The notes below the pieces were generated by a model. The model did no database searches, had not been told where the DNA came from, and worked only from the letters and a program-made list of their open reading frames with translations. From Chrysomallon squamiferum (lineage: Eukaryota > Animalia > Mollusca): 64,000 nucleotides of DNA. The translations under genes were made by a program, and so were the position numbers. Each line of letters opens with the position of its first letter. The stretch's first letter is position 1. The stretch covers positions 42,532,001-42,596,000 of the forward strand of contig CM022665.1 of NCBI GenBank assembly GCA_012295275.1, in the 5' to 3' direction. Positions 1-64,000 of this stretch are shown here, piece by piece.

Positions 1-146
1 ACATGAATAAGGAGGTTACGAACTGCAGTTAAATTGCTACATGTTTACATTATCATCCAAAGATTAATTCTTAAGTAAAATTTTAATACAATTCTATTTG
101 TTGTGTCAGAAGAAAAAGCTATCAGAAGTATTATAAATTTATTTAC

Positions 147-311
147 CTTTTCATCAATCCAAGTTTCCACTCCATCTGCCTCATTGAAGAGCTTGTACAG
201 CGAAAGTGCATCAAGTAACCTTTGTTTTCTGATTTTGGCCAGTTCCAGAAGTTCTTGGTAACGGCGGTCAATGCTACCAAGACGACTCTGGACATCAGGT
301 GATTCACGGTC
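147..311 (-). CDS. SPTBN1: Beta-spectrin coding exon 15 (spectrin repeat)
   Basis: tttag|[55 protein letters not shown]|gtaaat. Confidence 0.93.
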
Positions 312-3300
312 CTAAAAAATATTTTATATTTATAATAAAGTTTCAATAGTAGCTACCTAGATCAAGTTTTTATCCACATGTCTAGTTATTTAACTTTACT
401 GTAATTATCAAACATTACAACAGACTGCACAGACTTTTCATTTGATGTAAAAGGTGAATTGGCAAGATTATAGACGAGGGTATTTAATTTTATTAAATTA
501 TAACACAACTAAGACAACAGGATAGTATTCTGACCTTTAATAATAAACCACTGACGTAAAAACCACATATGATCCTTTAAAATAACAAACTGGCAGTCTT
601 TGATTTATACTGAATTAAAATGTATTCTTACACATTTCACCAAACATACACTAGCTCAGACAGTTCATAAACTATAAGTAACATGTTGGCACTGTGTTTA
701 CACATGAAAATAAAGATTCTGAGGGTCATAGTAAGACTTACTTGTTCTCCGAGGCTGGCAGCCTGTTCATGAAGGGCCTCAATAACACTCTGGTAGTTCT
801 TAAGGTCATCAGTTACTTCCTGCAAGAAAAATAATTAAAATTTACCTAACAGATTGTGTTTATGATTTTATTATTTCTTTTTTAAAACATTTAGTCTTGT
901 TTCTTTTTTGCTACTTGAATATATATGAAGGCCCATCTTTACTATACAGTGAATTCACTACAATATAATAGCTGGAAGTGACCCAGTCATGATCACTGAA
1001 GACTAAATCAATACCACATTTAAAAGACAATGCTTGGCTCAAGATTAACATTCACCATGCACTTATTTGTTACTTGATATTCACAGTAAATCTCAGGTGA
1101 CTGCATAGTATGGACACCCATCTAATATACCATCAATAACAATCTAAGACTAGATTTTTTTTTTTTTTTTAAATAGATTAATTGTTTTGGTTTGCTTTGG
1201 TGTTGATCTCTGCATTTCTGAATTTTAGCAATATATGAAATAATAATTCATATGTGTTTCACATATTATGTTAGCTTTAATACAGTATCAAAAATTTCAT
1301 ACAATACTATATTAAATATTTTATTATTAAATTTCTATAAAGACTAAATGTGTTTACAGTTGTCTTACTTTGTGTTTCTTCAGCAGGAACTGTACACTGG
1401 CTTCATCCTTCCCAACATCCTCACTTGAAACAAGACGCAGTGTGTCAACCATCCAGACATCAACATCATCAGCATCAGCAAAGAACTGAAAATTTATCAA
1501 TTATTTAGAACTTTTTCTAATACAAAAATTCAAATAATGAATTATATTTTTAATGCAATTTCTACTTATTAATTTATAATCCCAATGATTGAAAAAAATA
1601 ATTAAAGATTAAAAATTCAAAAAAGATTTCTCATTGGCTTCATCCAGCTAACATGCAATTACGAAATTTATACTTGTACATAAAATATCTGAAAATTATT
1701 ACAAAAACATATGTTTTAATGTGTTTTAATGAAGAAATCCTGTAATACCTGGTAGAAGTCAACAGCCTCATTAAGGCGTTTTTTACGAAATGCCGCCAGA
1801 TCAATGAGACTTTCCCACTGCTGGTTGATCTCATCTGTGCGACTCTGTATCTTGTCTGCACCGAAATTCCCAGCACTGATGAGGTCATTGCCGACTTCCA
1901 GGACAGACTGCAGGTGACTGTGCCGGGCAGTCATCTCGTCTTCCATGGCCTGAATAAACAGATTACGGTTAATAACAACCTAAGCTTTCAACAATAAACA
2001 AATTTAGTTTAACCCGTTCATACATAAAATTTGTTTTCAGCAATAAAAACAAATAAGTAAACCTGTTGTTAATAATAATAGCTCATATGAAATTATACTA
2101 CTTATTTTATACACATAAGATTAAATATGGATTTTCTTGTTTCAGAGTTAAAAATTAATTATCTATTTTTACTTAAATATCATTCTTTAAATAACAAATG
2201 AATTTTATAGATTAATTCAAAATAAAATCATGTTTTTGGGTTTTTTTTAATAATATACCTTGTGTTTGTTGAGGAGCAAGTGAACACTGGTAAGGTCGTG
2301 GCCAAGGTCAGGTGATGACATCAACTGTTCCTTCTCTCTAATCCATCCCTCCTCGTCAGCCATGTCCCAGTAGAACTGCCACATTTTGCGAGACTCCTCG
2401 AGTCGGGCACGGCGTTCAGCTGCAAGCTCATTCAGTTCATCATACGCAGCATTCAAAGTGGACTTTCTTTCTTTCACCACTTCTGGGTCGCAGGGAAGGA
2501 AGCCTAAAAACATACACAAATTTATGTAACAGAGGGGGTTTTTTTGTTGTTTTTTTTATCAAATTTTATTCTTTATTTTGAGAAAAATATAAAAGTACTG
2601 ATAATTAAAAAAAAATAAAATAAAATAAAATCTAGTAAAATGAAATCAAAATCAAACAAAAATATTAAAAGACAATTTGCTGATATTTTCTTCAAAATCT
2701 CAAACTTAAAAATATGCATTTTGATTCATTACATATCCAGCCAATAGCCAATTTTTTTTTTTTTTTTACTGGGCCTGGGATGTTGTTAAACAACCAGTCA
2801 TTGCCACATACCTCCTAACTCCTGGGAATCATCATCAATGAACTGAGATGCGGAATTGTTGACCATTTTCACTCGTTCTCCAACAACGTGGATGTCGGCT
2901 TCGAGGAGACTGTGTTTCTGTAGCAGATCCTCGACTCCCATCAAGTGTTTTCCGTAGTCTTCAGACATCAGTCTAGCCTTGATTTCCTCCATCCAGTCAA
3001 GTATGTAGAGCATTTCCTGGAAGATCTTCTGCAGGTTCAGAGTCATCTGGAGGCGCATTCGACGGGTACGGAGCAACTCCAGCAGGTACTTCCACAGTCG
3101 AAGAACATTTTCTTTCCTAGTAAAATATTTATGATAAGTATTATTTAAAAAATCCATAAACATTAATCCACACAAATTAATTAATTTATTTTTATTATAA
3201 ATTTAATAAAGACCTGCTGAAAAGCATTTGTGAAAAACTGATAGCATTTCTAATGATATTTATTCTAATGATATTTATTAATCCACATAAATACAAAATA

Positions 3301-5149
3301 TATTCCATTACCAAAAAGTTTCAAGTACTATTTTGCATACATTTTGATTTCAGATTTACCACATTAGACATACATACCTTTTGACTGTTTCAAGACTGAT
3401 CTGAAACAAATTTTCCAGGTTACTTATAAATAATTTTAACTCACCTTGCATTTATTCTGTCAATATCATGATAGTTTTCTTGGTCAAGCTCCATCGCCAC
3501 GGAGACAACAGCCTGTACACGTTCCTCATAGGCGTTGATGTCAGTCTCGATGGCTTCATGTTTCTTTGTGGCTGCTTCCACGGCCGCTAAGTCGCGTCCA
3601 AAGTTGTCCTGAGACACGAGACGCTGATTTTCACTCAGCCAGGTTTCACGCATGCCAGCTTTTCTGTCAAATCGAGCTGCAAGCTGTTCCAGTTTCTCTT
3701 GTCTGGAATAAAAAAATAAATAAAATAAAATAAATACATAAATAAATAAATGCATAAACTGAAGCTTTTTTTGCAAACAAAACTGAAACTGCATCTAATC
3801 TTGTGTATACCTCGACATATCAAAAAAATAAATAAATAAATAAATTTGTGAACTGACAAACACTGAATAAAATAAATTTAAAATACATTTGTTTATTCCT
3901 TAATATAATAAAAATATATAAAACCTTGCAAAAGTTCTGCAAAGTTTCCCAAAGAAGTCATTCCAGTGCTATTTTCAGCACATCATAAAAATCCCTGTTA
4001 TATCTGTAATTCAACATAACACACCTTCCACAAAATTGGTTTTCCAGTGAAGAATAAAAAAAAACGCAATTTATAAATTCAGAAAATAATATAATCATAG
4101 TACAGCAACATATTTTAATTATTAATAACCAACAGCATCTGACTTAATTGAAGATGCCATGGGGTCGATAATCTGACATTATAAAACTATAAAGACTTTT
4201 ACCTGATCAGTTCTTCTCGGAGCGCAAGCTCTCTTTCATGTTCAGCTTTTTCCAGTTTTTCCCAAGCTTTGTTTATATCTGAAAGCATTTTCCCTTCTTT
4301 TGGAAAGTATGGCCGCTGGTTGTTGGCACGCATTTTACTCTGCAGGGTGAACAGAAGAATCTCAAGGTTGCCCTTCTCGTCAAATCTGAAAATGAAACAC
4401 ATTTAATTATTAAAATATTCTTTTAATTTTATAATACTATATTTCTGTGACTTTTTAAATCATTATTCTTAGGGAAATAATTCCCATAATGTGTTAATAA
4501 AGTGTTTTATTTTATTTTTGACAACAAAACTTACTTGGGAGGTTTTTCTACAACACGGTAGGTGCTAAAAGCTGCTAGTTGTTGTTGTACACCAGTGAGG
4601 GAGTTGGCAAACTGTCGGTCATTCAGAATGACAATGGTCTGCTCAATCCATTCCAACAGATCTGATGTCAAACTCTCATACTCATCTACCATCTTTTCTG
4701 ACTCCAGTGTGTTGTCAATCACCTAAAACAAGACAACAAAATAATGTTAGTTTGTTATAATTATTGCAATAAAATAACTTTCACAAAAATAATCAATAAA
4801 TAAATATAACAATATTAAACTAATCAGTCATGTAAAATCATAAATATAAAACAAATATAGAATTTTTTCATATATACATTTTTTTGAAAACTGTCCAGTG
4901 ATGTTTGGGCATTACTGTAATAAATAAAAATCATTACAAAATGCTTTGATGGTCTTTTTATTTTGTTATAGTTAATAGAACTGTATTCTAACCGTTTATA
5001 CAGATTCAGTCAGTTAACAATCTGTTACATCCAGAAGATGATATCATTCACATTATGATTTTGGCAATAGATATACAACATAAAAAACCAACCCAGAAGA
5101 TAAACAATTTTAATTTTATATATATCTAGACATACAGACACAGATGCAG

Positions 5150-5180
<31 letters not shown>

Positions 5181-8100
5181 GCACACTTTAAATAAAAAAA
5201 GCTTTTAATAGTTTAATATTTACCTTTCCAATTCGTTTTCCATGGACAGAATCAGCTTTCATCTTGGAGAAGTAATGATAGTATGTGACCACATAGGTGA
5301 TGATTGACTTCTCATCAGGGTATTCCACATTGACATCTGCAAGATATTTTCAATATCCATCGTAATCACACAAAACAAAACATTTCAAAATTCTGTACAG
5401 TGCATAATTAAAAGAAAACTTTCCTTCAGAAAGCAAATTCTATTATCTTTTTTCTATAAAACATTTAAGTAAGAGATCGACACTTTAATGATCATGGATC
5501 GGGTAAATGAAGGTTAACTTCATAGGAATGAAGGTGAAAACAGAACTGATCAAGTACAAAACACTGCAAGGTAGACACTTGATATGTACAAACAAAATGT
5601 ATTTCTTGACAGTGTAAGATCTCTATCAACACGGAACAATCTTTCATCTTTTGGTATCAATTTGGAGACAAGTTATTTTAGTCAAGCAAAGAGAAGGAAG
5701 AATGTTTTTTATTCATTCTTTATTTATCTAATGACAATCTTTTAAACATGAACCCAGAAAGAAAACAAAGAAATATTATGACAACAACGAACTTTGCATA
5801 GTGTTAGGTAAAATGATAAATGTCTAACAATGACAAAAATAATATTCTTACAAAGTTTTGCATGCATACCGAAACTTCCTTTTTATTTTTTATTGTATAA
5901 ATTCTTATTATAATTATTATTATTATTATTATTATTATTTGTTATTTTCCATGAATGCTAAAAAGAATTACCTTCAGGATCAAGAAGTCTTGAAAGTCCA
6001 AGTTTTTCTTCAGCCACACCGAATGCATTGTCCAGATTGTGCATGGCATTGGATTTCTGAAGTTTTTCATACTGAATGAGGTCAGGTCTGCAATGGAAAA
6101 GATATTAATTTTAATCATTTTGCTCATACTGGCAAAATCCTGAAAATTAAATTAACCTAGATATTTGAATGAAATTCATTGTCCGTCTACATTTATATGA
6201 ACTGTTTAACAAATTTAATTCTGTTGCCAATTTTATTTTTAATTTTTTTAATTCTACTACTGATAATCATTACAAAATTATTCAAAATTATTAAAAAATA
6301 ATGGCCATTTTGTAAAATGTAAAAAAAAATATATCTACACACACCACCACACACTCGTACTATTTATTTTATCATCTAGTATAAATGTTTTAAAAATTAG
6401 TTACATTAGCAAGAAACCGTGCTAAATTATCTGAAAAGAACTAAAATATGGTATGTTAATTCAGAACATACGATTCAAAACTTTCTACATACATTAACAG
6501 AACTTGAGTTAAGTATCATATATGCAAATATATTTTTCTCTTACCCAAATAATAATAAAAAAAAATTCCAAATAAATGTGTGTTTACATATAAATGAAAT
6601 ATGCAGAACCTTAATTTCCATAACAAAATTGTGTTTTCCTCCTCCATTTATTGAACTTGTAAGAGACCATTTTCATATATTGATTATTGATCTATTATGG
6701 GCTATTATTTTATGTTAAACATTCAGAATCCATTCTTCTGCCCATTGTGCCAAAACCAGCTCTACAATCAATGTATAAAGGCTCCTCTTTACATTTGTTG
6801 ATTACTATCCCTTCATAAGATATTTTTGAATATCTAAATAAAATAAAATATTCCCTGTCCATTTCTACGACTTTGCTGCTGAGCATGAAAGCTGTGACCA
6901 CTGCGAGTTGATAAATAATTTATAAATAAACCTTTGAAAGGATTAGATTATCAGATGTGTCAGCATATGCAAAATAATTATAACATATGGTCTGGTGGGG
7001 AAATAATCAGACAGCTGCTGCTGTTCTGTGTATTGTTTTGGGGCCATTAAATAAATTTTATTACAGGAATTCAAATTAATAAAATTGAAAATTTGTATTT
7101 TTTAAATTTTATTTTATTATTATTTTTTAAATAAATATTTGTTAACTAATAACTGTCTGATTATTTATTTGCATTTGTCATTTATATTTAATAAACATCT
7201 ATGTGCAAAATGAAAACTGTTCTAAAATATAGATTTTAAGGAAAGGCAAGGTTTAATATTTCCTCCATCCAAATAACCATGTATTAAGACATAGAATCAA
7301 CAGCTGAATGAAAATATTATTAAATAAGTAACACTGAATTTTTTTTTCACCAGCAATGCCAATGCAGACAGACATCTCATTGTTTTACAAAGAAAAAAAT
7401 TCCTTCCATTTTTATTCAACACAAGAATGAGATCTTTGTGTGTGCAACTAACACTACTTACAAAAATAATAGTAATTTACAGAGCTCAAAGAGCTTTGTT
7501 TGTTTGTAAAAGCTTTTTGTGAGACACGCCTGAGTCCTTATTATTAACTCTGTGGAAAAGCAAAGCCAAAGAATGCAAATATCTGGCATTCGAGGTATTC
7601 CCGTTTCCATGGAAACTAAAATAAACTAATGTCAGCATGGAAAAAATGGTTGCCGACAGACCTGCAGCTATGTTTACTAGCAGGTGAACAAATAAGAGTA
7701 GCTGTTGTACAATTCTTCACCTTTCCAGTTAGGTATTGCAGTTTATTACATTAAACATGTACATATAAAACATAATAATCACCAAAAAGCTGCAGATAAA
7801 TATTCAAATATACAAAAGCGTTTAAAAAAAAAGAAAGAAAATAAATAAAAATAAAAACACATAAAGAAGACATGCACTTTCCCGTCTCAATAAAATTTAA
7901 AAATAAAATAAAAAAAATAAAATAGAAATATTATTTTGTCACTTCAGGTTTTATAATTTTTAAATACCATAATAAGCAGAACTGTGCTTTGTTTCACAAA
8001 ATTAAAAAAATGTTGTGTGAAAAAACAGTAAAATTTAAATATCTGAAGTTACTGATAAGTTACAAGGCAACAGCAAAGCAATACAGGCATTTGATTCAAT

Positions 8101-11100
8101 GTTCTATTTAAATGCACTTGACTGTTTCAAGGTGAAAGCATACAGGTCAGTCTGTACCTCTAGATAATACGTAATATTTTATACGTGCGGGCACTGCACC
8201 AGTCTCAACATGTAACTAAATTTAATGTGAACAACGAAAGCTGACAGCATCAAAAAGGTTTATTGAGTAGTGAGTGCAATTTCCGCCTGTAGCAAAAAAA
8301 GGTCAGGATTAATAATAGCTGAGGGAGGACCAGACAGACACAAGATGGGATATGATTCATGTAGCAACACCAGTTTTTACACAGATCAATGGATGAATCA
8401 ATGGAAACGGGATACAACAGCTAGTTTCAGATTAGACCAGTGTGCACAGATGTTCCAATCAAAGTATTTTTATCACAGCCTTTGTATATATAAAAATATA
8501 TGGTTCTGTAGAATGATTATTAAAAAAATAAACTGAATATTATCTTCTCTGCAATAAACACATTTACAAATACATTGCGCCAGACTAACTACTATTAATT
8601 TCAAGAAGGAGCTGTAAAACTGTAACTGACAAGTAACATTATCTTGTTTCTTAATTTGCTTGTATTCTGGATCAATATCACAAGACTTTTTTTTAATGTC
8701 ATATAATATCACAACAATACTGAATATATTATACTCCTCTTAAATAGATAGCTAGGATGCAATTTTAATTTTTTGGGCTTGAAAATTACACATATGGTTA
8801 AGCCTTTGTTCAAATATAGCTTCTGCAATACACAGCAGTGCATATGACAGGAAAAATTGCAATCTTACAAACAAATACAAATTTTATCAATAAACATACT
8901 GAAAGGTAATAATAAAACTTTAAGCACATACAAATTCATTTCTTGACCATTAATTGAAACAGTATTAAAACAATATTTAAATTTTCTTATTTCATTAAAA
9001 AATACAAAAAAAAAAAAAAAAAAAAAAAACACATATACAAAAGTAATCCACATCATTTCATTCTAGCTTCTGTTTGACATCCGAAATATATATTTTAATG
9101 TAAAGAACATTTATCTTTTTTCTTCTTTTGGCATGTTTTTATATTGGTTTATGTGTACTGTTTCTCAATATAAAATATTACAAAAGCAAATTACAAGTTA
9201 TTAGATTAGTACATCTATTCAGAGTGTGTTATCAGATATAATTATATTATCTTAATAACTTCCTACCAACAGAGCCGGTCAAACTGTCACAATTTCTCCA
9301 GCCCAGTGTGATTAATTTTAACCCTTTAGCTGAGTTAGACTCTGCTGTCTAGACATATTTAAGAAAGACCAATTAAGCCAAACAGAAACCTATGTGCAAA
9401 ATCAATACTTATCCAAAATAATAACATGATATAAGATGTTATACCAATGACTATTAATAAAGCAGCACAAAGAAATAAACTAAAATAAATACCAGTTTTA
9501 AATTAATTTCCTTTTAATTAAAATATACACTGCATACACATCTGCAGCAGGAGGTAGCCATTAACTTTTTTGGTATTTGCTTTATTGTTGCATTATTCTC
9601 CAGGCATTTAATGTGCACATTAAAATAAATAAATACAAAAATAAATAAATAAACAAATAAAAATTGATAATAATAAAAAATAAATAATACAAAATATATT
9701 AAAAATAAACTAATAAATGTATTTTTTACATAAAAAAAAAAAAAACCAAGTGATTTTCATAGTTTCTATCTGACAGATTTTTCTTGAGGGGGGTGTTGAC
9801 TATCAAACTCTCCTGAACAGACAACCTTTATATTCTGCAGTCCCAAAATTAAAATAAACCTTGTAGAAAAAGTTACAATAGCAAACATGAGTCACCTGTG
9901 TTTGTGAATGAGAGCATTGAAGGCAAGGCCGTCCTTCCAGCTGGTAGTGAAGTTACGAACGTTGACGTTTGGGTAGCCAGCAGTCTTCATTTGGCACCAC
10001 AACAGCAAAGCATCCTTGGCTGACTTGGTTTCGCTGTTGTCGGTTTCTTCTATTGTAATGTCTTGAATCTTTATAAAAAAAAAAAAATGAACAGTTTCTT
10101 GTTAGATGAATATAAAGAAATCACTTATATTTTTTAAATTTCTTTTTTAAAAAATACAAGATAAAAAAAAAACAAAAAAATGTTAGAGGGAATTAGAGGT
10201 TAGCTTTAAAAAGTACAATAGTTAAAAAATAAAATGAATAAATAAAAAAAAAAAAAAAGATAAAGAGAGAAAGAGAGGTTTTGATCTTGATCATCACCAC
10301 TAACAGCTTTTAAACAGAAACAAATATTAAATCAATAGATTATTGTTAACAAGTCTTACCTGGAAACGCAAAATAATGGTCCATATCAAACCAAGTGTGA
10401 GTCTGTTGCTGCCGTCAACAATGTCGTGAGCTCCCATGTTCTCAAGATGGACTCTCTGTTCGTGAAGGAAGGAAAGTGCTTTGTCGACATTTTCCAAGCA
10501 GTGAATCCTCATCTTTCCTTTTGTGGGGCGAGGCTGAAAGAAAAAATAGCAATTCAAAATATAACTTACTTCATAAGAGGTTTAACAATTATATTTATAA
10601 ACATTATGTTCAACAAAACAAACCATTTCCCCACGTTGCTTTAAATCTAATTGTTTCAAATTCTGAATACAGCAGGTCAAAACAGATCAGAGGTGGACTT
10701 GGTTCAAACTCAAGTAATACATAGTGTTTTTGCATATTTGTTTTAGAAAATGCATGTTCATCCACATAAATAGATGTTGTGTTAGTACATACCAGTCTTT
10801 CTCCTGACAACACCTCCAACAGCTTCATCAGCATCTTGCCATCTCGGAGATCTACATACAGATCGTTGATCCGATTTCCTGTTCGTACAAGATGTGAGTT
10901 CACCCATTTCATAAATGTTTTCTTTTGGACATTTTCTCTCTCATCTACAAAGAAAAATATAATTATTTAAAAAAAAAAATGACAATTCTTAATTTTAATT
11001 CTAACAAATATTTGAAACTGCTTTTGTATTTGCTGTAAACAACAAAGTAAATATTAAAAATGCTTTTCACGAATATTTATTCTGGAATGAACATATGTAA

Positions 11101-12952
11101 GGTTTGGTTTTATATCTTTAATGCTCTTGACTATGTTACTTTCATGGTACCATTAGTATTATTGAACAGAGTGCTTAGCTTACTAAATGTCTGTAAAACC
11201 AACAAGATCTACATGGCCTCTCCAGGTGGTGTTTTATTAACTGTCAGTGAAATAAAATGAAGTTCATTAAAGGCTTTAGATTTGCCAGACTGTATCTACA
11301 GATGCAGAATTATGTCACACTATACTGGTAATGAATGTCAGTCAAGGTGATAACAACCGTCATTAAACTGGCTTCTTTTATTTCTTAATTCGGTTTCACT
11401 GATGGACAGCTCTTTTTTTCTAACAGTTGTCAGTGAATGTTGTCTTGTTACTGTGACTACAGAAGTAGTGCAGTAATCCTATTTTTGTTAAGTCTGTGCA
11501 AGTCAGTCTACTCACACCAAGTCTGGATTAATGACATGAAGCAGTCTGGGTCAGCTATCAATATTCAATTTATTTCAGCCAAAAATAAAGTCCCGAAATG
11601 AATCACCAGGTACTTTTGCAAAAATAAAACTGACAAGTGCACATAAGTATGTCTTTGGGGATAGTAAGAGCAATATGCTTTGTGTTTATACTAATTTGTT
11701 TATTTCTACATTCTACAATAGTTTTTATTAACCTAATTTTCCTAAATATTTTTCTTCATTAAAATTTCATCAGGTGCAATGTGCTTTCAGGTTTTTTTTT
11801 ACTAGATTTTATAATCAATTATTTTTTAATTTTCAATTATTTAACAGATTTTTTTTATTTTAATTTTTTATTTAACAGATTTTTTTTATTTTAATTTTTT
11901 ATTTAACAGATTTTTTTAGCCATGAAATGGAAAGGTAGTCACTGTTTTATTTATATTATTTTATAATTAAAACCAACTGGCAAAAAATTCTGATTATATA
12001 TAGCAATCTTTTACAAGTTAAAGAAACTTTTTTCAAGACTAGTTGTTTTCAACAGAACACATCTTTCATACACTTTCAAATTATAGGTGACACATAGATT
12101 ATTTATTATAAAATTTCTTTAAAAATTAAATTTATACATTGAAGTAAATTATCATTTTCTGACATGCCTAGCTTTCAACTGTCTTTTACCATATTTACCA
12201 AATACATGAGACATGCATTAGACTGTCTTAGAGATCTTTTCACACTATTCTGTTAAATGTTTGTGGCAAAAACATGTTACTTTCGTCATTTTGTGGCATT
12301 CTTCCAACTAGCATGTTCTTTATGGATATAAATTCTCTCTTCAGTGAAGGTTTCTATCCAAAATTATTGATTGTTTCTGCAGTTCTCTCCCCATGAATCA
12401 GAATATACCGTCTCATCTGGTATTTGTCTAATCTAGATTAATTTCAAAAGTTTCAAATTGCTAAACCAGTGGAATTGTCTAATGCAGTGTTATTTCGACA
12501 GTCACCTGAGGGTTTACTGTCTTGTTACATTTCAGGCAATGCTATCTGATACTGTTTGTATAAACCGATAATAAAATGATTATCTGACAGCAGACTATAA
12601 CAAGAGAGCTTCTGTGTTATCTCTTACAATCAACTACCCGGGAGAAGATTTTTATCCTATTAGTTGTGTATTATTCTTAAAAATGCAGTTTACATATTGT
12701 CTTTTTGTTACTGCTCAATATCATAATCTTTAACAAAATACAAATGTGTTAGTGCTATTACTGAAAACCAGCTTTACATTCATGTGCTATTTTTGTTTCC
12801 TCCCCTCTTAGGTCAAGATGACAAAATTAGGTGCAAAAAATAATACAGAATATTTTCACACTAAAAGGTAATTAAAGTTATAGGGTATATAATATTATGA
12901 AATTCAGATTAACAAAAATCAAAAACACATCGACATCAACTGACCTTTCTTA

Positions 12953-12998
<46 letters not shown>

Positions 12999-13971
12999 CA
13001 CCGATTCCTAGATTACCAAAATCTCGTGAGATACATACAATCTGTTTAAGAAATTTCTGTGTTCAGATAAGTTGTTTTTTAAACACCTTTTTGTTCAAAT
13101 TAATCTGAAATTTACTGACTGGTATGCAAAATAAATAGCATCCTAGGAGTAGTCAGCCACGAAAATATATTTTATTTTCTAGAGATAGAAATAATAATTG
13201 CCAGTAATAAAGTAATAACTGTTCTCTGCCTACATCGTGACATTTTGGCAAATAGGTATGATTCTATCTGATAAGCAGTTTCCTGCAGAGGTCATCATGA
13301 TGAAAATGTGCACGTTTTCCCACACATGACTGGGTAACTGACAATATGAAATTACATCACCTATCCAAAGCCACAGTTCACATAGATATTTATATATATA
13401 CATATAAAATAATCTGCATTTAATGTTTCCTGTAGTCTCCTGTTTGTTAGTTAAAAATATACCAGTTGCCAGCTTTATTAAAGAAGATATTTTTCAGAGG
13501 GATATTATTCAAAAGTTATTTCTTCTTTAATATTTATAAAAATTAAAAAAATATAAAAAAATAAAAATAAACATGATAGAAAAAATAGTCTTCAAAATAA
13601 TTTGTTTTCTCCCAAATTTATATTTATGGAAGCTCCGTTTCTTATGTTTTTAAATCTACTTTATAAAAAAATAAACAAAAACAAGCAATAATAAACATGC
13701 ATATCAATCTTTAAGTAATTACTTCTTTTCTTGTTTTTAAAATAAGGACCTGCTGTAATACCTGAAAATGTAATTTAATGGCTGGAACATGAAAGGGTTT
13801 TGTATGTTATTTTATTTCACCTGACAGCTGTCTTATCTTTCCTCTTATATTTCTTTCTGCAAGAAGGGATGCATCTCTTTCCATTGTTCTTTTTGAAACA
13901 AAGGGAAATTATCCACATGAATGCAATGTCTAAACCTCTCCAACAAGGCCACAAAAAAAAAAAAAAAGGGT

Positions 13972-14010
<39 letters not shown>

Positions 14011-17000
14011 GGTGGAAATGCTAACAAAAACAATAAAGGCTTTATTCTTTTCAGCACAGCAAACTGCAGCAGTGTTGTTTAATAAACATCTCATCTGCTG
14101 GAAGCAGAGAATATTTTCCTTGAATCCATGAAGGTTTTATCACAGAAATATTCAAATATCCCACAGATTGTATAGAAGATGTAAAGTTCAGTTTTTACAA
14201 GGTGTTCTGTTTGTGTAACCTGCATTGATTGTTCCATTAGCCACAGCATCCACAATATTAACACAATTAACCTTCTTGTTGATACAGTGTCACCTCATCT
14301 TGAAAGCTAAAGGCAACATTTGTTTTAAAGATATGCTTAAGTTATTTTACTGTTTTAAACAAAGACTACGGAAGCTAACTTCCTGGGCCAAAATATTAAG
14401 TGGAGCATTTCCTTTCCAATGTGACCGAAAATTATTTTCATAAAAATGAAACCAAGTAATTATTATCTGTAATTACAATTTATTATAATCATTAAATGGT
14501 TTCCTGTAATCTTAATAGTATCTGCAACTGAAGCTGTATTAATTACACAAATTTCATAAACATGAATATTGTCAAGATTATTCCAGTATAAAATTATTTA
14601 GATATAAATTATTAATATTTGTTTAAAAGTATTGTGATACAATATACTCCTTCAACATTATAAAGTAAAATTTGAGTACATCTCAAATGTTATTATCAAA
14701 AATGCAAGGGCAAAGTAAATGTATTATTTTATTTTTAACTTAAATCCCTAATATGACTGTAAACAAATTTTTCAGATGTAGTTTTCAAACTGTATTATAC
14801 TGTAAGTCTGGTTTCATTAAAATCTAGATTTGTGACTTGGTATGTCAACATTTAATATCAAAACTAGCAGTATTTGTCTTTACAATGTTAAGTAAATATT
14901 CTTTGTAAAGTCAAGATATAGTATTAATCTTTATCAGAAGAACTATCAGTTGAATTTACATTTACTTTTCTGCATATAAAATTTTGTACTTGATCAGGTG
15001 ACTGAAAGACCGAAAGATCAATGTCCATATTTGGCGTCCAGTTGAGCAAAGCAATCTTCTTCTCAAAGTGTCAGGATTCAAGGATCAATAAAAATGTTAC
15101 CAGCTTCTTGCTTTTCTAAGAGGTTTCTCTTAGGTTTGAATTTTTAAAATGCACATACATTTTAAAAAGCAAAAATATCCAGATAGACATCGTTTTCTTA
15201 AGCTTTTTCTCCTTAAAAGCAACTTTTTCAGAAATGTCAAAACATTATGTAATGGAAAGACTGTTGATTTACTTCAGACTAGAATTTTGGACACTTTATT
15301 CATTTTGTATATAAAATAAAAAGCTTTTTTTCTCTGCTGTGTATAAATATATTTAAAAAGTGGTTCTATACAGTTCTGGAAGCTGAAGTACTTTAGCACT
15401 GCTTCAAAAGAAACTGTTTATTTGATTATTGTTTTTGTTTTGTTTGTTGTTGTTTTGTGTGGGGTATTTTTGGGAAGGATATTTATTGATGTTGCTGTTG
15501 ATATGCAGTAAGCTAGTTGGACATTTAAAACTATCAGAACATTTCATATTTTCTCCTACTGGAATGCAAAAAATCAAAAACAACCATTTCAGTAAAAATA
15601 TTTTATCTGTTTGTAATAACTGCTGAGTAATATTTCTAATTTGTATGTACGAAGAACAATATAAACACATCATTCAATTTTTTCAACTTTATTCCTTAGA
15701 AAACAATCTAACGGAATTTTAAACTGAAACAACACTTTGTTTTCTTTTTTCTCCCTATATTTAATACAGTAACACTAGCCTACAGTAAACAAAGCTTATC
15801 TGAAACTGGCATTCAGACACAGGAATGCAGTTAACTGCTTCCAAACATCCAGTGTTTTTGTTTTTTTTATGACCCAGCTGAATATTATCAACACTCCTGA
15901 GGTCAAACTATTCCCACAACAATTAATTCAGACTGTCCCTACAGAGAGATATTACAATAAATTGTCGCTCTCTCTCTCTTACACATTTTTCTCATTCTCC
16001 CTGGTCTGTATCATTGTATTTTACCAGCCAGGCTTACTTTCTGTTCAATAAGGACCATCTGTTGCAGCTAGCTGCATATAAATTTAAATATTTTCACTAA
16101 ACCATGTTTAGAAGTACGTATAAATATAACGACAAGGTCTAAAGATAAATAATCGTTTTGTTATTTAAGCAAATGTAAAAAAAAAACACATACAGCTTAA
16201 TAATGCATCATATCTGGCTGGAAGATTGAAAAGGTATGCACAACCTTTATACAGTCAAAGCACCACCTGCTATTTGAGTGATATGCTGTCATCAGGTTTT
16301 CAGCAAAAACACCACTACTAATACACCCAGCACACTAACAGCTCTTCAATAGAGTTAAGTAAACTGGTGCATACAACGGCAACAACTAGAATACAGCAAA
16401 ATGGAACATGCAACAGTCTGTTCTGTGTCACATGGTAAATCAGCAACATATTTAATGGGGAAAAAAATGCATCCATTGCTGTCACATTTAGATTTTTTTT
16501 TATAGTGTGTATTATTACAACAGCTGCAATACATTTCACTTCTATATAGATATTACAGTATTATTAAAGCATGTTATGACTGCAATTAAATGGTAAATGT
16601 ATGGCTTCAAAGTTATTTCATATATCTTAATTTCCTGTGAAAATCAAAGATATAGCTATTTCCAAATTTTTTTAATTTTTTTTTCTTGCTTTTTCCTCCT
16701 GTTTTTTTTTTTGTTTTTTTGTTCTTGCTTTTTCCTCCTGTTTTTTTGTTTTGTTTTTTTGTTCTTGCTTTTTCCTCCTGTTTTTTTGTTTTGTTTTTTT
16801 GTTCTTGCTTTTTCCTCCTATGTCACATAACCTACAAGCGAAACAGGGGAGCGTGGGTGTATCACCTGATTTTTTACTTGCTTAAAACAAATTAATCTGA
16901 GCCCATGAAACTGAACTAAATAACTCTTTTCTTTTTATAATTAAGATTATATTTGACAAATTTAGATGTGCATACACGTCAGTTACTTACTTCCAACATT

Positions 17001-19468
17001 TGGAGAAAAACCTTTGTAACTTGTAGTAACATTTTAATTCACAAACTTTCAATGAAATGACTGTTTTTCTGTAACTGAGATGCCCTAGATATGGGACTAC
17101 TAAAAAAAACAATTCATACAGCACATAAGCAAACAAGCTGAGCTGACTCATCCACTTGTTATGTGGTTGTACTTTATAGTTTGTTCTAGAATTTGTGGCT
17201 TCAAAAACTGAAGATGGACACTAGGATTAACTCAGCAAACTGTACAAATTTAACAATGAAACAATAATCCCAACTAAAAGCGAGCAGTTTAAAAAGTTCC
17301 AAGTCTCCTGGAACAAAAACTATTATAGCTAAAACTAGTTAGCTACAATAAAATAGCAAAAGAACAGATTTTATTTTAAGAGTGTACACTACATTTTTAA
17401 GATTTAATTTTAAAAATAATACTAAAAACAAAAAATGGTGTTTTAAAACCAAATATATTACTTGGTAATATTAGAAATAATGATAAACAGAAAAACAGAA
17501 CCATTTGTTTTCCTGCTGCTTGTTTTAAAACATGTATAAACTATTTTCTCCTTCATTCTTTAAATCTGTTATTTCTTCAATGCCTATTAATTTTGAAAAC
17601 AAGACCACCAAATGGCAATGTCCTTTCAATGTTTGCAAGCAGGCTTGTGTCAATATAAAAATGCTAATAGAATTGTCTTGAGGAAAACACATACATGACC
17701 AGGCACTAATGAAGCTTGGCTATTTATGAGACAATTCGAAAGGCTCACGAATGTTTTGAGCAGACTACAACATGAAGCAAACAGTGGTTTCGAAGTCAGA
17801 AATGTAAAGCCTGGTGGCATGGACGCCAACACCAGTGTTCACCATTAGAAAAATCAATATCTATTATTACCAACCATTAGCAACACACAGATGACATGTT
17901 TCTGTGACTCATGTACAGCATAGCTTGGCAGACATTATTATGTTGTGCCTGCCTGCCTGCCAGTGTCTCACATTTCTGGTGGATGGACTCGAAGGTGTGA
18001 AAAGCATAAATTAGTCACAGCAACGCACAACTTGACAGTGTTGAAAGGAAAAAAAAATATCTTAACAGTTGAATAATGAATGAAAGGACAGCAAAGTCCT
18101 CAAACGCTCGTAACAAAAAGTCTGAATCACTGAACACAGATAAAAAGCAGTTTTGCAACGTGAACCGTATTGTTATATAGGTGTTTATAGGCTAATCGAA
18201 AGAATCACTCGTTATGACTGATAAATACATATTTTAGATAGATTATTGTTAATCGATTCCCACTCCCATTTTTTTCTTTTTATTGTTTCCTATGCTTTAC
18301 AAAATAGTCACTTGAATGAGTTTAAAATAAAATTCAAAACATAACTTTTATTACACTCTTAAATTTCCAATTTTTATCATATTCATTGGTTATGTATCTT
18401 TTGATAAATGCTTGGTTTTGTCGTGAATAAAAATCATTGCCAATTTAAATATATATATTTTCTGCCATTATGAATTTTTGATGGTAAAAAGCTCAACTTT
18501 CACACTCTGTATAGCAATTTTTCTGGAACTATTCAGTTGTTTTCTATGAATTATGTGCTAGAAAAGGAGGTAACACCATGCAAAAATTATGTCACATGAC
18601 TTCAAACCGATGCTTTTTTTATCTCATGATTATTTACAAAATTCAATCAGTTGTTTTACTACAATTTCACATAAATGCATCCTAAAACTGTCATATTGTA
18701 ATTGAAGACAGGTAGTTATTTCATGAAATGTCAGACATGTAGAAAAGATAAGCTTCAACATGCTCGACAGAAGGGAGAGAAAAAAATCAGACACTAATAT
18801 GGACTAATTTTAACTCTGATTACCTCAACTGCATGTTATTTTTTTACTGAATTGTTACTGCTTTTTGCATAGATCTTAGCAAATTTCTAATAGAATCTCA
18901 AGATCTATCAGATGTTTTTCAGTACACTCTTCCATGTGTTATAATTGATAATAAAAAATGTAAGAAAGCAAAGAAAAATTTCATGATACAGAAATGTTTA
19001 CAATTTTGTAAGACCATTTTAAAAACTGTCAAAAAACCCACCTAAATAGAAAAACTTCAAAAACTGTTATAACATACACATGCATTTTAATATCTACCTA
19101 TAAAAACAAGAAATCCAGAAATTTAAACCAAATCTGATAAGAGTTTAAAAAAATAAAAGATTTCCCCATCATGTGTCCCCTTACCTGGAAACCGAACAAA
19201 ACCACAAATGCAGGCTTTTTATGTTAGAAATATCTTATCAAATGTCAGGTTTTTTTTTTTTTTAATGCTTACTTACATTTTATTTTCTTAAACCATTAAC
19301 CCAGAACGTAAGGAAGCCCTAGTCAAGAGTAAGCTAATACTGACCTGCCAAAGCTTTGATTCTTGATCTTTCAAACAGCCTTGACGAATTATTCCCAGCA
19401 TCAAAATCATCTTCAATCTGCTCTGACTCCCAGTGCACCGAGTTTGTTATCTGCACCACGTCGTTCAT
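147..19468 (-). CDS. SPTBN1: Beta-spectrin (conventional, SPTBN1/beta-G type), 5' portion: N-terminus, CH1-CH2 actin-binding domain and first spectrin repeats; gene continues off the left edge
   Basis: Hand-spliced exons 19345-19468, 10793-10944, 10360-10533, 9896-10068, 5972-6087, 5224-5336, 4535-4722, 4203-4385, 3445-3702, 2812-3116, 2259-2503, 1749-1949, 1369-1485, 742-819, 147-311. All GT-AG, phases consistent, 2592 nt. Diagnostic motifs [60 protein letters not shown]. The symbol denotes the closest family, not 1:1 orthology. Confidence 0.97.
742..819 (-). CDS. SPTBN1: Beta-spectrin coding exon 14
   Basis: tgcag|[26 protein letters not shown]|gtaagt. Confidence 0.93.
1369..1485 (-). CDS. 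SPTBN1: Beta-spectrin coding exon 13
   Basis: ttcag|[39 protein letters not shown]|gtaaga. Confidence 0.93.
1749..1949 (-). CDS. SPTBN1: Beta-spectrin coding exon 12
   Basis: ttcag|[12 protein letters not shown]...[13 protein letters not shown]|gtatta. Confidence 0.93.
2259..2503 (-). CDS. SPTBN1: Beta-spectrin coding exon 11
   Basis: tttag|(G)[12 protein letters not shown]...[16 protein letters not shown]|gtatat. Confidence 0.93.
2812..3116 (-). CDS. SPTBN1: Beta-spectrin coding exon 10
   Basis: actag|(R)[15 protein letters not shown]...[22 protein letters not shown]...QELG|gtatgt. Confidence 0.93.
3445..3702 (-). CDS. SPTBN1: Beta-spectrin coding exon 9
   Basis: tccag|(R)[35 protein letters not shown]...DRINA|gtgagt. 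Confidence 0.94.
4203..4385 (-). CDS. SPTBN1: Beta-spectrin coding exon 8
   Basis: ttcag|[23 protein letters not shown]...[14 protein letters not shown]|gtaaaa. Confidence 0.94.
4535..4722 (-). CDS. SPTBN1: Beta-spectrin coding exon 7
   Basis: tttag|[30 protein letters not shown]...YRVVEKPP|gtaagt. Confidence 0.94.
5224..5336 (-). CDS. SPTBN1: Beta-spectrin coding exon 6 (end of CH2)
   Basis: tgcag|[38 protein letters not shown]|gtaaat. Confidence 0.95.
5972..6087 (-). CDS. SPTBN1: Beta-spectrin coding exon 5 (CH2)
   Basis: tgcag|[38 protein letters not shown]|gtaatt. Confidence 0.95.
7603..7616. promoter_or_regulatory. Palindromic X-box (RFX-type binding site) in a spectrin intron
   Basis: Perfect 14-bp palindrome GTTTCCATGGAAAC matching the X-box consensus GTHNYYATRRNAAC; forkhead-type TGTTTAC about 55 bp away. 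Confidence 0.45.
9896..10068 (-). CDS. SPTBN1: Beta-spectrin coding exon 4 (CH1-CH2 linker, CH2)
   Basis: taaag|[57 protein letters not shown]|gtgact. Confidence 0.95.
10360..10533 (-). CDS. SPTBN1: Beta-spectrin coding exon 3 (CH1)
   Basis: ttcag|[20 protein letters not shown]...[14 protein letters not shown]|gtaaga. Confidence 0.96.
10793..10944 (-). CDS. SPTBN1: Beta-spectrin coding exon 2 (CH1)
   Basis: tgtag|[19 protein letters not shown]...[19 protein letters not shown]|gtatgt. Confidence 0.96.
11838..11918. repeat. AT-rich tandem repeat, about 31-bp unit, about 2.5 copies
   Basis: tatttaacagattttttttattttaattttt repeated. Confidence 0.8.
12960..12996. repeat. (AT)n microsatellite
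   Basis: Pure AT dinucleotide run. Confidence 0.9.
13821..13884 (-). CDS. SPTBN1: Probable alternative first coding exon of beta-spectrin (short N-terminus)
   Basis: acaATGG strong start context with an upstream in-frame TAA; 64 nt encoding [21 protein letters not shown] plus G; phase-1 donor CAG|gtgaaa compatible with exon 10793-10944, giving GKIRQLSDERE, parallel to SRIKALADERE. Confidence 0.7.
16683..16818. repeat. Tandem repeat, about 40-bp unit, about 3.4 copies
   Basis: ttcttgctttttcctcctgtttttttgttttgtttttttg repeated; explains two spurious Phe/Leu-rich ORFs. Confidence 0.9.
19345..19468 (-). CDS. SPTBN1: Beta-spectrin first coding exon (exon spans 19345-19498 including 30 nt of 5'UTR)
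   Basis: tttctgcag acceptor at 19499-19500; gccATG; [41 protein letters not shown]; donor G|gtcagt. Confidence 0.95.
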
Positions 19469-22400
19469 GGCTGCAGTTTATCACACTGCACGGCGATCCT
19501 GCAGAAAAACAAATTATAGGTAAATCCATTAAATACTGATTTGTTCTGTGCAGACAACACAATGTGCAGTGACCTTAATTTTTATAGAGGCAGTGTATCA
19601 CGTTATGTATAAATATCAATAAAAAAAAAGATTGCAGTGACCCTTCTTTTAAGTATTATCTGTCTATTTTACACACACACACACACACTTAAATAAGAGA
19701 TGCTGCAATATTTATTTACTGGTATGCATATGCAAGCTTGTGGATAGGCTGAAGAAAAATGAAAAAAATGAAAAGCTGGCTAATATCAAAGCTAATATCA
19801 AACTTATTCTCAAAATCTATTTCAATGAACACAAAAGCACTACTTTTATTGGGGATTCTCTTTTCTCACCCCCTCGCATACAGACATGTTTAATTCATAC
19901 TGTTGAAAGATGCAAAGAAAACATTAGCAATGTTTTTATCTAGAATCAGAAGCTGCAAAACAGGTTTTCTTAACTTTCTGTAATAACCCAGTAGGCATGA
20001 CAATAACTGAACACAAAACTTTCTAATGGTTAAATGTATAAACTAAATAAAAGCACAAATGCTTACTCAAACCCTGGATTATACAATTTTTTTTTTCTTT
20101 TTTTTTTCTCAGGATGTTCTATTAAATAGTCAGATGCATTCAATTTCACTGTAATTTATTGCCTTTTTGGTGCACCAGGTTCAAAACAGTTTGCTAAATG
20201 ACAAAAACAGCATATGCAATGGCAATAAAAAAAAAAAATACATCAACAAACAAGCTGATAAAATGCTAGATTTTTTACACACTTTCTTTTTCTCCATCTG
20301 TGTGTAAAATTGTGGGGGGGGGTTGTTGTTTGGTTTTCATGTCTCAAATAACTTCAATTTCACTTTACATTGTAGCTAATTAAGTTGAACAAATTGTTTA
20401 GGATATTTTAAAAGACATTATGATCAATTTTAGTTACTGTTTTGACTGGATCCTAGTATCTGAAGTGCTGTTTACTTTTTATTCTGGCATGTAATACTTC
20501 TTGTAACTGTAATAACAATTAAATCATTAGTTCATGAATTATTGTTAAAAGAAGCATGTGACAGCAGCTTATCTTGTATGCTTATTTAGTATGTTTATAG
20601 CTTCTGAACTACATCCGATCAACATGCATATTGATTTGCAATTTATCTATATTTAACAAGTTTGCTTAACAACTTATTATCTAATGAGGACCAATGTATT
20701 TGCATGCTGAATTAATCCGTTGACTGAAAATGTGTAAAAATATATATATTTTATGAGATCTTGGTGTCTGATAGACTAGACAGCATTTACACCTTGCCAT
20801 AAGCATAATATAATTGTGGGAGTAGGCTATCGGTTGCCACCCGTTAAACAGATATAATCAGAAGTATATCTGTCTGAACAGTGTCATAGTTTACACTTCT
20901 AAAGCAGAGATAATTTACTGCCAGATTAGGGAGTTTTATCTTCAAGGTTGGTTTCAGGTCAGTCATGGTTTAAAATGAGATAAATTGACTGTCAAAAGAA
21001 ATTAAAGATAATACATATTGCAGTTAGTGCTGTTCTTTACATCTTCACTACATGATATATAAAAATATTTATCTTTATTTAAGTGACCTTGATATGTTGA
21101 CAAATGTACTTAAAATGACTTACTGTGCTTTAAAACCTTACAAATACTTTATATAAAGATACTATGTTATAGTCAGACACATAATTTTTATAGAATTAAA
21201 TATTCTGTCAACTGTGTCAGGTTCCAATAAAAAGTATAATCTTTTTCTGAGTTATGCATTAATAATGCAGTTGTTCTTTTAAGTAAATACTAGGAAAATA
21301 ATAAATACCAGGATTTATTGAAAACAGTAATTACAATCAATCATAATGTCTTAGAAGACAAGGCTGTCCTTAGCAGGTTATGTTTCTGTCAATTAATCAC
21401 AATACAATTTTACATATTTTATTTTAATAGACTTTGAATTCCAGCATTCATGAAAACCTTTATTCATTTTGGAAAGCTTAAACCATACTTTAGATAAGTA
21501 GCACTGTTATATCAGAACAGATACGGATTTTATGTTTAGAAAAGGTACATATATTACCAGATATGTGTGCATACTCATTTATATTGCAAATCAAATTTAT
21601 CTAGACTAACTGCAAGTATAATAATTACCCTTCCAAATTCTAACCTCTCTCTGTGTGTGTGTGTGTGTGTGTATAAATATATATATATTCAACATCTGAA
21701 TTTTTATACTCAATCTACCATATATCTTTGATGACCTGATACAAATGCATGCCAATACTGTAAGATTACTACATCTGTAGATATAAGCTGCAGGCACAGA
21801 TAAGCAAGTGTACTCTAGTCATTTCAAATTACAGAGCAGATTAGATGCATTTGAAGAAAACAATTTTGATGTTGCCTTCATGCAAAAAACAGACTGAGTT
21901 GAGGCATTTTCTGTACTTCATTAAAAACAAACCAGTAGAAATGTTCTTTTATTAAAAGCAGTATTTGTAGATATGAATTAAATGTGAATTTGCTTTTAAA
22001 CAATCAGTATTTTTTTCTTCAAGGAAAATGTATAGCTCTCTGTATAACAAAGCTCATTATGATGATTATTAATGTTTGACAGGAAAAAAGCCTATTTTTC
22101 TGATTTATACAGAAACAGAATATTATACTGAGTATGTAACATTAGAAACAACATTATCTGGTGTCACTGTACAGTTAGGAAGCTGACCACAGCAACCCTG
22201 AAAAGAAATCAATAGCCTCACTGATTATACACTGGGAGAGCTCTGCAAATATTCAGTAGCCAGACTTCATTCTAAATAATTATGGAAAGACTAAAATTGC
22301 TACTGACCAAATTGAAAGCAAAGGACAGTTTTAATTTTAAACCCCATCCTCTGTTATCTTTTTAAAGTAAGCCTTATAATATAAACCTTACATATCAACA

Positions 22401-24329
22401 ATCATTTGTATTCAAATGGATTATAATATTTTGCAGATCTCTGCCAGGGTTTGCACACTCTGTGTTAATGTTTTGATAAATTAAAAGAATAAAAAGCACC
22501 AAAACAACCTGCTACAGCTAAACACTGTGCATACATTTTTTTTTTTTTTTTCTCTAGAAAAGGATTTAGAAAGGTAAAATTCTTAGGTACCATTAATGTT
22601 AATGTACATCCAAAATACATTATATGGGTAACATGTAGACCTGAATAATAACCAGTTTAACTGATATAATTGATTGATTTTCAAATTTAATAAAATAAAA
22701 CAAATTCACTGTATAATTAATTAGCCTTAAACATTTACTCATGCTAGTGATGTGAAAAAAAGCACAAAACTTCTAATAAAGGTAATTTGTATACTTGACC
22801 AGTTTAAGTAAGATTTTTAAAAAAGAAGAAGGAAAAAAAGCATGTTCTGCAGCCACCCAAAGAAAGCGAGAACATCTATTCACAGCCATCAGGTCAGTGT
22901 ATCATAAACTCTAGAAACATTCCAAGCACAGTACACTCAGGTCAATCAATAAGTGAGTTGAATTATATTGCTCCAAATCAAGAAAAACTCAAACAACTAC
23001 TGAATAGCTGTAATGATTTCTTAAGGTTATCGGCTGCTGACCTTACAGCAGCAACTAAAAATAGTTTTCTAGACCAAAAGCCTGGACAAAAATTACCTAT
23101 GCCAATTCCAACTAAATGTGTTTATGATTTAGTCAGTAATTAACTGAAAACAAGATCGCATGCATAGAAATTTGCACTTACATTTTAATATGCAGATATC
23201 ACCAAACATGGTTAAGAGGTTTATAATTTTTAAAATCAGTACTGATTTGTTCTTTAAATATTCAGTTCACAAATACTGCGTTAAACAAATTTTTTATGAA
23301 AATAAAACACAACTTGGTCAATTTAATAAATGGAAAGAAAAAAAATGTAAAAATTTTAATTGTTTATATTTGTGTTGGCACCATGTGTTGTTGTTTTTTT
23401 GTTAAATAAAAAAATGTACACTGGCTAAAGTCAATATTTATTGTATTAACAAAGCATTTATAAATATTATTCTAAGTGTTCAAGTATATATTTTTTTACA
23501 AGTATGATTATAATATATGTTTATTATACATGGCAGTTATTCAACATTTAGAAGAGCAAAATACTCCAGCTCAACAAATCAATACAAAAATATTGATCAC
23601 AGATACTGCTTTTAGTAACAATTATACATAGCTGTCTGGACTTAAAACAGCATCATACCACTGGGCTTGTCCAGGAACTAAGCAACAGATGGGGTGCTAT
23701 CTATAAAGCAAGTCAGGTGAAATTTGTTACAGTCAAATAAATACTTTGCATTATTCTCTACAATATGAATAGTAATGCAGATGTAAATAATGTTCCACCT
23801 AACTTATAATCCACAGCTGCATTTATAAATATATGACAAATAAATAATACTGTTAAAATATTCTTACACAAAGGATAAAATCTCTTTTTTCATTTAACTT
23901 AAGACAAAATTAAAATAATAACTGGGTGTAATTATTTGCAATCCAAAAGGTCCATGTTTATGTTACATCAGTTCTTGTTAATTTGAACATATTACTAATA
24001 TTTAAGCATCATTTTAACTAACATTTCATATGGATTAATTCATTTACTGAATCCCACTCAATTAATCTATAATATTAAAAAAAGAGGTAACTATCAGATA
24101 AACCTGACAGGACCGGTCCCTCCCTTGCAGTGCTGGATGTCAGTATCTATGTAAAACAGAACCTGCACAGACTAAGATACACAAATAAGTTTGTTTTGTT
24201 GATATTTTTTTTCTTCTAAAATGTAAAGCTTATGATAAAAATCCTGAACAAACATGCAGTTATACTACAAACAAACTTTTTACTTAGTCTTCTCCTCTTT
24301 TTTTTTACATCTTGCAAGGTTTCTCACTA

Positions 24330-24369
<40 letters not shown>

Positions 24370-24975
24370 TGCGTTTTTTTTTTTTTTTTTTTTTTTATGG
24401 TAGACACACATATTAATATATTTTACTGTTGTTTTATATTATTATTATTATTATTATTATAAACTGAAAGTCTAGATTTTGTAAATATACAAATTCAAAA
24501 ATAAATATTAAACAGAAATGTGGGTGGGGTTGTAATTATTTTTTTTATCAACAAGTACGAAAGGTCATTCTTACAAAATGTCGTATACAAAATAACTAGA
24601 TGGTCATAACATTGCAGAATTATGTAATAATTAAGTTACTGTGCAGGAAGAAAATGAGTCATTTTCCACCTATCTCAAGGTCATCTGCATGCACTGATCT
24701 TTCAAAATTGCTCAACTTTAAAGGAAACCCGGAAATTTAGTTACGTCAAACTTTGATACTATTAACAATGAAAATCAGTAAATAATAAACGTAATGAAAC
24801 CAACAAGCAGGCTGCAAGAAAATTTAGCACAGTGATCCCACAGTAAGATCCAAATGAATCATCAAAGCCGTATCAGAATTCATCACAAATAGTAAACCGC
24901 CATGTTGCTTCACATAACGGAACTGCATCAGGTTGCAGATCTGTTGTCTGATGCGTTTAAAAACCATTTGCCTAC

Positions 24976-25140
24976 CTGTGCAGTTGGATCGTACAGTTAA
25001 TCCCAGGTAATCCTAATGCTGCCGCCAATTATGTATGCTCCGTAATATTTCACCTAAAATTGTTTGACTAAAACCGGCATAAACCACTACCGAAGACTGC
25101 AGGCACCCGACGCTAGCCGAATCACAAACCCATTGAAATG
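24976..25140 (-). promoter_or_regulatory. Probable promoter and non-coding first exon of beta-spectrin
   Basis: Donor CAG|gtaggc at 24976/24975 in a CpG-rich, GC-elevated patch at the edge of the CpG-depleted gene body. The ATG exon begins with an acceptor, so an upstream exon is required. TSS position is a guess. Confidence 0.55.
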
Positions 25141-25459
25141 TACATGCGCAACTCAGATACTATTTTCTACAAAATAGTCGTGTAAGATAAAGATCACCGA
25201 GAGAATCGTTGCTGCTCTTAATCGAGAAGCAATACATGCTTTTTGACATTTTAAAATTATTATTTATTTATTTTTAATACTTAGGGTTTTCATACAGAAA
25301 CAATGATGTAATTTTTTTTCTTTATTATATCTTATGATCTATCTGATTCACGTAAGGCTGTGAATTTTATAAGTTCATGTTGAATCAAACTGTCAAGCAG
25401 ACTGAGAAAAAAAGCACTTTTTATTTTTAATAAAGATTCATATATAGATCTAAATATAT

Positions 25460-25463
<4 letters not shown>

Positions 25464-25525
<62 letters not shown>
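25464..25525. repeat. (AG)n microsatellite
   Basis: Pure AG run. Confidence 0.95.
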
Positions 25526-25527
<2 letters not shown>

Positions 25528-25922
25528 ATTAGTATATCAAGAAAAAATACTGTGCATGCTAAGGGCTGGGCATAGGAGATTATGAAGTTATAAATCTGTT
25601 AATGTATTTCATTTGTTTTCTGCATAATTAAAAAAATTAGCATATTATATTGTGTATTGTGCTTATATATAAGCTGATATCATTCTGAGTAATTTCAGCC
25701 AGTTTCAAAGTTGCTGCGTTTCTTTGAAATTCATATATACATGTGTGGTGTGTGCCTGTATATATTAATTTAGAAGTTTTAATTAAAATAAATTTAATAG
25801 AAAATACAAACGTATATAGTTGTAAGAAGTTAAAATTAAAACATTTTTATTTCCTAATTAAATCTGGATACCGTTTCATTGTAATCAAATATATCTTGGT
25901 AACTATTTAAAGATCAGACAAA

Positions 25923-25925
<3 letters not shown>

Positions 25926-25970
<45 letters not shown>
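25926..25970. repeat. (AC)n microsatellite
   Basis: Pure AC run. Confidence 0.95.
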
Positions 25971-25971
<1 letters not shown>

Positions 25972-26748
25972 CAATTAGTTTCAGTATCTTCCCTACCTCA
26001 TCCAGTTCGACAAAATTAAAATAAAACAAATAAATAATTTTTATGTCAATGTTATTGCATTTTATGCTATGTAAGTTAAAATAAAATGCATAGAAAAAAG
26101 GATCGTAGATTTATCCTGCTTTACACTGCTTAAAAGAAGATAATCAGTTATTTAGAAAGTAGTATCCTTTAACATTATAGCTTTTCTCGCACCTGCAAGA
26201 ATAATATAGCACTTACTGATAATTCACAGAATAAACAGAAACTGTATTAATATATAAATTGGTGCTATGATCGAGGAAGTTATATTATACAAATGTTTTG
26301 GAAACGCTAATGCGATTAATAAAGCAATGTGAAATAATTTATCGATTGCGAATGAATACAAAGGTGATGTCATTACGTTATGGAACTGATCATCGGCCCG
26401 AGTACAGTTATGCGATAAGCGAGTGCAACAATTGTTTATTGTGCTGATTAAAAATATTTGCGTTTAATGGCGTTTTTGTTTTATTTTTATATTTTATAAT
26501 TCACAAAACAGTAAGCATTTCTATTTGTTAACTGATGTATACGGAAAACGATGCACGTGCATCTCAAATGGTTAATTTAATGAGCTCGATCGCATATAAT
26601 TAGACATAAACAACTGTGCATTCCAAAGAAGACGACTGTGCATGTGTGTGTGCGCGTTTCTATTACTGTTTCGTTTCACACTCTATAAAAATATATATGC
26701 TCTGAAAAATCTAAATGAATTTGTTGTAGCGAGATATATGTAAAACTT

Positions 26749-26787
<39 letters not shown>

Positions 26788-27555
26788 TTCTTCTTATTAT
26801 TATTTTATTATATTGTTATTTTTTATTTATTTGTTTTTGTTTTTATTTTTATTTTTTTATTTTTGTTTTTATTTAGATTGTTTTATTTGCTGCATATTTT
26901 GCTAGAATTTTCATCATAATAAATTAAATCAGCTCGCGGATGTAATATATAGACTGTCGATGGGTTTCCACTTCAAGCTGAGTGCTTGAAATTGGTGTGG
27001 CGTTTTTGAGTCACGGATTTAATAGGTCGGTGAATCCGAGTAGCCTCTTATCAACTGTCAGTTGTTGTATCCTGGGTGTATCCTGTAGTGCCTATTTCCT
27101 AACAACTAAGTTTCTTCTTGTTTATCTTCTTATTCTTCTTCTTACTACTAGTACTAGTACTAGTACTAGTACTGTTACTACTACTACTACTATTACTACC
27201 AACATTATTATGTTGTTGCTGAAAGCATGACTCATTGTTATAAAAGCTCCTATAAATTTAAGCTTTCGAAAATGTAATTTCCTGACGAAGAATAATTTTA
27301 CGAAGGGACAGCTTGAATTATTTTTCACACAAATTTTCATAATCTTCTGTTTAATCCATTGCTCACAAAATGTAATGCTTTGCAGCTGATACTCCGTTAC
27401 GTAACCTCACCGTTTCTTTATTTGGTTCTATGAATATGAAGAAAGGAAATTAAATGCGACAATATTCTGGACAGTGTCAACACCTTAACGACAAGTAACA
27501 GTAAAGATGGTGATTCCATCGGGACTGTCAAGTCGAGAAAAATTATCAAATTAGC

Positions 27556-27556
<1 letters not shown>

Positions 27557-27593
<37 letters not shown>

Positions 27594-28110
27594 TTGGTGT
27601 AATAATTTATTTTGTTAGTTTTATTTAGCAGTTCAGTTAAATAAATAAAAGATGGTGATGATTAACATAGTAGTAGAAGTAGTAGTAGTAGTAGTAGTAG
27701 TTAGAAGTAGTAATAGTAGTAGTTGTTGTAATTTAGAAGTATTATTATTAGTAGAAGTGGTAGTAAAACTAATAGTTAATTTATTTGTTAGTTTTATTTA
27801 ACAGTTTAAATAAATCAACAAATGATGCGTAACATTAGTAGTAATTGTAATTAGAAATAGTAGTTGTAGTAATAGTAGTAGTAGTAATTAGAAGTAATAG
27901 TAGTCGCAGTATTATTATTTAGTAGCAGTAGTAGTGGTAGTAGCGGTAATTAGAAGTATTCATATTATTATTATTATTAATAGTACTAGTACTAATAGTA
28001 TTTAGTAGTAGTAATAGTAGTAGAAGTAGTAGTAGTAGTAGCAGTAGCAGTAGCAGTAGCAGTAGCAGTAGTAGGAGCAGGAGTAGGAGTAGGAGTAGGA
28101 ATACTAGTAG
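27557..28110. repeat. Compound trinucleotide/hexanucleotide low-complexity field: (AAT)n, (TAG)n, (AGTAGC)n, (AGTAGG)n
   Basis: Visible runs; source of the poly-Leu and poly-Thr spurious ORFs. Confidence 0.9.
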
Positions 28111-28233
28111 TAAACAAAAAATTAAAATTAAAAAACAAAACAAAACACAGTATAGGGAAACAACACAATTCGGATACCAAAAAGAGTCATTTTGATCTTT
28201 GCTCCAACGCCCGAATCTAAAGATGCATCTTAC

Positions 28234-28408
28234 TTTTCCCTCTATGTCCCATTACCTATTCTATCCCGAGCTTCGCCTATTTCTGATAAACCACGCATGC
28301 TTTAAATGCAAAATTTGTTTTGTTAATTCAAGCTGAAGGCGCACAGTGGAGCTGGGACATTTGCGTTTCGACGGAGCAAGCTGCCGAGTCGGCGAGGTGC
28401 TATTTATA
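28234..28408 (-). promoter_or_regulatory. Candidate TATA promoter with a short non-coding first exon
   Basis: TATAAATA (minus strand, 28408-28401) in a CpG/GC-rich patch, followed by donors TAG|gtaatg (28256) and AAA|gtaaga (28234). Confidence 0.4.
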
Positions 28409-29497
28409 CGTTGGAGTAAATTCGTGTTTAGTGAACGCACCTGTGCGTCTGGATGTACGACATGGCCGGGCGAGGTATCTAGTCCAGTGTTATAATATCC
28501 AGACAGAAAACAAAGCCCAAATGTCAAGCGTACTCATAGTAATAGGTTATATTTCAGATGCAAAAATATTTTTTTTTCCAGTGGTTAAGGACATTCTTTC
28601 GTCATCATAAAGAATTGTTGATATTCGTTGTTTGATCAAGATTATTTATTTGCTGTATATTTGTTTATGAATACACATTTGTGTGCGTATATGCAGAATC
28701 ATATATATATATATATGCATGAACTTTGTCTATGTACCTGCATTATTATTAGGTAGAATGTGAATCGTATTTCAAGCAAGGACACACACACACACACACA
28801 CATTCCAGTTTCCGAAAACTGTTTTCTTCTCTTTACTCTTTTGTAAATAAAATAAGAAAAAAATAAATAAAAAAATAAAAATAAATAATAGCTATCAAAG
28901 AACAAGCTATCTTCATTTTTGTTATTAACGGTCGATGTACGATAAATTTCTTCAACAGTAAATGCGTTGTGAACGAACGTATCGTCTGCTTTGTGAAACA
29001 ATAACACATTCACTGGATACTGCCCCGGGGATGAATATCACGCCTGTAGATAGACAATGCTAGGAATTCAGTTCCTTTGACTAACCGGTACAAGAGTTAC
29101 TGTAAAGCGTACCGGCGTGCAGCCATGTGTCAGTTCTCAGAAGCGATGTATGCTTACAGGAATGTCTACAAGATAATCTACATGACCGTGGTGCTTACAT
29201 CTGTTAGTCACATTGAGAATCAACGATATCTTAGTGTACGCATGGCATGTGCCTTGATTTCTGGCCTCATTTCTGAACCAATCAAATACTAGTTTTAATA
29301 ACAAAAACAAAAACGATACTTGCACTGCGATCGGTTGTGTCACAAAATTGTTCATTGTTCAATGTTTTGAAATGAAATTTTATATTAATAATACCAGTAG
29401 CAGTCGTTTTGTAGTAATAGTAGCAGTATAGTATCATTATTTTATTATTATTTATTTGTTGTTTTTGGGGTTTTTTTTTTTTGCTATCACTGTTTTA

Positions 29498-29503
29498 CTC
29501 TCT

Positions 29504-29562
<59 letters not shown>
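29498..29562. repeat. (CT)n microsatellite
   Basis: Near-pure CT run. Confidence 0.95.
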
Positions 29563-29565
<3 letters not shown>

Positions 29566-32299
29566 ACGATTACCATATTGCATACACGCGCAAACACACA
29601 TGTACACACATTCGCCCAGACTAATGACCTACAGTAAGGTTACAAAAACGTCAGACTCACCTTTAATTAGAAACAAAAATAATCACATTTTTTTCAAGAG
29701 GTTATTCCACTGAAGAGAATGATTTTGGCGATGATAATAATTAAGTATATGACCGAAAATAGTAAATTGTTGAGGATGCAAATCAACTATTTGTCGTTAC
29801 TGAAAGAATTAAACAAATTAAGCTTTTGGCAGGCAGCGAGTGATGTGTTATTTTACAAATATAGGGTATCTCTCTGGTAAGATCTGAAATAGAATCTTCG
29901 TGACTTTGAACAAGTTTCTGGCAAGCTGATTAGAGTTTTGGCTTCCTGATGAAGAAAACACCCAAGCAAAAACCACTTAAAAGTTAGACCAAGTGCACAT
30001 GCCGGTGTTTATTCGTAGATCAAAGCTACATTGATCAAACAGATCAGATATAATATAATGGGAAAGCAGCAATAAATAAATAAATAAATAATAGTAATAA
30101 TGATATTGATTACAATGAAAAACGACGGCCATGTCGATGATGACATATAAAGAATTTCTTTTTAAAACTATTTAGTTCTCTGAACGAAATCTGTACTAAC
30201 CAAACTGAATTTACGAGGACTGGGTTCTGGATTGACTGTTTTTTCTGTAAAACCTAAAACATTAATATCGAAACGGAAACACTGCTACTTTTTTTAACAG
30301 CAATAATTTCTGTGGGGTCATTTTGTTTAATTTGTTTTTATTTATCATAATATGTAAACCTACTGTTTAGGACCTATTGGAATAACAATTTTATTAATAT
30401 CTTCTTGCCCCTCTGATATTTATTTATTTACTTATTATTATGAAAACAAATAAACAAAAATAAAACGCTTTAAGAATTCATGAAATGTTTTTCTTTTGTT
30501 GGCATCGTGTCAGTTAGCTGTAAAGAATACAGAATCGTGAGATACGATAAACCACTTCTTCTTTCGTCTTGAATAGCAAAGCGAACATAGGAACTGAATT
30601 ATTTTCCAGCAGAAATGAACAAGCTGGACACACTGACGCCATGACACGATTCGCCTCCTAGTCATTGGTTACGCAGTTTCTCGGAGGTATCGACTGATAA
30701 CCAGTCCACTTAAACACACTGAAACCCTTGTGTAGTACCTGGGAGTTAGCCAAGATGCTCGCTTCAGAAGCAGACGATAATTCTGAAGCTCCTCAAAGGC
30801 GATTTTGTATCCAGTGAATAAAAATACGCACCACGTAACACACTTAAAATGATGGAATGGTTAATCTTGTCTGCAGCATTGTGAAGGTTGATACGCCAAC
30901 ATTATTCTTATCAGTTGATGTAAGGAAATGTAAAGGAAATATTGTTTACACTTAGTGTTTTATCAAACTTAAGAAACAAAAGGTCATTAGTTTCTTTTAT
31001 TTTTTTTTCTTCCTTTTTTCTTTCCCCAAACGAAACAAATGTCATGTGGAAAATGGATTGGGTTTAGAAATATTTACAGTGATGGTCATAGAAAAGTTGT
31101 TACTAAAGCCTGATTCATTGAAATAAACTGAAATTCATTTAGGTAAGCACCAAGTCAACATATTAATGCTTTTAAGATGTAGAATATATTTTATTGCCTG
31201 ATGAACATTTAGATAAATATACTATTCACATGACATGGACAGTCTGCACACAGAGTAACAGCACAGGCTGGATTGGGAAATATACAGCTTAATGCACAAT
31301 AAGTAAATATAGGAATAATCAAGTCCAGTGTTACCATTCAGTCTATTACCAGAGCTACTGCATTTAAGTTACCAAGTTACCAGTAACAAGTAAATGGATA
31401 TGATTGAGTTCATGTGCATTCACCTTATTTGAAATGTTTCATTAGATCAAAGTGGAAATATGGGTTACTGGGCTAGTTCATTTAAAACTTGTAGAGGCTT
31501 ATAAGAGAACATTAGTTTTTAGATGTGAAATTAAATTGACTCTGAAGCTTGAAATGTCCTTTTGTTTCAATTACAGAATGTTTAAATTTTATTTTTGTGT
31601 TTTTTTGTTTTGCTTTTTGGCATTTTTGGTTTGTGTGTGTGTATTTGTATACATATGCATATATGTGTGCATATGAATGTGATTATACATGTATACTTTT
31701 ACTTTATACATGACTATACATGTTTATTTTTACAAGTTTGTGTACGAGTTTGTATATGCATGTGTGCATACATATTTATAAGAAGATATATGTGGCCTTT
31801 TCTTTCTTAATTCATCCATTTTTATATTATTATTATGATATGAAAGTATGGACTCTATCATGATCTGCCCATCACAACTATAAGAAATAAAAAACATGTT
31901 AGTAGAAAATGTCTTTTATTAAGTTACTAACAATATCTATATTTTCACAACTGTTAAATAATTACCTGTTGGGTACACACGTGAATACTGACATATAAAC
32001 ATGAGTGAAAATATTTAAAAGTTCGGTCAGCCAACCAAAGACATGATTAGGAATACATTTAACTGATAAACAGGAGGACAGTGTTTGTATCGGGCATTTC
32101 TGTTCTCAATTTATATTATTTTGCTCATCAGTTTTCTTCAAGTGTGATCTCTATCAGTAATATTAAAACAACAAATAATAATAATAAAAAAAATAATAAT
32201 AATAATAATAATAATAACAATAATAATAGTAATAAATCCTTAGATTAGTACTTGTACAGACAACAAAAACCCCAATGAAAAACAAGTTTTTCATACCAG

Positions 32300-32305
32300 T
32301 TTATT
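32300..32305 (-). terminator. Candidate polyadenylation signal for VPS39 (3'UTR about 1.8 kb)
   Basis: AATAAA on the minus strand followed downstream by a T/GT-rich tract (ttgttttcattgggtttttgttgtc); other AATAAA hexamers exist, so the choice is uncertain. Confidence 0.3.
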
Positions 32306-32687
32306 GAGATAAATAAATTATGAAAAAGGCATCTTATAAAATATCTGTAGATGAAAAATACACACCATTTTTATTTACAGCTCAGTTTACAATACCCTTT
32401 AGCATACCCTTGTCATTTAACAAATATAAAAATGTTTCTGCATCTAATAAGAAGTTATTTATTTATTTATTTATTTATAAAATACACCATTTATGTAATG
32501 GATTAAGTATAATTTTTAGTAGAAGACATCATTCTTTGACGAAGAGGTAACTTATGGAATAATGACATATAAAATATTACTTTAACAAAAAATGATGGAA
32601 TGACATATATATATAACAATGTTATATCATACTTAAGCTTAAACAAAGTAACTAGTACCAAAAAATTACTAGAAAACTTCTTTCAGT

Positions 32688-32812
32688 AACACTTTTAGAC
32701 TTTGGGTTTTTAATTAGCAATCTTTGTGAAGGTTAAACTTAAATTATAAACATTAACACTTTTAGACTGACATATTAGCAATCTTTGTGAAAGGTATACT
32801 TAAATTATAAAC
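32688..32812. repeat. Two-copy tandem duplication, about 65 bp
   Basis: aacacttttagact...attagcaatctttgtgaa...acttaaattataaaca occurs twice. Confidence 0.8.
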
Positions 32813-33161
32813 AATCTGAAAATCAATATATTTAACATACTTGTCATTATTAATCTTAAATAATTCTTATTTTAATGCATGTGTAAAATAAAATTAATTT
32901 ATATTGTTTATTTTCACTTTGATTTCAACTATTCTGTGTATGAGAGTTGTAAACATTTCTAATCTTACAAAGCACTCTAATGATCTAATATTAAATGTTA
33001 TAAAACTGGATGGAGTGCTTATATATATATTGATCTTTTTCATTTCTTGATGTTGAATATTTCATTAGAGCAAAGGGAATTGTGTTTTAGATTAATTAGA
33101 AGATGTGGGTTAGTGGACATGTGTGTTTATTTTATAGATGCATGGGAATATTTACACACCT

Positions 33162-33192
<31 letters not shown>

Positions 33193-34073
33193 ACAATTTA
33201 ACATTAAATATAAATATACATTTATTCATTTAAAAAAAATAACAATAATAATTCTTGTTCACTAACATTATATTGTCAGAGAAAAATGTAGTCAACACAC
33301 ACACACACATCTGAAAAATCAATTGTTCTTCCAGATTTCAGTATATGAGTCAAGTCTGTTCATTCTGTCATCTCTTCTGATGACATCACACACAGCCACC
33401 ACAAACTTGCTTCTTTATCAATATAATGAACCAGCAAAATCAAAGATCGATACTTAAAACAGGCCCACAAATACAAGTCTGAAACTTCAGTACTTCAGAG
33501 TTTTAAAGTGAAAGCTTGATGTAGAAATCCGGATTGAATTCCAGCTATTCTGAAATTTTTAACAGGACTTTAAATACAATTATGACTCAAACAGGGGTAA
33601 TTCTGCATTTTAGAAAGAAGGATGAAAAACGAAGTCAAGCTCTAACTTCAGTAATACCACATCTTTGAACAAAGATTTTCTACACAAATCTGGTCTGATT
33701 TGAGTATGTTGTTCTCCACATTAAAATAAGGACCTCTTGTATCCCATGTTTTAGTTCTCCTGTATTTTAGAATGAAAATATCTGTCTGGTTCAGATTTTA
33801 AGGATTCCCATGTTTCAGAATGAAAATTTGAACTTAATTCAAGCTGAAATTTGACTAGTTAGGAATTCTAGAAAGAAAAGCTTCAAATTTTGATGTCTAC
33901 ATTGTGACTGAATTATGAGAGTTTCATAAGTTAGAATGAGGTCTGAAGCAACAATCTTTTCATTTTAATGCATTCATTGTCTTATGAACCCAGATTTCCA
34001 AACTTTATCCTAAGTTTGGGCAGCTTTATATTTATTTTTATTTTTTTTATACTCCTTGGATCAGACTCCAGCT

Positions 34074-34155
34074 TTATGTACTGACTGGACAAACGTTTGG
34101 ATCTTTGCAGCAATAGTAATGGACAATAATCCCATTTGGATATCTTGCAAATGCA
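34074..34155 (-). CDS. VPS39: VPS39 last coding exon (exon 25)
   Basis: ttcag|(S)[29 protein letters not shown]. Confidence 0.94.
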
Positions 34156-37100
34156 CTGAAAAATAAAAACATAAATTATTTAATTTCACTTTAATGATTT
34201 TTATTTTATTATTGGCTTAAAATGGTGGGGTTTTTCATATAGCAATATACTGTTCTAAAATTCATGGTAGTTTTAAGTCAATTTAACAAAAAGAAGGTAA
34301 ATAAATAAAATGAAGAAATAAAATTTAAGTTTGAAATTATTAAAAACCAAGATTTTTTTGTAACTTTTTGTAGTTCATTCCAACTTTAACTAAAACAGGA
34401 TTCACAGCTTCCTTGCAAACAAATGTAACTAAATATTAGCAGTGTATGTAAGGAAAACAGAACCTGGGCCCTGTCCAAACATCTGACACCATCTTTCAGA
34501 AAACTACCATACAGCAAGCTAAAAGATATCAGTCTAGTGGCTCCCAGGGCTCTGCCATACTTGCCATAACTTAGTTACACCACTGCAGGATGTGCAGTGA
34601 TTTCTCTACTACAACAAAGCTGATTTTGTTTTACCTGTCTCCTATCCTCTTCTTGCACACTCTGCAAACTTTCTCCTCGTTAATTAGCACCTTGACTTTC
34701 TGATAATGCATCCTCTGTTCCTGTATCTAGTAAAAAAAATTCAAGAATTCTATTATTATACTATAATGAAATATTTAATTCAATTTTAATTATTATTATT
34801 ATTTTAAACAATAATAACTAAAATTTAACACATTATACACTGTTGAAAGAAATCGAAGATTATCACCATATCAGTTTATGTGTACACATTTGCAAAACTA
34901 AGAGAGGTATCCATCAATCTATCAGTGACTTATCAACCATCCTATTAGTCCTCTGCATACACCAAACAACAGAACATATTCCAAATATACACCCAATCTG
35001 TCATTACCTAAGACAACCTAAATGGTCCACAGTAACAAACTTGTACAAAATTCTAAGATGATAGACTACAGGAAAAGACAGTCCAGTTTATTCTAAAGAC
35101 CAACAAGTAGCCCCAGCTTGTAAAATAAGGAAAAATAAGCTGTAATAAACAATGATTATGAACAATGCAGTTATTTTTATTCATAAGTCTCTTAGAGACT
35201 GTGCCTTTTGTATGTATTGATCACTACAGACAGGCTTTCAAAATAATTTTTCTTTGGCACAAAGGATTATGTGTTTTTTTACTTTTGATATATCCACAGT
35301 TATAAAAACAGTGCTTTGTTAATATGAATCTTTCTGATATATTCTAATGTTCTTTTATACTTATATAATATTTTATCTGTTTTACTGAACAGCATAATAA
35401 TGTAATTACTTTTATATATAGAATCTATTCTGACAAAACAAACACACTTGCAAACAGAGAATATAAATACACATACACTCATATGTGCACACTCATAAAC
35501 ACGTGCATACACTAACATATTTTATGCTAGCATCATAAAAATGTTTAACCAATAGATGTGGATATTAATTCCTAACTATGAGAAGGTACATATATATATA
35601 TATATAAAATATTGTTTTGTTAAACATAATTGTGGATGAAGTATGTTCATTCTGTTACTAAAAAACATAACAATAAAATAACCATTAACAGTTTAGTGAT
35701 AGCTGACAGTGTTATGCACAAACATACACATGTATATGTAAAAATGTCATCAGTAATACAATAGGAATGCATATAAATGTCAAAGATTAAATACCACAAC
35801 ATGGTGATAATTACTAATCCATCTCTGCTTGCATGTTCTGACCTCAGCATTTTTTTTGTCACATTACTCAGCAAGTCAGAAACAGCTTTGAGTTGTTACT
35901 AAAAACAATTGTTATTTTTGACATTTTTGAAAAGAATGAAACAATTTGCACAGGCAAAAAAAAAAACCCCAAGAAAACCCCCCCAAAAAACCAAGAGATT
36001 TATAACCATTTGAAAAAAAAAAAAAAACCAGTATTTTTAAATTTATTTTCTGATATTCATTATGTCAAGTCAAGCTCAAAAATTTATCAAAGAACATTTT
36101 ATTAAAATAATGAAAAAAAAAAAAAAAAAGGATTCAGAAATGATTAGTAACTATTACTCCTTTGAAGTGGTATTTAATACTATTTGTAGAGCGTATTATT
36201 TTCAATTTAATTTACTTAATCATGGGTTTTGGACTACTAAACCAATTTATTCTCAGCTTATATTTTCTCCTGCAAACAGACAATCAGGATTTTATTAGCT
36301 GTCTCGCTGCCCTGCTGGTTTAATTTAATTAATACACAAATCTCATTCTGCTGTACAATGAAAACAGCAGGTCCTCAGAACAAGATATTATCATCAATTG
36401 TACAGCTGTGGTCTGGCAATGGTCCTGGATAAAACTCGCAGGCAAAGAGGTATGTCCATAACAATCATGCTTAAACTGTTTGTCTGACAGAACTGTGTTA
36501 TGGGTAAAATTCACAGGCAAAAAGTCTGCCGATGACAGGCATGCTTAAACTTTGTTTCATGAATTTGTGTTATAGGTAAAACTCACGGGGGAAAGCATGC
36601 CTAAATAGTTTGATTGAATTATGTTATGGGTAAAATTGACAGACAAAGAGGCATGTCCACAACAGGCATGCTTAAACTTTTTGATGGAACTATGTTGTAG
36701 GTAAAACTGACAGGCAAATAGGTCTACCCATGACAGGTATGCTTAAACACTTGTCTGCAGAAAGGAAAATAAAAATACCCACTCCCAGATAATCTGCTAA
36801 TTTGCTAATAATACTGTTGATGAAAGCTTTGTCTGCATTCACATCCCTCTGTGTTATTTCCCATTCCAGTCACTTGGTTATGATATGTAGTATCCTGTTT
36901 GTTGCAAAGTGGCATGTAAACTATCTTTTACCTCAGTGGAAAAATATATAGAATTTGTTGGTTTTTTTTTTTTTTCTTAATATGTTAAAAAATTAATTAA
37001 CATGTTCTGTGTTGATGAAAAACTTTTTGACATTTGTCTTTACATCAAAATATAAAAATTATCAATTGTCAAACAACAGCTTTTTTTCATCTTCATTTCA

Positions 37101-38675
37101 AAATATAATGAAAACAATATTAAGTAAAGAATGTCAAAAAAAAAAAAAAAAATAATAATAATAAAAGAGAAATTTGTTTGGAAGTACATATCATGATCTA
37201 TTTAATTCTAAATAATCAAGATTGTTATTTGAAATGGACTAAAAATATGAAAGCTTCAAAATGGTATCTGGCTTTGTCTTTATTTAAAGTATTTTAGAAA
37301 ATTTATCAACAACAGAACATTAAAAAAAAAAAATAATAATAAAAAAACAAAACAAAAAATAAATAAGTAAAAATGTAAAAATCTTAATAAATAAATAAAT
37401 AAATAAATAAATGATTAATAAGTTTTAACAGTACAATATAAATATACTTTATTTAATTCCTGTCTTCAGAAAGTTACTTAAACAATCTTGACAGGTGCAA
37501 TTGTTTGGCAGCCATTTCACATACTTTAGTTTAAAATACTCTGAAACCAATCAGGAAAAATAAATCACTCTTAAAACAAAAAAAATAAAAAATAAAAAAA
37601 AGACAAAAAAAAAAAAGAAGAAAAGAAGGCAGGAAAAAATTATGTTTGAAATACATGTACTCTGAACTGCATGATTTGAGATATTTAAAACTCACAGGCA
37701 GGTACAGGCTTGAACAATTTGACTGAACTATGTTACGGGTTAAAGTTCACAGATTTATAAGGTCTGTCCATGGACTGCATGCTTAAACATACTTAAACAG
37801 TTTGTCTGATGGAAGTGTGTTAAAAACCACATACTTATGGTAGTTTGCTTGAACGATGGCAAAGTGACATGTAAAATATAGATTTTTGGGTGGTTGGTTT
37901 TTTTTGAAGGCTATAATTAAGTTATCTGACATAAAACAGCTGATGATAGAAAAATTAATCAATGTGTTATGTGGAAATTTGTTTTTATTCTGAATATACA
38001 AAAACAACAAGAAATAATCATTTGTCTAGTGTTTTTTTCTTCATATTATGATCTGTTTGATTTTAAATGACTAACATCTTTACTTTCCAAACATCTAAAA
38101 AGATGAAATCTTCAGCTGTTTGGCTGTGGACTGCCTTCATCTTTATTTTAAATATTTTAGAACATTTATCAACTACTGAACATTTAATAAATAATAAAAA
38201 AAAATAATAAAAACAAAAATAAATAAATAAAATAGATCAATAAATAAATAAATAAAATAAAAATAAAATAAAACCAAATAAATAAATAAATAAAAAGAAA
38301 AGAAAAAAACAAGATTAATAAACTTTAACTGTACAATATACATAAACTTTATTTAATTTCTGACAGTTATATGCCTTCACTACAGAAAGACACTAAAACA
38401 TATCTTGACAGGTGGAATTCTTTGGCAGTTACTTGACTTTCTTTATCTGTAGTCTGTAATAATCTCAACCCAACACGGAAAATAAATCACTCAAAATAAA
38501 AAATAAAAATTAAACAAATTAAGAAAAATGTAGACAGGACAAACAGTTATTTAAAATTATGTGTTCTTTGAATTGTTTGTTTTAAACTAGTCTAAGAAGA
38601 AATGGCTAAACAGGTGCAGGAAATGTTCTATTTTTGAATTGTGCTTTTTTATTTTTATCATTTATTTATTTATTA

Positions 38676-38707
<32 letters not shown>

Positions 38708-41700
38708 TAGTAACAGTATTACATAATGTTTTTTTTTTTTTAAAGAATAATAACAACAAATAATAGTAATAATAATAAAATATATTTTAGTAATTATCAA
38801 ATGTTTTTTAAAAAATTCAGTTATAATGGTTTTGAACACACACACACACAGATTTCTGTTTATCAATTTTGATACATTTTTAAAAATTATCATCATTAAT
38901 ACAGTGACAAAAAATGTATTGTCTGCATCCTGTTAAATAACCGCAAACCGATGGAACTGAAATAACACAGGAAACATAATACTGCCCCCACCCCTTTCTG
39001 ACACGCTGTTAAAACCTCACTTCACTATTTTTACAATTTCAGAGAACGTCTGCCAGGATCTGTTTCTCTAACATGATTTATATAAACATACATGCTGCCT
39101 TTTCCAAGCCAGAATGACCTCTGACATTTGACCTGAAATGGTCAGCTGGAGTTGGCAGGGGCAGAGGTATGATAACCCAGCAAGACCACTGCTGGGAAAT
39201 TTGATATTTGATATATGGTGGGTCAACCCCGATTAAAGGAATGTTTGGCAAAAAACATTCTTTTCTTATCTTTTGTAGACTCTAAATGTTATTACTGGTG
39301 TGGTTTTTTAAAACAAAAATAATGGTCTTTATTATTATTTTATTTTTTTGGTTGTCAAAACACATCTGGATGTCACTTTTGAGGATGGAATAGAATGAAT
39401 GTTTAATGACGTTCCAGTAAGTTTTAATATTAATAGTTATTATGTAGCTGTCAAAAGTTTCTTGAATAATAATGATTTGAGAGATGAAATCAATTCACTT
39501 GGCTTTTTTTATTATTATTTATTTACATATTGGCAGCATCAGATCTTTTATATATCTATCTTGTATTGAAGAGGAAGCACAAATCACAGCCTTTACATAT
39601 AAATCTGCTGAGACAGATTTTATTAGAATAGTCTTTAGTCCTGGTAAAGAAAACAGAAAGTTCCAGCTGTAGAAATTATTCTTTTATTAAGTAATTGTCA
39701 GCAAAAGTCAAATTAGACAAACTGTTTATCCTAAATTTGATATAAAAATTAAAAAAACCCAGTAACATTGTTGTTATTGTTCTTAGTATTCATAATGATA
39801 CTGATGATGACAATGATTATTATTATTATTATTGATGATGATGATTGTTATTATTATTATTGATGATGATGATGATGACAGTGATGATTGTTATTTTCAT
39901 TATTAGCAGTAGTTGTAGTAATAATGAATACAATAAAACTGATCTAAAACATAATGGCAAGACCAGGATTTCAGAACTGGGAGATAACCTTTACAATGGT
40001 GGAGATATTATTTTCAAAATGAACCTAATTTCATCATGATGAAAAGAAACATCTGCCATCAAAAAAAAAAAAAATCTGACAACACCACCAGAACAGCATG
40101 CACAGAATGCAATTCTCTGGACTCCTAGAAAACTGCCATTGAAATCATCACTGGTTGTTTTCTGATGTTATAATATGAATTTTGTTAAAGCATTTCTGTT
40201 AAAACTGACTGTAATGCCTTTGATAAATGATCAGTGTAGAAATCCATGCTGATTAAAGTCTGGTGCACTTTTACAAGATGCATGCAAGAAGATAATTGTA
40301 AATAATTGCTCCATTAAGATACGAGGGATGGAGGTAATTTTATTAAATAAAACAGCAGGAGAAGAGTTCTTCAGGAAATGTTAGAAGTTTTAAAAATTAC
40401 AACCAGACACACCCTGGACAGGTACACTAACTCCTCTCTTTTAACACACAAACACATAAATTAACAACAGACACACACACACACACACAACAACAACAAC
40501 AACAACATAAAAAACATACATTTTTAACATGCAATTTTATGTCAATATTCAAACACACACACACACATACAAAAAAAAATATATATATAAAAAAATAATA
40601 GTAATAATAAGAATTTTAAAAAAGGAAAACAAAATAAAAAAATAAAAGCAAAACAAAAGAAAACAAAGCATACAAACATAAACAAAGCCTGTTCTGACAA
40701 AAGGTCAAACTTCTGACATCCATGTTACTGATGGCCTGTTACCCATTATCCCAACATCCCAGTGTTTCAACAGGCCAGTATTAACAAATACCATTTCTGT
40801 ACACACACACACATACACTAACTCATCTCTTTCTCATTTACCTCTCTCTCTCTCTCTTATCTGGATAATTACAGAATTATGAAAGCTGCCAACATGTCTG
40901 AAGTGGAGTTCACTTATATAAATGAAGTTCTCCAAATTTTAATATTCCTTCTTTCACAGTCTCTCCAAAGCTTCTTATACTAAACCTAATTTAGGTTTTT
41001 AAAACTTGACAAGCTGCCAGTGTTTAACCATGTCCCTCATGATGAAAATTCACTGATAAAAGTACACATAATCGGTTATTGTCAAATTATTAAATATAGA
41101 TAGCTAGACGGGCAAGAAGATGTAGAATATGGAAAAGAATTTCATAAAAACATAAATGTTTTATCTGCATTCTGACAAAAAAAACAACATCAAAATTTGT
41201 GTCAAAATTTTATCGATATTTTATAGTTATTCACTTAGTTCTCAAGGATGAGTTGGAAGTCTGAGGTAGTTGTTTGTTGATTAAAATAACTCATTTATTA
41301 TTCATTATCTCAATATGCAACCCGACACTCAAAACAGTTCACTTTAATTAATTTAGTCCACATCCAGTCCAGAAATTACATTTTAAATCAGGAATTTCAC
41401 GAAACTGTGAGATAGATCATTTTTACAATAGTAATTTAGTTTTTGTTTGTATTTTTATGTTTTAATACAGTCTTTCTTCCACTTCAAGGAACAGAATTTG
41501 TTTTAAAATTTTCTTTGATGTTCAATATAAAAATTATTTTCTGACAAAATTTTCTGGCAGTGTAAAGGAAATAATTTATTGACCAATGACATGTTTTCTT
41601 TTCAAAGAAAATACTTTAAAAATGCAAGTGTGTTTTGAGAAAAACAGGTTTGATAGACAATGCTGTTAGAAAATGTTTATTATTCAAGCAAGTTCAAACA

Positions 41701-43130
41701 AAAACATACAAGTTTACATAAATAAATAAAGAAAGAAAAGGAAGCTTTAGCTAATTAAAAATCACCTAAAAAAAACTAATTTAAAATCTGAATTACTAAT
41801 TCATCCAAGCCCCAAAAAAGAAAATGAAATTTTTATCTCAGAATGAATTAATAGTTAAAAAAACAACAACATCCCAGTAACAACAGATGCAACTTTTCAG
41901 CCCACACTGCAGTACCTAATATCCTATAAAATATCAGTGTCATCAAAACTGCATAAACATCTCACTGAATCAAAATGTAAGTACTGCTTATCTAATACAG
42001 ATCACAGCACATGGTTTAACCAGGCATGAAATCATTATGTACTATGACATATCAGTTTAAACAGTTCTACTGTGTAAACCGTTCTTTCCAATCACGATGA
42101 AACCGCCCTCTTTGTTATTTTATCTTTCAGTGCATCATTAGAATGGAATTTGTTTATCACAGACTTCATTTTTGGAGTAAGAATTAGAATATTGTGTGTT
42201 AAAATATAGCAATAGTCATGAAAGTATTTTGGAGAGAGAAAAAAAAAAATCTAAATACTATATTGTATGTAAATATTCCATAAATAAAACATGATGAATT
42301 GAAAACCAGTATTCTTACAATTTATGAATTTAGCTAGACTATTTAAATGTAAATGTTTTAAGAAGCCTCTCTTTTCTAATTTTATTTTAATTTCTTAAAT
42401 TTTTAAAATATTTTTTTTTGTATTTGACTTGAACACCATTAACCTTAGATATACCTTTGAGAACAGGAAGTCTAAATTAAAATATCCTTAATGTATAAAA
42501 TAAAAGTCTGTTTCAAAAATGTGTATGTGAAACCATATGCATTATGTCATGTCTTAAACCTGAATTCTGAAGAAACATTCGTGTAAGAATGTGAATGCAA
42601 ATATACGAATGCTGCTTAGGAAAATGTTTTTTTTTTATTATTCCTTGAACAGAAATACTAGGCCTGACTGCTGTAATAAATAAAACATTCAGACAATGTC
42701 TTTGAAGATTCGAATGTAGGCATTAATGTGTTGGATAATAAAATAAGCTACAAAGCTAGCCAGACATCTTTATGAAGGAATGATTCCAAAGCAGTTCATG
42801 ATGAATTGAAAACTGCTTATTAAATAATGAATATAAATGTGTAATAGCGTTTGGGTGTGTATATGCATGTGTGAATATGAACGCATTAGATTTGTATATG
42901 CAAGAATGTGTGTGTGCATATGTCTGTGCATGTTTTGTGTTTGTATCCAAGACTGCACATTAATGTGTTTTTTAATATAAGAATAACATAACTATATACA
43001 TACATGCATATATATATATAAATCTATAACTATATATATATATATCTTATATCAATACATATCTATATCTATATATATATATATATATATATAGATATAT
43101 ATATAGTTTTACATGTGTGTGTGTGTATAT

Positions 43131-43190
<60 letters not shown>

Positions 43191-46100
43191 TTATGTGCAT
43201 ATATTGACAGACGACAGCTAGATAGATAGACTGTGTGTGTGTGACACACATGCAAATGCATATACACAAATATGTACATACATACAGTGATATGAATGAA
43301 AACTTTCAAGCCATTAACAAATCGTCTATTTGAAATTATTAATAAAAAAAAACCACTGGAATATTTTAACACAATGAACCAACATAGCTGATGAAATAAT
43401 AAACAAAAATCAGTGAAAAGTTTTAACACATCACTATGTAACAGTAGAAAAGTGGACAGCTAAGCCACTATTCTGTATAATTATCCTGACAAAAACAACA
43501 ACTTATTAGCAGCAATTTGCTTCCTCCGGGGACCCTCTGAAAGGTCAAGCCACACCAGTATAATGGAGAAAGCGTAATTGTTTTCAAAGGTTTGAAGTTC
43601 AGAGAAAATTATATCCAGTGCCGAATGTTATTACTGAATGAAATGTTAAAGGAAAAGGCAGCAGGAAACAGAGTTTATCAAGTGTTTTATCACTGAAATA
43701 AACTAAAAAAAAAAAAAAAAATAAAATAAAAAGAAGAAAAAATATATATAAAAATAAATAAAAATTAATAATAATAAAAAATAAATAAATAATACAAAAT
43801 ATTAAAAACAAATTAGTAGATGTGATTTCATATATAAAATAAAACAAAAAAAACCACCAGTAATTATCGTAATTTCCAGCTGGGTGTTACAGTTATGAAG
43901 TATGAATCATACAGATAATATAAACAGAAGTATTAACAGATCATATTATTACTTTTCTCACTCACTCAGTGGCCAATGTTGACAGTGTAAATATCATTAT
44001 TAATGACAAATGGCTGTAGAGTTTTTATTAAGTTGTTTTTTATCAGTATAAATAAACATTAAACATGATTTTATAGCAGAAAATAATTATGATAATAACC
44101 CAAAAGTATATTATGACTTTATTAATCAAAAAAGATAATAAATTTTTGTTGTTTATTTTTGTATATTAGAAAGAAATTGAGTTTACTAAAAATTTTTTTT
44201 TTAAAAATTGAAAAAATAAAATAATAATAATAACAATAACAATAACATAGAAAGAAAGAAAGAAAAAAAAGAAAAAACTGTGAAATTACAGATTAATAAG
44301 GAAAGACAATGGAATTTGTAAAAGGTAACTTGTTATAATAATTTAGAAGGAGATTAATGTTATTCAAATATATAGATACCAGTAGACATAGTAGACAGAC
44401 AGACAGATTGTTATACAGATGTCAAGAGATAGAATAAAGAGAGAGATAGACAGACAGATAGGCAATTAGATAGATAGATAAGTAAATCAGAGATCTTCAT
44501 ACCAAGACACAATCATATACAGGCAGAAATAGCTAAACAGACAGGCAGACAGATTTTGAAAAAAGATTAAACAGATTTAACTGACAGTGAAAGTTAAATA
44601 TTCTAATATAAAATATCAACATGTAAAGGATGAAATTTTGAACTCTAAACCTATCATACAGATATTATGTTTGCTCTTCTAAACAGATTGTTTATATCAC
44701 ATCTTATATTCTGCTAAACTGGAAGTATCAAATATACGACACCTCTGAATGTCACTGACCATACTGTGTAATATATCTGATACCCACGTTTTCCTCTGTT
44801 AATTCAACACCCAGATTAACCTTTTTCTATGCCAAGACATGTGCATTACCGGATTTATTCATGATTAATTCTATTCATAGGACATGTGACAAATAAATGT
44901 ATCTCCAACAGCTATGTGATACGTGCAACCTACTTTTCTTTTGTATATGATGACATTTCCACAAGGTCATTTAAAGTGTAAAAAGATACTTTGGTTGAAA
45001 GTACTTACACATTACACAGTTAACAAGTTTTTTTGTATTTTTATTTTCTGTATGTACAAACACAAATCTTCTGTAAAAAATTAGAAAAAAACTGTTTAAG
45101 TGTCCAGATAAAGTTGATTAATTACAGTTACAGTTTTTATTACATCAACTAACAGAACTATTCTTTGTGTGTGCATGTGTGGCTGTGCAAGTGTGTCATT
45201 TATTTGCTATGTATTTATATGTAAATACACACAGATACACACAGATACACACAGATACACACAGATACACACATAAACACAAACATACCATCATACATAC
45301 ACATACACATAGCATATTTATATATACACATATAAAGGTACTTAAAATTTATTATATATATTATATGAATTATTTTTCAATAAAATAGACAAGACACCAA
45401 AATAAACAGAACTGTCAAGAAAAATATAAATAAGAGACATATTGCTACCAGGTGGCAAGAGAAACTCACAGCATCTGTAAATCAAAATACATAAAACCTC
45501 GTAACAGGCATAGGTGTGCACATTTAAATGTTCCAGTATTTACACAGAAAAAGCACACTGAAATATTCTAATACTAAAATATTTACATAGCGAAAAAGCA
45601 CACTGAAATATTTATAGAGAAAAAGCACACTGAAATATTTATATAGAAAACGCACATTGAAATATTTATATAGAAGAAGCACATTTAAATATTTAATTTC
45701 CAGAATACTTCTATCATAACACTGTTCAAGCACGCATGCCATGGACACATTCTCAGATTCTAGCAGACAGGTGAGCCTGGAGCAGGGAACACCACAAGAG
45801 TGGTCGTGCATTATTTATTTGATGTTAAAGTTTAAACTCTGGGGCTTGTGTCTCCCACCTTTGTTTCTTTGAAGTCCAGCAAAACATGGTACCCATGTGT
45901 TACTAATAGCCATGTGTTTGTAACACAACACTAGGCAGTGTTCATTAAGTGAGGATTGTGTTGGTCTTAACCAAACATTTTTTCCCCTTACAAAGCTAAT
46001 TATCAGACATTAGCTCCACAATGAGGAAACTTTCTACCATGCAGGGAAAGTGTTAGTAAGTGCTGAACATGTTACTAATAGATAAGAAACACGTGTGTAG

Positions 46101-48021
46101 TTCCCTCCCTTGATTTCTTTATATTTCTCACATCTCATATCCTCCATTGTTTATTTCTGTATTTTTATATACCCATCATCATCTCATTATTTTTAACAAA
46201 TTTCTAATTCTCTCCCTTGATTTATTTATTCCTCTCATTCTTCCTCTCATTGTTTAGCCTTCTTTCTCTATTTGATTACTTATTTACCCATCTCATCCCT
46301 AGACTGACTTCCTTTCATTATTTCTTAACAAATGTGTGTAATTCTCTCCCTTGATTTATTTATATCTCTCACATCACATATTTTTTCTCTCGTTCCTCTC
46401 ATTCTCTAACATTCTTTCTGTCTTTGATTACTTATTTACCCACCTCATCCCCATCACAGACTCACTTTCTTTATCTCTTAACAAACAGATGTGTGTAGTT
46501 CCCTCCCTTGATTTATTTATATCTCTTACATTTCATATTTTTTTCTCTTTTTCTAACATTCTTTCTGTCTTTGATTACTCATTTACCCATCTCCTCCCCA
46601 TCAGAGACTCACTTTCTTTCATTATCTCTTTCAAACAGATTGGACTTAGTACATGTCTATAAATAGTGGTTTTATCTGTTTTTATTTGGTATCTTTACTT
46701 AGATTTCTTCCATTTAAATTTTAAACTTTTAAAAATTAATAAAATAACCATTTACCAGCAAAAGTAACTATTACCTTGAATATTCAACATATTTAATAAT
46801 TAATAATTTAACATTTGCAAATATCAATTTGGTAAATTTTCATACCATAAAAGTAAATGAAAAATGAATCACTCATAAGCCTTCTTAAAAAGAATAAAAA
46901 AACAACAACAAATTTTTTTTATTAACACCAAACCCATTCAGTAATTAGTGATTTTAAATTTTATTTTAATATCAGGTAAGTCTGAAATTACTTAATCATG
47001 CAATGGATTCAAATTTAATATTGTAATATTCATAGAAAGAAACAAAATGTACAATAATTCAAGGGAAGTAATCTGCAGACAAAATCAGTGATTTCCTCAA
47101 GTACTTTTTTTTTTTTTTAAACTTTAATATTTCAAGTGAAATAAATCAGCTGTTTTAAAACTGAAATTCTTTTTCAACTATTATGGAAACGAAAAGCTAA
47201 ATTTTTCTATGTAATCCAAAAAAATTGGCACACTTTCCTTTTGTAGCCGTAAAAAGTTAACTGAAAGTGTAAGTATTTTTTCTTTCAGATTTGAAACATT
47301 TGTAAAATTTGGTCAGTTGTACTTAAATATATGAGGTTGTATTTGTTTTATTCGTTGTATTTTGTGTAGGTATATATGTCTGTCTATGTGTGTATGTGCG
47401 TGCATCTATATTTTGTGTTTTTATAGTACATTCAGCTTTTGACCATATACTTTTAAAGATGCCAGTAAATATAAAAATAATTTTAATATATAAAATACAT
47501 GTACTATGAATAATCATCAAAAATTCAAATTCATCTGACTTTACACATTTATGTTCGTGACATAAATACATGCAGTCTTTTGCACACATTCATACATGTG
47601 AAAAAACACAGAAACACAGCAAGTATAATAAAAGTAAGAACAAAGGTAAAGCTTACCTGCAGATTTTCGGCATACAGCATACTTTTAAGTATCTGATCTT
47701 GACGATGTTGGGAAGCTCTGTGTTCCATGACATTTTCCAGGTACAACAGAATTTCTTGCACTTTTGTTGATGATGGTAACAATTCCAGTGCCTGTAATAA
47801 AGTTTGAAAATATTTTTAAAATTTTGTTTTATTTTATGTCAGAGATGTTTGATTGTTATGTTTCTGATTTTTTATCTGTAATGATGAAATAAAAATAACA
47901 ACATGATAATAATAATAATAATAATAGTAATATATACATACTTATATAGATATATATATATATATATTTTAAATGTATTAAAGAAAAGGAAATTAAACAG
48001 TGCCCGTGTTCAAAACAGCAA

Positions 48022-48061
<40 letters not shown>

Positions 48062-51000
48062 TTTACAAAATAATAAAAACAAATACCAAAATTAAATACC
48101 TAAAATAAATCTTGACAATAAAAAAAAAAAAAAAAAAGGAAAAAAAAAAGAAAAAGAAAAAGAAAAATATAGAATTAGAATAAGTACTATATATTATTTT
48201 TAAATTACAAAAAGAAATATGTCATTAATAGAAATGACCCCCAAAAATTCTAAATTAAAAATAAAGAACATTAGTTTAAGTTTCTAAATAGTGAAAAATT
48301 AAAATAAGTAAATAAATCAATAAATCAAAAATCTAAAATAACTTACTTAATTTTTAAATAAATTTAAGCTAATGAATTACATAATATTTTAGTTTCTAAA
48401 AATATTGAAAAAGAAAACTGTACTTATCTAAACAATAAATATAAATTAAAAAAATAATATTTAAATTTCTGAATTACAGATACTAATAAAATAAACATAA
48501 ATAAATTTATGAAAATTGATATAAATGACACATATTTTTTATTTAAAAAAAAAAGATGAATTACAAACAAAAAGCATAATATTTAAATTTCTAAACGAAA
48601 AAGAAAAAGCAAAAATATTTGAATGAATAATATTATAAACAATTTAAAATTAAATCAAAATTGATATTTACATAATCATGTCAGGAAATAATAATAAAAA
48701 ATAAATGAATAAATCAAAACAATACTAAATAGAAAGTAAAATAATTAAATAATTATAAGCTGACAATCAGACAAAATTAAATAAAAACTTCTAAGTGTCT
48801 GAACAATCTTAAACTTTGTCACTTAAAAATATATATATAAGTAAATAATAATAAAACAAATTAATAATGAAAAAAAATAAAAAACTCAAAATATATGAAC
48901 AAAAAATTTAAATATTTAATATCCAAACAATACAAAACTTATTTTAGAAGTAAAATATTAAATTAATTACAAAACACTGAATTCAGTTTAACAGTTAAAG
49001 TATTAGCCTTACTTGAGTAGTTTCTATTTTCCATGCATGGTCTTCTAGTAACCTGAGAGCTGCGTCCTTGTCAGGCTTTGCTTTCATTGTCTGACTGACA
49101 CCAATCCCCAGCACACTGGGCTCCGGAGGCTGCAGATACATCTTCAGTAGATTTGTGTAAACCTAGGTTTGAAAACAGAAAGTTTCACTCTCATATATCT
49201 TCAGTAGATTTGTGTAAACCTAGGTTTGAAAACAGAAAGTTTCACTCTCATATATCTTCAGCAGATTTGTGTAAACCTAGGTTTGAAAACAGAAAATGTC
49301 ACTCTCATACATCTTTAGTAGATTCATGTAAACCTAGGTTTGAAAACAGAAAATTTAACTCTCATACATCTTTAGTAGATTTGTGTAAACCTAGGTTTGA
49401 AAACAGAAAGTTTCACTCTCATATATCTTTAGTAGATTCATGTAAACCTAGGTTTGAAAACAGAAAGTTTCACTCTCATATATCTTCAGTAGATTTGTGT
49501 AAACCTAGGTTTGAAAACAGAAAGTTTAACTCTCATACATCTTCAGCAGATGTGTGTAAACCTAGGTTTGAAAACAGAAAGTTTCACTCTCATATATCTT
49601 CAGCAGATGTGTGTAAACCTAGGTTTGAAAACAGAAAGTTTCACTCTCATATATCTTCAGCAGATTTGTGTAAACCTAGGTTTGAAAACAGAAAGTTTAA
49701 CTCCCATATATCTTCAGCAGATGTGTGTAAACCTAGGTTTGAAAACAGAAAGTTTCACTCTCATATATCTTCAGCAGATTCGTGTAAACCTAGGTTTGAA
49801 AATAGAAAGTTTCACTCTCATATATCTTCAGTAGATTCGTGTAAACCTAGGTTTGAAAACAGAAAGTTTCACTCTCATACATCTTCAGTAGATACATGTA
49901 AACCTAGGTTTGAAAACAAAGTTTAACTCCCATATATCTTCAGTAGATTCGTTTAAACCTAGGTTTGAAAACAGAAAGTTTCATTCTCAAACATCTTCAG
50001 TAGATTCATGTAAACCTAGGTTTGAAAAGAGAAAATGTCACTCTCATACATCTTTAGTAGATTCATGTAAACCTAAGTTTGAAAACAGAAAGTTTAACTC
50101 CCATACAACTTTGGTAGATTTGTGTAAACCTAGGTTTGAAAACAGAAAGTTTAACTCCCATACAACTTTGGTAGATTTGTGTAAACCTAGGTTTGAAAAC
50201 AGAAAGTTTCATTCTCATACATCTTCAGTAGATGTGTGTAAACCTAGGTTTGAAACAGAAAATTTCATCCAAAAAGAAGATACACCTCAATGCATAAATA
50301 TCTATAAAATATTTTAAAATCAGAATTATATTTATCTAAAACATAGAAAAATAACTTTAAAAAATAAAAAGGCTGCCATCTGTGATAAAAAAAAATATAG
50401 ATACACACACATGCACATAAATTCAGTATATCCAAAATAAAATAATCAATCAATGAAATAACTAAACAAAATGCAAACTGACAAATATAATATTATGAAA
50501 AAAATATACTTACATCTTTGTTGCCTTCTTTATCTTTATCAAAATTTTTCTTACAGTAACTAAATTAAAAAAAAATAAAAATTTAAATCAGTGACAATAA
50601 TAAATATAATCAGTTTATGTTAATTTAACTTTTACATATCTTAGTTTTTCATTGACCAAAAAATAAATATAAAAATAATAATAATAATAATAATTTTTGT
50701 TACACTTATAAAAACCAAAACCCCCCATAAATAATAATAATTAAAGAAAGAAAGAAAGAAAAAAGAATATATATAAATTACAATGTATGAAAACAAAAAT
50801 AATAAAATGATAAAAATAACTCAATAAATTGTAGGCTTTGTAACATTCAAATAAAAAATAATTTTTCAATGAAACCAAAAAAATATCAACAAAAAAAATG
50901 TAGAATTGTTTTAAGTTTATATTTTCTTACTAACTGAAGTATGTTATAAATTATTTTATTTTTGGGGACTCACTCTTCTGCTAAAGCTGGATCGTGTAAT

Positions 51001-54000
51001 ACGTGAATGTAAATTCCTAACGCTTGTTCATGACGACCCAGTCTTCCTAGTAATATGGCTCGCTCTTCAAAAAATTCTATAAAATAAACAAGAATAATGA
51101 ACTGAAACTGAACTTTTTAATTATATTATTCCAAAATAACTATTTATTTTCCTTAAATTTGTATTTTATAAATTCAGTTTCAGGTAATCCGAATGCCTGC
51201 TTATAAAAATTAATTTATAAATTAATTAGCGAATGATGCAATAATTAATATCAATTTTTTTAATCAGATTTGGAATTATTAGTTTTTAAATTATGTATTT
51301 GTGTATGTATGCATGTGTCAAACAAATCAACACAATAACAGATAAATACTCATGAAGGATTCAGAACAGCCATGTAAGAAATATTATTTTTGTATAATAC
51401 TGTGTAATAAAAATAAACTGAAAAAAGATTCTAAAATTTAAAAATATTTTTATACTGACTGTCTAAAGGAAATCGGGTGAGAAGCTGTTCTGGGACGTAG
51501 AACTTGGACTCGTGCAGGAAGTTAATCAGTTTGCGACGATACTCGCCAAGTTCACCAGGCTCACAACCTGCCTTTTGTGGAGGATGTCCTGTATATATTT
51601 CAAATAAAAACCTGATATTACTCTAGCCTTTAATTTAACAGCCATCGGTTTGAATTTTATTTGTTTTACATTTACTAGTATGATAAATATATTAAACTTT
51701 GATAATCAAACAAAACTTTAATAAAATATATTTAGTTATCTGAATAATATAAAACTTTGGCAAAATAAATTTAAAAAATAAAACAAAATAAAAAAATTAA
51801 TTTACAAATATTAAATATGAATGACATTAAAGAAGGATAGATCATATTTAGAAAAGAAAATGTTTAGATATTTAAATAACATATTTAAAAAAAAATTTCA
51901 AAACTAAACTTTATATTTCTAAATCATAACAAATAAAGTATTTATTTAATATTAAGAATAATAAGTGCAATTTTTATATATTTATTGTGATTATTTATTT
52001 ATTAATTTTCTTTTTGTTTTTAATAAACATTTTTTTGTTTAGTATACATTTATATATATTTTAAAGACATTCATTTTTTAATTTCTGTTTAATATAAATA
52101 AATAAAATTATAATGAAAAAGGGATTTATGTATTTAAAGAATAAAACATTTCCAAATCCTAATTTAAAATTAATAAAAACAATTTGTTTTTCGTATACTT
52201 GTTTTTTTTAATTTTTTATTGCAGGCATTTACTTAATATTTAAAATATATGTTTTTTATGTAATTATTAAATATCAAAAAACAATTTTTTGTTTCTTCTT
52301 TTTTCATCAATTTATTTAATATTAATAAAAATCTGTTCATATTTAATATTAATAAAAGTGTAAGGTTTTGGTTGGGTTTTTTTTACAACTTATTATACAT
52401 AATTATTTAATATTAATAAAATATATGTTTTATCATGTAGTTATAAATTTTAAATTAATATTATTAACTATAGAAACAAAATTGTACATAATGACTTATA
52501 GTTAATAAAATAAGTGTATTTAATTACTTAACGTTAATTTTATATTGCAATACTAAAAGGTAATATTTACCTTCAGGAAGAGCCAGCAGATATTCCTCCA
52601 TAGGTCCTTGCACCTGTTCCCTATACAGGTGTACTAATCTGTTATGGAATTCAGGTGTTTTGTCTTGCCATTGATATATCACATGCTCCTAAATAATAAA
52701 TAATAATAATAAACAAAGAGATAACACAAGACAAAAATAAAAATAAAGTAAAGTGACGTGATGCACAATACAACACAACATAAAACAAAACAAAATAATG
52801 TAATTAAATTAAATTAAAAATTGAAATAAATATTAGAAGAATCATTTTTAAAATTCTCAAATAAACAAAAAAGCCAAGCATCATTTGTAAAATAAAATTT
52901 TAAAATATTTTTTTTATTCACAGTTATTATTATATATAAAACAAAAATATTCTAAATATTATTTCAAAATTAATGATTTTTACATTACAGTTTATGCATG
53001 AGATAATGTGGAATATTAAAAAAATTAAGTAAATATTTTAACAAGTCTCAACATCTTACCAAATATGGAATGGCTAATTCTTTGTCAATTTTTTCTAAGT
53101 ATTCCAGAACCTTGTCTCTCGGAAGGTTTTCAACTTCGGGAAGATCTTCTGTAAATATCTGGAAAAAATAACAAAACAATAAAATAAAAAAAATAAATAA
53201 TTGCATAAATCTGCTTAACATTAATACAACTAAGTGATATTTATTTAATATTGACAAATAATAATAATAATAATAATAATAAAATAATAATAAAGCACAA
53301 AAAAGAGTAGTCATAAGGCAAATCTTTTTGTATAAATCATCTTTGTGCAGTTTATACATACTGACCTAACCCTGTTATTTAACCTTCTTACTGTATTATT
53401 AACAAAGGTGATTTAAATAAAAATATGTATAATTTCAAGTATATATTTAAGTATCATTATAAATGAATGGATTTTAATACTGAATCAAATTTAAATCCTT
53501 TCATTCATTCATTTCTTACTTTGAGTCCCTCTTCTGGATATCTTCTAAGAACCCACTCAGAATATTCCAATATGAGATCAAGATGTTCAGATCCTAAACA
53601 TTTAAAAATAAAATAAAATATTTTTCAATAACATGAGATTAAATTTTTTTTTAAATTATTACAATATATTATGTTATTATCAATTTTAACAATAATAATA
53701 ATATTTAAAAAACAAAACAACTTTTGAAAAAAAAAAAATGAATTTTCGTTTTTTGTCAAGGTCATAATTTTAAAATTTATGTAAAAATAAAAGAACTGCT
53801 TTTTTATTTTTATTATTAATTTTTTAAAATTTGTATATATAGCAACATTTGGTTATTCAAAATGTTAAAGAATATAAATATATTAAATATAATGAAGTCA
53901 TAGTAGCATCATTTTAAAAAAAATGTATGTTGATAAATACAGACAAAGAGAAAAAGACAAAATAAATGATTTTATTTATCAATTTTAGTTCTAAATAATC

Positions 54001-57000
54001 CTCTTCCTGTAAGTGTATGTTACAGTTTAAAAATTATATAATGTTAAAATCCATGTAGCATAAAACTTGGTGCCCAATTATGCTTTTTCCCATTCCAACC
54101 CCATACTTATGACTTTAATATTAAAGATGTTAAGGGAGAGTCCATAAAACAGACCTAGCTCTGATTACATAAAAAAATACTGGATATTCTCTGAAAAAAA
54201 AAACAGTTAAAAATATCTTGAGCCATTACAAAATTCACTAGGACTGTCCTTAAAGCAAAGAGAATATTAAATAAAGGAAGTGAAAGCTAACCTAGATGTT
54301 GTAAGTACTGTACTGTTCGGTCGTGACCTTTCAGTGGAGAATCAGGTCTTGCTGCTTGTTTTGTTAACAGGTTCAGAGCTGTAAATAAAATACAACAGAA
54401 ATCCTCATTAATTTGTTCAAAACAACGTAATATCATAATAAAAAAACCCAGTTAAAATGAAAAAAAATCAGAAATTGCTAAGTGCATATTACTATACTTA
54501 TTCATATTTTAAGTAATAAACAAATATATTTTATAAGTTAATGAATTAAAGAATTAATTTATACAAATATTCAAATAATTATGAATTTTTATTTTCATGG
54601 TATATATAAATAAATGTATTTTATAAGTTAATGAATTCCAGAATTAATTTACACGAATATACAAGTAATGTTAAATTAAAAGTACTAATCCACAATGGAT
54701 GGATTACTGATAACTCAGCTTAGAAACAAATTGAACAAATTATCTGAATAAAAAAATTTGCTTTATTTTAGCAAAACTCTTATGAACCATTATTTACAAT
54801 GTATCAATAAAATTCATATTATTTCTTTGATAACATATCCTTTATAGCCATTCATACAGAAAAACTAAGTTAAGAAACTGTCAACTGAGTAGCATAGGTT
54901 GAAAATCTGGTTTAACAATTTTAGTTTCATTTTTTATGTAAACCTTTCATTTCATAGAGAATTATCAACTGAGTTAAAAATAGGATTCAGCAGTTTACTT
55001 AATTTTCTTAAAAAATAGGCTTACAACGAAAGGTATCAACTAAATCACACAAGTCAAAAATCAGATTTACAAACTTACCTTTTTGATGTAAACCTTTCTT
55101 TTCATAGAGAATTATCATCTGTGTAACGTAAGTTAAAAATCTGTTACTCACCTTTTTGATGTAAACCTTTCTTTTCATACAGAATTATCATCAGAGTAAC
55201 GTAAGTTAAAAATCTGTTACTCACCTTTTTGATGTAAACCTTTCTTTTCATAGAGAATTATCATCTGTGTAACGTAAGTTAAAAATCTGTTACTCACCTT
55301 TTTGATGTAAACCTTTCTTTTCATACAGAATTATCATCAGAGTAACGTAAGTTAAAAATCTGTTACTCACCTTTTTGATGTAAACCTTTCTTTTCATAGA
55401 GAATTATCATCAGAGTAACATAGGTTAAAAATCTGTTACTCACCTTTTTGATGTAAACCTTTCTTTTCATAGAGAATTATCATCTGAGTAACATAGGTTA
55501 AAAATCTGTTACTCACCTTTTTGATGTAAACCTTTCTTTTCATAGAGAATTATCATCAGAGTAACGTCAGTTAAAAATCTGTTACTCACCTTTTTGATGT
55601 AAACCTTTCTTTTCATACAGAATGATCAACTCCACATATTTCTCCTTCTTCCTCAGCACTCTCTCACTCTCCTCTACGTGACAGTTGTTGTCTTTCAGTC
55701 TCAGCAAGGGAGCCACCAGAGCATCATTTGTCTGAAACATAATCTTCCTTTAATTAGCAATCTAATTATTTTACATGAAAGTTACAGAAACTGTTATAGG
55801 GTTGCAAAGATACTGTGTTTTTTTTAAATACATCTTCAATAAACAGAGCACACAAAACCACTCTGGGCTGTCTTGGCACATTTTGGGGAACGCTTCATTT
55901 AAAAGGTAAATGTATTTAATTAGCAGTTCAAAATATTTTTATACTGAAATATATTTTCATTTAAATATTACAGAACAAACAATAGATAGATAGATAGACA
56001 GACAGATAAATACTAATTTTTTTATCTTTTGATTCTCAAGTATATGCAGAAAAATACATAATAAAAAAAAAAAAAAACCAAAGACAAAACAGTAAAGCAT
56101 CCACTGAAGGATTTTGAACTCAGAATCCTTTGTTTTTGAGACACACCTGCAGATAACATTTCAGTAACGTGGTGTCTATGATCTGACTGAGCTGTTTCTT
56201 GGACCTGATTGTCATGTTGCCTTCCACAATGGCTGTGGTTTCCATTTCTTTGTTGATGTCCTTTATCAGCTGGTTTCTTTTCTGAAAATTAAATTTAAGA
56301 CTTTATAATCCTCATCATCATACTCTCTCTCTCTCTCTCTATTTATATATATCGAAGATAGAAAAAATATTTAGTTATATTTACTGATCACGAGTGAATG
56401 ATTTGTTGTATCTTGGCATTTGGATGTTACACATTTTTATTATTCTTCAAAATACACTGAAGGAAAAATAAAATTCATTACCACACATATATATACTGAT
56501 GTGTCTGCAAATAAACAACAAAACACACAGACACACCTCTGTACCATCCTACACATACAAATGTACTCGCACACACACATGCATGCACACACACACACAC
56601 ACACACACACAGAGGTAAGGTTACAGTCATACCTCAGTGAGATAATCTATGAGAGATAAAAATCCTTTCTCTAACTCGGCTCCTTCTAAACTTGGCAGTT
56701 TGTTTGGATATTCCAGCTGATTCCTGAATTCCTGAGGCAGAAGATTTGGATATAACCCAATTACATGACTAGGATCTGTTCAATAAACAAATAAACAAAT
56801 AAACATACAAACAAACAACAAATACATGAATAAATAAATAAATAAATGAGGATGCTGTTAATAATTGTTCTGAAATTTACATCTTAAAATTAATTTTATT
56901 ATTAAGAATACAGTTTTTATTTCTTTTATTGTCATTATTATTTGTTTATTATTATAATTACAGTAATTTTTTTAAATCCTAGATTCTATTAAAATTTCAT

Positions 57001-57983
57001 TCAATAACTTTTTATACTTAAGTTAAAAATAGTTAAATTGTTACAAAAAATAGTGTAAGTATTATTATTTTTTTTTTTTTGCTTTGTGTGGGTTGATATC
57101 TTCATGATGTGAATGCAGCACACTCAATTGATTTAAGCAGCGGCGTATTTTAAAAACATATATTTTTGTTACAAATTTTCAAAATCATATTTTTTATCTT
57201 TTTGAAATTTCTTATGCTGACCATTGAACAGAAACAGTTAAAATAAAAATCATTTAGATTCACACCTGTTCCTAACTGATCAAAGATCTTCATTGATTCA
57301 TCAAACTTGTGTTCACAGAACAGGTGAAAAGCGTACAGATTTTGTATGCTTCGCGTTCTTTTTCTTTTCTCCGATTCTGGTTCATCTGTCATTTCCTGCA
57401 GAGAGAAAGAAAGCAAAAATAAATAAATAAATAAATAAAAAAATATATATATAAAAAAGTTATATTGAATGTGTATATCCTTTATATTGCTGTTACCAGT
57501 GAAAAATATTCTTTACATTGTACCAGTGAAAAAAAAAGTTTAAACTTTCTGGTTTTACTGGCATCTCTGAGTAACACAATAAATAAATCCTATTCTTGAC
57601 TTATATTTTCACCTTGCAAGGATGACTAAGTGTCTTCTTCTCTCACATACATTTTCATGTTTTAATAAATTCAAACAGTTTAACATGACAAATTTTCTCA
57701 AATGGATTGCCTATTTATTTATATAATAAGACCAACAAAATAAAATATTATGACATTAATACAAAGATAAATAGATGCACCCAAGGAAATAAAAGATAAA
57801 AGACAAAAGTACTTACAACTAAGTGGAGAGCCAGTTTAAACTCTTGTGATTTCAGAAGCTGTCTAATCTGAACTGAGATGGGCATCAAAGCAAGACGCCA
57901 GACAAAGTTCTGTGAAGCAACGTACACAAAGCCGCTGAAAATTAGTGAATGCTTATTTTAACAAACACTCAAACTTTTTTTTT

Positions 57984-58026
<43 letters not shown>

Positions 58027-60339
58027 AGCAGTTTTTGGGAATCAAACACTGCCTTTTTCGCGCAAAGATAAAATAGCAGAAGAAATTTTAATACAATATT
58101 CACAACACCTAAAACAATTCAGAACAGAATTTTTATTTATAAATTTTTAAATTAGGTTTGTTAGTAACAAATAAAAATAACAAATATTTTTAAATTTTAT
58201 CAGATATACACATAGATGCATCCATGCACACAAATATATACAACACACACACACACACAATCACTTTCATCAAACTGTCATAAACAAATGATAATACAGA
58301 ATAAAAAAAGTCATTTAATGTATCATTTACACAGTGTATTTTAATTCACAAACATAGTCACACATTAAATACAATTTATTCTTACCTCCCTTGACAAATA
58401 AATTTCGGTTTCGGCAGCTCAATGCTCTGGATAAGAAGGTTTGGTTCTATCGTTCTTATTTCAACATATTTGGGCAAAATTGCTATCACATAGGGAGGGT
58501 TGTGCTCTAAAATAAAAGTAACATCCATCTCAATAAAGTACATAGTTCTGTTATCATTACTGTAAAGGTTTAATGAGGGTTAATATACATTTCACCACAG
58601 CTGATGAGTTTTGGAATAAACAAGAAAAAGTCTATCAAAGCACCGAGTGACATCTTAATAGAAATGACATATAATGTGTATGATACAGTATGATGAAGAA
58701 GATAAACTGATAGACTAATGTCTCATGGCAATGGCTGACCATTAAGTATGTGTCTTTTTCCCATACTGTTTTCACTGCTGTGAGTACAAGACATATCATT
58801 AAAAATTGAATAAAAAGGCTATCATCCTTTACTGAACAATTTAAATTAAAATTTAGAAAGGATACATTCAGTAACTAGTAATATTTACCTTTGGATTTTG
58901 GGGGATTTATTTAATACAAAAAAATTATTAAAAACTGTTATTCCAGTAACTACAAAATTATAAATATTTTAATAATTACCAACAGCAACAGGAATATCTG
59001 TCCATTTAATTGGCTCTTTTTGGAATGGTGCTCCTGAAGAGTCAATGAGGATGGACATCTGATCTCTACCGAGAGCCAGTCTTCCATTTGCGAGACTCGA
59101 CACAACGGGCTCGGTCTGCTGGTTCCCGACAGGAAAGAGCTCAGTGAGAGCTCCGTCTTTTACCTGAAACAAAGTAACTCACTGTCATCACAGGTGCAAA
59201 TTTCTGGAATTTCCCTGAAGGTACATTGTCAGCTTTTAATAGTTAATAATAGTAAACAATACACTGTTAATTTTAAACATTATAATGCAGACTTATATTA
59301 GTCATAAATAGGAATGTACAATTTTTTTTTATAGTTGATAATATTGATTTTAAATCTACAATTACTTAATAAACACAAACTATTTTGATTTGAATTAAAG
59401 CTTCTATAAAAGAAATTAATAAAGTAAAATTGTAAATGAATATAAAGAAGTAATATGTTTTTCTATGTAATTCTTTATTTTTAAATTTAATCCATCCATC
59501 ATGGACATAAATTTTGGCATATTTCTGGCAAATAGCTATCCTTTAATTTAATAAGAATGTTCTGTTAAAAGATTGGTATTTGTGAATGAATAAAAAAGGT
59601 AATATATTCCTTGATATAATTTTTGGTTTTTTAAATATATAATTTTGTGATAAATTATTCAATATGTTTAAGGATTTTTTTTTTCTCAATTTGCCAACTG
59701 ACAAAAGTAAATATAATATCTGTTGTATTGAAAAACAGACATACATATGACTTTTATTTATTCATTTAGCATTAATGTTCTTTACTTTGATATCCTCTTT
59801 CATAGTTATAAAAAAAAATGAAATAAAATATTTCAAATTGACCACCATCAATATGATGTTCTTTGTCAAGTTAGGAAATGAAAAAAAAACAAGGAAAAAA
59901 AACAGAATATGAAATTGGATATTGCTGAAGATTTTAACTTGTCAATTCTATTTTTAAAAATCTTTTTTTCCTTCTTGCATTTTTCTTTTTTTTTCATCTT
60001 TCTTGCAATTTAATGTTTTTTCAGGTTTTTATGTTTATTATTAATTTTTTGACTTTCTTAAAAATTTAATTAAAAAATCACAAATATCATAATGTTTTTT
60101 TTTTAATTAACCACTTGTCAAATTTTGTGTGAGTCTGTCATCACAAGATCATGTGAATCATGACTGTGTTTTAGAAGACTATCATAATTAGTGTTATTAA
60201 CACGTACATTGATCATGCAATACTCTCGTTTAAAACCAACACACAGTGAATCTCTTTTCCCTTCAGGATCTGTGCACCAGGCCATTGCTCTTGGGGTATC
60301 ATACAGACTGAGGTCTTTCTGGAAAATAAATTAAATGGT

Positions 60340-60374
<35 letters not shown>

Positions 60375-60505
60375 CAGTGAAGAGTTTTTCAGATAAATAT
60401 AAAATAAATAAATAAACAAACAAAAAGATGTTTGTTGTAAATTTATATTAATTTTATTATTAAGAAAATAGTTTTTATTGCTTTAATATCATACTATTTA
60501 TTATT

Positions 60506-60539
<34 letters not shown>

Positions 60540-61413
60540 ATTCCAATTTTTTATTGTTAATATCAAATTTAAAAATAATATAATATTAAATGTGATTATG
60601 CTTTAATTATGTTAAATATCAAGTGAAAAAGTCAAAACAAATACACCATAATATTTCTTTTTGGACAAAACACTTTTTTATATAAAAATGTAAAACTGCA
60701 TTAATTTAGGAATTTATCATTTAAAACTAAACTGTAAAGAAATAAAGCTAATCACAACAAGTTCATTCTAAATAAAAATGCTTAACAATCATTACTGAAT
60801 TTAAAAAAATAATAAAATAAATGAAATTTGATAACAATTCATAATCGGGTTAATTGTCAGTTTGTTAAAAAAGTATTGAGTTTTACCAGCAGCTCATGGA
60901 AATCTCTGTGTTTCCAGTAAAAAAGCTGGATTCTACGTTTAGACGAGACCCCCAGTCTGAGTTGTGTCTGGCAGTCCCCAGTTTGAGAAGGAATTTTCTG
61001 AGAAATTTACAGAGTAAACGTTACACAAGTCATATGTTATAAAAAAAATAATAATAAATAAAGAAATACAGTAATAAAAGAGTAAATATTAAATAAGTCA
61101 TTAGTGTATTACAAAAAAGAATGAATAAGCAAACAGCTGCAACAGAAATGAAATACGGTTAAAAATTTAAAATCACACCAACAGTACACTAATTCAGAGC
61201 AAACCATTTTGTTTCATTTTTAAAAAGTAGAGTTTAATCTAATTTTTCATATTAAATATTACATTATCAAGTATCTCATTACAGATTTCTTTTTCTTTTG
61301 TGAAGTATAAATATCTGAAATGGAAAATGTAACACTACAACTCACTGACAAGATCAAAATGCATCTTATTACTTTTCATATTTTAAATATTTGAGCAATG
61401 GACAGAATGATTA

Positions 61414-61446
<33 letters not shown>

Positions 61447-61474
61447 AGTGTATGTCTGTATGTAACTGTATTAA

Positions 61475-61527
<53 letters not shown>

Positions 61528-63440
61528 GTCTACCTGAACATCCACAGCAAAAAGTGTAGCTCCTTTTGTTCTGGATACATTAGTAACAAGGTTAAATGTT
61601 GCCAGATCATGGACACTAATAACATTGTCTGAAATGAAAACAGGATTTTTAAAACATGTACATAACAAATCAGGAAACTGCCTGCAAACAAAAAATATTA
61701 GCATACTTAGGCATGGCCAAATAAAGATTTATGATTCACAACAAAAAGTATTTTAAAAAAAACAAAAATACATTTACTGAAATTAACTTCAAGTTATGAA
61801 ATATTTTAATATTTATGACTCCTCATATTGCAAAAAATGTTTTAAGTAGTATTTTTATGCATGGTGTCTATATATGATTTGATGTGTATTTTCATGTGAA
61901 TATGGATAGTTTTATATATGTAAGAAAAGATGTCTAAATGAAAGGGAAAAAATAAATCCAAACCTGACAAACTGATGAGTATATAAAACTCTGGTACTGC
62001 AGCAAGCTGAAATACATACAGACATTTTAAATATATATAAATATAACAAGATATTCAATACCATGAGATTAAATAAAAAAGTACTTTATGTTTATTAATT
62101 TTATTATTTGTCTTCCTTATTTATTTATTTATTTCATTCTTTTTTATAATTTTTTTATTTTACTTTATTTACTTTACTTTACTTTATTTTTTTTATTTTT
62201 TATTTTATTTTATATTTATGTACTTATTTATTTATTATATTTTATTTTGTTGTTGATAGGGTTTTCTTTGATAAATGAATGAATGTTTAACAATTCCCCA
62301 GCAGAAAAAAAATATCAGCTGCTGGGTGTCAAAATAAGTTAAATATACCAAAATGGTGAATATTTTCTATATAAAAATTCAAAGTTAAAGTTAGTCAAAG
62401 CACAGTGTAAAGACCTGTGCAAAAGGTATCACAGTTTATTTAAATTATAATTTATGGTAAAATTCTGTAAGAAATTTTAAAACAAGTTCAGGATGGAACT
62501 GAAATGATTCCATCACACCTATTTGACCAAATATATCTTTCCAGATCTGCCTAAGATGATCGCTCTCCACAGATGAAATGAATGTAAGTTTCAATTAACA
62601 GTTTAAATCTGTGAGATCAATTTAGAGTCTTTGGATTACTTTCAGCAGTACAATGATTTCAAGAACTTTTATACACAACTGCCGCTCCTGTATAATACAG
62701 CAAACTAATATTTTTGGAAAATTGTAAATTAATTAAAACAAAGGTTAATTAATTAGAGAGTTTAAGAAAATGTCAGTCAAAGAGACTGTAGCTGAAAGAA
62801 ATACCTGGGTAATAGGTTTCTTAGCAAATGACTTATTTGACCTTTCTAATGTTACTTCAAATTTGTATTCTGGAAAAGAAAATTAAAAAAGATTATTAAT
62901 ATATTACAATCTAATGATATTAGATAATCAGTGAACAAAAAATAACAGCAAAAGATTTAATACCAAAGATGAGCATTACTTTATTTTTGCTTTAAATATA
63001 AAAAAATAATAATAACTAGTTAAATAAATATTTTATCATTTAACTTAAGAAGTAATATACCAATAGAGATCATTTTAGAATCACATTAAAATAACATTTC
63101 GACCAAATATGTATATTTTAATATACTTCACTTCTTGCAATTTATCTTGGCAGTGTAATATTCTGTTGAGATTATTGCAGTTTTTAACCAACATTGGTAA
63201 TTGCTTAGCCAGTGTTTGTCTTTAATTTCATTTCATGGGTTTTTTATATCTCACAATGAGAACTCAATTAATGACAAAAGAGCCTGTAAAATAGTTTTAC
63301 AACATTTTTCTTTTTTTTTAGTTTGTGTCAGATATTTTATTTCTGTATTTTGTTCTTACCTGTTACAGCTACACGGGGATTTTTTTTAACTTTATACTGT
63401 AGCAAGTGTCCTGGTTTTGTTCCAACTAACAGAATATCAT
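34074..63440 (-). CDS. VPS39: VPS39/Vam6-like protein, HOPS tethering complex subunit (CNH domain, clathrin-repeat region, C-terminal zinc-finger-like domain); exon 1 lies beyond the right edge
   Basis: 24 hand-spliced GT-AG exons totalling 2594 nt with consistent phases, ending [21 protein letters not shown]. Motifs [67 protein letters not shown] and SAFARYPNG match the VPS39 family as recalled. Confidence 0.97.
34635..34726 (-). CDS. VPS39: VPS39 exon 24
   Basis: actag|[30 protein letters not shown]|gtaaaa. Confidence 0.94.
36430..36760. repeat. Degenerate tandem repeat, about 72-bp unit, 4-5 copies (related copies at about 37685-37820)
   Basis: Recurring catgcttaaac...tgttatgggtaaaactcacaggca. 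Confidence 0.8.
36880..38580. repeat. Diverged tandem segmental duplication of about 0.9 kb of intronic DNA
   Basis: Collinear paired blocks: gcaaagtg[g/a]catgtaaa (36904/37859), ctttatttaaa..tattttagaa.atttatcaac (37278/38140), atcttgacaggtg (37485/38402), gaaaataaatcactc (37555/38478). Confidence 0.8.
39115..39144. promoter_or_regulatory. Cluster of nuclear-receptor half-sites (chained DR1-like elements)
   Basis: TGACCT-c-TGACAT-t-TGACCT-gaaa-TGGTCA. Confidence 0.4.
43068..43187. repeat. (TA)n / (TG)n microsatellite
   Basis: Long TA runs. Confidence 0.9.
45546..45700. repeat. Minisatellite, 27-bp unit, about 5 copies
   Basis: gaaaaagcacactgaaatatttatata repeated with variants. Confidence 0.85.
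46092..46645. repeat. Pyrimidine-rich tandem repeat, about 110-160-bp unit, about 4 copies
   Basis: ctcccttgatttatttat...tttgattacttatttaccca.ctcatcccc recurs near 46103, 46212, 46346, 46503. Confidence 0.85.
47657..47791 (-). CDS. VPS39: VPS39 exon 23
   Basis: tacag|[45 protein letters not shown]|gtaagc. Confidence 0.94.
49013..49162 (-). CDS. VPS39: VPS39 exon 22
   Basis: cctag|[50 protein letters not shown]|gtaagg; only this acceptor copy keeps the frame open. Confidence 0.92.
49136..50260 (-). repeat. 57-bp minisatellite, 20 acceptor copies, made of the last 30 nt of the intron plus the first 27 nt of VPS39 exon 22
   Basis: Minus-strand unit GTTTACACAAATCTACTGAAGATATATGAGAGTGAAACTTTCTGTTTTCAAACCTAG; junctions from 49162 to 50243 (19 intervals, one of 55 bp). 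Confidence 0.97.
50514..50559 (-). CDS. VPS39: VPS39 exon 21
   Basis: tttag|(D)[15 protein letters not shown]|gtaagt. Confidence 0.92.
50974..51076 (-). CDS. VPS39: VPS39 exon 20
   Basis: tatag|(K)[33 protein letters not shown]|gtgagt. Confidence 0.94.
51460..51588 (-). CDS. VPS39: VPS39 exon 19
   Basis: tacag|(G)[42 protein letters not shown]|gtcagt. Confidence 0.93.
52571..52688 (-). CDS. VPS39: VPS39 exon 18
   Basis: tttag|[39 protein letters not shown]|gtaaat. Confidence 0.94.
53060..53158 (-). CDS. VPS39: VPS39 exon 17
   Basis: tccag|[33 protein letters not shown]|gtaaga. Confidence 0.95.
53520..53593 (-). CDS. VPS39: VPS39 exon 16
   Basis: tttag|(G)[24 protein letters not shown]|gtaaga. 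Confidence 0.94.
54292..54378 (-). CDS. VPS39: VPS39 exon 15
   Basis: tacag|(A)[28 protein letters not shown]|gttagc. Confidence 0.94.
55079..55625 (-). repeat. 73-bp minisatellite made of the last ~38 nt of VPS39 exon 14 plus the first ~35 nt of the intron; 8 donor copies, with decayed copies to about 54850
   Basis: Donor junctions at 55590, 55517, 55444, 55371, 55298, 55225, 55152, 55079, at exact 73-bp spacing. Confidence 0.97.
55590..55731 (-). CDS. VPS39: VPS39 exon 14
   Basis: ttcag|[47 protein letters not shown]|gtgagt. Confidence 0.94.
56147..56281 (-). CDS. VPS39: VPS39 exon 13
   Basis: ttcag|[45 protein letters not shown]|gtgtgt. Confidence 0.94.
56633..56775 (-). CDS. VPS39: VPS39 exon 12
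   Basis: aacag|[48 protein letters not shown]|gtatga. Confidence 0.94.
57266..57395 (-). CDS. VPS39: VPS39 exon 11
   Basis: tgcag|[43 protein letters not shown]|gtgtga. Confidence 0.94.
57817..57934 (-). CDS. VPS39: VPS39 exon 10
   Basis: ttcag|(S)[39 protein letters not shown]|gtaagt. Confidence 0.94.
58386..58506 (-). CDS. VPS39: VPS39 exon 9
   Basis: tttag|(E)[39 protein letters not shown]|gtaaga. Confidence 0.94.
58980..59163 (-). CDS. VPS39: VPS39 exon 8
   Basis: ttcag|[21 protein letters not shown]...[10 protein letters not shown]|gtaatt. Confidence 0.94.
60208..60318 (-). CDS. VPS39: VPS39 exon 7
   Basis: tccag|[37 protein letters not shown]|gtacgt. Confidence 0.92.
60887..60997 (-). 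CDS. VPS39: VPS39 exon 6
   Basis: ctcag|[37 protein letters not shown]|gtaaaa. Confidence 0.92.
61419..61524. repeat. (TG)n microsatellites next to the exon 5 donor
   Basis: Two TG runs. Confidence 0.9.
61534..61628 (-). CDS. VPS39: VPS39 exon 5
   Basis: ttcag|[32 protein letters not shown]|gtagac. Confidence 0.93.
61964..62006 (-). CDS. VPS39: VPS39 exon 4
   Basis: ttcag|[14 protein letters not shown]|gtttgg; 43 nt bridging phase 0 to phase 1. Confidence 0.88.
62805..62869 (-). CDS. VPS39: VPS39 exon 3
   Basis: tccag|(E)[21 protein letters not shown]|gtattt. Confidence 0.92.
63360..63440 (-). CDS. VPS39: VPS39 exon 2 (first coding exon in the window; numbering assumes one upstream coding exon)
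   Basis: ttcag|[26 protein letters not shown]|gtaaga. Confidence 0.92.
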
Positions 63441-64000
63441 CTGAAAAATTAACATCAAATTTAAATATTGGTCAAAATATAACCATAATAACCACAATAA
63501 TTATCATAAATTTATATGTATGTATGTATGTATGTATGTAATTGAATGTTTGCTATACTACAAAAATGCAGATGATCCTGAAATATCGATGTTATTAAAC
63601 ATTTGAACAAACACATTTTGACAACAGACATCCTAGTAAAGTTCAGGTCTGTTTATCAACATTCCAGAGTTTAAATATTAATCATATAATTGTCCCATAC
63701 AAGTAAATAGGGTGCCATTCTCAATTTTGACAATTTACAGAAAGGAACATTATTTCTATCAATTTTTTTCATTAAGTTGATCATATAGTTGTTGTTGTTT
63801 TGTTTTTGGTCATTTTTATTTGTTTGAATGTGTGCGATGCAGCATATGCAATGCAGTGAACATCTGTGAGCAGAAGTCAACAGGAAGTGACCAATATTGT
63901 GAATGATTCTATGTCAGTGACTGACAACAAGCCAAAATGTTGACACTTACGCCCAATGAGGTCATTCCAGGGCGTTAACCAGATTTTAAGAAATTGAGCT

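What the first reader, a model, noticed from the sequence alone, without database searches (positions are those of the whole stretch)
49136..50260. Twenty stacked copies of a 3' splice site: a minisatellite built from the intron/exon-22 junction of VPS39
Seen: the 57-bp unit is 30 nt of intron end (pyrimidine tract plus TAG) and the first 27 nt of the real exon (VYTNLLKMY). All 20 copies retain the AG and fill about 80% of this intron. The unit is 19 codons in the exon frame ([18 protein letters not shown]) and its last codon is the TAG of the next acceptor. Use of an upstream copy therefore adds a premature stop (the single 55-bp unit also shifts frame), and only the final, exon-adjacent copy makes VPS39. 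Inference: the spliceosome must bypass 19 near-identical decoys, or the array acts as a copy-number-tunable NMD rheostat on a HOPS subunit. I know of no named system that describes this arrangement.
Basis: partly seen in the sequence, partly recalled or inferred. Interest (0 to 1): 0.85.

Follow-up and report, generated by a model that had tools for sequence, protein, structure and literature searches.

The report
Splice-junction "mirage" repeat in snail VPS39
A 57-base piece spanning an intron end and the start of the next exon of a probable snail's VPS39 gene stands 20 times in a row, yet both assembled transcripts examined contain only the correctly spliced form, so it is likely a tolerated repeat of a kind already named "mirage" in lancelets and known from human genes, not a control switch.

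Summary
In detail: 20 tandem 57-bp copies of a VPS39 intron/exon junction (49136-50267, - strand), each with its AG, fill 82% of the intron. Use of any upstream AG would give an early stop. DNA contigs from two studies carry the array and its rare variants. The arrangement has a name: amphioxus "mirages" (the BflGb6 case is acceptor-type), with donor-type human cases such as F7 and CBS. Spliced contigs from two samples join exon 50559-50514 to one 27-nt block and then the real exon, which is the product of acceptor 49162; contigs cannot show rare isoforms. AG retention is chance-level (P about 0.49), and the stop follows from a phase-0 TAG acceptor. The used acceptor is no stronger than the decoys, so exon definition likely picks it (150-nt exon; others 207 nt or more). 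The same gene has a second, donor-type array (55073-55628). This scan has noted the class before in annelids, a sea urchin and sharks, with up to about 105 copies (unchecked notes). Ordinary; the NMD rheostat is untested and unlikely.

The parts
49136..50267 (-). 57-bp acceptor-type junction minisatellite, 20 AG|GTTTA junctions (19 decoys plus the real acceptor); mean pairwise difference 9%
   Evidence: array contigs in DNA runs X1 and X2
49163..50513 (-). Host intron of VPS39 (1351 nt, GT..AG, phase 0); about 246 nt of unique 5' intron sequence, then the array
   Evidence: joint in X6 and X8 contigs
49013..49162 (-). Real exon (150 nt, 21st in the window), ending in a donor CAA|GTAAGG that scores 9.7 on the local matrix; its first 27 nt form the exon-like part of the unit
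   Evidence: loose-end letters in X6 and X8 match its continuation
50514..50559 (-). Upstream 46-nt exon with donor GAT|GTAAGT
49163..49164 (-). AG of copy 20, the acceptor that gives the mRNA seen; local matrix score 1.8, no higher than the decoys
50244..50267 (-). Intron end of copy 1, joined to unique intron sequence; likely the ancestral acceptor context; best local matrix score (6.7) but not seen used
49159..49170 (.). 12-bp perfect palindrome centred on the junction, present in 19 of 20 copies; predicted to pair between neighbouring copies
49305..50223 (-). Six copies keep a cryptic donor GAT|GTATGA (GT at 50220, 50049, 49880, 49538, 49367, 49310; score 6.2) that could close a 23-nt frameshifting mini-exon; in 10 of 20 copies, including 18 and 19, this G is an A
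   Evidence: use not seen
55073..55628 (-). Second, donor-type junction minisatellite in the same gene: 73-bp unit (about 33 nt exon end plus 40 nt intron start), 8 donors, first at 55589; one decayed copy near 54971-54930
34074..63440 (-). VPS39 (Vam6) gene, 24 exons in the window; the first 24 codons lie outside the window

Best explanation
This is a tandem array of 20 copies of a VPS39 intron/exon junction that likely arose as an ordinary unstable minisatellite and is likely tolerated because the spliceosome still makes the normal mRNA from the last copy. Shown: the array, its unit, the stops, and the normal joined mRNA in two samples. Inferred origin: a 57-bp segment spanning the acceptor was duplicated and then expanded and homogenised by slippage or unequal exchange; a 12-bp palindrome on the junction may have seeded it. 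A duplication that straddles a junction always leaves one whole exon, on the exon-adjacent copy, and pushes the extra copies into the intron, so such arrays can persist where fully exonic ones cannot. Inferred choice of site: exon definition. Only copy 20 is followed by a full 150-nt exon and a strong donor; copies 19, 18 and 17 would give exons of 207, 264 and 321 nt, and the rest up to 1231 nt. Any mis-spliced RNA would carry an early stop and likely be cleared by NMD, as waste rather than regulation.
For: Contigs of X6 (1823 nt, depth 11.7) and X8 (2133 nt, depth 12.4), from two studies, join 50514 to a single 27-nt block; their loose ends then read the continuation of exon 49135-49013. No other joint into the array is listed. 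The X6 array contigs shown (records 17-20) all run through the intronic AG, so they are unspliced. Copy 20 scores 1.8 on a 23-site acceptor matrix, against 1.3-2.8 for copies 2-19 and 6.7 for copy 1, so site strength does not pick it. All 22 internal VPS39 exons are 43-184 nt. Predicted structure does not single it out: all 20 AGs have an unpaired probability of 0.15 or less in the two long-span settings. There is no sign of selection: 17 of 57 columns vary, and 3 of 11 distinct changes in the exon-like part are synonymous against 22% expected. Neighbouring copies are more alike (4.0 differences) than the mean (5.1). A mirror-image donor array sits in the same gene. Published mirages are described as not disturbing splicing.
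Against: Only contigs were available. They drop rare variants, NMD targets are scarce, and 149 pieces and 63 loose ends were not shown, so low-level use of copies 18-19 is not excluded. In human 6-16 and CBS, two neighbouring pseudo-sites are used, so arrays of this kind can leak. The used acceptor scores above only 2 of 23 true acceptors, and six copies carry a usable-looking internal donor. X6 holds unspliced array contigs (summed depth 13.7 at 50212), which could be pre-mRNA, DNA or retained intron. Exon definition was not tested here; the matrices are crude.
Confidence: 0.8

Rival explanations
1. Leaky but unselected splicing VNTR: copies 19 and 18, or 23-nt mini-exons closed by the internal GAT|GTATGA donor, take a measurable share of splicing, so array length or make-up shifts VPS39 dosage as a mildly harmful side effect.
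For: Copies 19 and 18 give exons of 207 and 264 nt with equal acceptor scores. The internal donor scores 6.2, above 7 of 35 true donors, and equals the +1 to +6 letters of a real VPS39 donor. Human 6-16 and CBS use two extra pseudo-sites. Repeat length affects splicing at many human loci (passages).
Against: No such joint among the contigs listed for X6 or X8; mirages are reported not to give aberrant mRNA.
Confidence: 0.12
2. Selected copy-number-tunable NMD rheostat on a HOPS subunit: the array is kept because diverting transcripts to decay sets VPS39 level.
For: Every upstream AG gives an early stop. The array and its rare variants are shared between samples of two studies.
Against: The stop is automatic: a phase-0 TAG acceptor puts TAG in frame in any unit of 3n bases, and other lengths shift frame. 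AG retention is chance-level. No poison isoform was seen. The same layout recurs at a donor in this gene, and per unchecked notes in unrelated housekeeping genes of other animals, which points to a mutational process.
Confidence: 0.05
3. Recursive (ratchet) splicing: each AG|GT junction is used in turn, so the intron is removed in 57-nt steps and the final mRNA is normal.
For: Every acceptor is followed by GT, and the end product would equal the mRNA seen.
Against: The rebuilt donor GAT|GTTTAC scores -1.0, below 34 of 35 true donors, with 3 of 9 matches to the recalled donor consensus. The intron is only 1351 nt.
Confidence: 0.02
4. Assembly artefact.
For: The copy number of 20 rests on one assembly; no contig spans the array.
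Against: X1 and X2 hold many short array contigs with the tandem junction, at a summed depth about 13-38 times that of flanking contigs (not a copy number). Four copy-specific variants occur at shares close to the window's: 89, 21, 5 and 11% in the window; 83, 33, 6 and 10% in X1; 78, 25, 4 and 5% in X2. X2 differs from the window at three nearby intron bases, so it carries a different haplotype; X1 may be the source and is not counted as independent.
Confidence: 0.01

Closest known systems
Amphioxus 'mirage' minisatellites: globin BflGb6 and BflGb9 (PMC3087553; seen: passages and the whole section on mirages; supplements not opened), Adh3, troponin C and PGBD5 (PMC3902484, one passage; the original Adh3 paper, Canestro et al. 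2002, is not held)
   Same: Tandem copies of an intron/exon boundary lying in the intron; BflGb6 repeats the intron 3' end plus the exon start, as here; many copies keep AG/GT; both boundary types occur; normal splicing persists; copy identity 81-100%.
   Different: Gastropod rather than cephalochordate; 20 copies of 57 bp against 3-6 copies of 150-160 bp in BflGb6; length polymorphism and somatic instability not shown here; two arrays of opposite type in one gene.
Human junction VNTRs: F7 IVS7 37-bp, CBS IVS13, interferon-inducible 6-16, LMNB2, PDGF (PMC1557585; seen: abstract, introduction, discussion)
   Same: A minisatellite whose end unit spans the junction repeats the splice site up to 25 times; the exon-adjacent site dominates, and in 6-16 and CBS the next two are also used.
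   Different: These are donor arrays; the finding is an acceptor array (the second array at 55073-55628 is the direct counterpart). The 5'-to-3' scanning model for F7 donors cannot explain use of the last acceptor.
Intron gain by tandem duplication of AG|GT sites (Rogers model; Hellsten et al. 2011, PMC3265369, passages)
   Same: A tandem duplication holding AG|GT; each unit is formally a GT..AG segment.
   Different: Here the duplicated site is an existing acceptor, unique intron sequence lies upstream, and no new intron or exon is seen.
Poison-exon / unproductive splicing coupled to NMD, as in SR-protein genes (recalled, no call)
   Same: A mis-spliced form would carry an early stop upstream of later exon junctions.
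   Different: No poison isoform seen, no conservation shown, no feedback logic for a HOPS subunit.

Membership tests
Mirage / junction-spanning minisatellite | Tandem repeat whose unit spans an exon-intron boundary of the host gene | tested here: met
   19 extra copies of the 40-mer around acceptor 49162; 2 of 72 junction positions scanned have such copies (the 24 spectrin positions come from an unverified exon list)
Mirage / junction-spanning minisatellite | Copies keep the splice signal | tested here: met
   20 of 20 keep TAG; 8 of 8 keep GT in the donor array
Mirage / junction-spanning minisatellite | Normal mRNA is still made from the exon-adjacent copy | tested here: met
   X6 and X8 contigs; main form only
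Mirage / junction-spanning minisatellite | Aberrant transcripts absent or rare | tested here: inconclusive
   none listed, but contigs drop rare forms
Mirage / junction-spanning minisatellite | Length instability between haplotypes or cells | not testable with these tools
   no contig spans the array; summed depth is not a copy number
Mirage / junction-spanning minisatellite | Concerted evolution within the cluster | tested here: inconclusive
   neighbours differ at 4.0 sites against a mean of 5.1; copies 2 and 3 are identical; no formal test
Regulated poison splicing / NMD rheostat | Alternative form carries a premature stop | tested here: met
   19 of 19 upstream units, but this follows from the acceptor's phase
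Regulated poison splicing / NMD rheostat | The poison form is detected in RNA and rises when NMD is blocked | not testable with these tools
   only contigs were served; none showed it
Regulated poison splicing / NMD rheostat | Signals kept by selection | tested here: not met
   AG invariance P about 0.49; 3 of 11 changes synonymous against 22% expected; no genome of a related snail could be read, so cross-species conservation is open
Recursive splicing (ratchet points) | AG followed by a strong rebuilt donor (feature recalled) | tested here: not met
   GAT|GTTTAC scores -1.0, below 34 of 35 true donors

The most novel reading that the evidence does not exclude
The array is a length- and sequence-tunable poison cassette. 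Each unit is a whole acceptor module, six units also carry a donor that closes a 23-nt frameshifting mini-exon, and junction palindromes pair neighbouring copies. Copy number, copy parity and the spread of the donor-killing G-to-A variant would then set the share of VPS39 pre-mRNA sent to decay. With the opposite-type array upstream, one gene would be a natural test bed for how the spliceosome chooses among identical sites at both ends of an intron.
Probability: 0.06. Interest if true: 0.6.

Novelty: new member of a known kind. Interest (0 to 1): 0.2.

Why it matters
As it stands: a clean mollusc example of a little-known repeat class, with acceptor-type and donor-type arrays in one gene. It shows that the site in use need not be the strongest, which suits it for testing exon definition. 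I found no mollusc mirage in the listings of two searches (5 papers; 15 of 96 listed; titles and abstract starts only), which is weak evidence of absence. If copy number did tune VPS39 through NMD, it would be a heritable dial on lysosome-fusion capacity built from a gene's own splice site; nothing here shows that.

Tried and rejected
No whole genome is held for this window, so the genome-wide frequency of such arrays is open. X6 has no cover in the unique intron bins 50282-50485; this is no evidence of absence. Runs X10 and X11 (organism B) hold next to none of the words; no conclusion drawn. RNA structure as the selector: rejected, since the used AG is predicted as paired as the decoys; a single unit folds no better than shuffles (z -1.02), two units do (z -2.66), and the 301-nt end gives z -2.08. 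A 9-mer shared by both arrays' units: 88 of 1000 shuffles give a match of 9 or more, so rejected as chance. Recursive splicing and intron gain: see rivals. Pfam gave no hit for 3 of 5 exons scanned, including the array's exon. A paper search for recalled human VNTR-splicing genes found 0 papers; a search on duplicated 3' splice sites gave nothing I used. Scan notes for this genome (8 shown of 13) and near this place (0) were unrelated.

Full report
Observation. On the minus strand, 49136-50267 is a tandem array of period 57 with 19.9 copies and 92% matches. Splitting at TAG|GTTTA gives 20 junctions from 50243 to 49162; 18 of the 19 upstream units are 57 nt and copy 6 is 55 nt. Each unit is the first 27 nt of the exon followed by a 30-nt intron end with a pyrimidine tract and TAG; a TNA branch-like triplet about 23 nt upstream is visible in the unit (read from the sequence, not tested). 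The array fills 1105 of 1351 nt of the intron. In the exon frame all 19 upstream units hold a stop within 19 codons.

Host gene. Two of five exons scanned hit Pfam Vps39 families. A hand-built 24-exon model reads 863 aa without a stop and aligns at 86% over 859 residues to P0001, named Vam6/Vps39-like of Gigantopelta aegis, the only hit among 7 candidates. The organism is therefore probably a gastropod. The orthologue has no insertion at this junction and has 24 extra N-terminal residues, so the exon is at least the 22nd.

Is it real? Nine of eleven runs listed hold the stretch or part of it, from three studies. Four were laid on 50180-51700, which holds copy 1 and the intron part of copy 2. 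X1 and X2 hold many short contigs across the tandem junction, at a summed depth about 13-38 times that of flanking contigs; the tool warns this is no copy number. Four copy-specific variants have shares of 83, 33, 6 and 10% in X1 and 78, 25, 4 and 5% in X2, against 17, 4, 1 and 2 of 19 copies in the window. X1 matches the window without a difference over 466 nt and may be its source; X2 differs at three intron bases nearby and counts as independent. The array is real; its exact length rests on the one assembly.

Which acceptor is used? X6 (RNA on record) and X8 (labelled 'DNA?', but showing three GT-AG joints) each give one long contig. Each joins exons 51588-51460, 51076-50974 and 50559-50514 to a single 27-nt block, and its loose end then reads the continuation of the real exon. 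That is the product of acceptor 49162. No other joint into the array is listed. The X6 array contigs shown all include the intronic AG, so they are unspliced; their summed depth of 13.7 spread over about 19 copies is about 0.7 per copy against 11.7 for the mRNA. X8's depth there is explained by its mRNA piece alone. Limits: contigs drop rare variants, NMD targets are scarce, and 149 pieces and 63 loose ends were not shown. Unexplained: X8's block differs from copy 1 at 2 letters where the window's exon differs at 1; an allele is the simplest reading, but the letters were not shown.

How the choice is likely made. On a matrix from the 23 other VPS39 acceptors, copy 20 scores 1.8, copies 2-19 score 1.3-2.8 and copy 1 scores 6.7; true sites range from -4.9 to 13.6. 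Strength does not pick the used site. Local folding does not either: all 20 AGs are predicted paired in the long-span settings. What is unique to copy 20 is a full 150-nt exon and a donor scoring 9.7. Copies 19, 18 and 17 would make exons of 207, 264 and 321 nt, while the 22 internal VPS39 exons are 43-184 nt. Exon definition, which PMC1557585 discusses along with poor splicing of unusually large exons, fits; this step is inference. It leaves one or two real competitors rather than 19.

No sign of design. Seventeen of 57 columns vary, so two given columns stay invariant with P about 0.49; 3 of 11 distinct changes in the exon-like part are synonymous against 22% expected. The stop is automatic: at a phase-0 TAG acceptor, a unit of 3n bases puts the TAG in frame, and any other length shifts frame. 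The rebuilt donor needed for recursive splicing scores -1.0, below 34 of 35 true donors.

Features that keep a leak possible. Six copies carry GAT|GTATGA (score 6.2, above 7 of 35 true donors), which could close a 23-nt frameshifting mini-exon; 10 of 20 copies, including 18 and 19, have A in place of that G. One mutation spread by array turnover explains this as well as selection does. A 12-bp perfect palindrome sits on the junction in 19 of 20 copies; 0.7% of 3094 other AGs and none of 22 other VPS39 acceptors have one so long. This was noticed after the fact; it may have seeded the duplication.

A second array. At 55073-55628 a 73-bp unit repeats the end of exon 55731-55590 and the start of the next intron, giving 8 stacked donors; reading past the first meets a stop within three codons. 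These two are the only hits among 72 junction positions scanned. Two opposite arrays in one housekeeping gene suggest a mutational tendency that selection tolerates.

Known systems. [quoted passage not shown] BflGb6 repeats the intron 3' end plus the exon start (6 and 3 units in two haplotypes), and mirages are reported not to disturb splicing (PMC3087553; PMC3902484). Human F7, CBS, 6-16, LMNB2 and PDGF carry donor arrays of up to 25 pseudo-sites; the authentic site dominates and two more are used in 6-16 and CBS (PMC1557585). I met these papers before consulting the scan's notes, which list the same class in annelids, a sea urchin and sharks, with up to about 105 copies (AI notes, not checked here). 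The original Adh3 paper was not available, and supplements with the BflGb6 alignment were not opened.

Verdict. Observation confirmed; a new member of a known kind. The best reading is a tolerated junction minisatellite resolved by exon definition (0.8). A measurable unselected leak is possible (0.12); a selected rheostat is unlikely (0.05). Interest 0.2.

Noticed in passing
window 55073-55628 (- strand): Donor-type junction minisatellite in the same VPS39 gene: 73-bp unit, 8 stacked donors, the last followed by a different intron start; one decayed copy near 54971-54930. A 7-bp inverted repeat in the unit is predicted to pair over donor positions +3 onward, but folding is no better than shuffles (z -1.13).
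   Followed up: partly
window 49159-49170 and 18 further copies: 12-bp perfect palindrome centred on the acceptor junction; predicted to pair between neighbouring copies; possible seed of the amplification.
   Followed up: partly
run X8, piece on window 50217-50241: The spliced contig differs from copy 1 at 2 letters where the window's exon differs at 1; possibly an allele, perhaps shared with array copies by gene conversion; letters not shown.
   Followed up: no
window about 742-10944 (- strand): Exons of what reads as a beta-spectrin gene (name recalled from the translated peptides, no family search) downstream of VPS39; no junction repeats at the 24 positions scanned.
   Followed up: partly
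window 34727-47656: One VPS39 intron is 12,930 nt while the other 22 are 335-1351 nt; it holds a 147-bp, a 27-bp and a 71-bp tandem repeat (46238-46665, 45573-45695, 36595-36749). The 71-bp unit has scattered look-alikes near 37700-37810 and 45720-45780, perhaps a small interspersed element.
   Followed up: no
run X2, window 51248-51450: A strongly diverged haplotype of an intron stretch (31 substitutions and 11 gaps in a 453-nt piece) and a 296-nt skip at 50905-51202 in one DNA contig; allele, paralogue or misjoin not told.
   Followed up: no

What the first reader, a model, noticed from the sequence alone, without database searches (positions are those of the whole stretch)
55079..55625. Eight stacked copies of a 5' splice site: a mirror-image array at the VPS39 exon-14 donor
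Seen: the 73-bp unit is the exon tail ([16 protein letters not shown]) plus AAAG|GTGAGT and ~35 nt of intron, giving donors at exact 73-bp spacing. The outermost has the consensus GTAAGT. Reading through the first donor gives AAA GGT GAG TAA, an immediate in-frame stop, so any distal donor produces a premature stop. Inference: same logic as the acceptor array 5 kb away but with an unrelated sequence, so the two arose independently.
Basis: partly seen in the sequence, partly recalled or inferred. Interest (0 to 1): 0.8.

Follow-up and report, generated by a model that had tools for sequence, protein, structure and literature searches.

The report
Snail VPS39 splice-donor "mirage" repeat
An intron of a membrane-traffic gene (VPS39), likely from a snail, starts with eight head-to-tail copies of the exon's end and its splice signal, but the assembled RNA at hand uses only the first copy, so this is likely a tolerated repeat of a kind already known from lancelets and the human clotting-factor VII gene.

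Summary
The array is real: a 73-bp unit, 7.6 copies, gives eight donors at exact 73-bp spacing. The repeat also appears in 3 of 3 DNA runs laid, from three studies. Only donor 1 keeps the 806-codon frame open. In 2 of 2 RNA runs (one study; contigs, no NMD block) the exon is spliced from donor 1, and no distal-donor junction appears. An older, decayed ninth copy lies further into the intron. The early stop is ordinary: 5 of 22 donors of this gene have one within three codons. This is a known kind: amphioxus 'mirage' minisatellites and the human F7 intron-7 VNTR. The scan has found such arrays before on other DNA, including this genome and sea-urchin VPS39. Position, not donor strength, likely picks the site. 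One loose end: the exon tail matches the neighbouring acceptor-array unit at 39 of 51 columns, so 'unrelated, independent' is not established; the match ranks joint first of 462 junction pairs but is absent from the outermost acceptor unit.

The parts
55590..55731 (-). VPS39 coding exon (13th visible in window, 142 nt); its last 38 nt are the exonic part of the repeat unit
   Evidence: Pfam PF10366; covered end to end by RNA contigs in X6 and X7
55584..55589 (-). Authentic donor (donor 1, GTGAGT), phase 1
   Evidence: Only donor with an open 806-codon frame; RNA contigs leave here into the next exon; same intron position in 40 of 63 related loci
55073..55628 (-). 73-bp minisatellite, 7.6 copies; seven extra donors with GT at 55516, 55443, 55370, 55297, 55224, 55151, 55078
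   Evidence: repeat present in DNA runs X2, X5 and X4
55152..55370 (-). Higher-order structure: units 4 and 6 identical, units 5 and 7 identical (likely a 146-bp two-unit duplication)
   Evidence: Pairwise differences
55559..55588 (-). Imperfect inverted repeat in the intronic part of each unit (7-9 bp stem starting at donor +2/+3); also present at donor 1, absent at donor 8
   Evidence: z-scores only -0.8 to -1.9
55444..55483 (-). Possible 40-nt pseudo-exon (AG before it, donor after it); same in units 5 (55225-55264) and 7 (55079-55118); would be frame-shifting with a stop; not seen used
   Evidence: Unit sequences; no such RNA contig
54850..55078 (-). Older degenerate extension of the array; one clear copy at 54885-54970 whose donor is destroyed
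   Evidence: blastn E 1e-14 and shuffle test 0 of 500 for 55078-54830; the first 79 nt alone are weak, 14 of 500
54292..54378 (-). Next VPS39 exon; acceptor shared by all eight donors
49136..50267 (-). Second array, 57 bp x 19.9, spanning a later acceptor; true exon 49013-49162 follows the last copy
   Evidence: splicing here not tested with RNA
55593..55643 (-). Exon-tail stretch that matches the acceptor-array unit (best at 49665-49713), 39 of 51 columns, including a shared 9-mer at 55598-55606

Best explanation
This is a splice-junction minisatellite ('mirage') that likely arose by local tandem duplication of a 73-bp piece straddling the exon's donor, and the assembled RNA at hand is spliced at the first donor only. 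Shown: the array, its presence in other samples, the open frame only at donor 1, the use of donor 1 in RNA contigs, young near-identical units next to the exon and a decayed copy deeper in the intron. Inferred: the array grows and is homogenised by slippage or unequal exchange; the spliceosome takes the first donor downstream of the exon's acceptor (oriented scanning or exon definition, as shown for human F7), not the strongest one; any leak to distal donors gives a stop codon 11 exons before the gene's end and would be removed by nonsense-mediated decay, so selection against the array is weak and it persists without a function.
For: Eight donors identical from -3 to +8 except the last, which matches U1 better (9 versus 8 of 11), so strength cannot explain the choice. 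X7: one unbroken 3398-nt contig, depth 47, runs exon to exon through donor 1. X6: all 4 of 4 contigs laid on 54280-55151 are accounted for (exon, next exon beginning with the true-exon letter at -29, an unspliced donor piece at depth 2, a repeat loop at depth 2.6); none joins a copy-type tail to the acceptor. In DNA run X4 the contig that carries the true exon continues with GTGGGT, a weaker donor than the GTAAGT last copy that X4 also has (no RNA for that sample). Turnover: units 4=6 and 5=7, boundary copies diverged; X2, whose upstream intron differs from the window at 22 letters and 5 gaps in 385, has a loop unit identical to the window's copy-1 type. Not conserved: 0 of 40 related loci with a GT donor at this position (31 distinct) have an array there. 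Precedent: PMC1557585, PMC3087553, PMC3902484.
Against: RNA evidence is contigs from two runs of one study, without NMD block; contigs drop rare variants, so distal use below roughly 15% of the spliced form (depth 2 against 11.7 in X6) is not excluded. In the window, units 4 and 6 carry the same letter at -29 as the true exon, so that marker does not separate all copies; the X6 loop carries the other letter. Human CBS and 6-16 minisatellites do use the next one or two pseudo-sites (PMC1557585, introduction). The related loci are distant animals (63-84% identity), not close snails. Scanning was shown in mammalian cells, not molluscs. The explanation does not account for the likeness between the two arrays.
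Confidence: 0.8

Rival explanations
1. Copy-number rheostat: distal donors are used at a low rate that rises with copy number or stress, sending a share of VPS39 transcripts to NMD and tuning gene dosage.
For: All 7 distal donors are intact consensus sites with a stop before them, the anatomy of latent 5' splice sites that are activated by heat shock in human cells (PMC3510495, abstract). Contig depth of the unit against unique DNA differs between runs: 67.7/10.3 in X2, 274 against 121-159 in X4, a weak hint of length variation.
Against: No distal junction in 2 of 2 RNA runs. The donors are intact because the units are young; in the old copy at 54885-54970 the donor is gone. 0 of 40 related donors have an array. 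Contig depth is no copy number.
Confidence: 0.08
2. Shared seed: the donor array and the acceptor array both started at look-alike sequences, because a sequence-directed process (a nicking or break-targeting motif, or ectopic conversion between the two sites) favours amplification there.
For: Exon tail against the acceptor array scores 48; 0 of 20,588 other 60-nt window segments (max 42) and 0 of 10,000 dinucleotide shuffles reach it. With the shared 9-mer left out, the true acceptor's upstream 38-mer scores 22; 11 of 41,077 window 38-mers and 1 of 10,000 shuffles reach that. Both units also hold an inverted repeat at the junction (for the 12-bp palindrome at the acceptor).
Against: Found after the fact. 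In the fairer null of pretend arrays at all junction pairs it scores 36, tied with one unrelated pair, joint first of 462; the outermost acceptor unit scores 23 against a mean of 19.5 (also 1007 of 10,000). The 9-mer sits on conserved coding letters in both exons, in different frames. About a third of the match lies upstream of the young donor unit; the unit itself scores only 30.
Confidence: 0.2
3. Structure masks the copies: the hairpin in each unit hides the distal donors and leaves donor 1 open.
For: A 7-9 bp stem starts at donor +2/+3 in units 1-7; units 2 and 3 fold better (-11.3) than unit 1 (-9.4 kcal/mol). Donor 1 has the highest predicted accessibility, 0.43.
Against: Donor 1 has the hairpin too; donors 2 and 3 are as open (0.41, 0.42); the gene's median is 0.375; folding z-scores are weak; donor 8 has no such hairpin and is not seen used.
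Confidence: 0.05
4. Assembly artefact.
For: No raw or long reads were available, so the number eight is unconfirmed.
Against: The 73-base back-joint or unit contig is in 3 of 3 DNA runs laid, from three studies, with both unique flanks; units carry patterned differences.
Confidence: 0.02

Closest known systems
Amphioxus 'mirage' minisatellites (Adh3, globins BflGb6 and BflGb9, troponin C, PGBD5); PMC3087553 and PMC3902484, passages read
   Same: Tandem copies spanning an exon-intron boundary, at 5' or 3' boundaries; unit in the reported 10-160 bp range; normal mRNA; concerted evolution with boundary copies left out.
   Different: Here a mollusc; somatic instability and allele lengths not measured; two arrays in one gene whose sequences partly resemble each other.
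Human F7 intron-7 37-bp VNTR (also CBS intron 13, 6-16, lamin B2, PDGF intron 4); PMC1557585, abstract, introduction and discussion passages read
   Same: First unit holds the authentic donor, followed by four to eight identical pseudo-sites; only the most upstream is used.
   Different: F7 unit has 4 exon bases, this one 38; in F7 two pseudo-sites keep the frame and are still unused, whereas here all seven give a stop, so scanning and stop-codon surveillance cannot be told apart here.
Latent 5' splice sites / suppression of splicing (SOS); PMC3510495, abstract and outline only
   Same: Consensus donors in an intron preceded by an in-frame stop.
   Different: Latent sites are scattered chance matches; these are duplicates of the true site. 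Stress activation untested here.

Membership tests
Mirage minisatellite | Tandem repeat whose unit spans an exon-intron boundary | tested here: met
   38 nt exon + 35 nt intron, 7.6 copies
Mirage minisatellite | Minisatellite-size unit (10-160 bp reported) | tested here: met
   73 bp; range from PMC3087553
Mirage minisatellite | Normal splicing despite extra splice signals | tested here: met
   2 of 2 RNA runs, one study, contigs only
Mirage minisatellite | Concerted evolution inside the array, boundary copies diverged | tested here: met
   0-4 differences of 73 inside; 77% copy at 54885-54970
Mirage minisatellite | Length variation between haplotypes | tested here: inconclusive
   Unit-to-unique contig depth about 6.6 in X2 and about 2 in X4, but contig depth is no copy number
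Mirage minisatellite | Somatic instability | not testable with these tools
   No raw or long reads offered
F7-type donor VNTR | Authentic donor in first unit, identical pseudo-sites downstream | tested here: met
F7-type donor VNTR | Next pseudo-site takes over when the upstream one is mutated | not testable with these tools
   Needs a minigene
Regulated poison-splicing (AS-NMD) element | Unproductive junction seen in RNA | tested here: inconclusive
   None in 2 of 2 runs, but no NMD block and contigs drop rare forms
Regulated poison-splicing (AS-NMD) element | Conserved across species | tested here: not met
   0 of 40 related loci with this donor have an array; distant animals only
Latent 5' splice sites (SOS) | Consensus donor with upstream in-frame stop | tested here: met
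Latent 5' splice sites (SOS) | Activation on stop removal or stress | not testable with these tools
   No such RNA data

The most novel reading that the evidence does not exclude
The donor and acceptor arrays of this gene grew from one shared core of about 50 bp (39 of 51 columns alike), which would mean that splice-junction minisatellites are seeded or cross-fed by a sequence-directed process rather than by random local duplication, and would give the first candidate motif for how mirages start.
Probability: 0.2. Interest if true: 0.55.

Novelty: new member of a known kind. Interest (0 to 1): 0.2.

Why it matters
As it stands it is one more case, in a mollusc, of a described repeat type, and a natural test of first-donor choice outside mammals: eight near-identical donors, the best U1 match last, and an allele with a weaker first donor. 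The origin of mirages is called unclear in PMC3087553. If the likeness between the two arrays proved real across the genome, it would point to a seeding motif; that is the only part a specialist would find surprising.

Tried and rejected
No genome is held for this window, so no genome-wide count of junction-spanning arrays or motif search was possible. X5 showed no cover over 55657-56560; that is no evidence. Hairpin masking: rejected as the main cause. 'Immediate stop is special': rejected. Enrichment of arrays at junctions: a random 57-73 bp seed in the gene body covers a junction 9-11% of the time; 2 of 5 complex arrays in the gene body do, not significant alone. Interspersed-element origin of the unit: no other copy in the window. 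One search's similarity test was out of register by two bases and was redone; its numbers are not used. Pfam matched 1 of 6 single exons; the other five are short. Of 63 related loci, 5 were not parsed at the right codon, 17 have no intron there, 1 has a GC donor; these were left out of the count of 40. The original mirage paper (PMC117041) is not held and is known here only through citations. Paper searches with no result: VNTR + splice donor + cryptic + repeat unit + nonsense-mediated + intron; minisatellite + core sequence + PRDM9 + instability + invertebrate/mollusc. Searches found no mollusc mirage paper; subscription journals are not searched. ABCA7 VNTR papers were seen as search listings only and are not used as support. 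No look-alike stretch in other scanned genomes, no nearby notes.

Full report
Observation. On the minus strand a 73-bp tandem repeat covers 55073-55628 (7.6 copies, 95% matches). Eight donors stand exactly 73 bases apart, GT at 55589 down to 55078; seven read GTGAGT and the last GTAAGT. Each full unit is 35 nt of intron and the last 38 nt of the exon. The exon, 55590-55731, is part of Vps39 domain 1 (PF10366, E 3e-12), and its best named relatives are gastropod and other mollusc Vps39 proteins at 91-94% identity, so the animal is likely a snail. A 22-exon model from 63440 to 47657 reads open for 806 codons only with donor 1; each of the other 7 donors gives a stop at codon 495. Two last exons lie near 34,700 and 34,100.

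Is it real DNA? Eleven public runs were listed, all as contigs; five were laid, on two stretches that each hold at most one unit. A joint that goes back 73 bases is present in DNA runs X2 and X5, and X4 holds a high-depth unit contig with both unique flanks: 3 of 3 DNA runs laid, three studies. One of these may share a source with the window, but X2 differs from it at 22 letters and 5 gaps in 385 bases of the upstream intron, and X5 at 21 letters and 13 gap positions in 836 bases downstream, so the array sits on diverged haplotypes. Unit depth against unique depth is about 6.6 in X2 and about 2 in X4; contig depth is no copy number, so this is only a hint of length variation.

Which donor is used? 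In both RNA runs (one study) the contigs leave the exon at 55590 straight into the exon at 54378. X7 has one unbroken 3398-nt contig at depth 47. In X6 all 4 contigs laid on the downstream stretch are explained: the exon, the next exon beginning with the true-exon letter at position -29, a 32-nt unspliced donor piece at depth 2 and a one-unit loop at depth 2.6. The last two fit unspliced precursor or DNA carry-over. No contig joins a copy-type tail to the acceptor. Limits: no NMD block, rare forms drop out of contigs, and use below roughly 15% would be missed.

History. The seven units differ at 0-4 of 73 positions; units 4 and 6 are identical, as are 5 and 7, which suggests a two-unit duplication. 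Deeper in the intron lies a decayed copy (54885-54970, 77% over 82 columns) whose donor is destroyed, and the stretch 55078-54830 as a whole beats 500 of 500 shuffles. X2's loop unit equals the window's copy-1 type, which is unique in the window. This is minisatellite turnover, young next to the exon and old inside the intron. The intron position itself is ancient: 40 of 63 related loci have GT at the same place, and 0 of those 40 (31 distinct) have an array; these are distant animals.

Mechanism. Donor strength does not explain the choice: donors 1-7 are identical from -3 to +8 and donor 8 pairs better with U1; in X4 the true exon is followed by a weaker GTGGGT while donor 8 is kept. Structure explains little: each unit holds a 7-9 bp stem over the donor, but donor 1 has it too, z-scores are -0.8 to -1.9 and predicted accessibility is 0.43, 0.41, 0.42 for donors 1-3. 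Position is left: the first donor after the exon's acceptor, as shown by mutagenesis for the human F7 VNTR (PMC1557585). Loss of rare distal products to NMD is inferred from general knowledge. The early stop is ordinary: 5 of 22 donors of this gene have one within 3 codons. The 'mirror image' of the two arrays needs no design: duplicating a junction always leaves the true donor first and the true acceptor last.

Comparison. Tandem repeats spanning exon-intron boundaries, at either end of an exon and without effect on the mRNA, are described in amphioxus as 'mirages' (PMC3087553, PMC3902484; passages), and in human F7, CBS, 6-16, lamin B2 and PDGF (PMC1557585, introduction). The tested defining features are met; allele-length variation is inconclusive. 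My searches found no paper on a mollusc case. Supplements of these papers were not opened.

One unexplained point. The exon tail (55593-55643) aligns with the 57-bp acceptor unit at 39 of 51 columns. No other of 20,588 window segments and none of 10,000 shuffles scores as high, and the match holds without the shared 9-mer. Against it: it was found after the fact; among 462 pretend junction pairs it ties for first with an unrelated pair; the outermost acceptor unit shows no match; and the 9-mer is fixed by coding in both exons. I give about 20% that it reflects a shared seeding motif or ectopic conversion, and otherwise chance.

Verdict. Observation confirmed, interpretation partly supported; a new member of a known kind; interest 0.2.

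Noticed in passing
window 49136-50267 (-): 57-bp x 19.9 acceptor-spanning array: 20 acceptors, only the last keeps the frame; the in-frame unit ends in a stop that is the acceptor itself; a 12-bp palindrome is centred on the acceptor AG.
   Followed up: partly
window 55593-55643 versus 49665-49713: Exon tail and acceptor unit match at 39 of 51 columns; significance mixed.
   Followed up: yes
run X4 at window 55589 equivalent: The authentic donor reads GTGGGT instead of GTGAGT in this sample (loose-end consensus of 2 contigs).
   Followed up: no
window 34725-47657 (-): The second-to-last VPS39 intron is about 13 kb, against 0.3-1.4 kb for the other 21 introns modelled; it holds the 147-bp, 27-bp and 71-bp repeats.
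   Followed up: no
window 36430-36760 and 37700-37800: 71-bp repeat with about five diverged copies and a further look-alike 1 kb away; not at a splice junction of VPS39.
   Followed up: no
window 37280-37570 and 38120-38490: Two diverged copies of a stretch of about 300 bases, seen by eye.
   Followed up: no
window 54516-54677: Two-copy 72-nt direct repeat (85%, spacing 90) in the same intron.
   Followed up: no
window 54826 and 54929: DNA runs X4 and X5 both hold other contigs that match short pieces here and then run on into the same unlike sequence; possibly another locus or an insertion allele.
   Followed up: no
window 59164-59215 (-): A second AG about 50 bases upstream of the acceptor at 59163, with a donor-like site between; possible small alternative exon, seen by eye.
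   Followed up: no
L042:1112-1120: A related locus has a GC donor at the same VPS39 intron position.
   Followed up: no
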